Shown: piece after piece, positions 1-64,000 of the stretch
Position numbering within the stretch: the first letter of the stretch is position 1
Layout of the letters: every line of letters starts with the position of its first letter
Origin: Planctomycetota bacterium
GTDB taxonomy: Bacteria; Planctomycetota; UBA1135
Length of the DNA: 64,000 bases
Reading direction: 5' to 3'
Assembly (NCBI GenBank): GCA_045047305.1
Contig: JASFYO010000005.1
Location: 297-64,296 of the forward strand
Program-made: the position numbers and the translations under genes
Notes under the pieces: model-generated
The model's database searches: none
Seen by the model: the letters and a program-made list of their open reading frames with translations, nothing else
Told to the model about the DNA's origin: nothing

Positions 1-901
1 TCGAGTTCGCTGGGTCATTCGCATCGTAGTCCGGCAAGCCAAGCATGGAGAGTATTTGCCCGTTGTTCACGTCGACGACAATCGCAAAGCAATGCACTGG
101 TTCGTGGTCTTGCATCAGCTCCGCCAACTCTTCGCGCGCAAAGGTAGACAACTCCAGGTCCAATGTGGTGCGCACCGACTGACCATGCACTGGTGCGTGC
201 ATATCTAAGGCTGGATTCACCCCATTTTCTCCACTCACCGCAATCGCGCGACGCACCCCATCCTTGCCACCCAACAAGGAATCTAAACCCAACTCCAAAC
301 CGGAACCTGGGCTTGCATCCTCATCCTTCACCCACTCCCCAGCTTCATTCAGGATTGGTTTACCAGCGGGTAAGCCAATTACATGACCAAGTACACGGTC
401 GTTGGGGTAAACCCGGCGAAAATTTTGCTGCAAAGTCAGGCCAGAGTGCTTCACCATGCGCAAAGTGCGCAATACGGTTTCGCGATCAGCCGGACCTAAT
501 CCACGCCGCAGAACCTGTGCAGGGCTTGGATTGACCATGAGTGCATTCCACATTTCGGCGAAGGGAATGCCGGTGCCGTCGGCCAAAATAGCAATGCGTT
601 CTTTCGCCTGTTTCGGAGTTAACTTTTCCTGCTCCACCGCAGCGCTAATCGAACGATGCTCTAGGCGGTATTTGATTATCAAATCCCAACTCGTGACATC
701 CTCGGCTAAAACCAAACCATGGCGGTCTAAAATGGAACCGCGCGCCGCAGGCAAAGTGATTTCCGACTCAACCCGACTAAGCCCGTCTTCTTCGGCGAAG
801 TGAAACTGCAGGGAAAACATGCGCACCAAGCTTGCCAAGTACAAAACCCCAACCGGCGCCAATGCCATATAGGGACGAAATGCCTGGGGTGTTGGGCTCA
901 C
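1..901 (-). CDS. ftsI: Penicillin-binding protein FtsI/PBP3-like transpeptidase, N-terminal part only (gene runs off the left edge)
   Basis: Absent from the ORF track because no stop lies in the window. Hand translation of the minus strand from GTG 901..899 (GTGA overlap with the ftsL-like stop) gives FRPYMALAPVGVLYLASLV (membrane anchor), LPAARGSILDRHGLVLAEDV, FRRVYPNDRVLGHVIGL, GSGLELGLDSLLGGKDG and FAIVVDVNNGQILSMLGLPDYDAND. This is the PBP dimerisation-domain pattern. It lies downstream of mraZ-rsmH-ftsL as in dcw clusters. Confidence 0.8.
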   Translation of the reverse strand, partial: MSPTPQAFRPYMALAPVGVLYLASLVRMFSLQFHFAEEDGLSRVESEITLPAARGSILDRHGLVLAEDVTSWDLIIKYRLEHRSISAAVEQEKLTPKQAKERIAILADGTGIPFAEMWNALMVNPSPAQVLRRGLGPADRETVLRTLRMVKHSGLTLQQNFRRVYPNDRVLGHVIGLPAGKPILNEAGEWVKDEDASPGSGLELGLDSLLGGKDGVRRAIAVSGENGVNPALDMHAPVHGQSVRTTLDLELSTFAREELAELMQDHEPVHCFAIVVDVNNGQILSMLGLPDYDANDPANS

Positions 902-1146
902 AGTTGATGCAGGTTAGCGACTTCGCGTTGTAGTTTCCTTCTTTGGATTTCGCGCTGCAAGTTTGCTGGCGAAGTTACCTGATGGTAAATCGCATCGAGT
1001 GTGTCGATACGTGCTTCACACTTTTCAGAACAGCGGCGGTGGACCTCAATTCGGCCACGCGAAGCGAGGGTTTCATTACGTAGACCGAGTCCGCCAAGCA
1101 TCTCTAAAACGAGTGCGACAAGCAGGACTGCAATCCGTTCGTTCAT
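898..1146 (-). CDS. ftsL: FtsL-like small bitopic cell-division protein
   Basis: ORF 898..1170 trimmed to ATG 1146, which makes an ATGA overlap with the rsmH stop. MNERIAVLLVALVLEMLGGLGL is a single N-terminal TM helix, followed by a short helical tail. Size, topology and position between rsmH and ftsI fit FtsL. There is no family-specific motif, so the call is positional. Confidence 0.55.
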   Translation of the reverse strand: MNERIAVLLVALVLEMLGGLGLRNETLASRGRIEVHRRCSEKCEARIDTLDAIYHQVTSPANLQREIQRRKLQREVANLHQL

Positions 1147-2090
1147 GCGTCCCCACCTTCCGGCAGGCATTCCAACGCACGCAAGCGTGCACTACGCGAA
1201 CGAGGGTTACTGCGAATCTCGCTTTTGTTGGCGGTAGCACCACGCGGGATAAGATTCTTGAAGTCTCCGCCACGGGCTTCATTACGGAAAGCGATTTTGC
1301 AAGCACGGTCTTCCAGAGAATGGAAGCTGATGACGGCAAGACGTCCGCCACAAGCGAGCAATGGCGGTGTCGCTTGCAAGAAGACATCAATCTCATCCAA
1401 TTCCCGATTCACTGCGATGCGAATCCCTTGAAAGGTGCGCGTGGCGACGTGATGGCCCGAGCGTCCGGATGGAATGGTGCGCGCGACCAAATCGGCCAAC
1501 TGCGAGGTTCGCAAAATAGGCCCGAAACGACGCTGCTTGACGATGGCATTTGCGATACGTCGGGCGAAACGCTCTTCGCCGTAATCGCGTAACCAACGCT
1601 CGATATCATCCTCACTGGAGTCTGCAAGCAAACGTGCGGCAGAGGTTTTCTGCTTGGTGCGATCCATGCGCATGTCCAATGGGCCATCTTGCATGAAGCT
1701 AAAACCGCGCTCGCGGTCGTCTATCTGATCGGAGGAAACGCCGAAGTCGGCGAGGATACCGTCCACCTTTCCCGAGTGAACAGACTCAATCAAACTTTCG
1801 ACCGCAGAGAACGGCGCATGCGCAAACATCACGCGATCACCGAATTCGGCAAGGCGTTCTTTGGCACGCTCAAGAGCCTGCGCATCGCGGTCAATCGCGA
1901 GCAGGCGGTTGTCGGGATGAGCCGACAAGATGGCATGGGAATGTCCTCCACCGCCCACAGTGGCATCGACGAAGAAGCCACCACGTTGAGGCTCCAGTGC
2001 CTCGAGCACTTGCTCCATCAAAACGGGCTGGTGGCGAGACGGCATCAACGGGCCGGGTGGTGAATCAAGATGACGGCAGACAAGGATCAC
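1143..2090 (-). CDS. rsmH: 16S rRNA (cytosine1402-N4)-methyltransferase RsmH (MraW)
   Basis: Motifs HQPVLMEQVLEAL, VDATVGGGGHS, DFGVSSDQID, GPLDMRMD and SFHSLEDR are typical of RsmH. The true start is probably ATG 2045 (MPSRHQPVL), because the upstream part of the ORF overlaps mraZ. Confidence 0.95.
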   Translation of the reverse strand: MILVCRHLDSPPGPLMPSRHQPVLMEQVLEALEPQRGGFFVDATVGGGGHSHAILSAHPDNRLLAIDRDAQALERAKERLAEFGDRVMFAHAPFSAVESLIESVHSGKVDGILADFGVSSDQIDDRERGFSFMQDGPLDMRMDRTKQKTSAARLLADSSEDDIERWLRDYGEERFARRIANAIVKQRRFGPILRTSQLADLVARTIPSGRSGHHVATRTFQGIRIAVNRELDEIDVFLQATPPLLACGGRLAVISFHSLEDRACKIAFRNEARGGDFKNLIPRGATANKSEIRSNPRSRSARLRALECLPEGGDA

Positions 2091-2590
2091 TGCTCCCCCT
2101 CCTCAGGTACATAGTCCGGATTCCGAAGCGCAGGAGCTTCGATTCCGTAGTAGTCGTCGGCCTCTGGCATGGCTTTCTCCAAGAAGGTTTTTGCATCCCA
2201 AACTTCGATATAGCTTCCACAGCCGACAATTTCGACTTCGACTTCCAGGGGTAACCCAGAACGCAAATCTTCAGGCAAGAGAATCCGGTTTTGACTATCA
2301 ACCTTGATTCTGCGTGTATTGGCTCCAATGAAGCGACGCAACAAACGCGCTCCTTGGGCAGTCTTCTCTTTCCCCAGAGAGGTAAGGCGGAATTTCCGAA
2401 ACTCCGATTCCGTGTAGAGATCGAAGCAACCGACGGCGCGATTGGCAAAAACGCGAAAGTAGCCGCCCTCCGAAGGATCAATCTCCTTCTTGGCAATTGC
2501 CCGCTCCACTTCTTCGAGGAGGGCGCTCGGCATAAAGATGCGACCTTTCTTGTCGATCTTATGCGTGGAGTCTCCGTCGAAATCAATCAT
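2087..2590 (-). CDS. mraZ: Transcriptional regulator MraZ
   Basis: ORF trimmed to ATG 2590 (MIDFDGDSTHKIDKKGRIFMPSAL). A second half-repeat is present (KVDSQNRILLPEDL), giving the duplicated SpoVT/AbrB-like MraZ signature. It is the first gene of the dcw cluster. Confidence 0.9.
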   Translation of the reverse strand: MIDFDGDSTHKIDKKGRIFMPSALLEEVERAIAKKEIDPSEGGYFRVFANRAVGCFDLYTESEFRKFRLTSLGKEKTAQGARLLRRFIGANTRRIKVDSQNRILLPEDLRSGLPLEVEVEIVGCGSYIEVWDAKTFLEKAMPEADDYYGIEAPALRNPDYVPEEGEQ

Positions 2591-2691
2591 GGGGTTGGTT
2601 CTGGCAGAGGACTTGCTGCGAACCACACTTTGGCTCCGCTTAACCTTTCACTTCCTCCGCACAACTATCATCTAGCTCCGCTGTTTTTTGG

Positions 2692-2724
2692 CAAGAGAAA
2701 ACCCGAGGAAATCCCCGGGTTTCA
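2692..2724 (-). terminator. Rho-independent terminator downstream of the 2759..3289 gene
   Basis: The minus strand reads GAAACCCGGGG-ATTT-CCTCGGGTTT followed by TCTCTTGCC. This is a 10-bp stem with one mismatch and a 4-nt loop, followed by a T-rich tail, about 35 nt after the stop codon. Confidence 0.5.
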
Positions 2725-2758
2725 AAAAAACCACTTCATGGGCCTAATTTAGCACAAT

Positions 2759-3289
2759 TCAGGCAATTCCTTCCCCTTCTGGAGAGCCGCTTAGGTCTCC
2801 TTCTTGAGTTGGATCCATGAGTTGAGCCAAGATACCCGTCAGCCTCTGACGACGCTCAGGTTCCAGCTCCCGGCTCTCCACGGGAAAGCGGTTTTGCGAG
2901 CGTACCTTACGCAGGATAAGAAACTCCTTTTTGCCCCGCATCTCCACCCGCTCAAGCCGAAGCTTGCGATGCCGGACGAGTAAAAGTGCCAACAGATAGC
3001 ACAAATCGCGGCGCTCTTCACGTTCGTCGGTCGCCATGCCTTCCATGGCGGCCAGAAGGAGATCGAAGTCCATTTTCATGGCGCCTCCCTTCTCCCGGTG
3101 CGAAGTACGCCAATAGACCACATCCTGGGTAGGATCGCGTTGATCAAAACAAGAACGACAGGCATCGACGCGCTGTAAATCTTCCTCCGCCATGCGCAAC
3201 AAAGAATAGACTTCTTCACCTTCCTGGAAGGTGCGGGAGCAATCGCTGCAGACGGCGTCGCGTTTTCGGAAGGACCAGGGGTGAGCCAT
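2759..3289 (-). CDS. Hypothetical protein with an N-terminal CxxC...CxxC zinc-ribbon-like motif
   Basis: 176-aa ORF with balanced composition. CSDC at the N-terminus and CRSC about 25 aa later suggest a 4-Cys ribbon. The C-terminal half is charged and helical. I recognise no family. Confidence 0.6.
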   Translation of the reverse strand: MAHPWSFRKRDAVCSDCSRTFQEGEEVYSLLRMAEEDLQRVDACRSCFDQRDPTQDVVYWRTSHREKGGAMKMDFDLLLAAMEGMATDEREERRDLCYLLALLLVRHRKLRLERVEMRGKKEFLILRKVRSQNRFPVESRELEPERRQRLTGILAQLMDPTQEGDLSGSPEGEGIA

Positions 3290-3298
3290 GAAGATAGA

Positions 3299-3760
3299 TT
3301 AAGAATCGAGATGGAGTTGCGCCACAAGGTGCTGCAGAAGAATACGCGAGCGAATCATGTCGTCTTCGATGCGTTCCCACTCTGCTTCTCCAGAATCAAG
3401 GGTATCGTCCTGGGTGACGTTCTTCTCTTGAATGACCCGCGATTTCACCAAAGTCTCCCCACTCTCGGTGACCGAAATGCGGAGAATGCCTTGCCAACGC
3501 CGTCCCTTGTTGCGAAAAGGCTGCAGTTGCAGGTCCCAGCCAGAGGTCACCGAGTTGCGACTGTCATCGCGTTCTCCAGGAGGAAAACCGGCGTAGACCA
3601 TTGCGTATTCACAGGCATCAAGAAGATCGCGCAAGGGCGGCGCTGGGGTCAAAATGCGTTCCGACCAGCGCCCACTTTCATCATCTAAAACTGGGCTGGA
3701 ACAAGCAGGTAACACGGCACAAGCCATGACCAACAACAGCGGCAAAACGAAGAAACGCAT
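3299..3760 (-). CDS. Hypothetical lipoprotein
   Basis: ORF trimmed to ATG 3760. MRFFVLPLLLVMACAVLPAC-SSP is a signal peptide with a lipobox-like LPAC. It lies 31 nt downstream of der. Confidence 0.6.
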   Translation of the reverse strand: MRFFVLPLLLVMACAVLPACSSPVLDDESGRWSERILTPAPPLRDLLDACEYAMVYAGFPPGERDDSRNSVTSGWDLQLQPFRNKGRRWQGILRISVTESGETLVKSRVIQEKNVTQDDTLDSGEAEWERIEDDMIRSRILLQHLVAQLHLDS

Positions 3761-3791
3761 GATGCCGATTCTAGCAGCCCGACCAGGTCGA

Positions 3792-5135
3792 TTAGCCTTT
3801 CTTGGAGGCACTGCGTTCACGTTCGCGCAAGACCAGACGCAAAGGAGATTTGGTGAGCTTTAGCCGTTTACGTAAATCATGGGTCACGGCACGAATCACC
3901 TCTTTTTCGAACAACCGCTTGCGATTGACAAACAGAAGGAACGACGGTGGGTTGGACCCCAGCTGAGTAGCGTAGTACACCTTTGGCTTCTCACCGCGCC
4001 CACGAAAGCGCAGGGTCTCAAAACATCGTTTCACAATACGATTCAACTCTCCAGTGCCAACCTGAACACTGCCTTCCGCATAAACACTCAAACTCTCACG
4101 CAAGACCCGATCAAGGCCCTTGCGCGTCACATTAGAAATCATGATGACAGGAGCACCTTTCAGGTGAGGCAGCTTGTGCTCTACCATGTCACGGAAATCC
4201 TGGATGGACATATCCGGCACCAAATCGCTCTTGGTCCCCACCACCACGGTTGGCTTGTGACGGTCAATAATCGTGCGCGCCAACTCTTGATCCATCCGCG
4301 CAACCGACTCAGTCAGGTCCAAAAACAACAGCGCAAGGTCCGCGCGGCGAATCGCCTGATCCGAACGTGTGAGCGAGAAATATTCCACAGCACTGCTGAT
4401 CTTGCCCTTGCGGTGCACACCTGCCGTATCCACCAAAGTCAGTGGCGTGCCCTGCCATTCAAGGTCAATATCGACCGCATCGCGAGTGGTGCCGGCCAAA
4501 TCGCTCACAATGACGCGCTCCTCCCCCAACAAGGCGTTGACGAAGGATGATTTTCCAGTGTTACGCCGACCAAGAACAGCAATCGACATGCGCTCTTCGC
4601 CAACCGTATCGCTTGCCTTTGGCAGCACCGTGGTGAGGAACTCATAAAGGTCGCCCAAGCCCTGGCCCTCTTGTGCGGAAATACGATGCGCTTCACCAAA
4701 GCCCAGGGAAGTGAACTCCATCGCGGAAATCGAGGCGGCACGAGTTTCACACTTGTTCGCCACCATCACCACTTCGACGTTGCTGCGGCGCAGGTATTGC
4801 GCCACTTGCTCATCCAGCAAAGTTAAGCCTTCACGTGCATCGACCAAAAAGATCACCATGTCAGATGCGGTGATTCCAGTGAGCACTTGGTACTCCACCG
4901 ATGCAGCAAGATCTTCACGGTCGACGATGCCGATGCCACCAGTATCCATCAAGTCGAAGGAGAGTTCATATTCTGGCAGGGTCACGGGCAACACTAAACG
5001 GTCACGAGTCACACCCGCAGTCGGCTCCACAATCGCGCGGCGGTCACCGAACATGCGGTTAAACAGGGAGGACTTGCCAACATTCGGACGTCCGACGATG
5101 GCCACTAAAGGGCGTTTATGAGATTCCGACATCAT
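3792..5135 (-). CDS. der: Ribosome-associated GTPase Der (EngA), tandem GTPase domains plus KH-like C-terminus
   Basis: Two complete G-domains are present: GRPNVGKSS...DTGG...NKCE and GRRNTGKSS...DTAG...TKSD. The start is set to ATG 5135 (MMSESHKRPLVAIVG), which overlaps the queE stop as ATGA. The 90 aa upstream in the ORF track overlap queE and look non-coding. Confidence 0.95.
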   Translation of the reverse strand: MMSESHKRPLVAIVGRPNVGKSSLFNRMFGDRRAIVEPTAGVTRDRLVLPVTLPEYELSFDLMDTGGIGIVDREDLAASVEYQVLTGITASDMVIFLVDAREGLTLLDEQVAQYLRRSNVEVVMVANKCETRAASISAMEFTSLGFGEAHRISAQEGQGLGDLYEFLTTVLPKASDTVGEERMSIAVLGRRNTGKSSFVNALLGEERVIVSDLAGTTRDAVDIDLEWQGTPLTLVDTAGVHRKGKISSAVEYFSLTRSDQAIRRADLALLFLDLTESVARMDQELARTIIDRHKPTVVVGTKSDLVPDMSIQDFRDMVEHKLPHLKGAPVIMISNVTRKGLDRVLRESLSVYAEGSVQVGTGELNRIVKRCFETLRFRGRGEKPKVYYATQLGSNPPSFLLFVNRKRLFEKEVIRAVTHDLRKRLKLTKSPLRLVLRERERSASKKG

Positions 5136-5887
5136 CGAACTCCAAGCAATGGATGGACTTGAGGAAGCACCCGCAAGTCGAGGGGAAGCGCACGGCTTTG
5201 CAGACACCAGTCCAGCAAGCAATCCGCAGTAGGTGGCAGCGGTCCTTGCGCAAATGGTGTCACCGGCTGTAGGAACACTGTTGCTCCAGGTAGTTTTGCT
5301 GCCATGATTTCTAAAGCAGCGGAAACTTGCTCCGCAGAGGTCGTTTCCGTGAGCACCAATTTTATTTGCGTGGTGCAATTCGCTTGCCTCGCGAGCACAA
5401 GACAAGCTTCCGTTTCAAGGAGCTCCTCACCAGAGCGAAGTGTCTCAGCAAGCTTCCAATCAAGAGAAAGGAGCTGCACAGAGCCGATTAGCGTTTGCAG
5501 ACTTTGTGCTAAAACGCCAGCCGTTTCCAACAACACGGAACCATCCCACTGCGGCAACCAAGAGGCTAAGAACTGCGCCTGCACCAAGGGTTCTCCACCA
5601 GTTACCGCAAGCATGACATCCGAGGCTTCAAGGCCGTAACTGGTGAGCACTTCTTGCAAAACCGCCGAAAGGTCGTCCGCCGACAATGGATTTGCGCGCA
5701 CCTCAGAAACGTGTGCGCTATGCAGATCAAAGGATTCTCGCTGTTTCCAGGAGCGCGGTGTATCGCAATACGCGCAGCGCAAGGGACAACCACCTAATCG
5801 CAAAAACAGGTGCGGACGCCCAACCTCTAATCCTTCGCCTTGTAGGCTTAGGAAAATCTCGTCGAGGAAAAGGTGTGAGCAGTCCAT
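5132..5887 (-). CDS. queE: 7-carboxy-7-deazaguanine synthase QueE (radical SAM)
   Basis: LSLQGEGLEVGRPHLFLRLGGCPLRCAYCDT is the QueE-type CxxxCxxC radical-SAM cluster motif in its typical N-terminal context. Length is 251 aa. Confidence 0.85.
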   Translation of the reverse strand: MDCSHLFLDEIFLSLQGEGLEVGRPHLFLRLGGCPLRCAYCDTPRSWKQRESFDLHSAHVSEVRANPLSADDLSAVLQEVLTSYGLEASDVMLAVTGGEPLVQAQFLASWLPQWDGSVLLETAGVLAQSLQTLIGSVQLLSLDWKLAETLRSGEELLETEACLVLARQANCTTQIKLVLTETTSAEQVSAALEIMAAKLPGATVFLQPVTPFAQGPLPPTADCLLDWCLQSRALPLDLRVLPQVHPLLGVR

Positions 5888-5937
5888 GGTGACTCCAATG
5901 CCAGGCCAGGACGTCGGGGCTCGATAAGGAAAGAAGA

Positions 5938-6231
5938 CTACTCGCTAGGAGTATCTTCCAAAACCTCACCAGCAGCTTCCGCGGCACGAGCTGCAGCCTG
6001 TGCGGCTTCCAACTCGGCAATCGCTGCTTCGCGGTCAGCAGATGCAATCGCTTTCAGTTGACGCTTGGTCATACTGCGAACGCGGGTCTTCACCTTTGGC
6101 ATGCCGAGTGGCATGTTGCCGTCCTCGAAGGTGCCAGCATCCATCAACTTTTCGACGCGCTCGCGACGAGTGAAAACAGAGCGAACGGTAACGATACCGC
6201 TTCCGAGGTTTAGGGACTTGTGGATCGACAT
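5938..6231 (-). CDS. Small basic protein (resembles the conserved small basic protein family of Chlamydiae/Verrucomicrobia/Planctomycetes)
   Basis: 97 aa. MSIHKSLNLGSG....RSVFTRRERVEKL matches my recollection of that family's N-terminal motif. An Ala/Glu-rich tail follows. The family assignment is from memory only. Confidence 0.5.
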   Translation of the reverse strand: MSIHKSLNLGSGIVTVRSVFTRRERVEKLMDAGTFEDGNMPLGMPKVKTRVRSMTKRQLKAIASADREAAIAELEAAQAAARAAEAAGEVLEDTPSE

Positions 6232-6246
6232 GACAAAAAGTGATTC

Positions 6247-6759
6247 TTAATGAGGCAGGGTATCAAGACTGGCCCCCACGAAGGGTGCAGGCTGCCCCTC
6301 AAGGGACAATCCGCGGATTTCCTGGAGCAAAGACTCCAACTCGCTCGCCTCGGTTGCGCGGACAAACAACTGAAGTTGCCCTTCCCCAGAAGGGGATTGC
6401 GACGGTGCGAGCTTGGCATCATAACCTAATGCAAGCAGGCTGCGGGCCACTTCTATCGCGAAGTCCCGCCGCGAGCCGTCGTAAGTAACAGCGAGGACTG
6501 CCTGCTCCATCTCGGGTTCAACCGCTTCTATGACTGCAGTCTGCTCCTTGGCTGCATCATCCTTGCCAAAGAAGGCAAATCCACCCCAAATAAGGAGAAT
6601 CAGGGCGATACCCGCGCCCACCAACGGAATCAGCATCGGCGGCAAGCCAACCGAGCGCAGAGGGGGTGCTGGCGGGTGAGCAGACTGCGCGTCATCCCCC
6701 TCCGCAAGGCGATTCTCGCGCTCGCGCAGGACTTCTAATAGGTGCCGTTTTCTTGCCAT
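6247..6759 (-). CDS. Membrane-anchored protein with a possible SPOR-like C-terminal domain
   Basis: Only the C-terminal 170 aa of ORF 6247..7335 look coding. ATG 6759 gives MARKRHLLEV..., then the TM helix MLIPLVGAGIALILLIWGGFAFF, then an alpha/beta-like domain (AVLAVTYDGSRRDFAIEVARSLLALGYDAKL...LQLFVRATEASELESLLQEI). The upstream part is antisense to the UDG gene. Confidence 0.5.
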   Translation of the reverse strand: MARKRHLLEVLRERENRLAEGDDAQSAHPPAPPLRSVGLPPMLIPLVGAGIALILLIWGGFAFFGKDDAAKEQTAVIEAVEPEMEQAVLAVTYDGSRRDFAIEVARSLLALGYDAKLAPSQSPSGEGQLQLFVRATEASELESLLQEIRGLSLEGQPAPFVGASLDTLPH

Positions 6760-6832
6760 TTGGGGGTCCGTCGGACGCAATAAGATTAACCATCCCGAGC
6801 TTGGCTGGCAAACCAAGACATGGGCATGTGAA

Positions 6833-7552
6833 ATGTGGCAAAATCTAGGTATGGCCCCTGCCGACCAACACGACACCCTGCGCCGCCTAGCTGCGGCCTG
6901 CATCCTGGAAGGGATGGAGCAAGCAGGGCTGGCATCCATCCCGCCGTCGGCCCTCCCTCCCTCCACCGCCGCCACGCCCCAAGTGCAAGGGGCGGGCTTA
7001 AATGAGCGGATTGAGGCCTGTCGTAATTGCCCGCTGGGCACCACGCGCAATTGTGCAGTACCTGGAGAAGGCGCCAAGAAAGCACGCATCATGTTCGTTG
7101 GCGAAGCTCCGGACGAAGAAGATGATCGGAGTGGACGCCCAATCGTGGGCCCTGCAGGGGAGCTGCTCGACAAAATCGTTCGTAGTGGGATGGGCCTTAA
7201 AAGGGAAGTCGTCTTTATCACCAACATCTTGAAATGCCGGCCGCCTGAAAGCCGCGCCCCACTGGCAAGCGAAGTAGACGCGTGCACCCCTTTTCTAGAG
7301 GAGCAGATTTCTGCTATCCAGCCTGATTTGATCATCGCCCTCGGCCAAAATGCGGCGCAACACCTTCTTAGGACCGAGGACAGCCTAAGTCGCCTACGTG
7401 GAGAGCTGCAGAGGCGCCCTCAGGGCGGCCCTCCGGTGCTTGTCACCTACCATCCTGCCTACCTTCTGCGCCATCCAGAGCAAAAAAGGGCTTGCTGGGA
7501 AGATATTCAGCTCGGTTTGCGCCATCTTGGGCTACCCCAACCAGGCGCATAG
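6833..7552 (+). CDS. Uracil-DNA glycosylase, family 4
   Basis: Motifs CRNCPL, GEGAKKARIMFVGEAPDEEDDRSGRPIVGPAGELL, NILKCRPPESR and TYHPAYLLR are the family-4 UDG signatures. The start may instead be ATG 6851. Confidence 0.9.
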   Translation: MWQNLGMAPADQHDTLRRLAAACILEGMEQAGLASIPPSALPPSTAATPQVQGAGLNERIEACRNCPLGTTRNCAVPGEGAKKARIMFVGEAPDEEDDRSGRPIVGPAGELLDKIVRSGMGLKREVVFITNILKCRPPESRAPLASEVDACTPFLEEQISAIQPDLIIALGQNAAQHLLRTEDSLSRLRGELQRRPQGGPPVLVTYHPAYLLRHPEQKRACWEDIQLGLRHLGLPQPGA

Positions 7553-7618
7553 AAGAGCTCGAATGATTTTGTCAAGGGATAGAAACCAGAAGAATCCGCA
7601 GAACTAACAAGGTCGCCT

Positions 7619-7646
7619 TTGACGCGTAGCCGCGCGTCGCCATAAT
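7619..7646 (+). promoter_or_regulatory. Sigma70-like promoter upstream of secretin gene 1
   Basis: TTGACG (7619-7624), a 16-nt spacer, then CATAAT (7641-7646). Each hexamer matches consensus at 5 of 6 positions. It sits about 130 nt upstream of ATG 7778, in the longest + strand intergenic gap. Whether this organism uses the E. coli consensus is unknown. Confidence 0.45.
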
Positions 7647-7777
7647 CTCTGGTCGGCTTTGGCTCCTGCCTCGCCGGTCGGCTCAGGCTTTGGCCTAAGC
7701 TCCTACTTTCCCGCATACTTGCGAACATCTCCCGAGTCTCGGGATTGTCCCCGCTACCGCCCTTCCCAATCAACTCG

Positions 7778-10351
7778 ATGCGTAACGACAGGAAGAATCT
7801 GTTGCTCCCTCTTCTGCTTCTCGCCGGCTGCTACAGCCCTGAAGCTGAGATTCACGATGGTGAATTTGTACGAAACGATGCAGCGCCTCAACTCGCTGAA
7901 TCGGATTCCATGCAGGAGCCCGAAATGTCCACCTCCTCTGCCGCCGACGCCATTCAGGTGAAGGCGCAGAAGAATGCTCTCCTTGCAAACTCCTACGTCG
8001 GCCTCGGCAACGATGCGTTCGAGCGTGGCGACTATGAGGGCTCTGCCATTCAATATGCAGAAGCAAACCGCCTTGATGCAACCAACATCGCTGCACGCGA
8101 TGGTTTGCGTCGCGCGCAGACTGCGATGGCTGGCAACACTTACGATATCGATTCTGCTGAGAACGTCATCCAGAACGAAGCTCTGCGTCAGAGTGCCAAC
8201 CGGATGCGCGTAGAAGGATTAGTACGCGATGGCGATCGCGCCATGGGCCAAGCTGCTTTCTCGACTGCGGTCGACAAGTACACCATGGCTGTGCAGGCAC
8301 TGAACTACAGCCCAAACATGGCTTACGGTTTCCTCGACACCAACATGGTGCAGGGCAAGCTGGATGAAGCCACATCCGCGCGTAACTCTTCGGAAGCTTC
8401 CGCGCGCAATGCGCAAGCCATGGCCGCCGATGCAGAAGCTCGCGAAGCCTTGCAAGCCCGCGCCGATTACAGCGCGAACCGCATCGCATCCTTCATGGGA
8501 CGCGCGAATGAGCAGTTCATGTCTGGCTTCCCGGATCGAGCAGTCACCACGCTGGATCAACTTCTACGCATCGACCCACGCAATCCTGAAGCTACCGAGC
8601 TGCGCAGCATTGCAGTCGAAGCCGCCTTGCGCAACCGTCAGGATCAAACCGCTGACGACTTCCGCGAAGGCTGGCAGCGCACCTTTGAAGAAATGCGCAC
8701 CTTGACCGTGCCGCCAAATGGCAGCATCGAGTTCGACCTGGACCACTGGGCCAAAATCGCTGATCGCGCACCTCTCGACATGGTGGAGACCACCACCGAG
8801 ATGGACGCCGTCGAGGCAAGCATTCGCTACTCGCTGGCGAATACCCGCATCATCCCAAACTTTGATGATGCACTCGAAGAGATCGTGCCGAACCTACAAG
8901 CGTTCGCCAAGGTGAACTTCGTGATCACTCGCGAAGTGCGTGATGACATCGACGAGGACGTCAAGACCATCCGCATGTCGTTCAAGAACGATATGCCTGT
9001 GGACCGCATCCTCAGCATCATGGAAGACCTGATGGGCGGCGAAGTCAAGTTCATCGTCAAGAACGGCTCGGTCTACGTGGTCACCGCGGAACAAGCTGAT
9101 GCGGATTCCATCACCCGTCAATACGACGTTCGCGACATCATTCGTCCGATTAAGGACTTCCCTCTTCCTGAGTACAACTTGATTCCGTCCGGCGGCATCG
9201 AGGCAGACGAAGAGGAACTTCCTGAATCGGAAGCGACCATCCTTACCGAGGACGACCTCATCGCCACCATCACCGAGTCGATTGACCCGGATTCCTGGGA
9301 TGGCGAAACCCACTCGGTGAACATCGAGAACGGGACCCTGATTGTGCACCACAGTCCAGAGGTTCAAGCTGAGATCGCCAACATGCTGGTTGACCTGCGC
9401 GTGCCTGCCAACATCATGGTGGACATCAAGGTTCGCTTCTTGCGCGTTGAAGATAGCTTCCTCGAAGACATCGGCGTGGACTTCCGCGGCCTCGGCAACG
9501 ACTCCACCGCTGGCTCCGCTGGCAAAGGAGATGAACTGGTCTTCGACGACTTTGGCTCGGATGCAGGCTCTCCTGGAAACCCAGGCACCCTTGGAACCGG
9601 CACCGATGCTGGCTTCAACTTCAGGGAGGCAAGTGACGACCTCAACATTCTTGCACGCTCGGAAAACCTGTACGACACCTCCCTCGGTGACGACGCCATC
9701 CTCACCAACTCTGGTGGTCTGGCACTGCAGTACACCTGGCTAGACGATGCGCAGCTGGAGATGATCCTCCGCGCAGTGAAGAAGTCGAAGCGCTCGGAGT
9801 TGGTCATCGAGCCTAGCTTGATGGTTTACAACACTGCTCGGGCAAACCTGGTGGTCGCAAACCAAGTCTCCTACGTCTCGGACTTCGATGTCGAGATTGC
9901 ATCTTCGGCCTCGATTGCCGACCCCATCGTGCAAGTCGCCAACGACGGCGTCTACCTCGATGTGCGTCCAGTCGTGACCGCTGACCGTCGTTTTGTGTGG
10001 ATCGACGTACGCCCAACCGTGGCAAACCTTTTACGTCCAATCCCAACCTTGCAGACCTCCCTCGGTGTTGGTTCGCCTGTAACCCTGATGCTGCCTCAAC
10101 TTGAGCTGCAGAAGGTGCGCACGCGTGTCATCTTGCCAGATGGCGGAACCCTGATGCTTGGTGGCATGAAAATCTTGGAAGAGCAGGAAATGGATTCTGG
10201 TATTCCTTACCTGAACCAAATCCCAGTTCTTTCCTTCTTCTTCTCGCGCAAAGGCACTTACGAGACTTACCAGAAGTTAGTCATCCTGCTCACGGCAAAT
10301 ATCATCCTGATGGATGAGCTTGAGCCTGGTCAAACTCCTACTGGTTACTAG
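7778..10351 (+). CDS. Secretin-family outer-membrane channel made as a lipoprotein, with a TPR-rich N-terminal region (liposecretin 1)
   Basis: The start is set to ATG 7778. MRNDRKNLLLPLLLLAGC-YSPE is a signal peptide plus lipobox. TPR-like units include GNDAFERGDYEGSAIQYAEANRLD and QFMSGFPDRAVTTLDQLLRIDPRNPEA. The C-terminus is a classic secretin domain (RVILPDGGTLMLGGMK...DSGIPYLNQIPVLSFFFSRKG...LVILLTANII). Confidence 0.85.
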   Translation: MRNDRKNLLLPLLLLAGCYSPEAEIHDGEFVRNDAAPQLAESDSMQEPEMSTSSAADAIQVKAQKNALLANSYVGLGNDAFERGDYEGSAIQYAEANRLDATNIAARDGLRRAQTAMAGNTYDIDSAENVIQNEALRQSANRMRVEGLVRDGDRAMGQAAFSTAVDKYTMAVQALNYSPNMAYGFLDTNMVQGKLDEATSARNSSEASARNAQAMAADAEAREALQARADYSANRIASFMGRANEQFMSGFPDRAVTTLDQLLRIDPRNPEATELRSIAVEAALRNRQDQTADDFREGWQRTFEEMRTLTVPPNGSIEFDLDHWAKIADRAPLDMVETTTEMDAVEASIRYSLANTRIIPNFDDALEEIVPNLQAFAKVNFVITREVRDDIDEDVKTIRMSFKNDMPVDRILSIMEDLMGGEVKFIVKNGSVYVVTAEQADADSITRQYDVRDIIRPIKDFPLPEYNLIPSGGIEADEEELPESEATILTEDDLIATITESIDPDSWDGETHSVNIENGTLIVHHSPEVQAEIANMLVDLRVPANIMVDIKVRFLRVEDSFLEDIGVDFRGLGNDSTAGSAGKGDELVFDDFGSDAGSPGNPGTLGTGTDAGFNFREASDDLNILARSENLYDTSLGDDAILTNSGGLALQYTWLDDAQLEMILRAVKKSKRSELVIEPSLMVYNTARANLVVANQVSYVSDFDVEIASSASIADPIVQVANDGVYLDVRPVVTADRRFVWIDVRPTVANLLRPIPTLQTSLGVGSPVTLMLPQLELQKVRTRVILPDGGTLMLGGMKILEEQEMDSGIPYLNQIPVLSFFFSRKGTYETYQKLVILLTANIILMDELEPGQTPTGY

Positions 10352-10362
10352 ACAGTGAAACC

Positions 10363-10400
10363 GAACGGCCGAGGGTGGATAGACACCCTCGGCCGTTTCC
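10363..10400 (+). terminator. Strong hairpin (terminator or attenuator) after secretin gene 1
   Basis: GAACGGCCGAGGGTG-GATAGA-CACCCTCGGCCGTTT has a 14-bp perfect stem and starts 12 nt after the stop. The tail is TTTCC only, so the U-tract is weak. Confidence 0.55.
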
Positions 10401-10442
10401 ATTACACCCAGGTCATTTGGGCCTGCATTTGAGAGAGACCGC

Positions 10443-13292
10443 ATGATTGCACTCAGCTCCGTACTCCTTCTCAGCCTTCTCGTCCCGTTCCAGCAAGGCG
10501 GCGCCAGCACCATGGCCCGCAAGAACGCAGAGGCTGCCCGCGCCATTAACCGTGAGTTTGGCCTTAACTTTTGGGCTGAAAAGCTTATCACTCGCTCCCT
10601 GGCTGAAGCCAAGACTGCCGACGATCGGGCAGAATTGTTGCTCGCCCGCTGCGATGTGTTGCTGCATACGGCAAGCTCCAAGGTCAACGATAATGAAAAG
10701 CTCCCAGCGCTTGGTGAAGCGGGTGAAGCTTATGTCGCCTACCTAGCTACTAGTCCTGGCGGTAACCTTGAAACCAAGGCGCAAAGTAATCTTGGTGCGG
10801 TTGCCAGTCAATACGGCATCACCTTGGTGCGCATGATTGAGAACGACGCCATCCGTGGTGACGAGCGCGATGCCGCAGTGGCAACCGCGGAGAGTATCTT
10901 CAAAACTTCCCTGAAGGGCATGAATGCAATCATTGATTGGTGGGAAGCACTTCCTACCGACAACGCGCAAAAGAACCAAAACCAATTTACGGTCTATTAC
11001 CCTTCCGTGTTCAACCGTGCTTTGGTTTACCTGTACTGGGCACAGCTTTACCCAGCCGGTTCCATTGAACGCGACCAACGTGCCAAACAATCGGTTGATT
11101 ACTTTGAGAAGTTTGCGATTGGTGCTCCATTCCTCCCCTCGCAACGCGCGTACAAAGCTTTAGCTGACTGCTACCGGGTGCTTGGACAAATGGAAGATGC
11201 ATTCGATTATTACGAATACGTCACCAGTAACACCAAGGACTTGATTGAACAGGAAGGCGAGGATCTTGATCCAGCATTCATCGATCAATTGCACGATGTG
11301 ATTCAGGCCTCTGACTTTGGCATGTTGCAATTATTGCGCGCAACCGGACAGACGGAACTGTTCTGGGAAACCGTGGACAACTTCAACGCTTGGGTAGATG
11401 AAGAACGCATCGAACTCTCCCGAAGTGGGTATGAGCTCTCTTTGGTGGTTGCGAACCAAATGATTGACGAAGGACGCATTGGCGAAGCGATCACGCTTGC
11501 TGATGAAGTCGCCAAGGCCAACGAACGCAGCACCTTACGTTTGCGCGCCAACTCAGTTATGAGTTCTGCAATCGCGCTTGCTCCACCCGACGCCGACATC
11601 CCATTAGACGTGCTCTTCGGTTCTGCTGAGGGCGCTTACTTCACCAAAGATTACGCCTCCGCGATTGATGGTTTCCGCATGCTCATCCCCCGCCTGGCGG
11701 GTTCGCGTGAAGCAGACATCTACGGCGGAAAAGCCTATTACTTACTGGGTATTTGCTGGGCTCGCACCGGGCAACCTCTACTGGCTGCTGTAACCCACCA
11801 AATCGGCTACGAGGATTACCCTGACGACGAAGAGTATGCGGTAAAGAACGCAAAGAAATGGCAAGGGCATACCGCCAACTTCTTTAAGCGCGCAAGCTCT
11901 GACCCCGAGATTCAGGCCTGGAATGACCTCGCGATTGAGGCTGTTGTCATCACCGACGGTGGCGGTCACGATCTGGAATGGCAACAAGCCAAGACCATGA
12001 ACACTTTGGCACAAAAATCTGCTGCCAAAAACCCGAGAGCAGCACCAGGCAGCAACGAGGCCAAGGCAATCGTGAACGCTTACAGCAAAGCGATTTTGGC
12101 CTTCAAAAAGGTGAAACCGGAAAGCGCAAACTACGAGAAGTCCCTGCTAAAAGCCGCAGTATGTGAATACGAAAGTATTCGCTTCGAACCTTCCGCTGCC
12201 GGCCGCTCGCTTGCAGCCCTGAAGTTCTATCTTGAGGATTACATCGCCAATCCGGCAAATGCTCCGAAGGATGGGGCACAGCGCGCCGCGCGCCGTTCTA
12301 CCGCGCCCGAAGCCGTCTCGTACCTTGGACGCACCTACCGCGCCTTGGCAAAAGCTGGCGATGACTCGGCCTGGCAAAAGGTAATCGACACCTACGCGGA
12401 CATGCTCGATCGCTTTCCGGACCAGCCCGACTTGGGCTACCTCGGCATGGCCTACCGCACGGAAGCATTCGTACGGCAGGGCAAAATCACCGAAGCAGAA
12501 GCGGAATACCAGTCCATGTTGGATATCTCTGCTTCGCCAAACCGACTATCAGTCGCCGCCTACTCTTTATTCCTTCACTTCAAAGCAGAAGATGAAAATG
12601 CAGTCGATGCAACAGCTAGCGGCGAAAATCGTTCGAAGGAAGCAGAGTACCTTTCAGCTTACAACTCCTTCTCTACCACCAAACGCTGGGCCAACCTTTT
12701 GGGTGAAGCTGATTTGTGGATGCAACTTGGCAATTACGAGAAGTCGGCTGCTTTGTTCCAGCTAGTGCTAGACAAGTACGCTACCGGCAAATCCTTCACC
12801 GAGGCCTTCCGCTTTAAGACTCAGATTGGCTTGGTGGAATCCTTGCTCCAACTGCGTCGTACCGGAGAGGCGATTCCTTTGGTCAATAAGCTCTACGAGC
12901 AAAGTCCAAAAAACTTGCGCGTACGCTCCGCTGTGGTCAAAGTGAAGGCTGGATTCTTGGTCTACAACGGCATCCAAGTCCTGGAGGTCCCAGGAGAAGG
13001 AACGCCAGAGGCTCTGGCACTAGCAGCAACCATGGCATCGGAACTGATTAAAGTTGCCAAGTTTGAAGCCGACCGCCAACAACCATCGATCAACCCATAC
13101 GCTTACGCCCCTTGGTGGGAAGCGAAACTCAATCAGGGTTATGTACTTTACCAACAAGGTAAATCAGATCCTGCGCAAGCTGGTAAACACACCAAGATGG
13201 TTTCCAGCCTTCAAAGACAAGCACCTGACCTCGGCGAGTCGATTGCCGGCAAACGCATGTCACAAAGTCTCCTCTGGCTCCTGAATCACTAG
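10443..13292 (+). CDS. Large secreted TPR-repeat protein (949 aa)
   Basis: N-terminal signal-like segment MIALSSVLLLSLLVPFQQGGAS. The remainder is all-helical with many TPR-like A/Y/L periodicities (e.g. AYKALADCYRVLGQMEDAFDYYEYV, GKAYYLLGICWARTGQPLLA, ADLWMQLGNYEKSAALFQLVLDKY). Confidence 0.8.
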   Translation: MIALSSVLLLSLLVPFQQGGASTMARKNAEAARAINREFGLNFWAEKLITRSLAEAKTADDRAELLLARCDVLLHTASSKVNDNEKLPALGEAGEAYVAYLATSPGGNLETKAQSNLGAVASQYGITLVRMIENDAIRGDERDAAVATAESIFKTSLKGMNAIIDWWEALPTDNAQKNQNQFTVYYPSVFNRALVYLYWAQLYPAGSIERDQRAKQSVDYFEKFAIGAPFLPSQRAYKALADCYRVLGQMEDAFDYYEYVTSNTKDLIEQEGEDLDPAFIDQLHDVIQASDFGMLQLLRATGQTELFWETVDNFNAWVDEERIELSRSGYELSLVVANQMIDEGRIGEAITLADEVAKANERSTLRLRANSVMSSAIALAPPDADIPLDVLFGSAEGAYFTKDYASAIDGFRMLIPRLAGSREADIYGGKAYYLLGICWARTGQPLLAAVTHQIGYEDYPDDEEYAVKNAKKWQGHTANFFKRASSDPEIQAWNDLAIEAVVITDGGGHDLEWQQAKTMNTLAQKSAAKNPRAAPGSNEAKAIVNAYSKAILAFKKVKPESANYEKSLLKAAVCEYESIRFEPSAAGRSLAALKFYLEDYIANPANAPKDGAQRAARRSTAPEAVSYLGRTYRALAKAGDDSAWQKVIDTYADMLDRFPDQPDLGYLGMAYRTEAFVRQGKITEAEAEYQSMLDISASPNRLSVAAYSLFLHFKAEDENAVDATASGENRSKEAEYLSAYNSFSTTKRWANLLGEADLWMQLGNYEKSAALFQLVLDKYATGKSFTEAFRFKTQIGLVESLLQLRRTGEAIPLVNKLYEQSPKNLRVRSAVVKVKAGFLVYNGIQVLEVPGEGTPEALALAATMASELIKVAKFEADRQQPSINPYAYAPWWEAKLNQGYVLYQQGKSDPAQAGKHTKMVSSLQRQAPDLGESIAGKRMSQSLLWLLNH

Positions 13293-13296
13293 ACCG

Positions 13297-14367
13297 ATGC
13301 TCCTAACCTGCGCACTTCTGTTTCCGATGTTGATGCCTGCGGCTCTCCCGCAGAGTCGAATTGCACGCCTTGATGGCGGCTACACCACTGGCAAGCTCAC
13401 CGCTGCTGGTTTGGAATCCGTAACTCTTGAAGTCGGCCAAGGCGCATCCCGCGACTTCCCGTCCAACCAAATTATTTCGCTTAAGCCTGGCCCCCTTCCG
13501 GAACTTGTTTCCAAAGGTGAAGTCTTCCTTAAGGATCTCGATTTCCAAAATGCCACCAACTCCTTCGATGCGGCAAGTAGTGAAGATGGAGACTTTTGGC
13601 TCGCACCCTATGCGAGCTTGCGCCACGCGGAAGCTCTCCTAGCTTGGGCACAACAAGACCCAGCCCGTGCAAGTGATGCTGCCCGCGCCTTCCGCAGCTG
13701 GTCCGACGCAAACCCGGATAGCTACTGGTTACCACGTGCTCAAATGGGAGCAGCCAAGGCCATGGCTATGGCTGGCGACGTGGATGGCGCAACCTCGTTG
13801 ATGCAAAAGCTGTCCGATACTGCCTTCGAGAGAAATCTCGGCCGCCACGTCGAACTGCAAGTCAATTTAGTGCGCTGCGAGGCATTCCTGCTTGGCGGCC
13901 AAGCAGAAGTGGCAGAAGCACGTCTGCGCGATCTCGTGGTCAAACTCGACAGCGCTGTCACTGACCCCAAAGCTGCTGACGGAGCCAAGGCTCTATATCT
14001 TGCGATGAGTTCACGCGCCAAGATTCGCCTCGGCGACGCCATCACACAGAAGGATGGAGCGCGCACCGCAAGTAGCTACTGGCAAGGCTTAGCTTCCGAC
14101 CGTAACGCAACCGCCGATGTCCGCGCTGCAGCCTGGATTGGAATCGCCTCTGCAGCACGCGAAAGCGGCAACCTGCGTCAAGCCCAGCTGCAGCTCGCGA
14201 AGGTCATCGCCACCCTGCCAGCCTCAGATGAGGTTATGGCACATGCCCTTTACGACTTGGGTGAAGTCTCCAAAGCCTTAGACAATAACCCAATCCCTGG
14301 TGAAACCTATCATCAGCGTCTGCGTGAGCAGTACCCAAACACCAGCTGGGCCGCCAAAGTCCGCTGA
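13297..14367 (+). CDS. Secreted TPR protein with a CpoB/YbgF-like C-terminus (356 aa)
   Basis: It starts 4 nt after the previous stop. The signal peptide is MLLTCALLFPMLMPAALP. Helical repeats end in HALYDLGEVSKALDNNPIPGETYHQRLREQYPNTSWAAKV, the 'yP.s..A..A' ending typical of YbgF/BamD-type TPRs. Confidence 0.7.
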   Translation: MLLTCALLFPMLMPAALPQSRIARLDGGYTTGKLTAAGLESVTLEVGQGASRDFPSNQIISLKPGPLPELVSKGEVFLKDLDFQNATNSFDAASSEDGDFWLAPYASLRHAEALLAWAQQDPARASDAARAFRSWSDANPDSYWLPRAQMGAAKAMAMAGDVDGATSLMQKLSDTAFERNLGRHVELQVNLVRCEAFLLGGQAEVAEARLRDLVVKLDSAVTDPKAADGAKALYLAMSSRAKIRLGDAITQKDGARTASSYWQGLASDRNATADVRAAAWIGIASAARESGNLRQAQLQLAKVIATLPASDEVMAHALYDLGEVSKALDNNPIPGETYHQRLREQYPNTSWAAKVR

Positions 14368-14436
14368 TCCCCGGAGGCCCAGTCTGGGCCCTTCCTGATG
14401 GCATCCGTCCTAAGGCCTTCCCCGACGGCGGTTTGC

Positions 14437-14445
14437 TGCTAGAAT
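14437..14445 (+). promoter_or_regulatory. Possible extended -10 promoter element upstream of the exbB/tolQ-like gene
   Basis: TGcTAGAAT (TG at 14437-38, TAGAAT at 14440-45) lies about 50 nt upstream of ATG 14495. If real, it argues for the 14495 start. No convincing -35 element. Confidence 0.3.
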
Positions 14446-14458
14446 CTTTCCCTTCCCG

Positions 14459-15214
14459 GTGGAATCAACACCGAAACCCAACGCGTCCATAGCAATGTCC
14501 CGACTACGTTACCTCATGCTGGCTTCGACCAGCACCCTTATTTTTGCTGGCACCATCTTCGCTCAAGACGGTGAAGAAAATGTCAAAGAAGGAGGCGCCA
14601 ACTTCATGGAAGCCATTCAGAATGCAGGTGCTATTGGTTACCTCATCATTCTGATGTCCGTGGTGGCCATGGCTCTCATCATTGAGCACTTCATGACTCT
14701 CAAGCGCGAGAAACTCGCTCCACCCGAGGTCATCGACGAAATCGAAGAGCTCTTCCAGGATGGCAACTACCAGGAAGCCCTTGAAGCTTGTGAGGCAAAC
14801 CCTTGCTTCTTCTCCAACGTAACGGCCGCAGGCATCCGCAAGCTTGGCAACCCATTCGGCGCCATCGAGAAGTCCATCGAAGAGATGGAAGACGAGGAAA
14901 GCGTAAAGCTTCAGCAGAAGATTGGCTGGCTCTCCTTGATCTCCGGTATCGGCCCCATGATGGGACTGTTCGGCACGGTAACGGGAATGGTGGGCGCGTT
15001 CGCGACCATCGGTTCTTCCGGTGCTGGCGGCGTGAACCCAGCTGACTTCGCAGCTGACATCTCTTTGGCACTGATGACCACCGTACTTGGTCTGACCGTG
15101 GCAATCCCGACCACCGCGTTCTACGCCTTCTTCCGTAACAAGGTCTCTTTGGTGACCATGGAGATTAGTGCTGTGGTTGAGGACATGTTCGAGCGTTTCC
15201 GCGCTACCGAGTAA
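14459..15214 (+). CDS. MotA/TolQ/ExbB-family proton channel
   Basis: GLFGTVTGMVGAF and ADISLALMTTVLGLTVAIPTTAFYAFF are the conserved TM2/TM3 stator motifs. There is an N-terminal signal-like segment. The likely true start is ATG 14495 (MSRLRYLMLASTSTLIFAG). Confidence 0.9.
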   Translation: MESTPKPNASIAMSRLRYLMLASTSTLIFAGTIFAQDGEENVKEGGANFMEAIQNAGAIGYLIILMSVVAMALIIEHFMTLKREKLAPPEVIDEIEELFQDGNYQEALEACEANPCFFSNVTAAGIRKLGNPFGAIEKSIEEMEDEESVKLQQKIGWLSLISGIGPMMGLFGTVTGMVGAFATIGSSGAGGVNPADFAADISLALMTTVLGLTVAIPTTAFYAFFRNKVSLVTMEISAVVEDMFERFRATE

Positions 15215-15236
15215 AGCGCAATGGGCTCATTGCTAA

Positions 15237-15262
15237 GGAATGGGGTGTTACCACCCCATTCC
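15237..15262 (+). promoter_or_regulatory. Intercistronic stem-loop between the exbB-like and exbD-like genes
   Basis: GGAATGGGGTG-TTAC-CACCCCATTCC is a perfect 11-bp stem with a 4-nt loop and no U-tract. It lies 23 nt after the stop and 34 nt before the next ATG. Confidence 0.45.
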
Positions 15263-15295
15263 GAACCCACTAGTCTGAACAAGTAAGCAAATAAC

Positions 15296-15919
15296 ATGGC
15301 AAGACGACGCACCGCAGAGACCGAGATCGAGATCGACATGACCCCCATGATCGATATGACTTTCCTCTTAATCATCTTCTTCATTATCGTGAACGATATG
15401 TCGCAGAAGGATTTGGAAGAGCTCAAACTCCCGATCGCAATGGAGGCTGGTCACGATGACCCGCCAGAACGCCGTCAGGTACTCAACGTACGTTGGTTCC
15501 CGGCAGGTGGGGTGACGGATTACGTCAAGAAGCAGTATGCCGAAATGGGCATCGGCATCCCCGATGACATGGAGTGGTCGGACATCGTGTGGAAAGGAAA
15601 TATCCTTTACTACCCAAACATGGACACTGGTGGTCGTACCGACCCCATCCGCAAAGGCCGTCCGGACTACTACTGGCAGCTAGCGCAGACGATGGAGTTG
15701 GAATGGGTCCCCTACTTTGAGAAGAAGATGGATGACAAACTCGGCAAATTACTGCCGGATGACCCGGTACTTCTTCGCGCTGACCGCAACACCCCATTCA
15801 AGTACCTGCAGAAGATTATGGAAGTCTGCACGCGGGAGAACATCTTGATTTGGAAAGTGCAGTTCGCTGCATCTGAGGATCCAGACGTGGTTGCTGCTCG
15901 CGAAGCCGCTAAGAAATAA
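15296..15919 (+). CDS. ExbD/TolR-family protein 1 (long form, 207 aa)
   Basis: IEIDMTPMIDMTFLLIIFFII is the canonical ExbD/TolR N-terminal TM segment with the conserved Asp. The periplasmic part is longer than in typical ExbD proteins of about 135 aa. Confidence 0.85.
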   Translation: MARRRTAETEIEIDMTPMIDMTFLLIIFFIIVNDMSQKDLEELKLPIAMEAGHDDPPERRQVLNVRWFPAGGVTDYVKKQYAEMGIGIPDDMEWSDIVWKGNILYYPNMDTGGRTDPIRKGRPDYYWQLAQTMELEWVPYFEKKMDDKLGKLLPDDPVLLRADRNTPFKYLQKIMEVCTRENILIWKVQFAASEDPDVVAAREAAKK

Positions 15920-15933
15920 GCAAGGTAAAGAAC

Positions 15934-16449
15934 ATGAGTAAAAAGAAGAAGAAGTTTGAAGAGATTAAGCCAGACATGACGCCAATGATTGACGTCACCT
16001 TCTTGCTGCTGATTTTCTTCATTGTGACTCTGAAGTTCAAGGTTCTCGAAGGCCGCCTAGACGCCGCTCTTCCTAAGGATCGTGGTACCAGCACCTCGGA
16101 AGCGGAAGAAATCGAAAAGCTCGACATCATGCTTTTCGTGGCAAATCCTGGCGAATTGGTGCCAGACAAGGACAATGAATACCTGAAGGTTTTCTCGGGC
16201 CGAAAGATTCGCGTCGAGATTGGTTCGCAGAAGTGGTATTACGATCCCTTCAACATTGATGATCCGGAAAACCCTCTTCCAGACCTAACTCGGTTCTTGC
16301 AGAATCCTGAATGGGACAAAGAGGAAACTCCAGTTTCGCTCGATGCTCGCAAAGGAATTGTTTACGGAGATGTCGTCGTCATGCTTGATGTGATTGTCCG
16401 TGAGAAATTCAAAAAGGTCTCCTTCGCCGGAACCTTCGAGCAAGACTGA
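15934..16449 (+). CDS. ExbD/TolR-family protein 2 (171 aa)
   Basis: IKPDMTPMIDVTFLLLIFFIV is the same TM motif, so this is a paralogue of the preceding gene. The gap to it is 14 nt. Confidence 0.85.
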   Translation: MSKKKKKFEEIKPDMTPMIDVTFLLLIFFIVTLKFKVLEGRLDAALPKDRGTSTSEAEEIEKLDIMLFVANPGELVPDKDNEYLKVFSGRKIRVEIGSQKWYYDPFNIDDPENPLPDLTRFLQNPEWDKEETPVSLDARKGIVYGDVVVMLDVIVREKFKKVSFAGTFEQD

Positions 16450-16477
16450 GTTTCAGAACTAGGTAAATCCGCACGGG

Positions 16478-18049
16478 ATGAATGATCTCCCCCCTGTGCT
16501 CCCGGACTCCTCCTCGCCTAGCGGGGAGGAGTCCTCTCATGCGGAGCCATTGCGTCAGATTCTGCATCAAGCTGCAGATCAAGTCGCCGACTATTTGAGC
16601 AGCCTTGAAAGCAGGCCCATCTTCCCGGCATCCCCTACTGCACCAACCGGCCCCTTGGTACCTGAAGAAGGTGAAAACCTAAGTGAAGTTTTCACTGATT
16701 CCGCACAGTGGGCGATTGAAAATGCTGTCCATGTAGGCCATCCTGGTTATGTCGGGCACATGGATTCCGGAGTTGCCGTGGCTGGCATCTTGGGTGATTT
16801 CCTGGCCTCGGCGTTAAACCAAAACCTATTGGCCTTTGAATTAGCTCCAGGAGCCACTTTGCTAGAAAAACGCTTGCTGCGTTTCTTCGCCGACGAAGCG
16901 GGATTACCAACCACCGCTGGCGGCATTTTTACCACTGGCGGAACCACGGCAAATCTCACCGGACTATTGCTCGCACGTGATGCAGCAAATCAAAGCGTCA
17001 CTTACACAGGGTTAACCTCGGCGCCGACGCTGTGCGTTTTGGCAAGCGCCGATGCGCATTACTCCATTGCCAAAGCCTGTGCTGTTTTAGGCCTAGGCAG
17101 TGATCAAGTTTGCCCGGTTGCAGTTGCAGGACCGCAACGTCGAATGGATACAAACGATTTGCTACGTGCTTTTCAACAAGCACAAAAAGATGGCAAGCAA
17201 CCGATTGCTGTTGTGGCTACCGCAGGCACCACAAGCTGCGGTGCAGTGGATCCAATTCCGCAAATCGCAGACTTCTGTCAACAACATGGTTTGTGGTTGC
17301 ACGTCGATGCCGCTCATGGAGGCGCCTTGCTATTACATCGCAAGGCGAAAAAACGGCTCGCTGGAATCGAACGCGCAGACTCCATAACGCTAGATCCACA
17401 TAAGTGGCTGTACGCTCCGAAAAGTGCCGGCATTCTTTTGGTGCGTGATGAAGCGAACCTAGTCACCGCGAATTACGATGCCCCCTATCTAGACCGTTTT
17501 CAAGAACACGGAGAGGCCATCCCGCTTAGCCAAGGCCGTCGCGCTCTGGATGGCAGCCGACGCTTTGATGCACTCAAGGTTTGGATGACTCTGCGCCACT
17601 TCGGGCGCAACGGTTTGGAGAAAATTCTTGATGGCCGCTTGGCGCTCTCCAAAGAACTTCATCTACACCTCGAACAGCACCCTTTCTTCGAGCCCATGCA
17701 CCAGCCAGACCTTAATGTTGTGGTCTTCCGCCCGCGCGATGCCGCACATTGGCCTGCGATTGCAGACGCCCACCGCCAGTTAGAGGCTGAGGGGCGCTTC
17801 TGGACCTCGTACACCCGTCTTGACGGCCAACAGTGCCATCGGATGGTGTTGATTAACCCGGCTACCACCGCAGCCGATTTGAAGCAAATATTGGACCACC
17901 TAAGCGTCGCCCATCAAACACTTTGGGGCAATTCTAGTCATCCCCAACATCTGTCCCCAAAAGGGCGTAGCGAGGCTCCTCAGGCGCTGCTACATTCTTC
18001 CCCTGACTATCGTCCAAAAGACGGTAGCCATGTGGCTGTAGGTGACTAA
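16478..18049 (+). CDS. Pyridoxal-phosphate-dependent group II amino-acid decarboxylase
   Basis: HPGYVGHM, FTTGGTTANL, HVDAAHGG and the PLP-lysine context SITLDPHKWLYAPKSAG fit the group II decarboxylase family (DOPA/tyrosine/diaminobutyrate type). The substrate cannot be read from the sequence. Confidence 0.85.
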   Translation: MNDLPPVLPDSSSPSGEESSHAEPLRQILHQAADQVADYLSSLESRPIFPASPTAPTGPLVPEEGENLSEVFTDSAQWAIENAVHVGHPGYVGHMDSGVAVAGILGDFLASALNQNLLAFELAPGATLLEKRLLRFFADEAGLPTTAGGIFTTGGTTANLTGLLLARDAANQSVTYTGLTSAPTLCVLASADAHYSIAKACAVLGLGSDQVCPVAVAGPQRRMDTNDLLRAFQQAQKDGKQPIAVVATAGTTSCGAVDPIPQIADFCQQHGLWLHVDAAHGGALLLHRKAKKRLAGIERADSITLDPHKWLYAPKSAGILLVRDEANLVTANYDAPYLDRFQEHGEAIPLSQGRRALDGSRRFDALKVWMTLRHFGRNGLEKILDGRLALSKELHLHLEQHPFFEPMHQPDLNVVVFRPRDAAHWPAIADAHRQLEAEGRFWTSYTRLDGQQCHRMVLINPATTAADLKQILDHLSVAHQTLWGNSSHPQHLSPKGRSEAPQALLHSSPDYRPKDGSHVAVGD

Positions 18050-18088
18050 CCATAGCCTCAGTCCCAGCTCGGATCCCAAGCTTTCCCC

Positions 18089-20755
18089 ATGAACAGAACC
18101 CTGAAATCGGCTTCTTGCCTTAGCCTGACCCTCGCATTGTTTGCGGTGGGCTGTGCTTCACCCGACTCCTCAACACCCGAGGAAATGGTCGCCTCCAACG
18201 CCACTGGCTCCAGCAATGAACCTTTGTTCATGGATGCCACAGGCGGCGTTCAAGAACCTGGTTCGCAAGAGCCGGGAACCCAAGGCGTCATGGAGCAAGG
18301 CATCCAAGACTACTCATTGCGCGGCCAAAAGATTGCTCTTCTGGTACGCGAGCACGTTATGTCGGCGCGGATGGCCTATGCCGACGCCCGCCTGTTAGAA
18401 GCCGAGAACGAGTTGCTTGCGGCACTCAAGCTCGACCCAACGGCAACCGAAGCCCGTGGTCTTCTTGAGCAAGTGCAAGTGGCGCTCGGCAAAGCGAACA
18501 GTGACATCACTGGTTCCTCCGCCGATGTCTACCAGCAGACCTTGGCCCGCGCTGAGCGTCTGAAGGCAGACGCCGAAGCAAACCTCCAAGCTGGTCGTAC
18601 CTACCTTATGGAAGGTGACTACGACGTCGCAATCGGCAAGCTGCGTTTGTCCCGCAGCATCATCATGGGTTCTGACCTGCGCATCGATTGGGGTGGCATG
18701 GAAGCAGAGGTCAACGCTCTGCTCGAGCAGGCGGAAGCCAACCGTGATCTTGCGGTAGCCGCACAACGCGATGAAGCTTCACGCACCACCTTTAACGCGC
18801 TGCAGCAGAAACGTCAGATGGAACTCGAGCGGCGCAACTTGCGCCTCGATGCCATGCTCACTGATGCGATTGCATCCTTCGATAACTACGAGTTCGATCG
18901 CGCAATTGGCTTGTGCGAGGACATCTTGCGCGAAGACCCACTCAACGGTCACGCACGCGAGTTGATTGACAGCTCGCAGAAGGCACGTCACAACAACTTG
19001 GAGGAGTCTTGGGTCCAGAAGCGTTCCGAGCGCTACAACAGCTGGCTTGCCGATATTGCAGAAGCTCGCGTGCTCAGCACCGAGATCATGCAGATGCCAG
19101 ACCCGGCACATTGGGCGCAGCTCTCCAAACTGCGGGAACGCTTCCGCGTCACCACCATTGATGATGCCGACTCCGAGCTCAACATGGGCCTGATGACCGA
19201 CATCACCAACCAGCGCATCCCGAGCCTCATCTTCGAAGGTGAGACCTCGCTCGATACCGTGGTGGACCAACTGCGTACCTTTACCAGCATCCCGTTCGTA
19301 GTCACTCCAGATGCCATCGACGCCGTCGATAGCGAAGGTATTGAGTTCAACCTCAACATGACTCACGAACTGAGCGTCATGAACGCCCTCAACATCATCA
19401 CCGATGTTGCCGGTGAGGGTGTGACTTACACCTTCCGTCACGGGGTGGTTTACATCACCTCCACCGAGAAGGCGAACGCGAACATGATTCTGCGTCTGCA
19501 CGATGTGCGTGACCTTACTGCCATGATCGTCGATCACGCTGGTCCAAAGATTCAGGAGATTCGCCTTCCAGATGGCGAGTACGACGACGAAGACGGCCCA
19601 CAGTTTGGTGGCGTTGTTGGAGAAGCCGTGCCGTTGATGGATCCAGATAACCTCGTCACCTTAGTGCAGCAAGGCGTCAGCCCTGCAAGCTGGGAAAACG
19701 ATGGTGCTTCGATTCAAGCATTGAATGGTCAACTGGTGGTACGCACCACCCCTGAGATCCACCAAGAGATCCAGGACTTCCTTGGCGGCTTCCGTCGCTA
19801 CACCTCTTCCATGGTGCACATTGAGGCTAAGTTCCTCACCATCACCAAGGATTACCTTCAGGAAATCGGTGTAGATTGGCGCGGTAATGGTGGCAACTCT
19901 TCCCCACTTGAGCTCACCAACCTCGACGACGTCACCTCTGGCTTCGATGACAATGCTTCCCTTGCATTAGACAACAATGGGCCTGGACTTCCTTCTGGTG
20001 CAGACTCCAACCCATCTGCGGGTGCCTACTTCAACGATTTCAGCGACGGCGACTTCCGTGCGCGTACCGAGAACATCCTCGGTTCTTACGGTTCACGCCT
20101 TGGAACTGCTGGTGGACTTGCCATGCAGCTCTCCTTCCTGGATGACCTGCAGTACAGCTTGATTCTCAACGCTGTTGAGAAGAACTCGCACGCACAGGAG
20201 CTCACCTCCACCATCCTTTCGGCGCAGAACACCCAGCGTGCCTACGCCACGATGCTAAACCAGATCACCTATGTGCAGGACTTCGATGTGGAGGTCGCGC
20301 TTGCGTCCTTCATCGCAGACCCAATCATCGGCGTGATCTCCGATGGCATCGTTCTGGATGTGCGCCCAACCATCGCGCAAAACCGTAAGTACATTACTTT
20401 GGAACTGCGCCCAACGGTGGCCACCATTGTGCAGCCAATCCAGGAGTTCACCTCCTCCCTGGCAGCACTAACCACGCCGATTACCATCCAACTCCCGGAG
20501 TTGCAGGTCTCTTCTGCGAACACCACTGTGGTGGTTCCAGACGGCGGCACCGTGGTGATTGGTGGACTCAAGAAGCTGTTCAACATTGATCAGCGCTCTG
20601 AGATTCCTTTCCTCTCCGATATCCCTGTCCTCAGTCTCCTGTTCAAGACTGAAGGTGAGGCGGAAGAGAATAAGGATGTCATCCTGATGATCCGCGCGAC
20701 CATCATCGATGCCAACGAAATGCAGGACGGCCTCGACGCCCAACTAGGCAACTAG
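18089..20755 (+). CDS. Secretin-family outer-membrane channel made as a lipoprotein, with a TPR-rich N-terminal region (liposecretin 2)
   Basis: MNRTLKSASCLSLTLALFAVGC-ASPD is a lipoprotein signal. TPR-like units include GRTYLMEGDYDVAIGKL and SFDNYEFDRAIGLCEDILREDPLNGHA. The secretin C-terminus is VVVPDGGTVVIGGLKK...SEIPFLSDIPVLSLLFKTEG...VILMIRATII. It aligns by eye block by block with 7778..10351. Confidence 0.85.
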   Translation: MNRTLKSASCLSLTLALFAVGCASPDSSTPEEMVASNATGSSNEPLFMDATGGVQEPGSQEPGTQGVMEQGIQDYSLRGQKIALLVREHVMSARMAYADARLLEAENELLAALKLDPTATEARGLLEQVQVALGKANSDITGSSADVYQQTLARAERLKADAEANLQAGRTYLMEGDYDVAIGKLRLSRSIIMGSDLRIDWGGMEAEVNALLEQAEANRDLAVAAQRDEASRTTFNALQQKRQMELERRNLRLDAMLTDAIASFDNYEFDRAIGLCEDILREDPLNGHARELIDSSQKARHNNLEESWVQKRSERYNSWLADIAEARVLSTEIMQMPDPAHWAQLSKLRERFRVTTIDDADSELNMGLMTDITNQRIPSLIFEGETSLDTVVDQLRTFTSIPFVVTPDAIDAVDSEGIEFNLNMTHELSVMNALNIITDVAGEGVTYTFRHGVVYITSTEKANANMILRLHDVRDLTAMIVDHAGPKIQEIRLPDGEYDDEDGPQFGGVVGEAVPLMDPDNLVTLVQQGVSPASWENDGASIQALNGQLVVRTTPEIHQEIQDFLGGFRRYTSSMVHIEAKFLTITKDYLQEIGVDWRGNGGNSSPLELTNLDDVTSGFDDNASLALDNNGPGLPSGADSNPSAGAYFNDFSDGDFRARTENILGSYGSRLGTAGGLAMQLSFLDDLQYSLILNAVEKNSHAQELTSTILSAQNTQRAYATMLNQITYVQDFDVEVALASFIADPIIGVISDGIVLDVRPTIAQNRKYITLELRPTVATIVQPIQEFTSSLAALTTPITIQLPELQVSSANTTVVVPDGGTVVIGGLKKLFNIDQRSEIPFLSDIPVLSLLFKTEGEAEENKDVILMIRATIIDANEMQDGLDAQLGN

Positions 20756-20769
20756 GTCTCCCGTAAACG

Positions 20770-20813
20770 AAAAGAGCCGCTCTCCTATCAAGGAGGGCGG
20801 CTCTTCTTTTTTG
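20770..20813. terminator. Bidirectional rho-independent terminator between convergent genes
   Basis: AAAGAGCCGCTCTCC-TATCAA-GGAGGGCGGCTCTT is followed by CTTTTTTGG on the + strand. On the minus strand, TCTTTTCGTTT follows the hairpin. It separates secretin 2 (+) from the HAD gene (-). Confidence 0.65.
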
Positions 20814-20826
20814 GAGTCGTTAAGTG

Positions 20827-21579
20827 TTAGCTGCGGTTACGGCGCTCTAATGGAATACCATATTCCGTATCCAACAGCCCACGCAAAGCCACAAAATCAT
20901 CAAGGATATGATTCGGCTCGGTGAGTGGCGGAGTTTGGGAGCGCTTACCGTTACCGCGAATCCATACCGTGCGTAAACCAGCTGCATTGGCAGGATCGAC
21001 ATCATGGAATGGATGGTCCCCCACGTGCATCACTTGATCCGGGGCAACGCCTGCAACTTCTGCACACTGCGCATAAAGCCGTGGATTGGACTTGGCAATA
21101 CCAACCGCATTGGTGATGAACAACAGTTTTTGATCAATGAAGCGGTCCACGCCCAAGCGCAGGAGCTTCTCCATTTGCTTGTGAACCAATCCCGCGCTGA
21201 TCACACCCAAACGTAGGTCGGTGGTTGCAAGATCGCGCAACAGTGCTTCGGCCTCTGGACGGATTTTCAGCTTCTGCCATTTGGCATTGTGATAGGCAAT
21301 CACGCCAGCAACGACCAACAAATCTGGATTAGCACCCGCGGTGGCACTCTGCGGCAAACGCTTCAGCAAACGGTTGTAGTGGTGGTCATCGTTGGAACCG
21401 AATTCGGCAACCACTTGAGAAAGCTCATCGAGAACTGGCCCGACCTCAGCTTTGAGGCCACGCGCAATCATGGCTTCCACCGCTTTGGTGCGGGCATCGA
21501 CCACGAAATCGGAGGTCCCGAAAAGGGTGTCATCGATGTCTAGAAAGATGACCTTGAGCTTTGGAGAGGATGCACTCAC
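20827..21579 (-). CDS. HAD-superfamily hydrolase
   Basis: The motif I sequence is VIFLDIDDTLF, followed by GVISAG and a late VGDHPFHDV acidic motif. It overlaps the upstream ABC ATPase gene by 4 nt. Confidence 0.8.
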   Translation of the reverse strand: MSASSPKLKVIFLDIDDTLFGTSDFVVDARTKAVEAMIARGLKAEVGPVLDELSQVVAEFGSNDDHHYNRLLKRLPQSATAGANPDLLVVAGVIAYHNAKWQKLKIRPEAEALLRDLATTDLRLGVISAGLVHKQMEKLLRLGVDRFIDQKLLFITNAVGIAKSNPRLYAQCAEVAGVAPDQVMHVGDHPFHDVDPANAAGLRTVWIRGNGKRSQTPPLTEPNHILDDFVALRGLLDTEYGIPLERRNRS

Positions 21580-23255
21580 TGCGTCGAGTGTACCGCCGCA
21601 GCCGCATCAAGGAGGCGTCGGGTGTAGGCGTGTTGCGGGTTACGGAGGACGTCGACCGTCATGCCTTGCTCTACGATTTGACCGTCCTTCATCACCGCCA
21701 CGCGATCGGAAAATCGCCGCACTGCATCCAAATCATGAGTAATGAATAAGTAAGCGATACCGCGTAAGGATTGCAGGTCTGCGAGCAGTTCAAGAATTTG
21801 CTCCTGAATGTTGGCATCGAGCGCGGAAATGGCTTCATCACAGACCACTAAACTTGGTTGCAGAGCGATCGCACGCGCAATCGCCACGCGCTGACATTGG
21901 CCACCGCTGAGTTGGTCGGGGAAGGCGTCGGCATGATCGGGGCCTAGGCCAACATCGGCGAGCAGGCCTAAGGCACGCCTCCGCAACTCTCTGCCCTTGG
22001 CCACCCCATGTATAGCTAAAGGCTCCGAGACGCTCTGCCAGGCACGCATGCGAGGGTCTAGCGCTGAAACCGGGTCTTGGAACACCATCCCAACATGGCG
22101 CCTGAGAGGTCTTAGCTTGGCCTGACTGAGACCGGACCAATCCACTTGCTCGCCGTTGGGCAATCCCAGGGTGATTTTGCCTTGCTCCATCGGGATCAAA
22201 CGCAAAAGCGCACGCCCAACACTGGTCTTGCCACTGCCGGATTCCCCGACCAAGGCCAGCGTCTCTCCCGGCGCGATCTCGAAGTCGACCGCTTGCACCG
22301 CAAGATGACCATTCTTCATCCCACCACTAGGACCGGGATAGCGCACCGTCATCGAGGAGACGTGGCACACCGGGGTATTAGCCCCAAGGCTGTCGGCCTC
22401 CGTTGGTTTTGCCTCAAGGCCTGCAAGCGCTGCCCGCACCAACTCCTGGGTGTAAGCGTGCTGGGGATGCGCAAACAGATCCTTTGGCGCACCCCGCTCA
22501 ACCACCTTGCCATTTTGCATCACCATGGCTTCTTGACAAAAAGTGCGCACCAACTGTAAATCGTGGCTAATCCACAGCATGGCCAAGCCGCGTTGCAATC
22601 GCAGGCGGTCCAGCAAAGCGAGGATTTGCTCCTGCACAGTGACATCGAGGGCTGTGGTGGGCTCATCTGCAATCAAGATTTCGGGCTCACCGGCAAGTGC
22701 CACTGCGATCAAAATCCGTTGCCGCTGACCACCGCTTAACTGATGCGGATAACGACGCGCAAGTTTGGCTCCATCCGCAAGATCGACTTCTTTCAGCAGC
22801 TCCAACATGCGTGTCTTTCGCGCTGCACGCTTAAGTTGCGGGCAGTGGGTCGCGAGTACTTCTTCGACTTGATTCCCGACCCGCAACACCGGATTCAGTG
22901 CCGAGGACGGATCCTGGAAAATGTAGGCCACCTTGGCGCCACGGTATTTGCGCAGCGCAGATTCTTTGAGCGTGGTGAGCTCGATGCCTTGAAAACGCAC
23001 GCTCCCAGCACTGCGTTGCACGCCGAAAGGAAGCAATCCCATCAGGGATAAGGCGGTCAGGCTCTTTCCACTCCCCGATTCGCCGACCAGAGCCAAGGTC
23101 CTTCCAGCTTCCAGTTGGAAGTGCATGTCCTCCACCAAAGGCGGCTTAGAAGCAGCGCCAACGACCTCCAAGCGGAGACCTTTGACCTCGAGCAGCGGCG
23201 GAGATGTCACGCTTCGATTGTACGGCGCAGCAAGGACTGATTCCGCCCCGCTCAA
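21576..23255 (-). CDS. ABC transporter ATP-binding protein with two fused ATPase cassettes (peptide/nickel Dpp/Opp type)
   Basis: There are two Walker A motifs (GESGSGKS twice), two signatures (LSGGQRQR, LSGGQCQR) and two Walker B motifs (ILIADEPTTALD, LVVCDEAISALD). Confidence 0.9.
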   Translation of the reverse strand: MSGAESVLAAPYNRSVTSPPLLEVKGLRLEVVGAASKPPLVEDMHFQLEAGRTLALVGESGSGKSLTALSLMGLLPFGVQRSAGSVRFQGIELTTLKESALRKYRGAKVAYIFQDPSSALNPVLRVGNQVEEVLATHCPQLKRAARKTRMLELLKEVDLADGAKLARRYPHQLSGGQRQRILIAVALAGEPEILIADEPTTALDVTVQEQILALLDRLRLQRGLAMLWISHDLQLVRTFCQEAMVMQNGKVVERGAPKDLFAHPQHAYTQELVRAALAGLEAKPTEADSLGANTPVCHVSSMTVRYPGPSGGMKNGHLAVQAVDFEIAPGETLALVGESGSGKTSVGRALLRLIPMEQGKITLGLPNGEQVDWSGLSQAKLRPLRRHVGMVFQDPVSALDPRMRAWQSVSEPLAIHGVAKGRELRRRALGLLADVGLGPDHADAFPDQLSGGQCQRVAIARAIALQPSLVVCDEAISALDANIQEQILELLADLQSLRGIAYLFITHDLDAVRRFSDRVAVMKDGQIVEQGMTVDVLRNPQHAYTRRLLDAAAAVHSTQ

Positions 23256-23271
23256 GCGTTATCCTCTGGGC

Positions 23272-24813
23272 GTGACTTTGCCTCCACGATTCCTGCCGCG
23301 CTGGTTCATCGCCATGCTGATGATGATTGGGGGCTGCAATGCATGTATGCCACCTGCTGCAGCAGCCTTGACCGTGGCCAACGGGCCCGATGTGGAGGTT
23401 TTAGACCCGCAAATTACTTCTACCACAGCTGGCAGTCGCATTTTCTCTGCGCTCTTTGCAGGCTTGACCCGCCTCGATCCAGCTACTTTAGAGGTCGTGC
23501 CAGGCTTGGCGGATAAATGGCAGAAGGAAGATCCGCGCGGGCAAGTTTGGACCTTCACCTTGCGCGAAGGCTTATTTTGGTCCGATGGAAGTGCACTCAC
23601 AGTGGAAGATGTACGTGCTTCTTGGGAACGTTTAGCGGACCCTCAAACCGGGGCTGATTATGCCGCATGGATGCGCGGTGCCGAGGTACTTGTGAATGCA
23701 GAACTACGCTCCGTACAAGTGCATTTTCCCGCTCCGCAACCACTATTTGATCGCATGTGTGCATTCCATGCACTTGCCCCTATTCCCGCAGCTTTGCGCG
23801 ACGCCGCTCCAGGCTCCACCCCGGAAATACTCCCATGCAGCGGCCCTTACCAGTTACTCGATCGCCGCATCCGCGACCGCATTCGGGTGGTGCGCAATCC
23901 TTACTCTTGGCGTAAAGCGGAACTTGGGTTTAACAGTATTGATTTCCTAACGCTGGACTCGCAGTTCACTGCGCTCAATCTATTCCTCGCCGGAGATGTT
24001 TGGTTTACCCCCAACGTCCCAGACTTAGCAGTACCTGCACTGCAACGTGATTATCAAGAGGCTTTTCAACCTCAAGCTCAATTCGCAACTTACTTTTTGC
24101 GTTTCCAAATCCATAGTGGTCCATTTCGAGACAAGGATTTACGTCTCGCATTGATCCATGCCGTTGATCGTGATGCCGTGGCAAAAAACCTGGGCGGAGG
24201 ACGTCCGGCTGCTGAGAGTTTTGTGCCTCCATTGACTCCAGGATATCCGCGCGTGGAGGGTCCTAAATTTGATTTAAAGCTCGCACGTGCCGCTTTATCT
24301 CGTTATCAGAAATCCCATCCCGGGCCGCTTCCGCGCTTGGAATACCTCTATCCGAGCTCCGACTTCAACCGCAACCTTGCCGAAGTTTTGCAGCAGCAAT
24401 GGGCACAAAATCTTGGTGTCCAAGTGGCGCTTTCTAATCAAGAGGCGAAGACCTTCTTTCCCGCGCAACGCAGTTTGCAATATCAAGTGAGTCATTCCAG
24501 TTGGGTTGGGGATTACTTGGACCCACTCACTTTCTTGGAGAACTTTGTGGCGGACAGTGGCAACAACCGCACCGGCTTTGCCAGTAAGAAATATGCAGAC
24601 TTACTGCAATGGGCAGCGGAATGTGGAGACCCCGCTTTACGCTTGGACTTACTCGCGCAGGCTGAAAGCTTGTTGTTAGAAGAAGCCGTGATCTTGCCTT
24701 TACTACTCGACGTTGGGCAAGAACTGGTGGCACCACAGCTTGGAGGATTCACCCGTAACGCCTCCGGTGTCATCGATTGGGCTGCACTTTATCCGCAAGC
24801 GGAAGTCCAATGA
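23272..24813 (+). CDS. ABC transporter substrate-binding lipoprotein, family 5 (peptide/nickel type)
   Basis: The start is set to in-frame GTG 23272 (or ATG 23314) so the gene does not overlap the divergent ATPase gene. ...FIAMLMMIGGC-NA is lipobox-like. VEVLDPQITSTTAGSRIFSALFAGLTRLDP and WTFTLREGLFWSDGSALTVEDV are typical SBP_bac_5 blocks. Confidence 0.85.
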   Translation: MTLPPRFLPRWFIAMLMMIGGCNACMPPAAAALTVANGPDVEVLDPQITSTTAGSRIFSALFAGLTRLDPATLEVVPGLADKWQKEDPRGQVWTFTLREGLFWSDGSALTVEDVRASWERLADPQTGADYAAWMRGAEVLVNAELRSVQVHFPAPQPLFDRMCAFHALAPIPAALRDAAPGSTPEILPCSGPYQLLDRRIRDRIRVVRNPYSWRKAELGFNSIDFLTLDSQFTALNLFLAGDVWFTPNVPDLAVPALQRDYQEAFQPQAQFATYFLRFQIHSGPFRDKDLRLALIHAVDRDAVAKNLGGGRPAAESFVPPLTPGYPRVEGPKFDLKLARAALSRYQKSHPGPLPRLEYLYPSSDFNRNLAEVLQQQWAQNLGVQVALSNQEAKTFFPAQRSLQYQVSHSSWVGDYLDPLTFLENFVADSGNNRTGFASKKYADLLQWAAECGDPALRLDLLAQAESLLLEEAVILPLLLDVGQELVAPQLGGFTRNASGVIDWAALYPQAEVQ

Positions 24814-25730
24814 AAATGCGCATCGCCCGACGTTTAGGAGCATGGATTCTCGGCATCTTGCTGGTGCATGCACTCGCCTTCCTGATGATGCGCACCACCC
24901 GCGGTGGCCCCTTCGATGATGCACGTGCACTCGATCCCGTCGTCCGCCAAGCCCTCGAACAGCGCTACGGCCTAGACCAACCACTTTTCATCCAGTACGG
25001 TCACGCCTTGCGCGGTCTATTGCAAGCCGATTTCGGTCCATCGTTGCGCTACCGAGACACGCAAGTCAGCACTTTACTTGCCGACGCCCTCCCCATTTCC
25101 CTCATCCTTGGCGGCGGCGCTCTGCTGATTGCTTTACTCATCGGCATCCCCGCAGGTCTTTACAGCGCGCGGCGTTCGCGACATCTTTGTGGCAAGCTGG
25201 TCCACACCAGCGGCACTCTCTTACTTGCCTTGCCGAACTTTGTTCTAGCTGGGCTGCTGCTTGCCATTTTCAGTTTCCGCCTCGGTTGGCTGCCACCTGC
25301 TGGACTCGGCGGCATGCGCCATTTTCTTTTACCTTGGCTATGCCTCGCACTGCCACTCAGTGCTCAAATCCTACTTTTAGTGCGCAGCAAGGCGAAAGAA
25401 GCCTTGGCTAGTGACTGCGTACGGCATGCAACCGCCGCAGGATTACCGCCCCGCATGATTGCCCGGCGCTATGTTTTACGCCCAAGTCTCGGCCCCGTTC
25501 TCGCCTTCCTCGGCCCCGCCAGCGCCGCACTGCTTACCGGTTCGCTGGTAATTGAAAAAGTCTTCGCACTCCCAGGCTTAGGCACCTTTTTTGTGCAGGC
25601 GGCACTCTCGCGCGACTACACCTTGGCCCTTGGCGTTACCGTCGTTTACACCGCACTGCTCGGCCTGTGCACGCTTGCCGCCGACTTACTCATGGCACGT
25701 TTCGATCCGCGCATGGAGGCCGTTTCGTGA
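24810..25730 (+). CDS. ABC transporter permease (DppB/OppB-like)
   Basis: ATG 24810 overlaps the SBP stop as ATGA. MKMRIARRLGAWILGILLVHALAFLMM is the typical N-terminus. The protein is polytopic. Confidence 0.9.
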   Translation: MKMRIARRLGAWILGILLVHALAFLMMRTTRGGPFDDARALDPVVRQALEQRYGLDQPLFIQYGHALRGLLQADFGPSLRYRDTQVSTLLADALPISLILGGGALLIALLIGIPAGLYSARRSRHLCGKLVHTSGTLLLALPNFVLAGLLLAIFSFRLGWLPPAGLGGMRHFLLPWLCLALPLSAQILLLVRSKAKEALASDCVRHATAAGLPPRMIARRYVLRPSLGPVLAFLGPASAALLTGSLVIEKVFALPGLGTFFVQAALSRDYTLALGVTVVYTALLGLCTLAADLLMARFDPRMEAVS

Positions 25731-26560
25731 ATGCTTCGCGCAGCCAAAAACTAGCCTGGGGATTCCTCATCAGCCTTGCCGTGGCCGCCTTATTGGCGCC
25801 ATGGCTTCCACTCGCCGATTTTCGCGCGATGGATCCCGACGCCAGGCTCATCCCACCGCAGTGGACCTCCGCGCCTTTCCTCGGCACCGATGCCCAAGGC
25901 CGCGATTTACTTTCTCGTGTGCTTTGGGGCGCACGCATTTCGCTCACGGTCGGATTCTTTGGCACTCTCGTCGCCATGCTCATCGGCATACCTTACGGCG
26001 CAATTGCCGGTTTCTGCGGTGGGCGCGTCGATCGCGTCCAAATGCGCTTTGCCGATGCACTAGAAAGCATTCCAATGGTGGTGTTCGTCCTGTTCTTGCT
26101 TTCCATTTTGCAGGAGTATCGAGCCGACCTTGCAGTCTTTGGTTTCGGTCGCCTGCAACTATTCTTTGTCGCAGTAGGCGTCTTGTTTTGGCTCCCGACG
26201 GCACGTGTAGCACGTGCCGAGGCCTTGCGTTTGCGCAAACAACCTTTTGTTCAAGCAGCCATGGCTGGAGGCATGCAACGACACATGATTTTATGGCGCC
26301 ACATTCTGCCCAACATGTTGCCTGCTTTACGCGTGATGCTTTTACTCACCGTCCCACGGGTGATTTTGATGGAAGCCTTTTTGAGCTTCCTTGGACTAGG
26401 CGTAGAACCACCAGCAGTTTCTTGGGGTGGGCTGGCCAGTGATGGATTAGCCGCCATGAATCCACTAGTGGATTCCATTTGGCTCATGCTGGTACCCAGT
26501 GTTGCCTTGGCGCTGACCTTGTTAGCCTTGCAACGCGTTGCGCATCAGGCGGAAGATTAA
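25727..26560 (+). CDS. ABC transporter permease (DppC/OppC-like)
   Basis: GTG 25727 overlaps the previous stop as GTGA. PFLGTDAQGRDLLSRVLWGARISL is the conserved DppC/OppC N-terminal block. Confidence 0.9.
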   Translation: MNASRSQKLAWGFLISLAVAALLAPWLPLADFRAMDPDARLIPPQWTSAPFLGTDAQGRDLLSRVLWGARISLTVGFFGTLVAMLIGIPYGAIAGFCGGRVDRVQMRFADALESIPMVVFVLFLLSILQEYRADLAVFGFGRLQLFFVAVGVLFWLPTARVARAEALRLRKQPFVQAAMAGGMQRHMILWRHILPNMLPALRVMLLLTVPRVILMEAFLSFLGLGVEPPAVSWGGLASDGLAAMNPLVDSIWLMLVPSVALALTLLALQRVAHQAED

Positions 26561-27180
26561 GCCTTCGTCCACGCGTCGCGCGCAGCCCGCACCGCAACTT
26601 TCACTTCATCCCAGTTCTCGGCTCGAGGACCTGCAACATGGCGGTTGGTGGAGTTGGCGTAAACCAAAACATGGTTGCCGTCGGCGCGAAGTTGCTCGAT
26701 ATTGCTTGGAGCATCTTCAATATAGAAGTGAGCGCCCACAGCCTTCTTATCCCCCATAAAGCAAAGATCGTAGTACGGGATGTCGTGGTGATCCAACCAA
26801 CCGATAGTTTGCTGCACGGCGGTTTGGTGAAAACGACCGATGAACAAACGGTGGGTGATAATACGGATTTGAATGCCCTCGGCAGACAGCTCGCGCAGCA
26901 CTTGAGGCGCACGAGACATCGGCTCTAAATTACGGAATAGATTCCTTTGGGTGACTGCAAACCGATGCAAGGCTTTATAGCCACCTGGCGCATCCGGCAC
27001 TCCCCACTCGGGCAAGCCATAGGAAACCTCCACCTCTAAGCTATCCAGCGGTACCCCTAGCCACTCCGCAGCAATCGGGCGCAGACCTTGGTAGAAGTCC
27101 GCGGTACAGCCATCAAGGTCCAGGCCGAGGATGAAGGGTTGCTCGTTCACGCACCCATGATAGATGCGCGATAGGGCCAC
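26557..27180 (-). CDS. 5'(3')-deoxyribonucleotidase-like HAD phosphatase (NT5C family)
   Basis: The motif I sequence is ILGLDLDGCTADF. The overall length and the late YIEDAP acidic motif resemble NT5C-type nucleotidases. Its 3' end overlaps the convergent permease gene by 4 nt. Confidence 0.65.
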   Translation of the reverse strand: MALSRIYHGCVNEQPFILGLDLDGCTADFYQGLRPIAAEWLGVPLDSLEVEVSYGLPEWGVPDAPGGYKALHRFAVTQRNLFRNLEPMSRAPQVLRELSAEGIQIRIITHRLFIGRFHQTAVQQTIGWLDHHDIPYYDLCFMGDKKAVGAHFYIEDAPSNIEQLRADGNHVLVYANSTNRHVAGPRAENWDEVKVAVRAARDAWTKA

Positions 27181-27200
27181 CAGACCGTTAACATAGAAGC

Positions 27201-27956
27201 GTGTCGACCTGCCGCTACTGCGCTATTCGAATCACCGCGAGTGCAACCTTCTGCCCCAATTGTGGACAGGAGGTTTTCGGCAAACGTAAGCGCTTGCAAT
27301 TAGAGCCGCCGGTGAATCCAAACTTCACCGACCGCATGCACCTACAAGGCAGAAACGCCTCACGCCTGCTGGTGGCCTTACTTGCGACTCTTTTCGGAAG
27401 CGCAGCCTTTATTGGTCTTTTCTTTGGGCAAGATGGCGACGGCATGCTGATCGGCGGTATCGCAATGGCCATGGTGACCATGCTTTGCGCATTACCCGAA
27501 CTCAGGGAATTGAGAGAGCTTTTCCGCGCTGTAAACCTCATGCGCCTAAAGCCATGGATGGTTGCCATCGTCGTCACCCCATTCTTGCCTCTGCTTGCCG
27601 ACCTTTGGCTAGACCTTATTGGGTTCGACCCCCAACCCGCAGAAGAAATGCTGCCCGAGTTCACTCCTGGAATGGCCTTATTGACCATTTGCATCATGCC
27701 AGGCATCTTTGAAGAACTTGCCTTTCGCGGGGTTGTTTTTGGCAATCTACGCCACATGCTGTCGCCCAAGTGGGCCCAAATTTTAACCGCAGCTCTTTTT
27801 GCTGGGATGCATTTCAACCCCATCATTTTCCCGTATCACCTTCTGATTGGCCTATACCTAGGACTCTTGCGAACCCGCAGCGGTACCCTACTTATCCCGA
27901 TGTTTGCCCATGCCTTACATAACGGCGTCATCGTTTTCTTCTACGAAAGTACTTAG
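27201..27956 (+). CDS. CPBP-family intramembrane protease (CAAX protease-like) with an N-terminal zinc ribbon
   Basis: CRYC...CPNCG forms the N-terminal ribbon. The CPBP catalytic motifs are FEELAFRG, FAGMHF and FAHALHNG. Confidence 0.8.
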   Translation: MSTCRYCAIRITASATFCPNCGQEVFGKRKRLQLEPPVNPNFTDRMHLQGRNASRLLVALLATLFGSAAFIGLFFGQDGDGMLIGGIAMAMVTMLCALPELRELRELFRAVNLMRLKPWMVAIVVTPFLPLLADLWLDLIGFDPQPAEEMLPEFTPGMALLTICIMPGIFEELAFRGVVFGNLRHMLSPKWAQILTAALFAGMHFNPIIFPYHLLIGLYLGLLRTRSGTLLIPMFAHALHNGVIVFFYEST

Positions 27957-28334
27957 GTGTATTCCCAGGCATTCCCCACCCGAAAGCTTCTGCTGGCCCT
28001 ACTCGCTGTAGCGACTGGGGTTGTCTTGGCTTCCTGGATGCAAGTCAGCCATACAGGGCTGGCTTTTGCGGGATACTCCCTTCCTTCGCTTTGCATTTAT
28101 GAGTCTTTGGGCCACGCATGCCCTGGCTGCGGCACCACCCGCGCCGGCGTCTTGCTTTTGCAAGGCCAGCTTTTTGAGAGTCTTCGACTCCAACCTGCCT
28201 TACCTTTATTCCTCCTTGCCGGTCTCTTTAACCTGCGCCAGAAATCCTCCACGCAATTTTCTTGGGCGCGCAATTTTGCACTCCTCGGCCTCGTGGTCGC
28301 CTCCTGGAATTTGATCCCCCACTTCGTTTCTTAG
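27957..28334 (+). CDS. DUF2752-like small membrane protein
   Basis: The CPGCGTTRA motif lies between TM segments. The start immediately abuts the previous stop. Confidence 0.7.
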   Translation: MYSQAFPTRKLLLALLAVATGVVLASWMQVSHTGLAFAGYSLPSLCIYESLGHACPGCGTTRAGVLLLQGQLFESLRLQPALPLFLLAGLFNLRQKSSTQFSWARNFALLGLVVASWNLIPHFVS

Positions 28335-28339
28335 CATTC

Positions 28340-28903
28340 ATGGACCATGCCACCCTCATTTTCTTCGGGCAGCTTGCCGCTTGGGCCATCCTGGGCGTTA
28401 TCTGCGCCTTCATTGCCAAAAATCGCGGACGCAGTCCTCTTGGTTGGTTTTTCATTGGCCTAGTCGGTGGCTGCATTGGCCTTATCTTGGTTCTAGTATT
28501 GCCAGACCTAAAAAAGGAAGCTGAAACCAAAAATCGCGAAAAACGTCTGCGCAATAAACTACAAGAAGAACTCATGCAGGAGCGAATGAAGAACCAAGCG
28601 TTCCGCGGACACGCCACCAACCGGCTTGATGCGCATGATGAACACCTCGGGGTGGACACAAGAGCCGCTGCAGGTTCGGTGTTGCCACCACCACTGGTGC
28701 CTGAAGAGTTGGACGAAGGCGTCCCCAAATCCGGTTGGCACATTGCGCTACCCGGTCAAGATTCCGAAGGTCCATTTACCTTAGCAGAGATGAAGCATCG
28801 CCTCCAAAGTGGCGCGCTCTCGAACAAAACCCTGGTGTGGCACGAATCACTCGAGGACTGGTGTGTAGTTTCCGCTTCCCCACTGCACATCTTCCTCGCA
28901 TGA
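28340..28903 (+). CDS. Membrane protein with a C-terminal GYF_2 (DUF4339)-like domain
   Basis: ORF trimmed to ATG 28340. There are two TM helices, a charged linker, and then GWHIALPGQDSEGPFTLAEMKHRLQSGALSNKTLVWHESLEDWCVVS, the 'W....g...GP.....l......g.i...t.vW..gm..W' GYF_2 pattern. Confidence 0.65.
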   Translation: MDHATLIFFGQLAAWAILGVICAFIAKNRGRSPLGWFFIGLVGGCIGLILVLVLPDLKKEAETKNREKRLRNKLQEELMQERMKNQAFRGHATNRLDAHDEHLGVDTRAAAGSVLPPPLVPEELDEGVPKSGWHIALPGQDSEGPFTLAEMKHRLQSGALSNKTLVWHESLEDWCVVSASPLHIFLA

Positions 28904-29796
28904 CACCGGAACCAGGATTGGTGCAAATACTAGGCCTTTACGAAGGGCCAACGGAAGCATGGAGTCCTCTTCAGGACCAGCTCGCGGACAGCTTACGCCG
29001 GGCCGGAGTACCCACCAATTTATTACGTGCAGTCATCTCTGGCGGACGCGCCTCATTGGAACCAGATCCTGGATTTTTCCCACGCGAGCAATTCGCAAGT
29101 AACCCTGGCGAGGCCGTTGCCTTGGCGCTGGACATGCTTTTGACCGAAACGGCCAACGGACAACCGGAAGACTGGTTTAGCACTTTACGTTTAATCGAAT
29201 ACCACGAAGACAAACGAGTGGAGACTTTCTTGCAAGTCCATCCCGACGGCGTTCGCGGCATTTCCCGTGAGCAACCTTGGAACCCTATCCCCAAGAAGAA
29301 ACTCATCACCTTGCTGCGCGAACAGTGGTGGATGATTGTGCTTATCGTGGTGGGCGTCAGCGTGAGCGGTTGGCTCAAGCGCGATAGTATTCAGGAGCAG
29401 TGGGACCATTTACAAAGAGTCTTTTTCAGCGAAGACTTTGTGATTGGTGAATCCGTCGCCATCGAGCCCAATGGATTCGACAGCTACCTCCAAGCGACCG
29501 TGCTTCCCATAAAGGAAGAGGGTCAACTGGTCATTGAATTTTCCAAGCGCGACAACTACCCGGACTCTCCTGCCGCCATTGATGCACTTCGCACCAATGC
29601 AAGCATGGCGGAGGCTGCAGCTCTATCCGCAATTGAATTGGGCTACGTCCAACTAGAGATCACTCTAGATAATGATTCCACGCAACAGGTCCGGGTGTCC
29701 CTCAATCAATGGAACCAAGACGGAAAATATCTTCAGGTTTTTGATACCGACGCTTGGCAAGGTCGGGAGCTACGCCAAGTGCGGTTGTTCCCCTAA
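28900..29796 (+). CDS. Hypothetical single-pass membrane protein
   Basis: ATG 28900 overlaps the previous stop as ATGA. There is one central TM helix (WWMIVLIVVGVSVSGWL). I recognise no family. Confidence 0.55.
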   Translation: MTPEPGLVQILGLYEGPTEAWSPLQDQLADSLRRAGVPTNLLRAVISGGRASLEPDPGFFPREQFASNPGEAVALALDMLLTETANGQPEDWFSTLRLIEYHEDKRVETFLQVHPDGVRGISREQPWNPIPKKKLITLLREQWWMIVLIVVGVSVSGWLKRDSIQEQWDHLQRVFFSEDFVIGESVAIEPNGFDSYLQATVLPIKEEGQLVIEFSKRDNYPDSPAAIDALRTNASMAEAAALSAIELGYVQLEITLDNDSTQQVRVSLNQWNQDGKYLQVFDTDAWQGRELRQVRLFP

Positions 29797-30170
29797 GCTG
29801 GCTTCCGCGCAACCACGTCGATTTCTACGCGCAAGTCCATGGGCAAGCGCTGCACTTCCACGCACGAACGTGCCGGCTGGTGACCGGCCATGTATTCGGT
29901 GTAAATCTCGTTCATGGCAGCAAACTCGTTCATATCGGCCAAATAAACGGTTGCTTTCACCACGTCTTGCAGCGTGCATCCTGCAGCAGCCAGGATGGCT
30001 TGGAGGTTGGCAAAAGTTTGATGGGTTTGCGCCACCACATCTGCTCCGGCAGGACTGTTGTCGGCCTTAAGCCCAACGCATCCGCTGGAGTAAACCCAAC
30101 CATCCACTTCGATAGCTTGCGAATAAGGGCCAATGGCCTGCGAAGAATGGTCGGTGTGGATGATTTTCAT
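29793..30170 (-). CDS. ridA: RidA/YjgF-family reactive-intermediate deaminase
   Basis: AIGPYSQAI...GQIP-like core and the C-terminal VEIDVVA are typical of RidA. Length is 125 aa. Confidence 0.9.
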   Translation of the reverse strand: MKIIHTDHSSQAIGPYSQAIEVDGWVYSSGCVGLKADNSPAGADVVAQTHQTFANLQAILAAAGCTLQDVVKATVYLADMNEFAAMNEIYTEYMAGHQPARSCVEVQRLPMDLRVEIDVVARKPA

Positions 30171-30172
30171 GC

Positions 30173-30667
30173 TTAAGACTTAGAACCTAGACGTTTCAGA
30201 AGGGCCAGGTGCACCGCTTCCGGCAGCAGTTTAGGCAAAACCCCGCCGGCAGCATAAACCTCTTTGATCAAGCTGCTGGAAAGGTAAGCGTAACGCTCAT
30301 TCGGCATCACAAAAACGCTTTCGACTTCGGCAGCGAGCTGGCGGTTGGTCATCGCCATGGGATATTCGTATTCGAAATCAGTCACCGTGCGCACGCCACG
30401 CAACAAAACCTGAATGTCGTGCTGCTTCGCGAACTCCACCACTAAACCCTGCAGGCCGACGACTTCGACCGGCATACCTTGGACCTCTGCCTGCAGCATG
30501 GCAATGCGTTCTTCTACCGAGAAAGCCGGCTGTTTATTGCGATTACCCGCAACCGCAACCACAAGACCACCAAAGAGGTCTACACCGCGCTGAATCAGGT
30601 CCATGTGGCCCAAAGTGACGGGATCGAATGTGCCAGCGTAAAGGGCACGCTTGTGTGGCGAACTCAT
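30173..30667 (-). CDS. coaD: Phosphopantetheine adenylyltransferase
   Basis: ALYAGTFDPVTLGHMDLIQRG (the T/HxGH nucleotidyltransferase motif), SSSLIKEV, and a length of 164 aa. Confidence 0.92.
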   Translation of the reverse strand: MSSPHKRALYAGTFDPVTLGHMDLIQRGVDLFGGLVVAVAGNRNKQPAFSVEERIAMLQAEVQGMPVEVVGLQGLVVEFAKQHDIQVLLRGVRTVTDFEYEYPMAMTNRQLAAEVESVFVMPNERYAYLSSSLIKEVYAAGGVLPKLLPEAVHLALLKRLGSKS

Positions 30668-30681
30668 GACTGGATTGTAAG

Positions 30682-32856
30682 GTGCCGATGCCCTCGGTAA
30701 TCCGTCTTCCGGCTAGAGCTTGCTCCGCTGTCATGCCAGAGACGACCGCATCCACCCCTAATCCCAGTCGACGCCTGCACCTGCCATCGGCGGTGTGGTG
30801 TGCAGCGGTACATGTACTCACCTCCGGAATGATGCTGCACAGCGGGCCACCCGCTTTATGGCTCGCCGACGTTGGCAGTTGGCTCGCAATTGGCTGTTGC
30901 GCTCTAGCATTGCTCCAGCGCATATTCCTCTATCCCGCATTGCCACTATTGCTGCTCGCAAGCATAGGGCTCGCCTTGCAACGCGCACCCCGTCCGCAAA
31001 CCCTAGTTGTGCTGGAACCACGGCCAGTAAGGCTTACAGCGCGCCTCCGCGAGTGGCATGTGCAAGAGGATCAATCGTGGGCCTTATTTGACCAGTTACA
31101 GGATGTCGCTGGGCTTAGCTTGGCTCCTGGAAATCAGGTTTTACTTGGCCTAGCTGCCACCACACCTTATCAACCAACCGCTGGACAACGCCTAAGTTTA
31201 GAGGGGCGGCTTGCCCACGATGGGCGCTCCTTCCGCCTGGAGGCCTTCCGTTGGCATGTACAACAAGATGGCCGCGCACCGCCACTCATGCGTTTACGCC
31301 AAGCCGTGCGTGCGCGCTTTCACCAGGCGCTTTCTCCCGCGGAAGCTGGCCTTGCCATCGCCCTATTACTCGGCGAGAGGCGCGAACTCACCCCCATGCT
31401 GCAAGAAACCTACCGACGATTCGGCTTGGTCCATCTACTTGCGGTGTCCGGCATGCACTTTTGGCTATGGGATCAATTACTTCGACGACTCTTACGCGGC
31501 CCCTTCGCCTACGCTCGACTGCCCATCCTGTGCGGAGCCGCCATTCTCGCCGGAGCCTCTGCGCCAGTGATGCGCGCTTTATGGGTGGTGGTCCTGCGCG
31601 ACGTCGCCGCTAGGTTTACTCGCCCCGTTCGCGGACTTCATCTGTGGGCCGCTGCGTGGAGCTTGGAGTTATGTTTTCTACCGCCGAGCACTTTGGGCTT
31701 AGGGTTCATCCTCTCCTATGCAGCCACTGGCTTTCTCATTCTTGGCGCAGCACCTGCGGGCAAACCCAAGTGGGTGAAAGCCTTGCAGGCCTCTTGGGTG
31801 GCCTTTCTTGGATCCATGCCGTTTCTACACATGGTGCAAGGCACACTCGAACCATGGAGCATTCCTCTGAGCCCGCTTATGGGATTACTATTGCCGCTGC
31901 GCTTAAGTGGCGCTTTGCTAGCACTCATCCCAGGTTGTGGGAGCGTGGTCGATTGGTTTTTGCGCAGTGTCAGTTGGGTGGAATCTTGCGCCTTTAAGCT
32001 TTTGGAGCATGCACCTTGGAGTCCATGGCTAACCCCACAAGACTCTAGCTTTTGGTATCTGCTTGCGGCCGTGATTGGTTTGCTCGCAGTACACCCCAAG
32101 CTCCCATCCCGATTTCATCTACGCAAAATCCTGTGGTCGCTGCTTCTTCTCTGCCTGATTGCACCCACGCCTCACCGCGCCGGCATTTCAATTCTTCCCG
32201 TAGGCCATGGGCTCGGAGTTGTGATTGCTGGAACTTCACGCAGCCTGAGTTTCGATTTAGGTAGTGGTGAACGCGCGCCAAGAGATTTGGTGGAACGCAT
32301 CTTGTTTCCAGAATTACTGCTGCGCCATTGGCCAGTCCCAGACCGCATGATTCAAAGTCACAGCGATCGCGACCACGTCAATGGCTACCCCTATTTACAA
32401 CAACGTTTGGACCTAGAAAACATAGTGGTCGAGGCGGGAAAGCAGCGCATCATCCCAGATCTTGAACCTTGGAGCGTGACGGCCTACGCTTGCCAGGGAG
32501 CAAAACTCGGAGTTTCCAATGATGCCGGACATATTCTGGATTTGCGCCTCAACGATTTCCGCGCGGTCCTACTTGGCGATCAATCCGGTGCCTCTTTGCA
32601 CGACTTATGCCGACGCCTCCCACCCGGGCCCATCGACCTCCTGCTCATACCTCATCACGGCCTCACTACCGATGGCCTTGCACAACTGCTCTTACATTTA
32701 CAACCGAAACGCGCATGGTCTAGCTCCGGAACCAAAAACTTCCCGCTGCCCGTGGCGCCCCTACTGCAGCATTTTGGAGTACCGCTCGAAACCACACTGC
32801 ATGGAGCCTTGCGTTGGCCTTTCGTCGCTGAGGAAGAAGGGAGTGTCGGTGGCTAA
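30682..32856 (+). CDS. comEC: ComEC/Rec2-family DNA internalisation channel with a C-terminal metallo-beta-lactamase-like domain
   Basis: LLLGERRELTPMLQETYRRFGLVHLLAVSGMHF is the competence-domain motif. The protein is polytopic. The C-terminus has HSDRDH and a late HHG. The start is ambiguous (GTG 30682 or ATG 30688). Confidence 0.85.
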   Translation: MPMPSVIRLPARACSAVMPETTASTPNPSRRLHLPSAVWCAAVHVLTSGMMLHSGPPALWLADVGSWLAIGCCALALLQRIFLYPALPLLLLASIGLALQRAPRPQTLVVLEPRPVRLTARLREWHVQEDQSWALFDQLQDVAGLSLAPGNQVLLGLAATTPYQPTAGQRLSLEGRLAHDGRSFRLEAFRWHVQQDGRAPPLMRLRQAVRARFHQALSPAEAGLAIALLLGERRELTPMLQETYRRFGLVHLLAVSGMHFWLWDQLLRRLLRGPFAYARLPILCGAAILAGASAPVMRALWVVVLRDVAARFTRPVRGLHLWAAAWSLELCFLPPSTLGLGFILSYAATGFLILGAAPAGKPKWVKALQASWVAFLGSMPFLHMVQGTLEPWSIPLSPLMGLLLPLRLSGALLALIPGCGSVVDWFLRSVSWVESCAFKLLEHAPWSPWLTPQDSSFWYLLAAVIGLLAVHPKLPSRFHLRKILWSLLLLCLIAPTPHRAGISILPVGHGLGVVIAGTSRSLSFDLGSGERAPRDLVERILFPELLLRHWPVPDRMIQSHSDRDHVNGYPYLQQRLDLENIVVEAGKQRIIPDLEPWSVTAYACQGAKLGVSNDAGHILDLRLNDFRAVLLGDQSGASLHDLCRRLPPGPIDLLLIPHHGLTTDGLAQLLLHLQPKRAWSSSGTKNFPLPVAPLLQHFGVPLETTLHGALRWPFVAEEEGSVGG

Positions 32857-32876
32857 GGCACTCCGTCATCCAAACG

Positions 32877-34475
32877 ATGCAGCAACCCATTCTTGGCGCC
32901 ACCCTGTTCGGCAGTCGCGCGCATTTGGTGCGCGTAGAAACCCAAACTGGACGCGGCCTTTCCCGAGTCATCCTAGTGGGCATGCCAGATGCTGTTGCTC
33001 GGGAAGCACGCGAACGTTTGCCCGCTGCACTACACCGCCATCAATTTGCATTCCCCAAAGGCAAGGTGTTGTTCAATCTGGTGCCAGCGCAACTACCCAA
33101 GTGCGGATTACCCTTCGACCTCGCCCTTGCGGTTTCCTTATTGGTCACTGAGAAACAAGTCCGTGCCCCAGAACGCGCGACCCTCTTCCTCGCCGAACTA
33201 GATCTGCATGGTCGTCTTGGACCACCCGCGCGGGGAACCCTGCTTGCAGCCTTAGCGGCAGTACAAGAACAGTGCTTTGATCTCATCACTGCGCCCGACG
33301 CCGTGGCCGAAGCCAATCTAGCTCCAGGCATGCGTGTATTTGGCATGCGCGATCTCAGTGAGGTCGCGGCATTCTTAAATCATCCGCAAGACTTTCAGCC
33401 ACATCCCCCTCAGCTCTCTTCCCCACTCCGTCAGCACCACACTCCTCCATCCAGGCTGGATGACCTCCGCGGTCAAGCGCATGCTCGACGCGCAGCCGTC
33501 ATTGCAGTTGCTGGACGTCACTCGATGTGGATGCAAGGCCCTCCTGGTACCGGCAAAAGCATGTTGGCGCGGCGCTTGTGTTCACTACTCCCTGACCTCA
33601 GTGATCAACGCGCCCTGGAAGTAGCCTGCGTTGAAGCCTTACTCCGTCCACTCGACCACCTCAGTCGCCGCCCGCCCTTTCGCGCACCGCATACCAGTGC
33701 ATCGGCACAGGCACTCTTAGGCGGTGGCACTCCCCTACGCCCGGGCGAATTAGCGCGTGCGCACGGAGGCATACTTTTCCTCGATGAGCTTCCGGAGTTT
33801 GCGCGTCCGGTATTGGAGGGATTACGTCAACCCCTGGAGGAAGGCGAAGTCCGTTTGCAGCGTGCTCGGTCCTGGGCAACCTACCCTGCCGACGTGCAAC
33901 TCATCGCAACCAGTAACCCCTGCCCTTGCGGCTATGCGACACACCCCAAAATGCCATGCCGCTGCACTCCGCATCGGCTCAATGCTTATGCACAGCGGGT
34001 AAGCGGACCTCTACGCGACCGCTTCGACCTCTTCGTGGAAATGGGTCCAGTGAGCGCCGAGGACTTGGAAGGCCCGGCGTCGGCTCCATTAGATGAGGAT
34101 GTACGCGCTAGGCTCCAACGCACACGCAAGTTTCAAGCACAGCAACAACAGCAGCGTGGATTCTTAACCAGTGTGGAAGCTAGCCTTGATGGTCTTCGCG
34201 CAACCGGCCTAGGAGATGACTCACGCAAACTGTTGCGCCAGGCCGTAGCTACGCTGCCACTCAGCGGACGGGGATTACTGCGTTGCCTGCGCGTGGCGCG
34301 CTCCGTTGCGGACCTGGCGCAACGCGCAGAAATTCAAGCCAGCGATGTACGTGAGGCGCTTAGTTTCCGGCCTTTGCCTCAAGCGGCGGAAGCAACCACA
34401 ATGCTAAACCGTTTTCCTCCACGACCAAAGATGCGCCAGCCGCAGACAAAAGAGCAACCGCTGGATGGTCTTTAA
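32877..34475 (+). CDS. comM: YifB/ComM-family Mg-chelatase-like AAA+ ATPase
   Basis: The N-terminal Lon-like block is VILVGMPDAVAREARERL...FNLVPAQLPKCGLPFDLALAVSLL. Walker A is GPPGTGKS and Walker B is ILFLDELPEF. The zinc-like CPCGY...CRC motif is present. Confidence 0.9.
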   Translation: MQQPILGATLFGSRAHLVRVETQTGRGLSRVILVGMPDAVAREARERLPAALHRHQFAFPKGKVLFNLVPAQLPKCGLPFDLALAVSLLVTEKQVRAPERATLFLAELDLHGRLGPPARGTLLAALAAVQEQCFDLITAPDAVAEANLAPGMRVFGMRDLSEVAAFLNHPQDFQPHPPQLSSPLRQHHTPPSRLDDLRGQAHARRAAVIAVAGRHSMWMQGPPGTGKSMLARRLCSLLPDLSDQRALEVACVEALLRPLDHLSRRPPFRAPHTSASAQALLGGGTPLRPGELARAHGGILFLDELPEFARPVLEGLRQPLEEGEVRLQRARSWATYPADVQLIATSNPCPCGYATHPKMPCRCTPHRLNAYAQRVSGPLRDRFDLFVEMGPVSAEDLEGPASAPLDEDVRARLQRTRKFQAQQQQQRGFLTSVEASLDGLRATGLGDDSRKLLRQAVATLPLSGRGLLRCLRVARSVADLAQRAEIQASDVREALSFRPLPQAAEATTMLNRFPPRPKMRQPQTKEQPLDGL

Positions 34476-36090
34476 GGGTCACCACGGCTAGGTGTCGCTC
34501 TGGAATACGATTGCGCATGGCAAGCAAAGCTGCAGATGGATCAAAATAATCACTCTCTGCTGATTGCTGCTTCACCCAACGCCGGGCTTGCCACAGCGCA
34601 AAGCTTTCATCCAATCGTGCACGTAAATCAGGCAAAGTGGCGTTGTGGATTTGCGGTGAGTCCACGAACAAGGAGTGGTGTAAAGTTGGAACCAAAGGGT
34701 TTCCCTGCGCGCCAAGAGAACCACCACGAATACCGGGATGCCAGGGGTGGAAGACTAGAACCGTGTCATCGGGCAGGTCTTTCTCTGCGGCCGCAAGCTG
34801 CGCTGGCCAGGTGCTGATGAGGGCTTCCGGGCGTAAAGCCAAGCGTCCGTCCTCGACGTGATCCAGCATATTGGTGCCACCGAGATCCCACTGGGAATAA
34901 GCTTGATAGGTAGACCAAAAGGTTGGAATGCACAGCGCAAGCAACAACGGGCTCAAAAACTTTCCGGGTAATGTCTTCCACATACAGGCCAAGAAAGCCC
35001 CTGCTGGCAAAGCCAATAGAATGCCAGCCATACGCGGGAACTTGTACTCATTATTCCACGGCAGACTCAGGAAGGAAAAAAGAGCGGCTAAACCAAGAGC
35101 CAACAACAATGGAGTGCGCTGCTCTTTGGCGATCCGAAACACGCCTACCAATCCAAGTGGAAGCAACCAATGCAAAGGCCCCAAAAGATTGGCCCACGCA
35201 CCGGAGCCAACAAAGGGGAATGCGCCAGCCATGCTTGCCTCTCCCTCGGGCGAGGGCGTAAACAGGGGCAGCAAAAAAGGAACTGCCAGGAGCAAAGCCA
35301 CTAAGACAGCCGGTAACAGTTGCTTTATCCCCTCCACACCGGAAAGCAATAAAGGTAACTTCGCGGCTGCGATTAAAATGGCTACAAATCCGCCGACCAG
35401 TGGATTCAAGGCCATGGTGACGCCAAGCAGAACTCCCATGCGTAACAACTCTCGCTTGCTTTGACCAAAACTGTCGGCCAGGGCAAAGAATGCGAATGGC
35501 AAGGACAGAGCAAAGGAGGATACGTTTAGAAACTTAGGCAAGAAGGATTGCAGCCGCCCATCCCAGGAAAAAGAGGCCATAGGCTGGGTTAAATCCAGCA
35601 AAACAATCAACGGAGAAGCACCCTCCACCATGGGGACATCGCTAGCAACCCACCATGCGGCCAAACCATTGAAGCCCAGCACCATAGACAAAAAGGCGAA
35701 ACGTCGGGCGGAGAAACTAAGACCGAGGCGTTTGCCGTAAGCGTCGAGGGCTGGGCCCATCAACATCGCGGCAAAAATATTGAGTATCGCAAAACCCCAA
35801 AGCGGTCCTCCACCAAGTTTGCCGAGCAAAACGCCTAGTGTCGGGTACAGCGTGTAGTAATGCAGCGCAATACCAGCGTGGTATGGATTCTCCGGCATGA
35901 GGCCATCGCGGAGCACCGCCTCTCCAATCCCTGCATGCAAATAACCGTGGTAAGACGTGCGCACGGCATCACCGCCTAGCGAGACAATCACCATGACCAA
36001 AATGGCCAAAGTGCCGCCTTCGAGCCAAGGTGCAATGCGCTCGCGCAAGCTAGGTGGCATGCTTATGGATTCCATTGCGAACCGGGCCAT
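34360..36090 (-). CDS. Polytopic membrane protein, possibly a GT-C-fold glycosyltransferase
   Basis: There are about 12 or more hydrophobic helices in the N-terminal two-thirds, then a soluble C-terminal domain. The start could be 36090, 36075 or 36060, and 36060 removes the overlap with the upstream gene. The function is a guess from topology only. Confidence 0.6.
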   Translation of the reverse strand: MARFAMESISMPPSLRERIAPWLEGGTLAILVMVIVSLGGDAVRTSYHGYLHAGIGEAVLRDGLMPENPYHAGIALHYYTLYPTLGVLLGKLGGGPLWGFAILNIFAAMLMGPALDAYGKRLGLSFSARRFAFLSMVLGFNGLAAWWVASDVPMVEGASPLIVLLDLTQPMASFSWDGRLQSFLPKFLNVSSFALSLPFAFFALADSFGQSKRELLRMGVLLGVTMALNPLVGGFVAILIAAAKLPLLLSGVEGIKQLLPAVLVALLLAVPFLLPLFTPSPEGEASMAGAFPFVGSGAWANLLGPLHWLLPLGLVGVFRIAKEQRTPLLLALGLAALFSFLSLPWNNEYKFPRMAGILLALPAGAFLACMWKTLPGKFLSPLLLALCIPTFWSTYQAYSQWDLGGTNMLDHVEDGRLALRPEALISTWPAQLAAAEKDLPDDTVLVFHPWHPGIRGGSLGAQGNPLVPTLHHSLFVDSPQIHNATLPDLRARLDESFALWQARRWVKQQSAESDYFDPSAALLAMRNRIPERHLAVVTLKDHPAVALLSAAGASLVVEENGLALWLLPPLEAKAGN

Positions 36091-37526
36091 GGCGTGCGCG
36101 AGGATTCACCTTCATGGTCAGAGGCCGAGGCATAACCAAGCTCTTCTAGAGCCGCCATCTCTTCAGGCGAAACTTGCTCCTGCTCTTCTCCAGCGATATT
36201 CAGCCCCTGATGCCAAGCCCGCAAGGCATCGAGCATACGGCGTGTGACTTCTGGGTTTTTGGCAGACACATCATGAAGTTCTTTGGGGTCAACCGCGCGA
36301 TCATAAAGTGCGACCACGGGGTAATGGTAAGTGGCATCCTTGGGCGGTTCTGGTGGGCCATGCAGATTCGCAGTCGGATTGTGCACCAAGGACCAACGGG
36401 CGTCGCGCACCATGTAATAAGTTTGACGATACGCAGAGAAGAAGTACTCCCTGCTCGACTCTTTACCGCGCAGAACCATAGGGAGGACATCGGCTAATGC
36501 GATACCTTCCCTCACGCGTTTACCAGCCATCCATTCCTTGCCGAGCACCATCAACGGAACATGGGTGGTCCCCGAGAAAATGCTTTTCGCATGCATGGAG
36601 TAACCGTTGCGATCCAGCAATTCCTCACCGTGATCCGACATGAAGACCACGACTGCGTTATCTAACAATGCACCGCGTCCAGCATCTTGATACTGCCTCT
36701 CCAGGCCACGGAGAACTTCCATTACATAATCGTTCGCGGTGAGAATCTCTTCGTCGTAAAGCGCTTGCACGTTAGCAACCACTTCCGCATTCACCTTCTC
36801 TGGGAAACGATGAAGGTCCATCAAAGTAGCCTTATCAGCTTGCACCCCTTCGCGGCTGGAAAAGGTTCCTAGATGCTTCGCGCTAGGTTCATAGGGCTGA
36901 TGCGGAGCCATGTAATGGGCCCAAATGAAAACCCGCTGACCTTGGCTGATATCGTTTTTGGTGGTGACTAAAAGTTCCCGCGGAGCCGACGGCTCGGATT
37001 GTTTGGACCGAACCAAGGAGGTTGCAAACCCACGCTGTACCCCACAACCCTTACTTAACACCCGGTTAGCCACCACGGAATGCCCCTTCCAGCCTCGACT
37101 AGCAAGCTCCATCGCAAAAGTAGGCTCTGCGGTTGCAGTGAAATTCCCAATCGATCCGTGCTCCAAGGGAGCCATTCCGGTCCAGAATGTAGTGAAGGAT
37201 GGCAAGGTCATGCCTGCAGGTGACCAGGCATTTTCCCATAGGGTGCCATGGGCTGCGAGCCAAGCCATGGACCATTTCTGTTCTACATCTCCACCGGTGG
37301 CCCGCTCTGCGCCGTAGAAAGGCAAGCGGTCAGCACGCAAGGTATCGACCGCGACCACAATCAAATCGCGCGTATCGCCTGCGGCTAAAAGCCCTGAGGT
37401 CAGCACATTGGATGCCTGCGCTCCCTCCTGATCCAGCGCAGATGGCTCTGACTTGGTGCAAGCCAGCAACGCCGATGCGAGAAGCAAGCTTCCCCATAGA
37501 GGGATTTTCATTGAGTCCATCTTCAT
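36063..37526 (-). CDS. Sulfatase-like hydrolase/transferase lipoprotein (alkaline-phosphatase superfamily)
   Basis: The lipoprotein signal is MKIPLWGSLLLASALLAC-TKS. The metal-binding N-terminus is VVAVDTLRADRLPFYG. At the position of the sulfatase C/S-x-P-S-R motif the sequence reads M-T-L-P-S-F, with Thr and no Arg. This argues against a formylglycine sulfatase. Confidence 0.8.
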   Translation of the reverse strand: MKMDSMKIPLWGSLLLASALLACTKSEPSALDQEGAQASNVLTSGLLAAGDTRDLIVVAVDTLRADRLPFYGAERATGGDVEQKWSMAWLAAHGTLWENAWSPAGMTLPSFTTFWTGMAPLEHGSIGNFTATAEPTFAMELASRGWKGHSVVANRVLSKGCGVQRGFATSLVRSKQSEPSAPRELLVTTKNDISQGQRVFIWAHYMAPHQPYEPSAKHLGTFSSREGVQADKATLMDLHRFPEKVNAEVVANVQALYDEEILTANDYVMEVLRGLERQYQDAGRGALLDNAVVVFMSDHGEELLDRNGYSMHAKSIFSGTTHVPLMVLGKEWMAGKRVREGIALADVLPMVLRGKESSREYFFSAYRQTYYMVRDARWSLVHNPTANLHGPPEPPKDATYHYPVVALYDRAVDPKELHDVSAKNPEVTRRMLDALRAWHQGLNIAGEEQEQVSPEEMAALEELGYASASDHEGESSRTPWPGSQWNP

Positions 37527-37536
37527 AGTATAGAAC

Positions 37537-39072
37537 TTAAGGCTGCTCAGGTTCGGCCCAGCTGGGGTTCTGACTTAAATCGAAGCCCCATTGCGGAGCA
37601 ACCCAGTAAAGGCAAAACAAAGTGACCAAGACAGCGGTGCAAAGGTTTAAGACCAAACCTGCCTTGGCCATTTCCCCCATTTTAAGGCGTCCGCTGGAGA
37701 ACAAAATGGCGTTCGGTGGGGTGGCTACCGGCAGCATAAAGGCGCAGGACACCGCAAAGGTTAATGGAATCGCAAGCGCCATGGGGTGCAGGCCGGCAGC
37801 AACACTCGCACTGAACAACACTGGCAACAAGATATTGATAGTCGCGGTGTTGGAAGTGATTTCGGTGAGGAAGGTCACCGCAAGCACCACACAGAACACC
37901 GTCCCCCAAAGCGGCAAGACTTGCAGGGATGAGCCCAAGGCGTCGCCTACGGCAGCACTTAATCCACTCACTTCAAATCCACTGGCTAAGGCAAAACCTC
38001 CACCAAGCAGGAGCAGGATGCCCCAGGGGATTCTCTTGCAGTCATCCCAATCCATCAAGGCGCCGGTTTGTTTGGCGCGACCAGGAATGGAGAACAACAA
38101 CAACACGCCAAATAAAGCCACCGTCGAATCTTTGAGGGTTGCCGCGACCTTCTCCGGCAAAAGGCCCGACCATCCCGGAAGACGGAATTCACCAAAGTCG
38201 ATACCTTGGCGGGTCATCCACAGCAACGCCACTAAGCCGAACACAAACAACACTCGATTCTGTTCCGGAGTGCGCTTCACCTGCCCTGCGCGCTCTTCCA
38301 CAAAGCGGTCCAGGCTGGCAGTGCGTACGGAACTGAGCTTTCCGGTTACCCGACACAGACAAAACCAAGCCACCAGCAAAAACACAATCACAAACGGAAA
38401 CGCGCCAAAAAACCAAGTGCCAAAACTTAACTCCGGCGCAGTCGGAAATCGCTCCGCATACATGCCAAGCAGCACACTATTCGGCGCAGTGCCAATCGGG
38501 GTGGCCACGCCTCCAATCGAACAGGCATAAGCAATGCCCAAGAGCAAGGGTGCATTGAGCCGCTTCTGTTCTTCGGCGGTGCATTGCTGCAACAGCGAGA
38601 CCGCCACCGGCAGCATCAGCAGAGCAGTGCTGGTATTACTGATAAACATGCTCATGAAGCCTCCGACGAACATGAATCCAAGCACGACACGCCTGGGCCG
38701 GGTGCCGAAAATACGCAAGGAGCGCAATGCAAAGCGATGATGCAAGCCGTAACGTTCCAATGCCAGCGCGAGAATGAATCCGCCGAGAAAAAGCAGCAGG
38801 ATATCTTTGAAGTACCAGGGAGCGACTTCGCGGGCGTCGACCACGCCTAGGGCCGGAAAAAGCAACGCAGGCATCAAGGAGGCAATCGGCAGCGGCAGAG
38901 CCTCGCGGATCCAGCAGTAGGCGGTAAAAAAGGCTATTCCCGCAGTGGCACGTGCCGCATAAGGCAAATCTGATACCCACGGCATAAAAGGAACCAGCAG
39001 CGCCAACACCACTCCAGGTAGCAGGCGAGATAAAGGACCACGGGTCGGGCTTTCCGGTGCGGATTCCATCAA
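37537..39072 (-). CDS. DASS/SLC13-family sodium-coupled anion (di/tricarboxylate or sulfate) symporter
   Basis: The two hairpin signatures SNTSTALLMLPV and SNTATINILLPV are present in a polytopic protein of 511 aa. Confidence 0.85.
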   Translation of the reverse strand: MMESAPESPTRGPLSRLLPGVVLALLVPFMPWVSDLPYAARATAGIAFFTAYCWIREALPLPIASLMPALLFPALGVVDAREVAPWYFKDILLLFLGGFILALALERYGLHHRFALRSLRIFGTRPRRVVLGFMFVGGFMSMFISNTSTALLMLPVAVSLLQQCTAEEQKRLNAPLLLGIAYACSIGGVATPIGTAPNSVLLGMYAERFPTAPELSFGTWFFGAFPFVIVFLLVAWFCLCRVTGKLSSVRTASLDRFVEERAGQVKRTPEQNRVLFVFGLVALLWMTRQGIDFGEFRLPGWSGLLPEKVAATLKDSTVALFGVLLLFSIPGRAKQTGALMDWDDCKRIPWGILLLLGGGFALASGFEVSGLSAAVGDALGSSLQVLPLWGTVFCVVLAVTFLTEITSNTATINILLPVLFSASVAAGLHPMALAIPLTFAVSCAFMLPVATPPNAILFSSGRLKMGEMAKAGLVLNLCTAVLVTLFCLYWVAPQWGFDLSQNPSWAEPEQP

Positions 39073-39088
39073 TCAGACTCTGGCGCAA

Positions 39089-40057
39089 GTGGCCGAGGGA
39101 CGCCATCCTATGCCTGCCGACGCGCGTCTGCAGCCCATGACTTGGTTCGATTCCCTAGCCGCCTCCCTCATCCCCTTGGTCCCGAAAGCGATCATGCGGA
39201 AATTCAGCCTGCGTTATATCGCAGGTGAACTGCGTGAAGATGCGCTTCGTCGCGGTGCACAACTCGCTGCTGCGGGCTATCGCGTGACTTATGATCAACT
39301 CGGTGAAGCGGTCAGCGATCAAAAGGAAGTGAATGCCGCGATGAAGGAAAACCTTGCTCTCCTGCAGGACCTTGCCGATGAACAGCAAGAATTGAACATT
39401 TCAGTCAAGCCCACACAGATGGGTTTGGACTTAAGCGAGCAAGTATGCATCGATTCTGTCTCCGCGATTTTGGAGAAGGCTCAAAGCTTGAACGCTTTCG
39501 TGCGCTTCGAGATGGAAGAATCGGATACCGTCGATGGCACCCTTCGAGTCTATGAGGTTTTGCGCCAGAAGTTTGGCGCCACCGTTGGAATTGTGATTCA
39601 ATCCATGCTTTTGCGCACCGAGGAAGATGCGCAACGCCTAGTCGCAAGCGATGCCCCCTTGAACGTGCGCTTAGTCAAAGGGATTTATGTCGAGCCGGAA
39701 GAGATTGCATATCAAGATGGAAATGAGGTCAATCAGGCCTATCTACGCACTCTGCGCATTCTCCTCGAAGGAGGTGCCTTTGTTGGGGTGGCCTCACACG
39801 ACGAGGTTTTGATTGATGGCCTCAAGCAGTTACTCAAAGAAAACCCGGCGTGGCGTGAGCAATGCGAAGTGCAGATGCTCTTGGGCGTGCGCGAAGAATT
39901 GCGTCAAGCCGTACGCAAAGATGAATTGCCAGTTCGGGTATATGTCCCGTATGGCGAAGCCTGGTACCTGTATGTGGTGCGGCGCTTAAAGAAGAACCCA
40001 AAGTTGGCGCGTTACGCCATGCTGGGCATGCTCAAGAAGCAAGAAAAGTTGAACTAA
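39089..40057 (+). CDS. Proline dehydrogenase (monofunctional PutA-like)
   Basis: ISVKPTQMGL, VRFEMEES, GIVIQSML, VRLVKGIYVEP, GVASHDE, EVQMLLGV and YVPYGE are the Pro_dh barrel motifs. The start may be ATG 39110. Confidence 0.85.
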   Translation: MAEGRHPMPADARLQPMTWFDSLAASLIPLVPKAIMRKFSLRYIAGELREDALRRGAQLAAAGYRVTYDQLGEAVSDQKEVNAAMKENLALLQDLADEQQELNISVKPTQMGLDLSEQVCIDSVSAILEKAQSLNAFVRFEMEESDTVDGTLRVYEVLRQKFGATVGIVIQSMLLRTEEDAQRLVASDAPLNVRLVKGIYVEPEEIAYQDGNEVNQAYLRTLRILLEGGAFVGVASHDEVLIDGLKQLLKENPAWREQCEVQMLLGVREELRQAVRKDELPVRVYVPYGEAWYLYVVRRLKKNPKLARYAMLGMLKKQEKLN

Positions 40058-41058
40058 GCTTTACTGTCGAGAGCCGCTGCCACGCCTTGCGCGGCATAGC
40101 CTTCGAGCAGTGCTGTTTTGACTTTCGCGACGGCCGTTGCCAAACTTTCTCCGTTTTGGAAGGAAGCACCCGCAGCGCGTGCATGCCCACCGCCGCCGAT
40201 GCTGCGCGCGACCTGGTTGACATCTAGAAAACGCTTACTGCGAAAGCTGACTTTCACCATGCCGCCGGAGCGTTCTGTAATAAGCCCAACCGCCTCCACC
40301 TGCGCAACGCCGCGAAGAATATCCAGAATGTCATCGGAATCCTCCAGGGCGCCATCGAGCTCCGCCAACCGCGACTGCTCAACAAAGGCAATCGCAATGC
40401 GACCGTCCAAGAAGTACTCCAGGTTTTCCAAAGCAGCACGAATACCAATCGGACGTCCGAGTTCGGCTTGTTGGTACACCAAGTCATATAAGCGCTCAGT
40501 GTCGACGCCCTTCTCCACCAGGCTTGCAGCAGCGGCCCATGCAGCGGCATCTGCGTTGGAATACTTTAACCATCCGGTGTCGGTCATCAGCGCGACGAAG
40601 GCGGCCTCATAAGCAGGCAGTGGCAAGGACTTGACTCCGAGCGCATCGGCAAGAGTCAAGGCCATGAGCCCACTGGCGGCGGCGGTTTCATCGTGCACCA
40701 AGGCGGTCCAACCATGATCCACAGCAATCGGGTGGTGATCCAAGGCAATCCGCGGCATCGGGCTGGCAGAAACGGCCTCCCCCATTGCACCTAAGCGATC
40801 AAGCTGATTGCAATCGCAGACTAAAAGCAAGTCAGCTTCCGGCAGCGTGCCGTCGAACAAAGTCCACGGGGTGTGCGCTTCAAGAAATCCGTAACGCCCA
40901 TCCGGCGAGTTTGGCAGCATGACTTCCACCTGCTTGCCCAACTTGAGCAAAGCGTGATACATCACACTTTGTGCCCCCAAACAATCGCCATCGGCGCGGA
41001 GGTGTCCGGAAAGTAAAATCCGCTCGCTGGATTCAATCAGTTGGATGGCTTCTTGCAT
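40054..41058 (-). CDS. nrnA: DHH/DHHA1 phosphoesterase, NrnA-like oligoribonuclease / pAp phosphatase
   Basis: GHLRADGDCLGA, DCN, ALDHHP and GGGGHARAAG are the DHH motifs I-IV. Confidence 0.85.
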   Translation of the reverse strand: MQEAIQLIESSERILLSGHLRADGDCLGAQSVMYHALLKLGKQVEVMLPNSPDGRYGFLEAHTPWTLFDGTLPEADLLLVCDCNQLDRLGAMGEAVSASPMPRIALDHHPIAVDHGWTALVHDETAAASGLMALTLADALGVKSLPLPAYEAAFVALMTDTGWLKYSNADAAAWAAAASLVEKGVDTERLYDLVYQQAELGRPIGIRAALENLEYFLDGRIAIAFVEQSRLAELDGALEDSDDILDILRGVAQVEAVGLITERSGGMVKVSFRSKRFLDVNQVARSIGGGGHARAAGASFQNGESLATAVAKVKTALLEGYAAQGVAAALDSKA

Positions 41059-41069
41059 GCGCGATGAGT

Positions 41070-42221
41070 TTAGCAGTCGGCGAAGGTGCTGACTTGGCGC
41101 TGGATGGAGTCGCCGCTACACAAGTAGTTGCACAGATCAAGCGCCCCTTTCAGAGCATCCTCCGGGCAGTCCATAAGCCGCAGCACTACGGCTTGATATG
41201 CGCTATCTAATCGTCCTAGATCATCGCGTTGCACCGCTTTAGCACCGTGCTCAGTCAAGGCTTGCCACCATGCCTGCGCTCCTGGCTGCGGCATCTGCTG
41301 ATGAGCAAGAGCAACCTCACGTAATGGATCCAACGAGGCATTGGATGCGCGCGAATCGCACCCCAAGGCCGGCAAGGGAATGCCTGCTTCCTGGTACTGA
41401 GTTGGAGGGCGCTGGAAATACGCGTGCGTGCCAGGGCAGAACACCAAAGTGACTCCAGCTTGATGCAGTTGCTGCAATTCTTCCGCAGAGAGGTTGCCAC
41501 CGTGCACCGCGAGAACTCCTGAGCGCAGTCCTCCCATAGCGCGCAACCAGTCGACTGGCGAACTCCATTGCCCACCGACCAGCGGACGTTCCCGGCGTGC
41601 GAGTAAGTCCGCCATGGGGCCGGTGCCATCCACTAGGTAGGCACGCTCCTCTTCATGTTCCCCGAGGTGAATGGAGACCAAACCGTGACCATGCATGGCG
41701 GAAAAAACCTTGCGCGCGACTTCTGGAGTGACGGAATAGGGTGCGTGGAGTGCAACGCCACCCATCTGCTTTGCCTTTTCGATACTCTCGAACGCAAAGC
41801 TATCGACATCGGGAGCGAAGACTTCTGTGAATGGCATCACTAGCGGCAAGGCATCGTGTTGATGTCCATCGGCGCCGCGCTCTGCAACATGACTCAACAC
41901 CAAGCCACATCCATTTTGCTCCAACTCCTTCAAGGAAAGCCGCGCACTGGTGGCAGAGTCGAGGCGTTCCGCGTGCATCCGCCAAGCGAGTAAATCTTCC
42001 ACCCAGGAAGAGAACCCGTCGCGACGCCAGGTGGAACTTGGAGCATCAAAACTCTCAAGGTGGGCGTGGGCGAGGATTGGGGCGGCAGCCCACACTTCAC
42101 CGCGGAAGTGCTCGATACGGACATCGGGCGGAAGAGAGTCCGGGGTGCAAAATCCGGAGATGACACCCGCTTCATTGACCAAAACAACAACGCGCTTCTG
42201 CAGGTTCCAAGGATCCCGCAA
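41070..42221 (-). CDS. Amidohydrolase-superfamily metal-dependent hydrolase (deaminase/chlorohydrolase-like)
   Basis: The metal ligands are HAHLE, HAPY, HLGEHEEE, VHG and GCDS (in place of GTDS), spaced as in ATZ/TRZ-type deaminases. The substrate is unknown. Confidence 0.7.
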   Translation of the reverse strand: MRDPWNLQKRVVVLVNEAGVISGFCTPDSLPPDVRIEHFRGEVWAAAPILAHAHLESFDAPSSTWRRDGFSSWVEDLLAWRMHAERLDSATSARLSLKELEQNGCGLVLSHVAERGADGHQHDALPLVMPFTEVFAPDVDSFAFESIEKAKQMGGVALHAPYSVTPEVARKVFSAMHGHGLVSIHLGEHEEERAYLVDGTGPMADLLARRERPLVGGQWSSPVDWLRAMGGLRSGVLAVHGGNLSAEELQQLHQAGVTLVFCPGTHAYFQRPPTQYQEAGIPLPALGCDSRASNASLDPLREVALAHQQMPQPGAQAWWQALTEHGAKAVQRDDLGRLDSAYQAVVLRLMDCPEDALKGALDLCNYLCSGDSIQRQVSTFADC

Positions 42222-42260
42222 AAGCGCGTCAGGTAGGAGGGCTTTGATGAGCCCGTGCGA

Positions 42261-45200
42261 TCAGTCGCCGAGGAAGTCTACGTTCACGTCGGTGACGCGG
42301 AAGTAGCTACCAGCCGCGGTACCAATCAAGGTTCCGATTTGATCCTGATCGAAGACCAACATAAAACGCAGCGCACGGTTGATCGAAGCATTCAGCTCCA
42401 TCAAACCATCAGTCGCACCATTTACACTTGGAATCGCCCAAGGAGTGGTGGTCACCAAGATGGGGTTTGCAGCACCTGCTTGACCAGGAGCCATCCAGGC
42501 ACCCTGAAGTGCAATCCAGATGGGAGTAGCGTCTGGGTCAGTCAACGCAGTATCGCTAAAACTCAAGGTCGTGGTGGTGGTGCCGTCGAAGTACTCCACT
42601 TCCACTTGCCAACCAGTAATCACGATGTTCTGCACACTTGCGTTTGCTTCATACCAGCGTGAACGTACACCACTAGCATTGCCGCCGAATACGGTGCCGT
42701 CGCCAGCCGTGATATCGCCGACCGTGCCCGGGAATGCAACGGCAATGGTGCCAATGTTGGCTTGACCAGGCAGGCCGATTGGAGTCAGCTCTACCGCTTC
42801 GTTTGGCGTTACGAATCCTTCCAGGATGGAGAGGGTTTCCAAACCAGTTGCGGTTTCAACCCGAACCAGGCCACTGCCTCCAGCTCCACCGTGGTTACCT
42901 GCAGCGCCAATGCCGCCTGCTCCGCCGTTGACGCTAATCGCGTCAAAAGCCGTCTGCACTAGGCTTCCACCTTGCAGTAAAACTGCGCCGCCAGAACCAC
43001 CGCCGCCACCGGCATCTCCTGGAGGGCCAAAATCGATTGCGTCGGTATCAGCAAACGGAATCGATGCCATAAAGGTGCTAGAAGCTCCTTCGCCGCCGTC
43101 TGCGCTTACCGTTCCGTTCACGCTCAGACGCGAGCCTGCGTGCAACTGCACAGAGCCACCACCGGCACCACCGCCACCACCAGGGTTGTTGCGGTAAGTT
43201 CCGACATCGCCGTTGGCAAAGGCGCCAAAGCGGTCTTCAATGGAACCATGCTCACTCATGCCAGCACCACCACCGCCCGCTCCACCAAGCAAGAAGCCGG
43301 CATCGGGGTCAAGGGTTTCGCTTCCAAGCGGAATGATGTAACGACCGCCATCGGCATCAGGTAGCGAAGCTCCTGCACCAAGGCGCACATCCCACAACAA
43401 GCGATCACCGCCAAGGCCATCACCGTTGAACTCAAAGATGTTGTCATTGGCGTCAATTAACGGGGTGAGGAGAGCAAGACCAAGTGGGTCGGTGCTAGTC
43501 GCATCGAAGTGGACACCCCGAGCGCCGTCGGTCCAGTAGCCACCACCACCACCACCGCGCGAACGGTGAATGGAGAAGTTACCGAAATCAGTGGGCGACC
43601 CGCCAGCGAATGCGGTTGGGTGGGTGGTAATCGTGACGCCGTTATTAAAAGTGGCATCGGTGACTTCGTTGGCCGAAGGAGGCCAGCACCAAGAGCCCAT
43701 ACCAGATCCATTGTCCTGGTCGGTGTGCTGCAAAGCACCAGCGCCTGTCGAAGGCTTACCAACCGAAGCAGTTCCGCCAACACCACCAGCATTGCTGCCA
43801 CAGTAAAGGTCAACGTTTTCACCAGCACCAGCGCCGAGTCCACCTGGGAAGCGGGCAGGACTTGGGTTACCCCCACCAGTGACCCCTGTCCGCCAGTTAG
43901 TCAATAGGGCGTTGTAGTACAGCGAGTTATCGAAGGCGACTCCTAAGTGATACCAAGCTTTTCCGCCGGTGCCACCAGAACCCGCTCCAAGGTCACCGCT
44001 ACCGCCAACCCCACCGAGGGCAAAGGCATCGTCGAACTGTGCGGCGGTCATGCGGCCGAGAGGGGATTCATTAAAAACGCCTACCCCATCATCGTTGTCA
44101 TATTCACTCACCATAAAAACCTTGCCCGAGTGGACCAAGGCCGACTGCCCAGAAAAGTCCATCACGCCGTCCACCTGTAGGCTGCCTTGACTAAACAGAC
44201 GCAGCGGATTCGCACCAGTTGCTTCCAAGCGAGCACCACCAGGAATCAAGACTTCTGAGAATGGGTATACCCCACCTAACACGCCAACATCTTCGCCGAG
44301 TAATTCGGAACGGAATGCGGGGTCGCCATCGGTATCCAAAACCGAAAGGCCTTGCGTAGCAACGTAAACACCGAGCACACCAGACCCACCGCCTTTATGC
44401 AAACCAGTCGTTGGGTCTAAGCCACTATCGATGGTGCCTGCAACACCAGACCACAGACCAGCAACACTGCCGTTCTCATCCTCTTGGGCGGTGTCAGTAA
44501 AGGCTTCGGTGAAGGCACCAGTGACCTGACCAATCGTTGGCAACAGTAAGTTGGTGTTGCCTGGGTTATCCAAGAGATTGCCACCCATGTCTGCAATCTG
44601 TTGCGAAGTACTTAAACGCAAAGAACGCGCACCGCCATGATTGCCTGGATAAGGCACCGAAGGGGTGAAAGTAATCGTGGTGAGCAACGTCGTGCGATTC
44701 AACACCGCGGTAAACACGCCCGGCATGGGAATCTCGGTACCCGTGGTTGCATCTACGATGGTCACCGAAATCTGAGTACTGCTTCCATCATCTGGATTTG
44801 CCATCGGCAAGGAATCCATCAAATCGTTAAACACCATCACGATAGGAAAATCGCGGGTCGTCGGAGTCACGGTTGTATCTGGAGTCAGAGTAATCAAGGA
44901 AGGATTACCCGGAACCAAATCTATAGGTGCAACAATCGTGATATCGCCGGTGATAAAGGTTTGATTTAAACGTCCTGCTCTGGAGGCAACAGCATTCGAG
45001 CTGGCATCGTCCAGAATCTGAATGCGATAAGTCGAGCCAGTCAAGAAGCCAAACAAAGTACCTGAGGTAGATTGGATGAGCGACGGCTGAAAAACCACCA
45101 CCTTTCCGTTCACGATGAAGCTACCTGTTGGGGTCACTCCAGTTGCCTTATCGACAATCGAGATGGAGGAAAAGTTCACCGTGGACGGATCCACTACATC

Positions 45201-45398
45201 GTTGAATGTAAAGGTGATATCCTGGTTTGCCGCATGGGTGCTGGTGGAAAACGAGCTTCCATTGCAACCGAGCGAACAAACGGACATGCCGAATTCCGCT
45301 ACTGCTGCAGCGTCGTTAGAAGAGCTACCGCACGCCGCGAAAGTGGCGAGCAGGCAGGATGTGGCAAGAATTTTGCTTAGGGAAGGGAGTATCTTCAC
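42261..45398 (-). CDS. Giant surface lipoprotein, family A1: SbsA-Ig-like (Big_5-like) modules plus glycine-rich repeats
   Basis: The start is set to GTG 45398. MKILPSLSKILATSCLLATFAAC-GSS is a clean lipoprotein signal. DITFTFNDVVDPSTVNFSSISIV is a Big_5-like motif. The C-terminal half has runs such as GGGGGGYW, GGAGGGGAG, PGGGGGAGGGSVQLHAGSRLSVNG and GGGGGSGGAVLLQGG...GGAGGIGAAGNHGGAGGSGLVRVE. Confidence 0.8.
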   Translation of the reverse strand: MKILPSLSKILATSCLLATFAACGSSSNDAAAVAEFGMSVCSLGCNGSSFSTSTHAANQDITFTFNDVVDPSTVNFSSISIVDKATGVTPTGSFIVNGKVVVFQPSLIQSTSGTLFGFLTGSTYRIQILDDASSNAVASRAGRLNQTFITGDITIVAPIDLVPGNPSLITLTPDTTVTPTTRDFPIVMVFNDLMDSLPMANPDDGSSTQISVTIVDATTGTEIPMPGVFTAVLNRTTLLTTITFTPSVPYPGNHGGARSLRLSTSQQIADMGGNLLDNPGNTNLLLPTIGQVTGAFTEAFTDTAQEDENGSVAGLWSGVAGTIDSGLDPTTGLHKGGGSGVLGVYVATQGLSVLDTDGDPAFRSELLGEDVGVLGGVYPFSEVLIPGGARLEATGANPLRLFSQGSLQVDGVMDFSGQSALVHSGKVFMVSEYDNDDGVGVFNESPLGRMTAAQFDDAFALGGVGGSGDLGAGSGGTGGKAWYHLGVAFDNSLYYNALLTNWRTGVTGGGNPSPARFPGGLGAGAGENVDLYCGSNAGGVGGTASVGKPSTGAGALQHTDQDNGSGMGSWCWPPSANEVTDATFNNGVTITTHPTAFAGGSPTDFGNFSIHRSRGGGGGGYWTDGARGVHFDATSTDPLGLALLTPLIDANDNIFEFNGDGLGGDRLLWDVRLGAGASLPDADGGRYIIPLGSETLDPDAGFLLGGAGGGGAGMSEHGSIEDRFGAFANGDVGTYRNNPGGGGGAGGGSVQLHAGSRLSVNGTVSADGGEGASSTFMASIPFADTDAIDFGPPGDAGGGGGSGGAVLLQGGSLVQTAFDAISVNGGAGGIGAAGNHGGAGGSGLVRVETATGLETLSILEGFVTPNEAVELTPIGLPGQANIGTIAVAFPGTVGDITAGDGTVFGGNASGVRSRWYEANASVQNIVITGWQVEVEYFDGTTTTTLSFSDTALTDPDATPIWIALQGAWMAPGQAGAANPILVTTTPWAIPSVNGATDGLMELNASINRALRFMLVFDQDQIGTLIGTAAGSYFRVTDVNVDFLGD

Positions 45399-45480
45399 AA
45401 TGACCAAGTCGGGGCGACCTAGATGTCCTCGGGTTGGCACTCGAGGATTTCTGTCGGCAAAGTTTAGCAGACTAAACACC

Positions 45481-46449
45481 ATGCACACACAGACTTACAA
45501 CGAACAGAGAAAAGGCAGAATGCTGCCCACCCCTTTCCTGCACATGGCATGCCAAATGATGCCATTACTCCTTCTAGGGGCTATCGGGCTCTCAGCAACC
45601 AGCTGTTCACAGGGAAATGCCGGAAGTCCCTTAATTTCAGAGACTTCGCGTGCTTTAGCGAACAGTTTTGAGAGCTCCGAAGATGCGATTTCGGCCCTCC
45701 GAGTGCGAGCTCGCACGGCTGCCGAGCGACTCCACACGGATGCATTGGTCGAAGAATTGCCCGCTCTGCGCGAGGAATTGCAGCTTACGGTCATGGCTTT
45801 GGCAGCCTTAGACGACGCCGAGACCTTCCCGTGGAAGGATTGGATCGAAGAAAGCCGCTTCCTTATTCCCGAAATGACCGAGCAAGAGCTGCTTGCCGCC
45901 ACCCAAGTTTTGGGGCCAGAAGCCTCCCTCATCCTCTGTCGCAGCTGTGATTTCCGCGAAATGCCAGAGCGTCCGCGCTTGGTGGCACACCGCACTTTTT
46001 GGCGCCTAGATGTGAACGAAGCATTCGCGCGCGGCAACAAGCTTCTATTCCTCGACCACCCACGGGCGCGGGACCGCATCCGCCAGATGTATGTAGAAGA
46101 TGTTTTGCTCCAGGTGGAAGGAGAAGAAGCGCAGCAATGGGTAACCGAATTGCTCCTCGATATTGCCACCGAAGAATCGATGGAGCCACGTGCACGTTCT
46201 TTGGCGGTGCGCGCCTTACGCGAACGTCGCAACCAAGAAGCGCCTGCGATTTTGGAAAGCCTCTTCGACACCGAGTCCACCAATTTTCTGCTCCGCAAGG
46301 AAGCTCTCATGGCCATCCTGGATTTAGATAACGTACGCGGGCAGCGCATCTTGCTCGAAAAAATGCCCTCACGTTCGATTGACCCCGGCACCTGGGAATT
46401 CATGCGCTTGCTACGTGCTCAAGAAGGCCTTCCGGTTCCACCACAATAA
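45481..46449 (+). CDS. Hypothetical alpha-helical lipoprotein (possible HEAT-like repeats)
   Basis: Only the part downstream of the divergent giant gene is credible. Candidate starts are 45481, 45520 and 45544, the last giving MACQMMPLLLLGAIGLSATSC-SQ. The helical C-terminal repeats (RSLAVRALRERRNQEAPAILESL, LLRKEALMAILDLD) resemble HEAT/PBS-lyase units. Confidence 0.6.
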   Translation: MHTQTYNEQRKGRMLPTPFLHMACQMMPLLLLGAIGLSATSCSQGNAGSPLISETSRALANSFESSEDAISALRVRARTAAERLHTDALVEELPALREELQLTVMALAALDDAETFPWKDWIEESRFLIPEMTEQELLAATQVLGPEASLILCRSCDFREMPERPRLVAHRTFWRLDVNEAFARGNKLLFLDHPRARDRIRQMYVEDVLLQVEGEEAQQWVTELLLDIATEESMEPRARSLAVRALRERRNQEAPAILESLFDTESTNFLLRKEALMAILDLDNVRGQRILLEKMPSRSIDPGTWEFMRLLRAQEGLPVPPQ

Positions 46450-46452
46450 AAC

Positions 46453-47229
46453 ATGCGATTATTCGACACCCATTGCCACCTCACTTGGAAAGAGGAGGAA
46501 AACCCCGCGCTCCCTCGTTTGGAGCGCGCACGTACTGCAGGCGTTGATCGTTTTGTTTGCGTAGCCATCGACTTAGACAATGCAAAACGTTGTCGCGCCT
46601 TGGCCGCGGAGCATGACGACGTCTTCCCTACCGTCGGCATTCACCCGAACGATGTCGGCGCCTTCGCAGATTTAAATTCCAAACTGGATGCGCTGAAAGA
46701 CCTCGCCGACGACGACAGTTTTGTCGCGATTGGCGAAACCGGTTTGGATTTCTTTCGCGATTGGGCACAACCCGATGCACAGCGTAAAGCTCTGGAAGCG
46801 CATCTAGATATAGCGCGCGACCGCAACTTGCCGGTCATTCTGCACTGTCGTAGCGCTATTGAGGAACTGCTGCCCATCTTGCGTGCACGCGGCGAGCAAA
46901 CAAAGGGCATTATGCATTGCTATTCCGAAGGGCCTGAGGCGATTGAAGAATTACTCAGCTTTGGGCTCCACATTAGTTTTGCCGGGAATGTGACTTATCC
47001 CAAGTCCACCCCCCTACGCGAGGCTGCACGCATAGTGCCCGACGACCGCCTTCTGCTAGAAACCGATGCGCCATTCTTGGCGCCGCAGCCGAAGCGTGGC
47101 AAACCGAATGAACCTGCTTTTGTGCAGTACACCTTAGAGGCGCTGGCAACAGAGCTGCAAAAGGATCCAGCGCAGTTGGCCGCAAACACGCATGCCAATG
47201 CATGCGCATTGTTCCAAGTTTCCGCCTAA
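46453..47229 (+). CDS. tatD: TatD-family metal-dependent deoxyribonuclease/hydrolase
   Basis: MRLFDTHCHL, IGETGLDF, ILHCR, GIMHCYSG-like and LLLETDAPFL are the TatD motifs. Confidence 0.92.
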   Translation: MRLFDTHCHLTWKEEENPALPRLERARTAGVDRFVCVAIDLDNAKRCRALAAEHDDVFPTVGIHPNDVGAFADLNSKLDALKDLADDDSFVAIGETGLDFFRDWAQPDAQRKALEAHLDIARDRNLPVILHCRSAIEELLPILRARGEQTKGIMHCYSEGPEAIEELLSFGLHISFAGNVTYPKSTPLREAARIVPDDRLLLETDAPFLAPQPKRGKPNEPAFVQYTLEALATELQKDPAQLAANTHANACALFQVSA

Positions 47230-47251
47230 GCTGGTAACAGCCAGCCCAGAA

Positions 47252-47776
47252 TTAGCGACCGACCGGCGTCAGGCCGATGGCATCGGGCGCCAAGGAACCT
47301 GGGGTATCGTTCCACGATGCTGCAATCGGCGCACGGTAGACCTGAGAGTCGGTGAAGTCGACCCAGAAGGTATCCAGTCCAGAATACTCGCGAAGGTTTG
47401 GCCACGCCCATGCCCCCACGATGCGCCCGTTGGCATCGTGGCCGCTGCGATAACGGTAGCCGCCACGGTGTCCCACTCCAAAGCCGTCGAAAATCATCGG
47501 AGGCTGAAAGTTGAAGGAGGGAGTGCGCAAGTGAGCTGCACGATTGGGAAGGTTAGGTACGGATTCTGCCACCTGGCGAATCTCTACGAAACTGCCGACC
47601 TCGCGCATCCATAAGGCCTCAGCCGAAGAAAGCATCTGCAGGTACTCCACCGCGTGGCTTTGATTTTCATCTTTGCGTGCCTTCAGCGCCAAAGGCAACA
47701 AGGCCACCGACAAGGCGGTTAAGAGCATGATGAATATGAGAAGCTCAAGCAATGCGAACCCTTTGAGGGGTTGCAC
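47252..47776 (-). CDS. Prepilin-type N-terminal cleavage/methylation-domain protein (pseudopilin or minor pilin-like)
   Basis: KG/FALLELLIFIMLLTALSVALL is a class III signal, with Gly at -1, Phe at +1 and Glu at +5. In-frame GTG 47776 gives a classic 6-aa leader (MQPLKG) and removes the overlap with the upstream EF-G-like gene. The ORF-track start is 47848. Confidence 0.75.
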   Translation of the reverse strand: MQPLKGFALLELLIFIMLLTALSVALLPLALKARKDENQSHAVEYLQMLSSAEALWMREVGSFVEIRQVAESVPNLPNRAAHLRTPSFNFQPPMIFDGFGVGHRGGYRYRSGHDANGRIVGAWAWPNLREYSGLDTFWVDFTDSQVYRAPIAASWNDTPGSLAPDAIGLTPVGR

Positions 47777-47810
47777 AATCGAATCGTCTGGAAGGTCTTG
47801 CACGGAATCT

Positions 47811-49793
47811 CTAGCTATGGACGACCGCCTCACCCTGTGCCGCAACAATGTCGGCCTGCAGGTGAGACGGTACTTGCGCGTAACGCGCGAGCTCCATACT
47901 AAAGTGCCCCTCGCCGTGAGTCATGGCTCGAAGCTGGGTGGAATAAGATTGCAGTTCCGCAAGCGGCGCTTCTGCTTCCATGGTTTGGAAATCGCCGGCC
48001 GACTGCATGCCTTGAATATGCCCGCGGCGGGAGTTCAGGTCGCCCGAGACCTCACCAAAATAGCGCGAAGGAACAGTAATCGAAATCCGCATAATGGGCT
48101 CCAGCAAAATGGGACTTGCCTTGGTAAAACCATCGATTAAAGCACGAGCACCTGCAACGCGGAAGGAATGTTCATCGGAATCCACTGCATGGAATTTGCC
48201 ATCGTAAAGCTCAACGGTGACATCGACCACTTGGCTACCAGCAATCACGCCCTGCACCATTTGCTCACCGACGCCCTTCTCCACTGCCGGGATGAACTGA
48301 CGCGGCACCGAGCCTCCGACCACTTTGTCGACAAATTCATAACCAGCGCCACGTTCTCTGGGAATCAAGCGAATATTGCATGCGGCAAACTGGCCCTTGC
48401 CTCCCGACTGCTTTTTGTGCTTATGCGATCCCTCCGCGGGAATGGTAATGGTTTCGCGGTAAGCAATGCGCGGAAGGTGTGACTCAACTGCAACCCCGCG
48501 TACTGCTAGGCGGTGCAGCATGGCATTGAGGTGTAGCTCACTTAAGCCCTCTACGATAGTTTCGTGAGTGACCGAGTCATAATGCACTTGAAAGCACGGG
48601 TCTTCCCGTTCCATTTTGTGCAGCTCTTGACCAATCTTCTGTTCCGCGCTGCGGTCCAACGGCACAATGGCCCGCGAGGTGTAGGGCGTCGGCAAGGGAA
48701 ACTTATGAAAGTGTCCCTCCCCTTCGCTGACCAAGACATCGCCGATACGTAAATCATCGATGCGGGTGACGGCAACGATGTCGCCTGGTCCGGCAACGGA
48801 AATGCCATCGAGCCGCTCTCCGAACAAGGTAGACAAACCATTCATTTTCACGGCCTTGCCTTCATGCGGATCAATTAAAGCATCACCGGCATTCAACCTT
48901 CCTTGCAAAATACGCAGATAGGAAATCTGGCCGAGGTGTTGATCACTCAAGACTTTCCAAACTCGAGCGACAGTACGCTCCGACTCTCCGCCACTTTCAA
49001 TGTTGTCACTGTGCATGGCTGCAAGCTGCATCGCTGCATCTGGAAAATCGCGCACCATGAAGTCAGCGAATTCAGCTACGCCAATCCCATTGGTTGGGTT
49101 CAAGCAGAACAAAGGCGCGAACGTTCCTTTGGCCATCGCCAAGGGGAAAGCAGCCTCCAGGGATCCATGGGAGATATCCCCCTCCTCTAAATACTTCTCC
49201 ATTAACTCATCGTTAGCTTCGACCACAGCATCCACAAGATGTTCGCGATGTTCTCCCGCTTGCTGCTCCACCACCGATACAGAATTAAACCCGGGGCCAG
49301 TTTCATTCGCAAGGGTGAACGGGACTACGCGTTGCCCAAAAACTTCACGTATATTTTCAATCACTTTATCCATATGCAGGTTGTCGCCATCAAGGCGGGT
49401 CACCACAACCGCACGAGCAAGGCCAAGCGCTCCAGCCTTCTCCCACAACTGAAGGGAATGAAAAGGGACGCCGGTCTCCCGTGCTGGAACCACGATGACG
49501 GCAGTGCCGGCCGCGCCCATGGAGGTAATCGCATCCGCAACAAAATCGGGATATCCCGGAGTATCAATCAGGTTCAACTTGCCATGCGGTGCTTCCAAAT
49601 GCACCACGCCCGCAGAAAGGCTATGCCGTTTTTCTTTTTCATCCGGCAAAAAATCGCACAAGGTGTTTCCGTCTTCCACTGTCCCCACGCGGTCGATGGC
49701 ACCAAACAGGTGCGCGACCTTTTCTATCAACGTGGTTTTTCCTGCGTCGGAGGAGCCAAGAAACGTGATGTTATGGATGTCGGTTGTGGACAT
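47811..49793 (-). CDS. Elongation factor G paralogue with degenerate GTPase motifs
   Basis: The full five-domain EF-G layout is present, including domain IV (GGKGQFA...VGGSVPRQFIPAVEKG...KFHAVDSDEHSF). In the G domain, G1 is GSSDAGKT. G3 is DTPGYPDF in place of DTPGHVDF, and G4 is TRLD in place of NKxD. Confidence 0.85.
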   Translation of the reverse strand: MSTTDIHNITFLGSSDAGKTTLIEKVAHLFGAIDRVGTVEDGNTLCDFLPDEKEKRHSLSAGVVHLEAPHGKLNLIDTPGYPDFVADAITSMGAAGTAVIVVPARETGVPFHSLQLWEKAGALGLARAVVVTRLDGDNLHMDKVIENIREVFGQRVVPFTLANETGPGFNSVSVVEQQAGEHREHLVDAVVEANDELMEKYLEEGDISHGSLEAAFPLAMAKGTFAPLFCLNPTNGIGVAEFADFMVRDFPDAAMQLAAMHSDNIESGGESERTVARVWKVLSDQHLGQISYLRILQGRLNAGDALIDPHEGKAVKMNGLSTLFGERLDGISVAGPGDIVAVTRIDDLRIGDVLVSEGEGHFHKFPLPTPYTSRAIVPLDRSAEQKIGQELHKMEREDPCFQVHYDSVTHETIVEGLSELHLNAMLHRLAVRGVAVESHLPRIAYRETITIPAEGSHKHKKQSGGKGQFAACNIRLIPRERGAGYEFVDKVVGGSVPRQFIPAVEKGVGEQMVQGVIAGSQVVDVTVELYDGKFHAVDSDEHSFRVAGARALIDGFTKASPILLEPIMRISITVPSRYFGEVSGDLNSRRGHIQGMQSAGDFQTMEAEAPLAELQSYSTQLRAMTHGEGHFSMELARYAQVPSHLQADIVAAQGEAVVHS

Positions 49794-49810
49794 GGGAGAG
49801 TATTCGGGTT

Positions 49811-49867
49811 GAGAAAGAAAAAAGAAAAAAGAAAAGGCATCGAGTGATGAATCACTCGATGCCTTTA
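49811..49867 (-). terminator. Rho-independent terminator after the OmpA-like gene
   Basis: The minus strand reads AAAGGCATCGAGTGAT-TC-ATCACTCGATGCCTTT (16 complementary nt per arm) followed by TCTTTTTTCTTTTTTCTTTCTC. It begins 17 nt after the stop at 49884. Confidence 0.75.
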
Positions 49868-49883
49868 GGTTAGCAGAAACCGG

Positions 49884-50573
49884 TTAAGGCAGAACTAGGA
49901 TTTCTACCCGACGGTTCTTTGCCTTACCTTCTTTGGTAGAGTTATCTTCTTTCGGATCCCATTCGCCGTGACCAGCAATGCGAACGTACTGCGACTCAAT
50001 CTCTTTCTCAAATACGAGATAATCTGCTACCGAAAGCGCACGGTTCACCGACAAAGCAAGATTGCTCTTCCAACCAGATTTCTTGGGTTGATCCGAATCT
50101 GTGTGGCCTTCCACCCAAAAAGTTTTTCCGGTGTAAGACTCCTTCAGCACGTCGGCGACGCGAGACATGGTTTCCTTACCCTTCTTGTTTAACTCGGCTT
50201 TGCCGGAGCCAAAAGTTAGGTTGGAATCAACCCCAAGAACAATGAAGCCTCCACGGGATTCTACTTCCACGCCAGTACCTGCGAGGCGTGCTTGCAAGTC
50301 GGCGACTTCGGAATCCTGCTGCTGGAATGCTGCCTCACGCGCAGCCAATCGGTCCTGGATTTCAGCGGCGCGTTGCTGCTCGAAACTCAGTTGATCGGAT
50401 AGCGCAGCGTTCTCAGCACGCACGCGCTGGGTCTCAAGGCGGAGATTGTCCGACTCGGTTTTGTATGCAGCGAGCTGCTGATCTTGGTCGTCAAGCATCT
50501 GGCGATGCATTTGGCTCTGACACGATGGAGCGGCCAGTGCGAGAAGTAGGATGAGAAGTGTGGATTTCTTCAT
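49884..50573 (-). CDS. OmpA/MotB-domain lipoprotein with an N-terminal coiled coil (Pal-like peptidoglycan binder)
   Basis: The lipoprotein signal is MKKSTLLILLLALAAPSC-QSQ. A heptad-rich Q/E/A/L segment follows. The OmpA_C motifs are FGSGKAEL, GHTDS, NLALSVNRALSVADYL and NRRVEILV. Confidence 0.85.
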   Translation of the reverse strand: MKKSTLLILLLALAAPSCQSQMHRQMLDDQDQQLAAYKTESDNLRLETQRVRAENAALSDQLSFEQQRAAEIQDRLAAREAAFQQQDSEVADLQARLAGTGVEVESRGGFIVLGVDSNLTFGSGKAELNKKGKETMSRVADVLKESYTGKTFWVEGHTDSDQPKKSGWKSNLALSVNRALSVADYLVFEKEIESQYVRIAGHGEWDPKEDNSTKEGKAKNRRVEILVLP

Positions 50574-50593
50574 GGAGATGGGATTATGGAATC

Positions 50594-51589
50594 CTAACCG
50601 TTAAGGAATTGGGGCCAGGTCTCGAGGAAGAACTGGTGGACGGATGCGGGAGCCATCAAAACGAGGACGGTCCCCAAAATCAGTGGCGGACCGAACGGAA
50701 TGGTCCGCCCGGCAAGCCAGCCAACATGCGCGAACGAATGTACATAGGTGTGGGTCTTGCCCTGCGTCCGACGTCGGTGGCGAACCACCAAAATCATGCG
50801 CACGACGTTGACCACGCCCAGCACTGCGCCCGCGAAGACGCCGACAGCGAGAGTCCAAACGGAGCCCTCGAGGCCGAGGAAGGCACCGACAGCGGCGATG
50901 TACTTGACGTCGCCAAAGCCCAGTGCTTCCTGCTTAAGAAGATAAGAAAACAGGCGACCAATTCCAAACAAGAACCCGAAAGAAATAAGGGAACTAAGGA
51001 ATCCTGAAATCAAAGCGAGTTGATTTAGCGGCAAATCCAGAGGAATTCCGAACCAATCGAGGCCCAATGGCATGGTGTCCAATCCAGGCCAAAAATGAAA
51101 TTCTGGGACCAGATAGGCCGCAGCTAATCCGAAGGGAATTCCGCCCAAGGTGATGCCATCGGGCAGGATGAAATGACGAAAATCGACAGCCATCGCAATC
51201 CACAGGCCTGTTAAGGCAACGAAGGATAGCCCAAGTGCCACTGGGCCACCGCCTAGAGCAGAATCTGCCAACCAACTGTGCCCAGCAAGGTAAAACAAAC
51301 CCGCTAAGCCGATCTCGTGGACCAGATAGCCTGGCCCAAAGCCAGATTTGCAGTCGCGGCAGCGGCCACGGAGAATCAAATACCCAAGGACCGGAATATT
51401 ATCATGCCAGCGGATGGTCGCGTTGCAGCAGGGGCAATGTGAGCGTGCAGGGCTCGCGATCGACATCCCCTCTTTAGGAATGCGAAAGATGGCCGCCGAG
51501 GCGAAGGAGCCAGCCATCGCGCCGCACACCACCAAAAAGGTGATGTAGAGGCCAGGACTCTCCACTTGCAGGACTTGCAACCAGTTCAT
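50594..51589 (-). CDS. pilD: Prepilin peptidase (A24 family, PilD/GspO-like) with an N-terminal zinc-binding methyltransferase-type domain
   Basis: CPCCNATIRWHDNIPVLGYLILRGRCRDC is the 4-Cys motif. The catalytic Asp contexts are FILPDGIT and GFGDVKY. The protein is polytopic. Confidence 0.9.
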   Translation of the reverse strand: MNWLQVLQVESPGLYITFLVVCGAMAGSFASAAIFRIPKEGMSIASPARSHCPCCNATIRWHDNIPVLGYLILRGRCRDCKSGFGPGYLVHEIGLAGLFYLAGHSWLADSALGGGPVALGLSFVALTGLWIAMAVDFRHFILPDGITLGGIPFGLAAAYLVPEFHFWPGLDTMPLGLDWFGIPLDLPLNQLALISGFLSSLISFGFLFGIGRLFSYLLKQEALGFGDVKYIAAVGAFLGLEGSVWTLAVGVFAGAVLGVVNVVRMILVVRHRRRTQGKTHTYVHSFAHVGWLAGRTIPFGPPLILGTVLVLMAPASVHQFFLETWPQFLNG

Positions 51590-51631
51590 TCCCTGATTGT
51601 GTCGCGGCCAAGGACCGATTCCAAGCCCAGA

Positions 51632-52471
51632 CTAGTGATGTGTGCGTCGAACCATACGAATCACTCGGTCGGACTCGGGTAAAGGCCAGCCACCAAGCCC
51701 TTCTACACCAGCCGGAAGCTCCAATGCGCCTCCACCAACCCAGGCAGGAATGTTCACCTCAACCACGGCGCCGGAGAAGGTGTTTTCGATTAAACGGAGC
51801 GTTACGAAATCTGGCTCCATTTGGCCTTGCGCTTGCCAGCGTGCCTTTCCCCTCAAGGTCCGGGGATCAATACCACGTGAGAAGTGCAGCAGGACCGGTT
51901 GGTCGCGCAGGAAGACATGCGGTTCATGCTCTGAAGGGCCCAGTAGGCCCAGCTGTGAGGATTCCACGCCGCGGCCGGCAAGAGCGCCGGCTGAAGCCGC
52001 ATCGGCCGTGTGGAAGCGCAGGATGAGGTCTTTCGGCAAGAGAGATCCGTCCCTTGCAGCTAGGGCACGCAACCAAGGCAATCCATGCAAGCGAATTCCA
52101 TAACTTTGATTCGGGTGCAAACTGCCATCGCTAAGATCGGCGCGTAACGGTAAGCGGGGTTCTATGTGAATCCAGCGACCCACAACGGAGACTGACGCGG
52201 TGTCTACCACATGGCCCCCCTCATCCACCAGCTCAACCGAACTAGCACGCATCGGCTTCGCAAGTGGGAAATTGAACTCTACTTTCAAGACTTGATCCAA
52301 GGCAACAGGCTGCTGGTCATCACCCGTCCAAGAAACTACCTGTAGGCGTGTGGGTATTCCCTCCACCCCACAGCTAGCCAGGGAGCCTAATAGGAACATA
52401 ATCGCACTCAAGGTGCGTGTGCGCTGCCAGTTAGATTGCGGAAACAAGGATTGGCTCATAGATTGCAGCAT
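51632..52471 (-). CDS. Hypothetical lipoprotein with an SbsA-Ig-like (Big_5-like) module
   Basis: The signal is ...AIMFLLGSLASC-GVEG. LKVEFNFPLAKPMRASSVELVDEGG...WIHIEP matches the 'i.v.Fs.pl.p.s....v.l.d' Big_5 pattern also present in the giant proteins. The start codon is ambiguous. Confidence 0.6.
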   Translation of the reverse strand: MLQSMSQSLFPQSNWQRTRTLSAIMFLLGSLASCGVEGIPTRLQVVSWTGDDQQPVALDQVLKVEFNFPLAKPMRASSVELVDEGGHVVDTASVSVVGRWIHIEPRLPLRADLSDGSLHPNQSYGIRLHGLPWLRALAARDGSLLPKDLILRFHTADAASAGALAGRGVESSQLGLLGPSEHEPHVFLRDQPVLLHFSRGIDPRTLRGKARWQAQGQMEPDFVTLRLIENTFSGAVVEVNIPAWVGGGALELPAGVEGLGGWPLPESDRVIRMVRRTHH

Positions 52472-52477
52472 AGCGTG

Positions 52478-52521
52478 CCAAAAAGAAAACCCCTCGTCAT
52501 CGAAGGCTGACGAGGGGTTTT
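52478..52521 (-). terminator. Rho-independent terminator closing the three-gene giant-lipoprotein operon
   Basis: The minus strand reads AAAACCCCTCGTCA-GCCTTCGA-TGACGAGGGGTTTT (14-bp perfect stem) followed by CTTTTTGGC. It starts 15 nt after the stop at 52536. Confidence 0.75.
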
Positions 52522-52535
52522 GTAACTTCAGAGCT

Positions 52536-55500
52536 TTACCAGCCCCAAGGAATCTTCAGGTATTCCAAAGAAGGCTTCTCCTTGTCCACCGTTGGACCGG
52601 AATTCAAGGCATCGATGTCGAAGGTGATGCGATAGCGGACGAAGCGCTTGCCCTGGAGATCGGACATGCTGGTGACTCCATCGCCAGTCCATGGAGTGGC
52701 TGCTGCAATATCCGGCGTGTTCGAGCCAGGAGCCGTCTCCTCTGTGCCTTGGAACTGAATGCGTACGCTTGCAGAAGCCGGCAGACGATCCTTGGTTGCC
52801 GTGGTGGTCACGCGGAAGAACTTCGAGCGTACAGCCCAATTGGCCGAAGCCACTAAAGACATAGGCCCATCCGAAACACGAGTGGTCAAGACCAAGGTCT
52901 CCGGACTAGCAGTGTAAACAGCATCCATTATTTCAAAGGTGGATGGAGTCACCATGCTGGTGTCTGGAACCATGTCGTAGCCGACCATCAGGTTCGGGTT
53001 GCGCAACAAGTCTGCACCGAAGGACGATGATGGGTTGGCAATGGTCACGGTGTAGTTGGAGAAGCTAGCGGTTCCTGTTCCACCATCAACACCGACCACA
53101 GAGCCTGGAGTGACCAAGTTGGAACCACTAAGCACCAAGCCCGTTGCTTGATCAATACCTTCGAAACCGAGAGTGGTGTCAAGGTAGTCCGGGAAAGGAC
53201 CGGTTCCGTTTGCTGGGTTGCGTAGTTCTGCAAGACCAGTATCGACCCACACGCTTTGCACCTGAGATTCTGGAGAGAACATCGGGACCAAGGTGAATGG
53301 CACTGGAATGGCATAAATCCCAAGCACTTCATCCTGGCGATCAGAGATGGCTGGATTACTGGGATCCAAAGCCGTGATGTACTGCTTGAACGCCGCGTCT
53401 ACCGAAGGGTGGTAGGTGATGTCTTGCAATGGATTCGGCACGTGGATTTGGATCAAGCCACTAGCACCTGCTCCACCGCGGCCAATCATGTAAGTGCTGT
53501 TGCCATCGTTTTCGCCATCGCCACTGAATCCAGTGTCGTCATCAGTCTCATTGAAACCGTTAGTAGGAGAAACGAAACGACTACCAGCCCAGCCCCGACG
53601 TCCACCAATCGCTTGGATTAGGTGTGAGTTGGTGATGTTGGCAAAGAAGGTTGCAGGCACCGCTGGGTTACCCGCCGTTCCCACTGGAATCTGGCTGAGG
53701 TTTAATCCCGATGCCGAGTGCAGAATGAGGTGTCCACCAGAACCACCACCAGATCCCGATACTTGGGAGGTCGTTGCGAGATCACCGCCGTCTCTGGAGG
53801 ATTGTCCGCCCTGACCGGAGCCGCCATTCACTTTCAGAATCGCTGCCGGACCAAGAGTAATCGGACCAAGACATAACAGTTGCACCTGTCCACCACCACC
53901 ACCACCGGGTGCGCCACGGAAGTAGCGCGCGGTGTAACCCACACCCGCGAAGTTAGGGTCAGGGAACAACATGTTCAGGGTGTCTGGGTATAAATCCCCA
54001 TCCAAGTCAAAGCGGAACATGGTTTGAATATCACCACTTGCACCACCACCAGAGCCTGCGTACGGCGCACTCAGCTCCCCCGTGACCAGGGTTGGTGCAA
54101 CGCCAGCGGTGCCATCCCAGAAGTAGCGGTGGCCCCAAAAGTTATTGCTCGTTTGCCCATCAGTAAAAACCGAGCGGCCAGCAATGCCGCCATCGGGCCC
54201 AGTATTTGGGTTGCCGAATGGAAAGGCGATGGCGGCGCCGGTCTCAGAACGATCAAAGAGGATTTCCCAATCGACATCATTCAAGGTGTCTTGGGAACGG
54301 TCCTCAAAACCTTGCACGCCGTGCGGTCCAGTGATGGTTTGGCTATCCGGATTCCGCGTATGAGATCGACTGGAACCACGCAACCCATCTTCAGCACCTA
54401 AGAATGCCAAATCAGGATCAATCGTCGCGTTGTAAATCGTGTGCCGATCAGCGCGTAAGTCAGGGCCGGAGTTATCAAAACTGGAAGGATTCTCAAGCAA
54501 ACTCCAACGATCCCAGAAAATGGAATCGGTACGGCCTTCACTAAAGCCGCCACCGGCACCACCACCGGCAATGAGGTATTCGGAAGCTATTAGGGTTGGA
54601 CCTACGGCAGCAGCGCGGTCTTGTTGATAGCCACCCTCACCGCCAATGCCTCCACCGCCAACCACGCCAAAAGGCCCGTTGCCCGTTTCGCCACGTGGGG
54701 TGTAATCATTCAGCACAAGAGATGCAGAGCCCCCCTTGCCGCCACCGCAGGCTCCAAGTGCGCCCGGGACAGCCAAAAACCAACTGTTAATGGCTCCATC
54801 TGGGGCCGTAGCATTAAAGCCACTGGCATCTAAGGTGCCAAGCAGGATTGCCTCACCGGAAACGTAAACCACCAATGGGTTATCGCCAATCGCGCGCAAG
54901 GTGGCTCCGGCCTCAATGGTGAAATCGTGAACATTCATCACACCATTCGTCACGGTAAAGACTTTGCCATTACCATCGGTAACTTGAGTCGTGGATGAAG
55001 TATCAATCTGAAGCAGACCTTGCCCAGTGGTAATCACAAAGTTACGATCCACGCCAACGGGAGTGCCGGGGAACGGGAAGTCTGCAGCAATCACGCCAGG
55101 CGTGATGGATGCTGGAGGCTGCGGCAAATCGGCCTCCAAGTCCAAACGGTTCGGGTTTCCAAAGCCATCCGTATATTCATCAAAAGTTACATCTTGCTCA
55201 TCAATCGCTGGGCCGTTCGCATAAAATTCCGCGATGGTCGGCACTGCAATCGGACTGGTCACCACCGTGGTGGTGTTGGTGTTACCGCCTAGATCCTCGA
55301 AATTGGAAGTCAGGACCACACGAATATCGCGGCCCGGAATCAAAACACCACTAACCTGGAAATGGATTAAAGCACCATCGCCACAGTTGCTCACCACTTG
55401 CATGGCACCCGGGATCACGTTTCCACTGCTTGGGAAGATTCCGCTAGCATTCGAAAACTGCACGTAAATCCTTGCCGTAGAAAAATTAATCGGCTCCGGA

Positions 55501-56129
55501 TTCACCGATTGGTTAAAACTCAAGACAATGGTGGAATCATTTTGAGAAACCAGACCAATGGAGTTTGGGACGGTGACATTATCCAACAACGGAGGCCCCA
55601 CAGTGGTGTCGGCAAACAATGTTTCGCCAGCTGTTGGGGTACGGAAGATACGAGTTAAACCAATTGCTAACTGATGCCCTGAGATGTCGCGAAGGACGGC
55701 TGCGCCTCCAGCACCCTCTGTGGGAAGGATTAGCTCATAACCAAAGTTGCCGGGAACAAAGCCACCGTTGCTGTTGTCCACGTTATCCGGACAAGCAGGA
55801 TTGAACTGAATGCCGAAGTTCCTGTTTCCCTCAGCATCGGTGATCAACTCGAAGGATCCGGTAACTGGATTGCCTGTGTTACTTAAATCTGTCGGGCGCA
55901 AAATCACCGAAGCAAAATTAACCGAATTCGCGTCAATTTCGTTATTGAAAAAGAGCTGAATTGGGCGGTTAAGCAACCAACTATCCCCATTGCTAACGTT
56001 GGAAGTTAAAACTTCAAAACGGCCAATGGATGACACCGATTTTTTACAACCGACAACGAAAAGGGGAAGCAATGCAACGCCCATGATGAAGGCGCTGCGC
56101 AGCAGGGATGTTTTGATGTTAGGCATCAT
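52536..56129 (-). CDS. Giant surface lipoprotein, family A2 (1197 aa): Big_5-like modules plus glycine-rich repeats
   Basis: The lipoprotein signal is MMPNIKTSLLRSAFIMGVALLPLFVVGC-KKS. PIQLFFNNEIDANSVNFASVIL and IVLSFNQSVNPEPINFSTARI are Big_5-like. Gly-rich blocks include GACGGGKGGS, VVGGGGIGGEGG, GAPGGGGGGQVQLLCLG and SGSGGGSGGHLILHS. The architecture is collinear with 42261..45398. The start overlaps the upstream stop as ATGA. Confidence 0.8.
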   Translation of the reverse strand: MMPNIKTSLLRSAFIMGVALLPLFVVGCKKSVSSIGRFEVLTSNVSNGDSWLLNRPIQLFFNNEIDANSVNFASVILRPTDLSNTGNPVTGSFELITDAEGNRNFGIQFNPACPDNVDNSNGGFVPGNFGYELILPTEGAGGAAVLRDISGHQLAIGLTRIFRTPTAGETLFADTTVGPPLLDNVTVPNSIGLVSQNDSTIVLSFNQSVNPEPINFSTARIYVQFSNASGIFPSSGNVIPGAMQVVSNCGDGALIHFQVSGVLIPGRDIRVVLTSNFEDLGGNTNTTTVVTSPIAVPTIAEFYANGPAIDEQDVTFDEYTDGFGNPNRLDLEADLPQPPASITPGVIAADFPFPGTPVGVDRNFVITTGQGLLQIDTSSTTQVTDGNGKVFTVTNGVMNVHDFTIEAGATLRAIGDNPLVVYVSGEAILLGTLDASGFNATAPDGAINSWFLAVPGALGACGGGKGGSASLVLNDYTPRGETGNGPFGVVGGGGIGGEGGYQQDRAAAVGPTLIASEYLIAGGGAGGGFSEGRTDSIFWDRWSLLENPSSFDNSGPDLRADRHTIYNATIDPDLAFLGAEDGLRGSSRSHTRNPDSQTITGPHGVQGFEDRSQDTLNDVDWEILFDRSETGAAIAFPFGNPNTGPDGGIAGRSVFTDGQTSNNFWGHRYFWDGTAGVAPTLVTGELSAPYAGSGGGASGDIQTMFRFDLDGDLYPDTLNMLFPDPNFAGVGYTARYFRGAPGGGGGGQVQLLCLGPITLGPAAILKVNGGSGQGGQSSRDGGDLATTSQVSGSGGGSGGHLILHSASGLNLSQIPVGTAGNPAVPATFFANITNSHLIQAIGGRRGWAGSRFVSPTNGFNETDDDTGFSGDGENDGNSTYMIGRGGAGASGLIQIHVPNPLQDITYHPSVDAAFKQYITALDPSNPAISDRQDEVLGIYAIPVPFTLVPMFSPESQVQSVWVDTGLAELRNPANGTGPFPDYLDTTLGFEGIDQATGLVLSGSNLVTPGSVVGVDGGTGTASFSNYTVTIANPSSSFGADLLRNPNLMVGYDMVPDTSMVTPSTFEIMDAVYTASPETLVLTTRVSDGPMSLVASANWAVRSKFFRVTTTATKDRLPASASVRIQFQGTEETAPGSNTPDIAAATPWTGDGVTSMSDLQGKRFVRYRITFDIDALNSGPTVDKEKPSLEYLKIPWGW

Positions 56130-59100
56130 TGGGTGGTGTAAGCGAAGCCAAAGGCGTCAAGTTCAGCGAGCAGGTCTTGCTCAATGTTCGACACGAAAGT
56201 GAACCGAAGTTGGAAGAAACGGCGGCCATCGGCAATGAGGTCAGCTGGGTCAGAATACCAGTCCGAAGGCAATGACATTGTTGCACAAGTACCTTGGTAT
56301 TCTCCATAGGAGTCGAAGCTGGTGCTTGCGTCGTTCAACGGCGACGGGCTGTCGGTTGCAATGCAGGTGGCATCATTGATGGTGATGGTGGAGCGGAACT
56401 GCACCTCAACGGAAGTGCCTGGATTAGCTTGTGCCGCAGTAGGTTCGATGGTCAGGGCAGACATGGCATCGAGGTTGCCACCAAAGTCAAACCAGTGGGT
56501 GTAAACCTTACTCACCTTAGTAACGAAATCGACCTGTCCCCAGTAGAGCTCTGGGCCAAAGCCCTTAGTGCCGACACCAGTCACGGTGTTATAGCCGCCG
56601 TTTGGAGCGGTACCTTCAGGCGGAAGGTCTGGGCGCACCAAGTTCCATACCGAGTTGCCGTCGCGACCGCCGGAGGAGAACACGCGGAAAGCCGGGATGT
56701 TGGAAGAACCAACCATGATTTGAACCTGGAATCCGTTGAAACCAAATTCCTGGCCGCGCGGATAACAGCGGAAGCGCATCAGCAAAGGCAACGCAATGCT
56801 TGGGAACTCCCCTGCAAGCCAAACTGGAACACCACCGATGACGGACGGAGGAACCCCATAACCAGCATCATTGGTCGGAGTACCGCCAGAAGGATTACCG
56901 CCGACTAAGGCACCACCATCCGGGATTGGGAAGTGAGTGTCACGCCAAGTGTAAGTGGTCGCAAAGTCTGGCCATGGGTACATGGACACTCCGCCTGAGG
57001 TCTGGAATCGGTTCACGCTTGATATTTCATAATTGGTATCAAACACAATGACCTCGTCTAGATCTGCATAAGCTACAGGATCTTGGCCAAAGCCATAGAT
57101 ATTCGAATCGAAGTTATTTCCAGTCAAACGCTTCAATCCAGAGTTCTTGTGCTCTGGATAACCAGAGCCTGCATTGATGAAATCATCTGGGAAACGCACC
57201 GAGTGGGCCAAAGCAAGCGAGTAACGATCAAAAGTATCGTCGAAAACCACGCCTTCAAAGGGTGACCAATTCAGACCTTCCACATCGAGATTGAACTCAC
57301 TCACGCTAGACAGGCCGAAACCAAGCTGATGATATGCGTAACAAGTCATCAATACGGCTCCCGCTGGAGTTAGTGGAGTCATCAGGCCTTGAGTGAACTT
57401 CAGACGCTGACCCACGAACTGGTTGGTTTGGTCCGCCTGGCGTGAAAAACGAACAATGCCGCGTCCGCGAAGCACACCATCACCCACAATCGGGCCAAGT
57501 TGGCCAGCGTATTCCGGAGTTTGATCCCCATCCTCATCGATACCGTTGCCGCGCAGTGCAAAGTACTTGTCAACGGGAACAGCGGTTCCGCCTAAAGTCC
57601 ATTTCAATCCGGACAGTTGGAATTGCGAAGAGTGTCCAGCAACAAAACTGGAGAAGTCGACGACATTTCCAGCAAGGTCGAGGATGCCAGTATTGCCATT
57701 GCGTAGCGCAAGAGACAGTTGCAGGCTAGTGCTTTCGCCAAAAGCATCGGTAATACCGGCTAAGGGTGCGAGGGTAAAGGATTGAGCATCACCGGAGGCC
57801 TGGATTGGGCCAAACATAATGCGGCCTGGGCCACCACCACTACCAAATCCTGGCAAGCGATCGAGGAAGTTGGGAACTGTTTCACCACCAACCAAATCCC
57901 ATTCTCTGTCGTTTCCGTCGACGCCGGCACTGAGGTTAGCCGAGGAAAGCACCATGGAATCCAGCGAGCGTACTGTAGTGACGTTGATTGGCTCACTGAA
58001 ACGGACCGTAATCGTTGAGAATGGGTCCACGCCGTTTGCCGGAAAGTTAATCGTTGGAGCGGGCGTTATGGTTAAGAAACACAACTGCAAAGCAGAATCG
58101 GCCACCGTGTAGCGGGTCGTTAGGTTTCCGGAGCGTGGGTTGAAGCCTCCGGGCAAAGTCCCTGCCAAAAGAGCACCCTGCACCTCAAGGGCAGCGTTGT
58201 TGGAAGTGTCGATGACGCTAGTAACTTGTAGTAATGCACCATTGACCTCAATCACGTCCCCTACCTTTGGACTCAAAGAACGACAACCCAAGACATCTAA
58301 GGCGTAAATAATGTTACGTTGGTTACCGATTTCAATCACCGAGGCAATGGTGATTTCTTGAGTCACAATCAGGGACGGCTTGGAAGTGTCGGTCAAAAAC
58401 CCGTTAAAAGCATCCAAATGGTTTCCAGTACGCACTGCGCGCACGGCAACAGGATCAAGCCCCGCAAACTCATGCGGTTCTATAATTGAATCTCCAGCTG
58501 CATTCCGGTTTACGTCGAAAGTTTGCGTGTTCGCTTTGTTGCTCAGCAGAAGCGTTTGGTTGATAAAAGGATTTAGCTTAGTTGGGATCCGCAACTTGAT
58601 GTTCGGAGTTTGCTGATTCTCCGATTCTGGAAATCCAATTCCGTTCTCTGGAATGCCCAACTGTTGCGCATCGATTTTGGAGATAGTTGGATCTAAAATA
58701 ACGATACCAACGGGCTCTCCATCTTGCCCTACTCCTTCTTTCACGACATAGCGAACTTCAAGGGAGGAAAGGCTATCTTGGGAGGTTCCGACCAAAACCT
58801 GGATGGTTTGGCGATCCACCGTATTCGGATTCAGGAACTCAGAAAACACCAAACGAATCGCGCCGTTACGTGCAAGCTTGGTAAATGGGCCCGGTGAATC
58901 AAAACTCTTGGCCTGAAGCGAAGTCAATCCGACACGGGCGTCCGCTAAAGCCTCATCAAACGCCACCGTGCCGCTGGTTTCAAGGATGGTCAAGACCTCA
59001 ACCTGAGTGATCGGGTTTTGACTCAACACATAACGAATGCCGTCGCTCTGCAAGCTCTCTCGAATCACGACATCGGTTTCCACCAAATCGCCTGCAAGGT

Positions 59101-59290
59101 CAAAAAGATTGATGAGGCGCCCCCACTGCATGTCCTCAAGAACGAGAGAAGCTTTTCCAGATCCAGCTCCAGTGCCGATTCCGGCACCGATTCCATCACC
59201 AGTAGCACCACACCCGACTAAGGAGAGAGCCGGTAAGGCAACAACGGTTGCAACGACGAAGCGTGCAAAAGAGTTTTTGAATTGAATCAT
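56126..59290 (-). CDS. Giant surface lipoprotein, family B1 (1054 aa)
   Basis: The lipoprotein signal is MIQFKNSFARFVVATVVALPALSLVGC-GATG. The Big_5-like motifs are AIRLVFSEFLNPNTVDRQTIQV and ITVRFSEPINVTTVRSLDSMVL. It aligns with the next gene along its whole length. The start overlaps the upstream stop as ATGA. Confidence 0.8.
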   Translation of the reverse strand: MIQFKNSFARFVVATVVALPALSLVGCGATGDGIGAGIGTGAGSGKASLVLEDMQWGRLINLFDLAGDLVETDVVIRESLQSDGIRYVLSQNPITQVEVLTILETSGTVAFDEALADARVGLTSLQAKSFDSPGPFTKLARNGAIRLVFSEFLNPNTVDRQTIQVLVGTSQDSLSSLEVRYVVKEGVGQDGEPVGIVILDPTISKIDAQQLGIPENGIGFPESENQQTPNIKLRIPTKLNPFINQTLLLSNKANTQTFDVNRNAAGDSIIEPHEFAGLDPVAVRAVRTGNHLDAFNGFLTDTSKPSLIVTQEITIASVIEIGNQRNIIYALDVLGCRSLSPKVGDVIEVNGALLQVTSVIDTSNNAALEVQGALLAGTLPGGFNPRSGNLTTRYTVADSALQLCFLTITPAPTINFPANGVDPFSTITVRFSEPINVTTVRSLDSMVLSSANLSAGVDGNDREWDLVGGETVPNFLDRLPGFGSGGGPGRIMFGPIQASGDAQSFTLAPLAGITDAFGESTSLQLSLALRNGNTGILDLAGNVVDFSSFVAGHSSQFQLSGLKWTLGGTAVPVDKYFALRGNGIDEDGDQTPEYAGQLGPIVGDGVLRGRGIVRFSRQADQTNQFVGQRLKFTQGLMTPLTPAGAVLMTCYAYHQLGFGLSSVSEFNLDVEGLNWSPFEGVVFDDTFDRYSLALAHSVRFPDDFINAGSGYPEHKNSGLKRLTGNNFDSNIYGFGQDPVAYADLDEVIVFDTNYEISSVNRFQTSGGVSMYPWPDFATTYTWRDTHFPIPDGGALVGGNPSGGTPTNDAGYGVPPSVIGGVPVWLAGEFPSIALPLLMRFRCYPRGQEFGFNGFQVQIMVGSSNIPAFRVFSSGGRDGNSVWNLVRPDLPPEGTAPNGGYNTVTGVGTKGFGPELYWGQVDFVTKVSKVYTHWFDFGGNLDAMSALTIEPTAAQANPGTSVEVQFRSTITINDATCIATDSPSPLNDASTSFDSYGEYQGTCATMSLPSDWYSDPADLIADGRRFFQLRFTFVSNIEQDLLAELDAFGFAYTTQ

Positions 59291-62200
59291 GGCTGTTTGT
59301 TATTCCAGACAATACCCAAACTATCTAGTTCAGGGCGCAGACCTAGGTCTGCATTTGATTTAAAGGTCACGCGTACCTGTAGGAAGCGGAATGCCCGCCC
59401 CTCCAGATCGCTCATATTGGTAGTCCAATCACTTGGAGTGCTTACCGTTCCCAAAGCACCTGGAAAAAAATCACCGTGGTCATCAAAGGGCGTATCAGCA
59501 TTGGTCAGTGGGGATGGATTCTGGCCTGGGTCCACCACGTGGGTCACCGATTCTGCTCCACGGAATTCCACCGTAATGGAAGTTCCCACGGGTTGATTCT
59601 CATTTGCAGGCTCAAGAATCACGTCGGTCACTTGGCCAAGAAGAAGGTTCGATCCCATATCCAGCCAGTGCGTGTAAATACGGGAAGTATCTACTACAAA
59701 ATCTGCCTGGGTCCAATAGATGTGGTCATCCCCCACGAAAGTGGTTGGGTTACCCGTTCCAGGCACAAAACCACCAATTGGGATAGTTCCACCTAAAGCC
59801 GAATTATCCGGCTGCACTTGGTGCCAGTTGCTGGAACCATCCTGACCACCTGAAGACCAAATGCGGAAGTTCACCATAGGGTTGCGTAGCGGCAACATTT
59901 GGGTGACCGAGAAGGAATTCAGGCCGAGACGGTTGTTTTGCGGGTAAACGCGGAAGCGTGCGAGCAAAGGCAAGGATACCGAAGGCACAGCTTCTGGACC
60001 CCATCCGAAAATGGTGCCATTGTCGGCAGCATACTGCTGGTTTGGTGCACCAAAGGAATTCTGGGCTCCACCGAGGTAGGTTTGCGAGATGGTGGTGTCG
60101 CGCCAAACATAGTTCGCGGTGAACTCTGGCCAAGGCATGTAAGGCGTTCCATTGTTGGAGAAGCGCTCGATGCTGTTCGCTACGTAGCTACTGCGGAAGA
60201 CTTCCACTTCATCGATCCCAGATGATCCGTCGGCGGTAAAGCCGAGGATGTTGTCATCGAATGCGCTAATCAGCAATCCGGACTCACGCCAGATTGGCTG
60301 TTGGGTTAATGGATTCAAAAGTTCATCGGGGAGGAACTTGGAAGTGGAAAGCGAAAGCGAAACGTCTTCGAAAGTTTCATCGAAAACAACACCAGCATTC
60401 GGAGACCAGTTAAAGCCTTCCACCGTCATGTTGTATTCCGTAGCGTCGCCGTATGCGAAACCAAATTCTTGTGGACGATAAGCACTCATGACCACGGCGC
60501 CAGCTGGGTTGAGTGGCTCGGTAACCGGAACCCCAAGCAGGCGATTTGACATGGCAGGACTGGAAGAGTCCGCAGCGCGGGAGAAGCGTGCTGGAAAGCG
60601 GCCAGACAGACTGTGGCCAAGAACGCTGGAGTTGCCGGCCCACTCGGACTGGCCATCGCCATTTTCATCGAGGGAAGAACCGTTGAACATGAAGTAGCTT
60701 GCACCGTCTGCCAAGGCAGTGTGCTGCACCGTGATGGCAATGGATTGCGCTCCTGGCTCTCCAGGTTGTCCGTTGCCTGCAACAAAACCTTCCACATCCA
60801 GTGGGTTTCCAGACAAATCGAGGATGCCTTCCAAACCGCCACGCAAAGCGACGACATAGGCTTCACCGTTGACTGCGGTTTGAGGATCAAACCAACCATA
60901 AGAAGGGGTCAAGGTGTAGCGGCGGTTGCCGTCGGTTGCCTCGACTGGGCCAAACAAAATACGTCCACCAAACTCCGATGCCGCATCAGCGCCGGTGATG
61001 ACAGGACGATAATCATAGCCGCGTTGGCGATCAATAAAGTCGCCGGTGCTTTCTGCTGCATTGACCTGACGATACCAAGCCGTTTCGATTTCAAACTCCG
61101 TGTTAATACTACCCACGGGAAGAACGTCTGGAGATGCAATCACGAAGGTGCTCATCGAGCGCATCGTGGTGGCGCTAATAGACTCATCGAAACGCACGGA
61201 AACGGAAGCATTGTCCGCGATGAGAATCAAACCACCGGGGATACTCGAAGTCAGGATTGGCGGTTGAAAGTCCAAGTAGCACACTTGAACCAAAGCATCT
61301 TGCGGGGTGTAAGTCGTGGTGTAACGAGTAGGCAGTGCCGTTGCGCCGACCACGATAGATGCATCTGTAGCCTCAAGAGCAGCGCGCACAGAATAGTTAT
61401 TTGGGTCCGCGCTGTTTAGTACATCGGTGACCAAAAGCAGGCCATTGCCAATCTCAAAGACATCGCCGACTTTCGGCGCCATTGGCTTACACACGTCCAA
61501 ATTTACGCTATATAGGAATTCAACCACGCTGCCGGAAATCGAAGTCACGCTGTTCACGGTTGCATCTTGCACCCCGAGCAAACTTGGCGCCGTGTTATCG
61601 AGGAGGAATCCGTTGAAGTCATCCAGGTTGTTGCCGGTACGTGCTGCACGCACCAAAACATCAGAAACTCCAGTGGATTCAAAAGGCTCCGTAGTCCGGT
61701 CTTGAACCGAAGGAGTGTGTTTGCCGTCGAGGCTGCGCAGCACCTTGGGCTGACCGATGAGCGGATCGGGCTGGGTTGGAATTCGAATCGCCAAGTTGGC
61801 GCTTACCGAATCTGCCGACGGTGGAAAGCCCACCGAGTTCTGCGGAATCGCCTCATTGGCGGCCTCGGCTGCAGACACCGTGGTATCGAAGTAAACATAA
61901 CCTTTGTCCAGGGCGCTGTCGTTCTTCACGATGTAACGTCCAGTGAAGGACAGCAGAGGCGGATTACCCGTAAACATCTGAATCGTGGTGAAGTCCACCG
62001 AAGATGGGTCAATCTGCTCCGAGAATTGCAAGCGAACCGTTGCGTTACGCGCAATCTCTGTGAACGGCGGAGCAGCATCCGCGGCCTTATCCACCACCCC
62101 TTGCAGGTTGGATTTTGCTGCGTTTAAAAGTCCGGTGAAGGTCGCAGAACCAGCATCACGCAGGATGGTCAGAGTCTCCTTTTGGCTGACTGGGTTGTTG

Positions 62201-62448
62201 CTGACTTCATAGTTCACGCCATCGGATTCGATGAGGTGGTTGACCAGGACGTCGGCCTCAATTAGAACGCCATTGGAGTCACGCACATCGACTAATCGAC
62301 CCCAGGTCAAGTTCTCAAGGAAAAGGCCAAGTGAGCTTTGCGTATCACCGCCAAGGCCGCCTGCGGAGCCTGAGGCAGAGATGCAGCTACCACCGACCAC
62401 GGTGGCGGCCGCTAAGCCAAATGCTGAGATTCGAGTGAGGAGATGCAT
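59287..62448 (-). CDS. Giant surface lipoprotein, family B2 (about 1053 aa from ATG 62448)
   Basis: The start is set to ATG 62448. MHLLTRISAFGLAAATVVGGSC-ISAS is a signal peptide with a lipobox-like end. TVRLQFSEQIDPSSVDFTTIQM and VSVRFDESISATTMRSMSTFVI are Big_5-like. It is a paralogue of 56126..59290. Confidence 0.8.
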   Translation of the reverse strand: MHLLTRISAFGLAAATVVGGSCISASGSAGGLGGDTQSSLGLFLENLTWGRLVDVRDSNGVLIEADVLVNHLIESDGVNYEVSNNPVSQKETLTILRDAGSATFTGLLNAAKSNLQGVVDKAADAAPPFTEIARNATVRLQFSEQIDPSSVDFTTIQMFTGNPPLLSFTGRYIVKNDSALDKGYVYFDTTVSAAEAANEAIPQNSVGFPPSADSVSANLAIRIPTQPDPLIGQPKVLRSLDGKHTPSVQDRTTEPFESTGVSDVLVRAARTGNNLDDFNGFLLDNTAPSLLGVQDATVNSVTSISGSVVEFLYSVNLDVCKPMAPKVGDVFEIGNGLLLVTDVLNSADPNNYSVRAALEATDASIVVGATALPTRYTTTYTPQDALVQVCYLDFQPPILTSSIPGGLILIADNASVSVRFDESISATTMRSMSTFVIASPDVLPVGSINTEFEIETAWYRQVNAAESTGDFIDRQRGYDYRPVITGADAASEFGGRILFGPVEATDGNRRYTLTPSYGWFDPQTAVNGEAYVVALRGGLEGILDLSGNPLDVEGFVAGNGQPGEPGAQSIAITVQHTALADGASYFMFNGSSLDENGDGQSEWAGNSSVLGHSLSGRFPARFSRAADSSSPAMSNRLLGVPVTEPLNPAGAVVMSAYRPQEFGFAYGDATEYNMTVEGFNWSPNAGVVFDETFEDVSLSLSTSKFLPDELLNPLTQQPIWRESGLLISAFDDNILGFTADGSSGIDEVEVFRSSYVANSIERFSNNGTPYMPWPEFTANYVWRDTTISQTYLGGAQNSFGAPNQQYAADNGTIFGWGPEAVPSVSLPLLARFRVYPQNNRLGLNSFSVTQMLPLRNPMVNFRIWSSGGQDGSSNWHQVQPDNSALGGTIPIGGFVPGTGNPTTFVGDDHIYWTQADFVVDTSRIYTHWLDMGSNLLLGQVTDVILEPANENQPVGTSITVEFRGAESVTHVVDPGQNPSPLTNADTPFDDHGDFFPGALGTVSTPSDWTTNMSDLEGRAFRFLQVRVTFKSNADLGLRPELDSLGIVWNNKQP

Positions 62449-62673
62449 CCTTTTGGGTTGATTCACGGATTCTATTTTTGTTAGCGCTAGGTGGGACAAC
62501 ACCTAGACCGACTATCCTAAAGCGGCGAGTCAGACTTAGCTGTTCCTTATTGGCAAATCCCGTACCAACGCCGGGAAGTGCCTGTATGGGGCTATTTTAG
62601 GGCAGGAACGCCCGCAGGGTGCGGTTTCGCACCAAGGCTTCCTGCTGCTAAGTTTAGCTCCTGAAAGCGGAGA

Positions 62674-63990
62674 TTATCCACCCCATTGATAGCCTGCTCG
62701 CTCCGCGGCGTCACGGTCCAAAAAAGGTTGCAGGTTTTCTGACCGAATGCGAAGAGCTGCGCCAGAAAACAATGCATGAACCTTGTTGGTTGAACGGCAG
62801 CCAGCATATTCCACCGCAAGCTGAGTATCACAATAGGTACACAAAAAGCTCCGGCGTGCCGCTCCGATCACCCGCCAAGATGCCGAGAGCCCTTCAGCAC
62901 GGGAAACGCAGGCTGGATTAGGGCAGGGACCCAGCTGCTCGTCGGGGCTGCCGGCCGGTAAGGGCGACAAATACGGCAGCGGCCAGCGGTCTTGACGCAA
63001 CATAGCGAGATAAATCGCTTGGCGTACCACCGGGCCCAGCTTGGCTTGCTCAAAGTAAAGCGCGCGTGGGTCTTCATCGATTTCCGCCGGGAGCTCTCCA
63101 AGTCGTGGCAGGGGATGCAAAATCTTACATTCAGCGAGCAAAGGGTTTTGCATTTGAGCCGGCGTCAATCCGGGATAGGAGCCGTGCCCCGCTTCGGCCC
63201 CCCGCTCAGCCTGAAGACGCGTGAGATAGAGCGCATCGAGGGCGTCAATCGCTGGCACCTCTTCACGAAACAGAGATTTCTGCACCAACCCTTTCGGCTC
63301 CAGCACGCGAGCCTCTGCATTACCTGTCCAATCACCAAACAATGGGTGCTTAACCCACCGTAAACGATAGTCGAAGCGATCCAAGATACGACGCTCAAAG
63401 CCGGCTTCCCAATCCAGGCCTACTCCGGGCAACAACACAATGCGTACTCCCAAAACTGCAAGTGCCCAAACCAAGGAACGTGCGGTGCGGCCATTGCGCA
63501 AGTCCCCCATCACTGCAACTGTGCGACCAGCAAAATCACCCCATTCACGGTATAGCGTGTATAGATCCACCAAGGTTTGCGTTGGATGGCCGAGGCGGCC
63601 GTCACCGCCATTCACCACTGGCACCTGGGTTACTTGGCTGGCGAGTCGAGACGCTCCATCGAGCGGATGGCGCAACACTAAGAGATCCACATAACTGCCA
63701 ATCACCCGCGCCATATCAACCAAGCTTTCTCCCTTACTTTCACTCGAAGTTTTAGGGTCGGCCATAGAGATAACCGAGGCGCCAAGCCGGTGCGCGGCGG
63801 CTTCGAAGGAGAGGCGCGTGCGCGTGGATGGCTCCGCAAATACGGTAGCGATCACCGAACCGCGCAAAGCATCTTCAAAATCACTTGGTCGTGCCTCCAG
63901 TTCCTCCACTCGCTGAAAGAAAGCTTGCAGGAAAGGCGTGTTTAGGGCTTCCGAAGAATGGAGACCCTCCATGACCGGCAAGAGATGCAT
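62674..63990 (-). CDS. pyrB: Aspartate carbamoyltransferase catalytic chain fused to a PyrI-type zinc domain
   Basis: The PyrB motifs are EPSTRTRLSFE, GHPTQ, GDLRNGRTA and HPLPR. The C-terminal CPNPACVSRAEGLSASWRVIGAARRSFLCTYCD reproduces the 4-Cys zinc domain of the regulatory chain (compare E. coli CPNSNCISH...CKYCE). Confidence 0.85.
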   Translation of the reverse strand: MHLLPVMEGLHSSEALNTPFLQAFFQRVEELEARPSDFEDALRGSVIATVFAEPSTRTRLSFEAAAHRLGASVISMADPKTSSESKGESLVDMARVIGSYVDLLVLRHPLDGASRLASQVTQVPVVNGGDGRLGHPTQTLVDLYTLYREWGDFAGRTVAVMGDLRNGRTARSLVWALAVLGVRIVLLPGVGLDWEAGFERRILDRFDYRLRWVKHPLFGDWTGNAEARVLEPKGLVQKSLFREEVPAIDALDALYLTRLQAERGAEAGHGSYPGLTPAQMQNPLLAECKILHPLPRLGELPAEIDEDPRALYFEQAKLGPVVRQAIYLAMLRQDRWPLPYLSPLPAGSPDEQLGPCPNPACVSRAEGLSASWRVIGAARRSFLCTYCDTQLAVEYAGCRSTNKVHALFSGAALRIRSENLQPFLDRDAAERAGYQWGG

Positions 63991-64000
63991 CGGGCGATTA

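Follow-up and report, generated by a model that had tools for sequence, protein, structure and literature searches.

Paired lipoprotein secretins and an ExbB/ExbD cassette in a conserved gene block of uncultured Planctomycetota: a proposed trans-envelope apparatus

Introduction

Can a secretin be powered or gated by a PMF stator of the ExbB/ExbD type, with no ATPase at hand? The question is raised by eight co-directional genes at positions 7778-20755 of the window (the whole 64-kb stretch of DNA analysed), which encode in order SEC1, TPR949, TPR356, ExbB, ExbD-a, ExbD-b, a group II PLP-dependent decarboxylase, and SEC2. The source of the window and every named relative are uncultured Planctomycetota. 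We propose that the core block, consisting of the seven genes other than that for the decarboxylase, may encode one lineage-specific trans-envelope apparatus of these bacteria. No published description of a secretin-ExbBD block was found in the literature, and the combination of an ATPase-less secretin pair with an ExbB/ExbD motor suggests an undescribed way to power or gate a secretin.

Results

Genes and proteins of the block

The eight genes listed by the initial annotation all exist, are co-directional, and carry the domains ascribed to them, as indicated by Pfam and NCBIfam matches (Table 1). They are separated by gaps of 4-91 nt. For each of the eight proteins, domains were identified, as were signals for secretion, lipid attachment, or membrane topology.

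Table 1 Features of the block and of its expression signals.
Feature	Position	Strand	Evidence
Sigma70-type promoter TTGACG-16-CATAAT, 5' of SEC1	7619..7646	+	10/12 consensus matches
SEC1, lipoprotein secretin	7778..10351	+	lipobox LLLAGC; Pfam Secretin 83 bits
GC-rich hairpin, just 3' of SEC1 stop codon	10363..10398	+	perfect 15-bp stem
TPR949, secreted all-alpha solenoid, ~45 helices	10443..13292	+	AF2 pLDDT 87.7; N-terminal signal peptide
TPR356, secreted; short N-terminal region, then TPR-like part	13297..14367	+	sub-threshold YbgF/CpoB match
Extended -10 TGCTAGAAT, candidate internal promoter for ExbB-ExbD-ExbD-(decarboxylase)-SEC2	14437..14445	+	conservation
ExbB/TolQ-type proton channel	14495..15214	+	MotA_ExbB 85 bits
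ExbD-a, ExbD/TolR paralogue, enlarged periplasmic domain	15296..15919	+	ExbD 53 bits, N-terminal part only
ExbD-b, ExbD/TolR paralogue	15934..16449	+	ExbD 58 bits, full length
Group II PLP-dependent decarboxylase	16478..18049	+	Pyridoxal_deC 232 bits
SEC2, lipoprotein secretin	18089..20755	+	lipobox FAVGC; Pfam Secretin 85 bits
Strong stem-loop terminator, common to SEC2 and convergent HAD gene	20772..20805		15-bp stem, 9 GC pairs

Both secretins exceeded the Pfam Secretin cut-off of 27.5 bits. SEC1 consists of the lipobox, whose Cys is invariant, followed by a disordered linker, a helical TPR-like domain with weak TPR_11/TPR_2 matches, N0-like and N3-like domains, and the secretin domain. The AF2 model of SEC2 contained a disordered linker (20-69), a helical domain (66-353), an alpha/beta N0-like domain (363-472), an N3-like domain (513-593), and the secretin domain (677-874). 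SEC2 matched pIV, PilQ, GspD, and RcpA in profile searches and, by Foldseek over approximately 600 columns, InvG (9e-10) and GspD (3e-8). The secretin beta-domain is intact and conserved in both proteins, with the canonical C-terminal IPxLxxIPxL motif. SEC1 and SEC2 are anciently diverged paralogues, 30% identical over their full length, and the SEC1 sequences form their own paralogue clade in the tree. Trees of the two secretins were mutually congruent, which indicates that the pair and the block are older than the radiation of the lineage.

The 949-aa protein, first labelled as a generic TPR protein, turned out to belong to a discrete family of approximately 950 aa. An exhaustive profile search of 1.84 billion proteins yielded just 296 clusters and detected no relative beyond the family itself; among the 150 matches listed, full-length members had 881-1018 aa, nearly all of them 930-1018 aa. 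Foldseek matched TPR949 to the large TPR scaffolds Ctr9, Ski3, and IFT-A and to 9hmf_K of C. jejuni, a periplasmic scaffold of the flagellar stator ring and the sole bacterial structure among the best 20 matches. TPR949 is a candidate periplasmic scaffold. TPR356, always immediately 3' of TPR949 across loci (4 nt here), had no Pfam match. Its description as CpoB-like stems from a sub-threshold YbgF/CpoB match (44 bits; cut-off, 90), and CpoB in the PDB was matched with E = 0.7 only. A faint match to PorW/SprE (E = 0.0045) was also found.

The ExbB reading frame opens at GTG 14459, and the ATG at 14495, which is conserved in relatives, is probably the real start. The resulting N-terminus is signal-peptide-like and is followed by membrane segments. 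ExbB scored 68 bits with TolQ and 50-60 bits with ExbB, all far under the NCBIfam equivalog cut-offs, and was equidistant from solved ExbB and TolQ. ExbD-a aligned to E. coli ExbD through a transmembrane segment with the Asp and a C-terminal RAD... motif. The region common to ExbD-a and ExbD-b is essentially the transmembrane segment, and the proton-relay Asp is kept in both paralogues (MIDVTF in ExbD-b).

For the decarboxylase, the best family was DABA decarboxylase (285 bits; cut-off, 900), and the nearest solved structures were 4rit, DesA (5o5c), and DABA decarboxylase (2qma). The enzyme had been counted as a part of the machine. However, just 11 of the 38 loci with the full cassette carry it, and the slot is elsewhere taken by a sulfatase-like lipoprotein or a third ExbD, or is empty; it is therefore regarded as an accessory passenger.

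Partners absent from the block

The initial annotation had reported neither an ATPase, a platform protein, nor a TonB/TolA-like partner in the block, and a scan of the block and the 64-kb window bore this out, with no GspE/F-like ORF found in the window. The block has no Pro-rich segment, no additional transmembrane protein, and no cytoplasmic component. No locus of this secretin family had a gene for a pilin, GspC/PilP, a platform protein, or an ATPase within ±10 kb.

Expression signals

All of the expression signals first described (promoter, hairpin, internal extended -10, and terminator) were present. Position 7619, at which the range given by the initial annotation opens, belongs to the promoter, and the SEC1 coding sequence starts at 7778. 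Promoter-like sites of this kind occur in the region at the number expected by chance; the site at 7619-7646 forms an invariant island inside an otherwise diverged UDG-SEC1 spacer in five relatives. The spacer following SEC1 had an MFE of -41.5 kcal/mol (z = -5.7), without a clear U-tract. Of 67 distinct loci, 78% had a hairpin of -20 kcal/mol or lower 3' of SEC1 (background, 33%), with stem sequences that vary from lineage to lineage. This hairpin may act in partial termination or stabilise the mRNA. The extended -10 upstream of ExbB is invariant in five relatives despite its diverged flanking spacer. The stem at the end of the block is followed by the T-run CTTTTTTGG, and a strong hairpin lies 3' of SEC2 in 85% of loci.

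Across loci, the median gaps at internal junctions were 5-103 nt, and the median gap between ExbD and SEC2 was approximately 295 nt in loci without the decarboxylase. The hairpin, the internal promoter, and this long gap are compatible with separate transcription units, and the first two probably set differing expression of the multimeric secretins and the motor. The phylogenetic conservation of the promoter, the hairpin, and the internal extended -10 supports the earlier suggestion of two or three transcription units.

Conservation of gene order

Gene order was compared in 47 distinct loci, each spanning both secretins. The order SEC1-TPR949-TPR356-ExbB-ExbD-ExbD(-ExbD)-SEC2 was found in 38 of them, so lack of synteny does not count against the block. 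This association is deeply conserved; the order was kept down to approximately 30% secretin identity, as the TPR949 HMM score fell from approximately 1300 to 130-300 bits. In the other nine loci, an intact SEC1 is directly followed by an intact SEC2 with no cassette between them, an arrangement that reflects two independent events, indicating that adjacency of cassette and secretins is not obligatory. Furthermore, the block is single-copy and vertically inherited, and its housekeeping flanks (EngA, rSAM, and UDG upstream; HAD, ABC, SBP5, ComEC, and ComM downstream) are syntenic in most of the same loci, so part of the adjacency is plain vertical inheritance.

These observations leave room for a rather unlikely alternative, namely that the block is made up of two independent modules kept side by side through common descent. 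One, the TPR949-TPR356-ExbB-ExbD-ExbD cassette, would be a Ton/Tol-like energising system, with its TonB/TolA-type partner and its clients in the outer membrane encoded at other sites, and the other the secretins of a conventional ATPase-driven T4P or T2SS, also encoded elsewhere. In addition to the two independent clades that join SEC1 to SEC2 without the cassette and the synteny of the entire neighbourhood, unrelated housekeeping genes included, the hairpin 3' of SEC1 and the internal promoter 5' of ExbB fit such a division. TPR-secretins outside the clade occur in ordinary pilin/T2SSF/T2SSE clusters or in Amuc_1100 clusters, and the presence of a prepilin peptidase at 50594-51589 in the window indicates that pilus-type systems needing a secretin probably exist in the genome. 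In other phyla, moreover, Ton clusters commonly contain gene sets of ExbB-ExbD-ExbD and TPR proteins.

However, secretin and cassette are again associated in a remote lineage whose flanks differ, where a TPR-STN-secretin is accompanied by a lipoprotein of 1340 aa, a protein of 443 aa, ExbB, and three ExbD paralogues. This lineage has a single secretin, and homology of its large proteins to TPR949 or TPR356 was not detectable. Of the evidence for a functional link, all of it from gene order, we regard this recurrence as the strongest. The association also outlasts a change in the orientation of the HAD gene in divergent relatives, and ExbD still adjoins SEC2 in the more divergent relatives L020 and L108. 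Moreover, the small TPR949 family adjoins a SEC1/SEC2-type secretin in every locus with readable neighbours, and the ±10-kb neighbourhoods inspected contained no TonB/TolA-like gene.

Discussion

Proposed apparatus

Our tentative best reading is that the core block encodes a PMF stator coupled via periplasmic scaffolds to secretin channels. The domain calls and absent partners of the initial annotation are supported, and the machine that it suggested is kept here as a proposal, without the decarboxylase. At the inner membrane, a pentamer of ExbB and a heteromeric pair of ExbD-a and ExbD-b would convert proton flow to mechanical work. Without TonB or TolA, this work might be relayed by TPR949 and TPR356, both secreted helical-repeat proteins, and by the enlarged periplasmic domains of ExbD. 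The receiver would be the membrane-distal part of the two self-piloting liposecretins, i.e., the helical N-domain and the N0 domain. Opening of the channel, or the passage of a macromolecule from the periplasm or the cell exterior, would then depend on PMF instead of being driven by an ATPase and a pseudopilus. Physical contact of stator, scaffolds, and secretins is inferred from gene order, as would be any direction or cargo assigned to the transport.

Comparison with known systems

As in the secretins of T2SS, T4P, T3SS, and filamentous phages, the C-terminal secretin domain of SEC1 and SEC2 lies above the Pfam threshold and is preceded by N0- and N3-like domains, with structural matches to InvG, GspD, PilQ, and pIV. 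HxcQ is a self-piloting liposecretin with an N-terminal lipid anchor, a feature shared by SEC1 and SEC2; HxcQ is also cited in PMC12475490. Unlike the known secretins, SEC1 and SEC2 are two co-inherited paralogues with a helical TPR-like domain of approximately 290 aa between lipid anchor and N0, and all scores with the GspD, PilQ, MshL, SctC, and Amuc_1098 equivalog models were far under the cut-offs.

In T9SS, the PMF-driven GldLM/PorLM motor drives PorKN and the SprA translocon without an ATPase, together with the TPR lipoprotein PorW/SprE. The proposed apparatus would follow the same logic, in which the target of an inner-membrane PMF motor, reached via periplasmic proteins and a TPR lipoprotein, is a large gated translocon in the outer membrane. 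However, the motor is ExbB/ExbD rather than GldL/GldM, the translocon is a secretin rather than the SprA barrel, and components of T9SS were not detected. The exopolysaccharide exporters AlgK-AlgE, BcsC, PgaA, and PelB likewise join a periplasmic TPR domain to a channel in the outer membrane. The block differs from these in having a secretin instead of a 16-18-strand barrel and in lacking synthase, glycosyltransferase, and polymer-modifying genes. Large periplasmic TPR proteins, PflA and PflB, position MotA/ExbB-family stator units in the flagellar motors of Campylobacter and Helicobacter (PMC12222027 and PMC12054838). TPR949 would likewise be a large periplasmic TPR protein and has 9hmf_K among its structural matches, whereas the block has no flagellar context; since the TPR fold matches promiscuously (TM ~0.2), the likeness is taken as analogy and not homology.

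A matching part list is that of the Agl-Glt/Nfs systems of Myxococcus and its relatives. In the Agl-Glt core complex, AglR/Q/S comprise one protein of the TolQ type and two of the TolR type; GltD and GltE are large secreted TPR proteins, and GltC is a TPR lipoprotein of the outer membrane (PMC3169522). The block likewise combines, in one cluster without an ATPase, a single TolQ/ExbB-like protein, two of the TolR/ExbD type, two secreted TPR proteins, of which one is very large and one mid-sized, and an outer-membrane TPR lipoprotein, which is here fused to a full secretin and present in two copies. The stator might accordingly move or organise a periplasmic TPR complex for gliding, surface-coat assembly, or slime extrusion, with the secretins as outer-membrane nozzles or anchors and not protein-secretion gates. 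The lipidated TPR-like N-terminal part of SEC1 and SEC2 suits this idea, as does the recent report that secretins of the GspD/PilQ family act as exopolymer nozzles, through which gliding myxobacteria and cyanobacteria extrude slime (PMC12475490). We nevertheless judge it improbable: the block has no TonB-like transmembrane transducer of the GltG/GltJ type and no polysaccharide synthesis or export genes, and TPR949 is a separate family whose likeness to Glt proteins is one of part list, with no full-length member among the 150 listed of 296 near the 1218 aa of GltD.

With the Ton and Tol-Pal systems, the block shares the ExbB/TolQ channel, ExbD/TolR with the proton-relay Asp, and a faintly CpoB-like TPR protein. 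The proposed target of the energy also has an STN/N0-type N-terminal domain, a fold common to the signalling domain of TonB-dependent receptors, and a Pfam STN match was found in relatives. On the other hand, the block has no TonB, TolA, TolB, Pal, or TonB-dependent barrel, the NCBIfam equivalog scores of its proteins are all far under the cut-offs, there are two and sometimes three ExbD paralogues, and a secretin would act as the partner in the outer membrane. An analogue of Tol-Pal that tethers or constricts the outer membrane, in a lineage supposed to have no canonical TolA, TolB, and Pal and with SEC1 and SEC2 mainly as anchors of a stator and a CpoB-like protein, is very improbable: it can draw on the weak YbgF/CpoB match, a TPR949 homologue named "TolA-binding protein" by its source annotation, the single-copy, vertically inherited, housekeeping-flanked block, and a Pro-rich rod of 230-280 aa resembling TolA/TonB linkers in the SEC2 of two deep-branching loci, but the YbgF score is less than half its cut-off, TolB and Pal are not adjacent (an OmpA-family gene lies 29 kb from the block), and a mere anchor would have no need of the intact secretin beta-domain and its C-terminal motif.

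Gene content of the block

ORF listing and translation placed eight genes, all on the + strand, between 7778 and 20755, with intergenic gaps of 4-91 nt. Two paralogous lipoprotein secretins (SEC1 and SEC2) stand at either end of this block, and between them are encoded a 949-aa helical-repeat protein (TPR949), a 356-aa TPR protein (TPR356), an ExbB, two ExbD paralogues (ExbD-a and ExbD-b), and a decarboxylase. The Pfam and NCBIfam searches agreed with the initial annotation on the eight co-directional genes and their domains, and the C-terminal domains of both proteins that it had called secretins exceeded the threshold of the secretin model (PF00263).

Features of the block and of its surroundings (SEC2 domains are those of the AF2 model, in residues)
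Feature	Position	Strand	Evidence or description
Promoter upstream of SEC1	7619-7646		TTGACG-16-CATAAT
SEC1	7778-10351	+	857 aa; Secretin 83.1 bits (cut-off 27.5); weak TPR matches
Hairpin 3' of SEC1	10363-10398		15-bp perfect stem
TPR949	10443-13292	+	weak TPR matches only (Pfam/NCBIfam)
TPR356	13297-14367	+	no Pfam match; YbgF/CpoB 44.1 bits (cut-off 90.1)
Putative internal promoter	14437-14445		TGCTAGAAT
ExbB	ORF from 14459	+	MotA_ExbB (PF01618) 84.6 bits (cut-off 22.9)
ExbD-a	15296-15919	+	ExbD (PF02472) 52.9 bits (cut-off 25.4), N-terminal part only
ExbD-b	15934-16449	+	ExbD (PF02472) 58.3 bits (cut-off 25.4)
Group II PLP decarboxylase	16478-18049	+	Pyridoxal_deC (PF00282) 232 bits (cut-off 27)
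SEC2	18089-20755	+	888 aa; Secretin 84.6 bits (cut-off 27.5)
SEC2, predicted disordered linker	residues 20-69
SEC2, predicted all-helical domain	residues 66-353		includes two very long helices
SEC2, predicted alpha/beta N0-like domain	residues 363-472
SEC2, predicted N3-like domain	residues 513-593
SEC2, predicted secretin beta-domain	residues 677-874
Terminator closing the block	20772-20805		15-bp stem, then T-run
Fused double ABC ATPase	21576-23255	-
SBP_bac_5	23125-24813	+
Prepilin peptidase (A24)	50594-51589	-
Antisense ORF inside SEC2	18779-19537	-	252 aa
Antisense ORF opposite UDG	6247-7335	-	362 aa; no Pfam match

The block had also been described as lacking an ATPase, a platform protein, and a TonB/TolA-like partner, and none was found in it. 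Besides ExbB, transmembrane segments were predicted only for the two ExbD proteins, no TonB-like transducer was seen, and the block proteins contained no Pro-rich stretch (at most 7 Pro per 40 residues). Across the rest of the 64-kb window there was no GspE/PilB-like or GspF/PilC-like ORF and no recognisable TonB. Each protein of the block can be placed in a known superfamily, and all scores stay below the equivalog thresholds of named systems.

Conservation of the gene order

Loci of relatives were collected by three context look-ups, a scan of species-representative genomes, and a metagenome scan, and were analysed with custom HMMs. Word-index searches with SEC2, a TPR949 profile, and a SEC1+SEC2 profile returned only the window's own clade and unrelated secretins and were thus too narrow; the breadth of the family was shown by the metagenome scan and an exhaustive profile search. 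In the word-index searches, a Planctomycetota MAG had proteins identical to those of the window. All named relatives, including the deepest, were Planctomycetota, except for one MAG labelled Myxococcota at its source.

The order SEC1-TPR949-TPR356-ExbB-ExbD-ExbD-SEC2 was present in 38 of the 47 distinct loci spanning both secretins, with a third ExbD scored by the HMM scan in two of the 38 (L033 and L055). Consequently, the block proposed in the initial annotation is syntenic in relatives as a seven-gene core that leaves out the decarboxylase. This order was kept down to approximately 30-37% secretin identity to the window, where the TPR949 HMM score had fallen about ten-fold. Median gaps across the loci were 91 nt for SEC1-TPR949, 28 nt for TPR949-TPR356, 103 nt for TPR356-ExbB, 37 nt for ExbB-ExbD-a, and 5 nt for ExbD-a-ExbD-b, and longer outer gaps were found between ExbD-b and SEC2 (approximately 295 nt where there is no decarboxylase) and between the upstream UDG gene and SEC1 (approximately 490 nt). 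A neighbour-joining tree split SEC1 cleanly from SEC2, and the two subtrees were congruent, indicating that both the secretin duplication and the block predate the radiation of these lineages.

The remotest relative found was L097, a planctomycetotal locus that is essentially the same as L103-L106 from other assemblies; the five derive from a bioreactor-sludge metagenome and further public assemblies. Its secretin was 28% identical, and the genes were arranged as a TPR-STN-secretin (901 aa), a 1340-aa lipoprotein, a 443-aa protein, ExbB, and three ExbD genes, after which no second secretin followed over approximately 10 kb. The neighbouring genes were entirely different: upstream lay one for an EF-hand protein, and downstream lay those for a YdjY-like protein, an inositol-phosphate synthase, and an aminotransferase. 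The 1340-aa and 443-aa proteins were considered as homologues of TPR949 and TPR356, and hhalign detected no homology. What persists out to this lineage is an association in which such a secretin is accompanied by an ExbB/multi-ExbD stator and by large secreted proteins. The ExbD protein that served as the query for this type was found, as an exact sequence, in 163 indexed blocks of the public assemblies.

The secretins

SEC1 and SEC2 each begin with a signal peptide and a lipobox (LLLAGC and FAVGC, respectively). The lipobox Cys was invariant or nearly so across the two families, a feature that places both proteins with the liposecretins of the self-piloting HxcQ type. A profile search of the PDB with SEC2 matched pIV, PilQ, GspD, and RcpA. 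The AF2 model of SEC2, built from a 63-sequence alignment, had a mean pLDDT of 67, with the individual domains at 80-95. In this model, ring-building domains of the N0/N1/N3 kind are predicted upstream of the secretin domain; Pfam STN gave faint scores, only in relatives. Foldseek aligned the model with InvG (9e-10) and GspD (3e-8) over approximately 575-633 columns, and TPR proteins matched its N-terminal part. The GspD, PilQ, MshL, and SctC equivalogs of NCBIfam scored 73-105 bits at best against cut-offs of 238-750.

In two deep-branching loci, L054 (8996-12397) and L085 (9191-11938), a Pro-rich rod of 230-280 aa separated the lipobox of SEC2 from its helical domain. This rod, composed of PEPVPVP and PVKPAT repeats with 21-30% Pro, resembles TonB/TolA linkers. 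The same linker of SEC2 in the window is about 50 aa long, acidic, and disordered.

TPR949 and TPR356

The N-termini of TPR949 and TPR356 were signal-peptide-like. In the confident AF2 model of TPR949 (pLDDT 88), about 45 helices form a solenoid that has a single beta-hairpin, and Foldseek placed it near Ctr9, Ski3, IFT-A, and other large TPR scaffolds. The sole bacterial entry among the top 20 came from the Campylobacter flagellar motor, namely its periplasmic scaffold, a likeness that we regard as an analogy because TPR folds match promiscuously. An exhaustive profile search found 296 clusters (50% identity) among 1.84 billion representatives; the matches listed belonged to its own family alone, and nearly all full-length members among them had 930-1018 aa. 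TPR949 is a discrete, lineage-restricted family; with so few clusters, of approximately 950 aa, its identification as a generic TPR protein or as GltD is not supported. TPR356 had been termed CpoB-like, a designation that we abandoned: its score with the YbgF/CpoB model (TIGR02795) is below the cut-off, and CpoB in the PDB was matched only at E = 0.7.

The ExbB/ExbD stator

ExbB was about equally far from the solved ExbB and TolQ structures (E from 1e-8 to 5e-7). In the two ExbD proteins, the motifs MIDMTF and MIDVTF aligned with the proton-relay Asp in the transmembrane segment of E. coli ExbD. In NCBIfam, the ExbB and ExbD equivalogs scored far under their cut-offs, and TolQ and TolR reached 67.6 bits (cut-off 221) and 36.7 bits (cut-off 127), respectively.

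The decarboxylase and its variable slot

The decarboxylase, initially counted as a part of the machine, occurred in 11 of the 38 full-cassette loci, every one of them within the window's subclade. L054 (7157-8992) and L085 (7300-9120) encode a lipoprotein of approximately 610 aa in the slot between ExbD and SEC2; a third ExbD fills the slot in L055 and L108, and it is empty in the remaining loci. Because of this restricted occurrence and the varying content of the slot, we rejected the enzyme as a machine component and consider it a passenger. Its best NCBIfam family was L-2,4-diaminobutyrate (DABA) decarboxylase (NF052646), with 284.6 bits, below the cut-off of 900. Inspection of the sequence by eye suggested that the slot lipoprotein of L054 and L085 has an N-terminal region like sulfatase/alkaline phosphatase and ends in a TPR tail.

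Transcription signals

Promoter-like sites in the region were no more numerous than expected by chance, so the claim of a promoter upstream of SEC1 rests on conservation: in five relatives, the element was an invariant island in a UDG-SEC1 spacer that had otherwise diverged. The hairpin 3' of SEC1 had a z of -5.7 versus shuffles. A hairpin of -20 kcal/mol or lower was found at this place in 78% of 67 distinct loci, versus 33% of background windows, with stem sequences that varied among lineages. Furthermore, TGCTAGAAT and the ATG at 14495 were invariant in five relatives, whereas the GTG at 14459 was not conserved; the likely start of ExbB is thus 14495, and the gene probably has a promoter of its own. 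The conservation of these three signals supports the earlier proposal of two or three transcription units.

In divergent lineages (L046, L047, L052, L070, L093, and others), the HAD hydrolase gene immediately follows SEC2 and shares its strand, separated from it in several loci by only a few nucleotides. Within the clade of the window, this gene is inverted and convergent; it may formerly have closed the operon.

Are the secretins and the stator one apparatus?

We tentatively read the seven-gene core as one envelope-spanning apparatus in which a PMF stator acts on the secretins, with coupling, transport direction, and cargo all inferred, and judge this reading to fall slightly short of an even chance. 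The heteromeric ExbB/ExbD stator would serve as the motor, and its action would be passed through the enlarged periplasmic domains of the ExbD proteins and through TPR949 and TPR356. The target would be the membrane-distal helical-N0 part of the two self-piloting liposecretins.

The main rival, which we consider rather improbable, is that the secretin pair and the cassette between them (TPR949-TPR356-ExbB-ExbD-ExbD) are independent modules that are merely neighbours, the secretins serving a pilus-type machinery encoded elsewhere. Adjacency alone is weak evidence against it, since housekeeping flanks are syntenic as well: EngA, rSAM, and UDG upstream and HAD, ABC, and SBP5 downstream were kept in most loci, and ComEC and ComM recurred downstream wherever the contigs extended that far. 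Moreover, SEC1 was followed directly by SEC2, with a gap of approximately 58 nt, in nine loci, the secretins of which were of full length and scored as well as elsewhere. Of these nine, seven group into a single derived clade that is nested among full-block loci, a further case (L059) is independent of it, and L060 has no tree placement; in L049, unrelated genes are encoded after SEC2. Near the cassette-less clade, relatives of TPR949 were found in two contexts, an uninformative 4-kb contig and a full block. Outside the clade, one TPR-STN-secretin lay in an ordinary pilin/T2SSF/T2SSE cluster, and an Amuc_1098-like secretin adjoined Amuc_1100. As for pilus-type machinery, the window does encode a prepilin peptidase; no ATPase, platform, or (pseudo)pilin genes were present in the 64-kb window, nor within ±10 kb in those loci for which genes had been called and Pfam domains marked. 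The link between secretin and stator is restored by the remote lineage of L097 together with L020, the secretin of which is 36% identical to SEC2 and in which ExbD-b is retained upstream of SEC2 despite a change in the orientation of HAD.

Relation to known systems

To our knowledge, all characterised secretins pair with an ATP-driven inner-membrane assembly (T2SS, T4P, T3SS, and phage export), and all characterised ExbB/TolQ-type stators use a transducer of the TonB/TolA/GltG/GldM type. We rate the block as belonging with the PMF-stator-coupled envelope machines, as a variant. That it represents a new class of machine, in which an ExbB/ExbD stator opens or drives a secretin through periplasmic solenoid scaffolds of its own, with no ATPase, pseudopilus, or TonB, seems to us possible and on the whole doubtful. 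The channel of such a machine might consist of SEC1 and SEC2 in one hetero-oligomer or of a pair of specialised rings. Full-text literature searches yielded no account of a cluster that joins a secretin to ExbB/ExbD.

A machine like Glt/Nfs is a further, unlikely alternative. The part list fits the Agl-Glt core complex, in which a TolQ-like protein and a pair of TolR-like proteins are accompanied by large TPR proteins that are secreted and by an outer-membrane lipoprotein with TPRs (PMC3169522); this likeness is one of architecture only. Secretins of the GspD type, moreover, are reported to act as slime nozzles in gliding bacteria (PMC12475490). However, GltG, the TonB-like transmembrane transducer of Agl-Glt, is missing from the block. 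The block likewise differs from Ton systems in having neither TonB (transmembrane anchor, Pro-rich rod, and TonB_C) nor a TonB-dependent barrel as a client, and from Tol-Pal in the absence of TolA, TolB, and Pal and in the CpoB score below the cut-off. A Tol-Pal-like anchoring role is the least likely, because the channel domain is fully conserved in both secretins. A defence system resembling Zorya ZorAB was rejected, since PADLOC gave no match except weak generic PLP-fold ones to the decarboxylase.

If the proposed apparatus exists, it would provide PMF-powered export or import of macromolecules across the outer membrane and would be a candidate for how some Planctomycetota pass large molecules through it. 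Were the coupling real, a link between secretin and stator made by scaffolds only would represent a new solution to energy coupling at the outer membrane, with a new set of scaffolds. The gene order by itself defines a deep, lineage-wide signature block with two co-inherited secretin paralogues and a discrete family of 950-aa solenoids, and it offers genetic and structural studies a specific target.

Other features of the window

GC content was uniform along the window, and Rfam and tRNA scans of it gave no matches. Nucleic-acid and nucleotide genes surround the block, namely UDG upstream and a HAD phosphatase, an NT5C deoxynucleotidase, ComEC, ComM, a RecJ-like DHH/DHHA1 protein, and TatD downstream (6833-7552, 20827-21579, 26557-27180, 30682-34475, 40054-41058, and 46453-47229), and the positions of UDG, HAD, ComEC, and ComM are maintained in many relatives. 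Such surroundings may be coincidental, or they may hint that the secretins serve in the uptake or salvage of DNA.

At 49884-62502, the - strand encodes an OmpA-family protein, the prepilin peptidase, and a 279-aa lipoprotein. Next come three predicted lipoproteins of giant size (1197, 1054, and 1071 aa); the second and third of these are paralogues with 37% identity. The giant lipoproteins had only weak Big_5 matches and none in NCBIfam. This region may be a separate cell-surface system.

The ORFs of the fused ABC ATPase and the divergent SBP_bac_5 protein overlap by about 130 nt as listed, and at least one of the two must truly begin further inside. The ABC ATPase is split into two genes in relatives. 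The two antisense ORFs look like by-products of GC-rich coding sequence.

What the first reader, a model, noticed from the sequence alone, without database searches (positions are those of the whole stretch)
52478..62502. Translationally coupled operon of three lipoproteins of about 1050-1200 aa from two novel-looking families (B2-B1-A2)
Seen in the sequence: three consecutive minus-strand genes (62448 to 59287, 59290 to 56126, 56129 to 52536) are joined by ATGA overlaps. A strong terminator at 52478-52521 closes them.

Each gene starts with a signal peptide ending in Cys. Each contains repeated 'xIxVxFSExIdPxTV'-type SbsA-Ig (Big_5)-like modules, which I know from S-layer and surface proteins. 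B1 and B2 align over their whole length. A2 adds a glycine-rich region.

I see no catalytic motif, no beta-barrel autotransporter end, and no LPXTG, PEP-CTERM or T9SS-type tail. Roughly 10 kb of coding capacity goes to unknown surface proteins.

Inference: they may form a surface layer, adhesin or fibre complex, and they are obvious candidate cargo or partners for the secretin system at 7.6-20.8 kb.
Basis: partly seen in the sequence, partly recalled or inferred. Interest (0 to 1): 0.75.

Follow-up and report, generated by a model that had tools for sequence, protein, structure and literature searches.

The report
Conserved giant envelope lipoprotein operon
Three back-to-back genes encode very large, lipid-anchored, mostly beta-sheet proteins from two undescribed families that are kept as a unit throughout an uncultured marine planctomycete lineage; they most likely build part of the cell's outer coat, but nothing ties them specifically to the nearby secretin genes.

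Summary
Three minus-strand genes (B2 62448-59287, B1 59290-56126, A2 56129-52536) are joined by ATGA overlaps. A 14-bp hairpin plus T-tract closes them. Each protein starts with a lipoprotein-type signal peptide.

B1 and B2 are 37% identical end to end. Only Big_5 Ig-like domains are recognisable; Pfam, NCBIfam, PHROGs, PDB sequences and Foldseek explain nothing else. The 'two novel families' claim is supported.

New findings:
- The A and B families share an N-terminal Big_5 domain and a roughly 100-aa C-terminal domain (hhalign 93.6%).
- AlphaFold models are confident and probably compact (pTM 0.70-0.72), which argues against fibres.
- The order PyrB-B(-B)-A-(small lipoprotein)-PilD-OmpA-EF-G persists in Planctomycetota MAGs, including UBA1135, down to about 28% identity.
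- The proteins evolve about as slowly as PilD and OmpA.

The secretin link is not supported specifically. The secretin block lies 32 kb away and is not close to the operon in the related loci. It co-occurs only through clade-wide macro-synteny.

Best reading, at moderate confidence: a heteromeric, lipid-anchored envelope coat, functionally analogous to Deinococcus HPI but not homologous to it. The function remains unproven.

The parts
59287..62448 (-). B2: 1053-aa lipoprotein of the B family. An alternative GTG start at 62502 would give 1071 aa.
   Evidence: ORF. NCBI calls the same 1053-aa product. It is 37% identical to B1 over the full length. Big_5 scores 23.8 bits. The C-terminal domain is hit by both CTD HMMs.
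56126..59290 (-). B1: 1054-aa lipoprotein of the B family. Layout: signal peptide and lipobox 1-27; Gly-rich tether about 28-48; small beta/alpha domain about 49-125; Big_5-like domain about 126-300; beta domain with a conserved Cys336/Cys404 pair about 301-410; second Big_5-like domain about 411-565; unmatched C-terminal body about 566-1054.
   Evidence: (AF2 pLDDT 79.5, pTM 0.72).
52536..56129 (-). A2: 1197-aa lipoprotein of the A family. Layout: lipobox Cys28; two Ig-like domains about 37-300; a stretch of short regular strands that I read as a beta-helix, starting about 360, with long Gly-rich loops about 440-900; C-terminal beta domain about 900-1197 ending in the CTD shared with B.
   Evidence: (pLDDT 78.5, pTM 0.70).
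52476..52521 (-). Intrinsic terminator or attenuator closing B2-B1-A2, 14 nt before the start codon of the next gene.
   Evidence: Conserved in position in 14 of 17 orthologous loci.
51632..52471 (-). lp279: a 279-aa lipoprotein (lipobox LASC). It is a shortened member of a third family that is 634-667 aa long in distant relatives and also starts with a Big_5-like domain.
50594..51589 (-). Prepilin peptidase (PilD/A24). It lies 43 nt after lp279 on the same strand and is a conserved downstream neighbour.
49884..50573 (-). OmpA-family lipoprotein. Its N-terminal half looks like a coiled coil on my reading of the sequence, consistent with a weak Taxilin match. It lies 20 nt after PilD and is followed by a strong terminator at 49866-49833.
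42261..45488 (-). A1w: a distant A-family paralogue. It is a lipoprotein with 16.5% Gly and carries the same C-terminal domain.
   Evidence: CTD HMM E 5.7e-11. Syntenic in L012, L013, L032 and L051.

Best explanation
B2, B1 and A2 are subunits of a heteromeric, lipid-anchored cell-envelope coat of an uncultured planctomycete of the UBA1135/OM190 ('Saltatorellota') group. The paralogues A1w and lp279 probably belong to the same set.

Shown:
- Each protein is made with a lipoprotein signal peptide.
- In most B members, and in most A-family members, a Gly/Ser-rich tether follows the lipidated Cys. The window's own A2 has only a short linker.
- Next comes a Big_5 Ig-like domain. A large family-specific beta-rich body follows, then a roughly 100-aa C-terminal domain shared by A and B.
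- Stop/start overlaps couple the three genes.
- A conserved terminator separates them from the downstream lp279-PilD-OmpA genes.

Inferred:
- The proteins are made in fixed proportion and at a higher level than the downstream genes.
- The lipid anchors them in the outer membrane.
- The Ig-like domain acts as a stalk.
- The compact bodies and the shared C-terminal domain make lateral contacts that build a protein layer on the cell surface.

Functionally this is like the lipobox-anchored, Ig-domain S-layer protein HPI of Deinococcus, but there is no homology.
For: - Lipobox Cys is conserved across both families. The Gly-rich tether appears in the family consensus.
- Big_5/SbsA-Ig domains are present. 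Foldseek matches the A2 N-terminus to the tandem bacterial Ig domains of LdtMt2 and to the S-layer protein SbsC.
- The conserved pair Cys336/Cys404 in B fits an oxidising extracytoplasmic location.
- Composition is S-layer-like: pI 4.3-4.5, about 1% Lys, few Cys.
- ATGA coupling and a positionally conserved terminator after A.
- The shared C-terminal domain has hhalign probability 93.6% and E 2e-7. The A-family CTD HMM also hits A1w and B2.
- The models are confident and, judging by pTM, compact.
- The B-A pair is universal and syntenic in the lineage: 242 genome hits, and the order is kept down to about 28% identity.
- A stand-alone B paralogue carries an extra Calx-beta domain, which from general knowledge is typical of extracellular proteins.
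- HPI is a precedent for a roughly 1000-aa lipobox-anchored Ig-domain S-layer protein on a diderm (PMC10120038).
Against: - There is no direct evidence of surface exposure, abundance or lattice formation.
- Most bacterial lipoproteins face the periplasm.
- Only about a quarter of each protein is recognisably Ig-like. HPI did not appear among the sequence or Foldseek matches.
- The proteins evolve as slowly as PilD and OmpA, with no hypervariable region. That is unusual for exposed surface proteins.
- Codon usage gives no sign of very high expression.
- No S-layer is mentioned for cultured Saltatorellota in the one paper read; the term 'S-layer' occurs 0 times.
Confidence: 0.4

Rival explanations
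1. Periplasmic envelope scaffold. The lipoproteins face the periplasm, anchored in the inner leaflet of the outer membrane or in the inner membrane. They form a conserved structural or protective complex between membrane and peptidoglycan, working alongside the neighbouring OmpA-like tether.
For: - Slow, uniform evolution comparable to PilD and OmpA, and constant length.
- Presence throughout the lineage, embedded in a housekeeping region.
- The best structural matches for the Ig domains are periplasmic proteins: LdtMt2 and the MG0 domain of E. coli alpha-2-macroglobulin.
- The adjacent gene encodes an OmpA-family lipoprotein.
- By default, diderm lipoproteins are periplasmic (general knowledge).
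Against: - The long Gly-rich tethers, the very acidic low-Lys composition and the Calx-beta-bearing paralogue fit exported or surface proteins better.
- There is no alpha-2-macroglobulin thioester motif and no A2M family hit.
- Nothing identifies a periplasmic partner.
Confidence: 0.25
2. Secretin-dependent surface cargo. Like the lipoprotein pullulanase PulA in Klebsiella, the proteins are lipidated and then moved across the outer membrane through one of the two secretins at 7.7-20.8 kb. The shared C-terminal domain would serve as a recognition element, and PilD would mature the pseudopilins of the machine.
For: - The prepilin peptidase gene is a conserved close neighbour downstream of the lipoprotein genes.
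- Two secretin genes lie in the same 64-kb window.
- Secretin homologues sit on the same contigs as B homologues in at least six assemblies, judged by matching contig lengths. In QQUA01000013.1 this was confirmed directly, with the same ~30 kb spacing.
- A C-terminal domain is common to A2, A1w, B1 and B2.
- The PulA precedent comes from general knowledge.
Against: - The secretin block is 32 kb away, with unrelated housekeeping genes in between.
- It is not close to the operon in any related locus.
- The whole 60-kb region is syntenic, so co-occurrence is not specific.
- The secretin block has no GspE/F, and the window has no ORF with a prepilin motif.
- Within the DNA examined, the C-terminal domain occurs only in the A and B families, not on diverse cargo as a sorting tag would.
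Confidence: 0.12
3. Surface-anchored enzymes or binding proteins for polymers. The central region of A, read as a beta-helix, and the roughly 480-aa C-terminal body of B would be unrecognised glycan- or protein-degrading or binding modules, displayed on the cell for feeding.
For: - From general knowledge, beta-helices are common in polysaccharide lyases and hydrolases, and planctomycetes are known polymer degraders.
- B has many invariant polar residues in its C-terminal body, for example D585, E586, D702, R783, N852, R869 and D921.
- One weak BFVD match is labelled 'oligo alginate lyase', but it probably reflects Ig-like domains.
Against: - No catalytic family or motif was detected by Pfam, NCBIfam, PDB sequence search or Foldseek, even with family consensus sequences at E up to 10.
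- The loci contain no adjacent transporters, regulators or CAZyme genes.
- Single-operon, lineage-wide conservation next to housekeeping genes is unlike substrate-specific utilisation loci.
Confidence: 0.1

Closest known systems
Deinococcus radiodurans HPI S-layer protein (PMC10120038)
   Same: It is a roughly 1000-aa protein of a diderm. It has a lipobox and an invariant N-terminal Cys, is rich in Ig-like domains, has conserved disulfides, and homologues are conserved within its lineage at 25-88% identity.
   Different: - No sequence or detectable fold match to HPI.
- HPI is one protein built of seven consecutive Ig-like domains.
- Here three to five different proteins each have only two Big_5 domains, plus large unmatched bodies, a Gly-rich central region read as a beta-helix (A family), and a private C-terminal domain.
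SbsA/SbsC-type S-layer proteins of Geobacillus (source of the SbsA_Ig/Big_5 domain)
   Same: They share the Big_5-type Ig-like modules. SbsC (4uj6, 4uic, 2ra1) is among the Foldseek matches.
   Different: - SbsC is from a monoderm and, from general knowledge, is anchored through a cell-wall polymer-binding N-terminus, not by a lipid.
- The matches cover only the Ig-like parts, at TM-scores of about 0.1-0.2.
PulA (pullulanase), the lipoprotein cargo of the Klebsiella type II secretion system
   Same: It is a large lipoprotein whose gene lies next to secretion genes that include a prepilin peptidase. It is exported through a secretin (general knowledge).
   Different: - PulA is a recognisable glycoside hydrolase next to a complete T2SS operon.
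- Here no enzyme family is detectable.
- Only PilD is adjacent.
- The secretins are 32 kb away, in a block with TPR and ExbB/ExbD genes and no GspE/F/G.
Bacterial alpha-2-macroglobulins (E. coli ECAM/YfhM)
   Same: They are very large, all-beta, multidomain lipoproteins of the envelope. The MG0 domain of 4zjg is a Foldseek match to an A2 Ig-like domain (rmsd 4.0 over 121 columns).
   Different: There is no thioester motif, no A2M Pfam hit, and no full-length structural match (TM below 0.1).

Membership tests
Big_5 / SbsA-Ig bacterial Ig-like domain (PF13205), tested at domain level only | Match to the Pfam model at or above the gathering score (23.6 bits) | tested here: met
   The window proteins are borderline at 22.0 (A2), 23.5 (B1) and 23.8 (B2) bits. 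All 30 B members and 20 of 28 A members match, with best E-values of 8.6e-8 and 5.6e-7. Family consensus sequences score 33.2 and 37.0 bits with two stretches each.
Big_5 / SbsA-Ig bacterial Ig-like domain (PF13205), tested at domain level only | Ig-like beta-sandwich fold | tested here: met
   The N-terminal tandem domains of the A2 model match the bacterial Ig domains of LdtMt2 (E about 1e-6, probability 1.00) and SbsC.
HPI-type lipid-anchored S-layer protein | Lipoprotein signal peptide with an invariant Cys as the first mature residue | tested here: met
HPI-type lipid-anchored S-layer protein | Sequence or fold homology to HPI; body made of consecutive Ig-like domains | tested here: not met
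   No PDB sequence match at E<=1. HPI is absent from the top 50 Foldseek matches of both models. Only two Big_5 domains per protein.
HPI-type lipid-anchored S-layer protein | Forms a two-dimensional lattice outside the outer membrane | not testable with these tools
   Needs cryo-EM or cryo-ET, or biochemistry.
Type II secretion lipoprotein cargo (PulA-like) | Genetic association with a T2SS (secretin, GspE/F, pseudopilins, prepilin peptidase) | tested here: not met
   Only PilD is adjacent. The secretins are 32 kb away, in a TPR/ExbBD block without GspE/F. The window has no prepilin-motif ORF. No gene of the block lies within 10 kb of the operon in the related loci.
Type II secretion lipoprotein cargo (PulA-like) | Secretin-dependent export | not testable with these tools
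   Needs genetics.
Autotransporter, LPXTG, PEP-CTERM or T9SS-sorted surface proteins | C-terminal beta-barrel, LPXTG motif, PEP-CTERM tail or Por_Secre_tail domain | tested here: not met
   No such Pfam or NCBIfam hits. No LPXTG or PEP tail. The C-terminus is instead a private roughly 100-aa domain.
Alpha-2-macroglobulin lipoproteins | A2M/MG domain hits and a CxEQ thioester motif | tested here: not met

The most novel reading that the evidence does not exclude
The A, B and lp279-type lipoproteins would be the building blocks of a previously undescribed multi-subunit, lipid-anchored surface lattice specific to the OM190/UBA1135 ('Saltatorellota') lineage. Their shared C-terminal domain would be a new assembly or export module. 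Such a flexible protein coat, rather than a rigid wall, could contribute to the fragile outer membrane and the shape-shifting reported for cultured members of the lineage.
Probability: 0.15. Interest if true: 0.7.

Novelty: new variant of a known kind. Interest (0 to 1): 0.4.

Why it matters
The lineage (OM190/UBA1135, proposed 'Saltatorellota') is widespread in the ocean. Its few cultured members change shape, fuse and have a fragile outer membrane (bioRxiv 10.1101/817700).

A roughly 10-kb operon of unknown envelope lipoproteins is retained in every adequately covered genome examined, from marine to groundwater and wastewater members. That makes it a strong candidate for a core envelope component of these cells.

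Defining it would add two or three protein families, and one new C-terminal domain, to the catalogue of bacterial surface architecture. It would also give a concrete target for cryo-tomography and proteomics in this group. If it is only a set of ordinary periplasmic lipoproteins, the interest is modest.

Tried and rejected
- Sequence family searches. Pfam and NCBIfam on full proteins, on all alignment members and on consensus fragments up to E=10 gave only Big_5, plus a weak DUF7305 hit (15 bits against a cut-off of 27) that I do not rely on. PHROGs gave nothing.
- PDB sequence and profile searches. Nothing for the B profile or for A2, and only noise for the C-terminal domain profile.
- Foldseek. 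Both full-length models against the PDB, and A2 against BFVD, matched only through Ig-like domains. One 'glycine-rich domain' phage protein matched at probability 0.54 and TM 0.09, and I rejected it as unreliable.
- tblastn of A2 against phage genomes found no match.
- Codon-usage similarity to EF-G as an expression proxy showed no signal.
- A search for prepilin-like ORFs in the window found none.
- Literature searches found nothing on these proteins. Terms tried: Planctomycetota with secretin, ExbB and lipoprotein; UBA1135; Saltatorellus; OM190 with metaproteomics; DUF7305.
- dN/dS was not attempted. The nearest orthologues are only about 82% identical at protein level, so synonymous sites are probably saturated.
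- Readings considered and rejected: autotransporter, T9SS, LPXTG and PEP-CTERM sorting; alpha-2-macroglobulin; PilY1-like pilus tip adhesin (no minor pilins nearby, and the signal peptide is of lipoprotein rather than type I kind).
Full report
**1. Observation**

The three minus-strand ORFs exist as described:
- B2: 59287-62448, 1053 aa from the ATG. A GTG at 62502 would add 18 residues.
- B1: 56126-59290, 1054 aa.
- A2: 52536-56129, 1197 aa.

NCBI annotates the same three products in the source MAG as hypothetical proteins QM477_02285, QM477_02280 and QM477_02275. Both junctions are 4-nt ATGA stop/start overlaps.

A 14-pair hairpin (52521-52486) with a T-tract follows A2. A hairpin plus T-tract sits at the same place in 14 of 17 orthologous loci, although the sequences differ. 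B2-B1-A2 is therefore a conserved transcription unit. The next start codon (lp279) is only 14 nt beyond the T-tract.

The N-termini are lipoprotein-like: LVGC in B1, VVGC in A2, and the less canonical GGSC in B2. The Cys is invariant or nearly invariant across both families.

B1 and B2 are 37% identical over their whole length. A2 is 13.5% Gly, with local blocks of 30-38%.

**2. What can be recognised**

Only Big_5 (SbsA-Ig) domains are recognisable.
- The window proteins score at the Pfam threshold.
- All 30 sampled B members and 20 of 28 A members hit Big_5.
- Consensus sequences score 33-37 bits with two modules per protein.

Nothing else matched:
- NCBIfam and PHROGs.
- PDB sequences, with single sequences and with profiles.
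- tblastn against phage genomes.

Every database relative is named 'hypothetical protein' or 'Ig-like domain-containing protein' from Planctomycetota MAGs. The 'two novel-looking families' claim stands.

**3. Structure**

AlphaFold2 with family alignments gave confident models:
- B1: pLDDT 79.5, pTM 0.72.
- A2: pLDDT 78.5, pTM 0.70.

Both are almost entirely beta. A pTM of about 0.7 for proteins over 1000 residues suggests that the domains pack in a defined, compact way. That argues against a fibre or a beads-on-a-string adhesin. I could not inspect the coordinates, so compactness is an inference from pTM alone.

Foldseek against the PDB found only generic Ig-like similarity for B1 (SbsC, antibodies; TM below 0.1). 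For A2, the N-terminal tandem Ig-like domains clearly matched the bacterial Ig domains of LdtMt2, SbsC and an E. coli alpha-2-macroglobulin MG domain. BFVD gave the same picture.

Two large regions have no structural match:
- The A2 centre, about 360-900. It shows short regular strands at very high confidence, which I read as a beta-helix, interrupted by long Gly-rich loops of low confidence.
- The roughly 480-aa C-terminal body of B.

**4. A shared C-terminal domain**

A profile-profile comparison of the last 125-148 residues of the two families gives 93.6% probability and E 2e-7. An HMM of the A-family C-terminus also finds the paralogue A1w (42261-45488, E 5.7e-11) and the B2 C-terminus (E 1.3e-5). 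The common motif, read from the alignment, is V-x-[IV]-[EQ]-F-[RQ]-G ... W-[TS]-x-D ... L ... [RK]-[FY]-x-[RQ]-x-R-x-T-F ... P-x-L-[DE]-x-[FL].

So A and B share both ends, the N-terminal Big_5 domain and this C-terminal domain, and differ in the middle. In the roughly 1.7 Mb of related loci, the domain occurs only in A and B family proteins.

The third lipoprotein, lp279, is a shortened form of a 634-667-aa protein in distant relatives. That protein also begins with a lipobox and a Big_5-like domain.

**5. Distribution and context**

A scan of one genome per GTDB species found 242 confirmed relatives of B. Of the best 80, which fall into 74 distinct loci, all are MAGs. Nearly all are labelled Planctomycetota or Planctomycetales, including UBA1135, UBA8587 and UBA7888. 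A few are labelled only 'bacterium', and one is labelled Myxococcota, probably a mislabelled bin.

UBA1135, UBA8108 and OM190 were proposed as the phylum 'Saltatorellota'. Its cultured members change shape and have a fragile outer membrane (bioRxiv 10.1101/817700).

The order PyrB-B(-B)-A-(lp279 type)-PilD-OmpA-EF-G-TatD is kept from 88% down to about 28% identity. Distant members have B-A, B-B-A or B-A-A. Several genomes carry extra stand-alone B paralogues, one with an added Calx-beta domain.

B1 evolves about as slowly as PilD and the OmpA-like protein:

| Comparison tier | B1 identity | PilD / OmpA identity |
|---|---|---|
| Close | 82% | 86-88% |
| Middle | 46% | 50-59% |
| Distant | 29% | 34-37% |

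All B1 domains are similarly conserved, and length is nearly constant at 1028-1055 aa in most members. This is the behaviour of a core component, not of a variable adhesin.

**6. The secretin idea**

The window holds two secretins fused to TPR-containing N-termini, two TPR proteins, ExbB, ExbD and a PLP decarboxylase at 7.7-20.8 kb. That block is 32 kb from the operon.

None of the 78 related loci then held shows any gene of the block within 10 kb of the operon. At a looser cut-off, one locus (L060) has a secretin fragment at its start.

Secretin homologues do lie on the same contigs as B homologues in at least six assemblies, judged by matching contig lengths. In QQUA01000013.1 the spacing is again about 30 kb. 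But the genes in between (HAD hydrolase, oligopeptide ABC transporter, ComEC) are in the same order too. The whole region is simply syntenic in this lineage.

That also limits what can be read into the PilD and OmpA adjacency. Still, lp279, PilD and OmpA are separated by only 43 and 20 nt and end in their own strong terminator. They probably form an operon.

The secretin block has no GspE/F, and no prepilin-motif ORF occurs in the window. The cargo hypothesis is therefore not excluded, but it has no specific support.

**7. Most likely mechanism**

Shown:
- Lipoprotein signal peptides, Ig-like N-terminal domains and a shared C-terminal domain.
- Gly/Ser-rich tethers after the Cys in B1, B2 and most family members. 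The window's A2 has only a short linker.
- Translational coupling and a conserved terminator.
- Lineage-wide conservation.
- Acidic, low-Lys, low-Cys composition, with one conserved Cys pair in B.

Inferred: the proteins are made in fixed ratio, lipidated and placed in the outer membrane. There they form a heteromeric protein coat. The Ig-like domain would act as a stalk, and the compact bodies and C-terminal domains would make lateral contacts.

The nearest functional precedent is Deinococcus HPI, a roughly 1000-aa lipobox-anchored Ig-domain S-layer protein (PMC10120038). There is no homology to it.

I put this reading at about 0.4. The rivals are:
- Periplasmic scaffold, 0.25.
- Secretin-dependent cargo, 0.12. 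This could coexist with the coat model.
- Unrecognised surface enzymes or binders, 0.1.

**8. Verdict**

The feature is real and conserved, and the families are undescribed. The function is not established.

I rate it as a new variant of a known kind (large lipid-anchored, Ig-domain envelope proteins), with interest 0.4.

Noticed in passing
window 7745-20755: An unusual block: secretin with a TPR N-terminus, a 949-aa TPR protein, a 356-aa protein with no Pfam hit here (its L080 homologue has faint TPR hits), ExbB, ExbD, a PLP-dependent decarboxylase, and a second secretin. The same order occurs in relatives, with two or three ExbD copies (L080, L081). There is no GspE/F, and no prepilin-motif ORF anywhere in the window. 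A secretin paired with an ExbBD-type motor is not a canonical T2SS or T4P layout.
   Followed up: partly
window 62674-63990: Aspartate carbamoyltransferase (PyrB) fused at its C-terminus to the zinc domain of the regulatory chain (PyrI_C). The same fusion is seen in near and distant relatives (L001, L060).
   Followed up: partly
window 42261-45488: A fourth giant lipoprotein, 'A1w' (about 1040-1075 aa, 16.5% Gly). It is a distant A-family paralogue carrying the same C-terminal domain, and it is syntenic after TatD in L012, L013, L032 and L051.
   Followed up: partly
window 51632-52471; L075 16564-18468; L072 16423-18426: The 279-aa lipoprotein downstream of A2 is a truncated version of a 634-667-aa lipoprotein in distant relatives. 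On my reading of the L075 sequence, that longer protein has a Big_5-like start followed by a beta-helix-like middle.
   Followed up: partly
L012 (JBLINB010000002.1): This MAG is labelled Myxococcota but carries the complete PyrB-B-B-A-lp-PilD-OmpA block at 58% identity to the window. The bin is probably mislabelled or contaminated.
   Followed up: no
L053 8819-12925; L079 10001-12970: Stand-alone B-family paralogues lie elsewhere in genomes that also have the operon, or in other large genomes. The L053 copy has an extra N-terminal Calx-beta domain. The L079 copy sits near PA14/cytochrome, FG-GAP/ASPIC and TPR genes.
   Followed up: partly
window 49833-49866: A second strong intrinsic terminator (15-pair stem) lies right after the OmpA-like gene. 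It defines lp279-PilD-OmpA as a probable separate unit.
   Followed up: no
window 45495-46403 and 6247-7335 (minus strand): Long ORFs with Ser/Arg-rich, low-complexity translations. One overlaps the opposite-strand ORF 45115-46449 and the other precedes the secretin gene. They look like spurious reading frames rather than genes.
   Followed up: no
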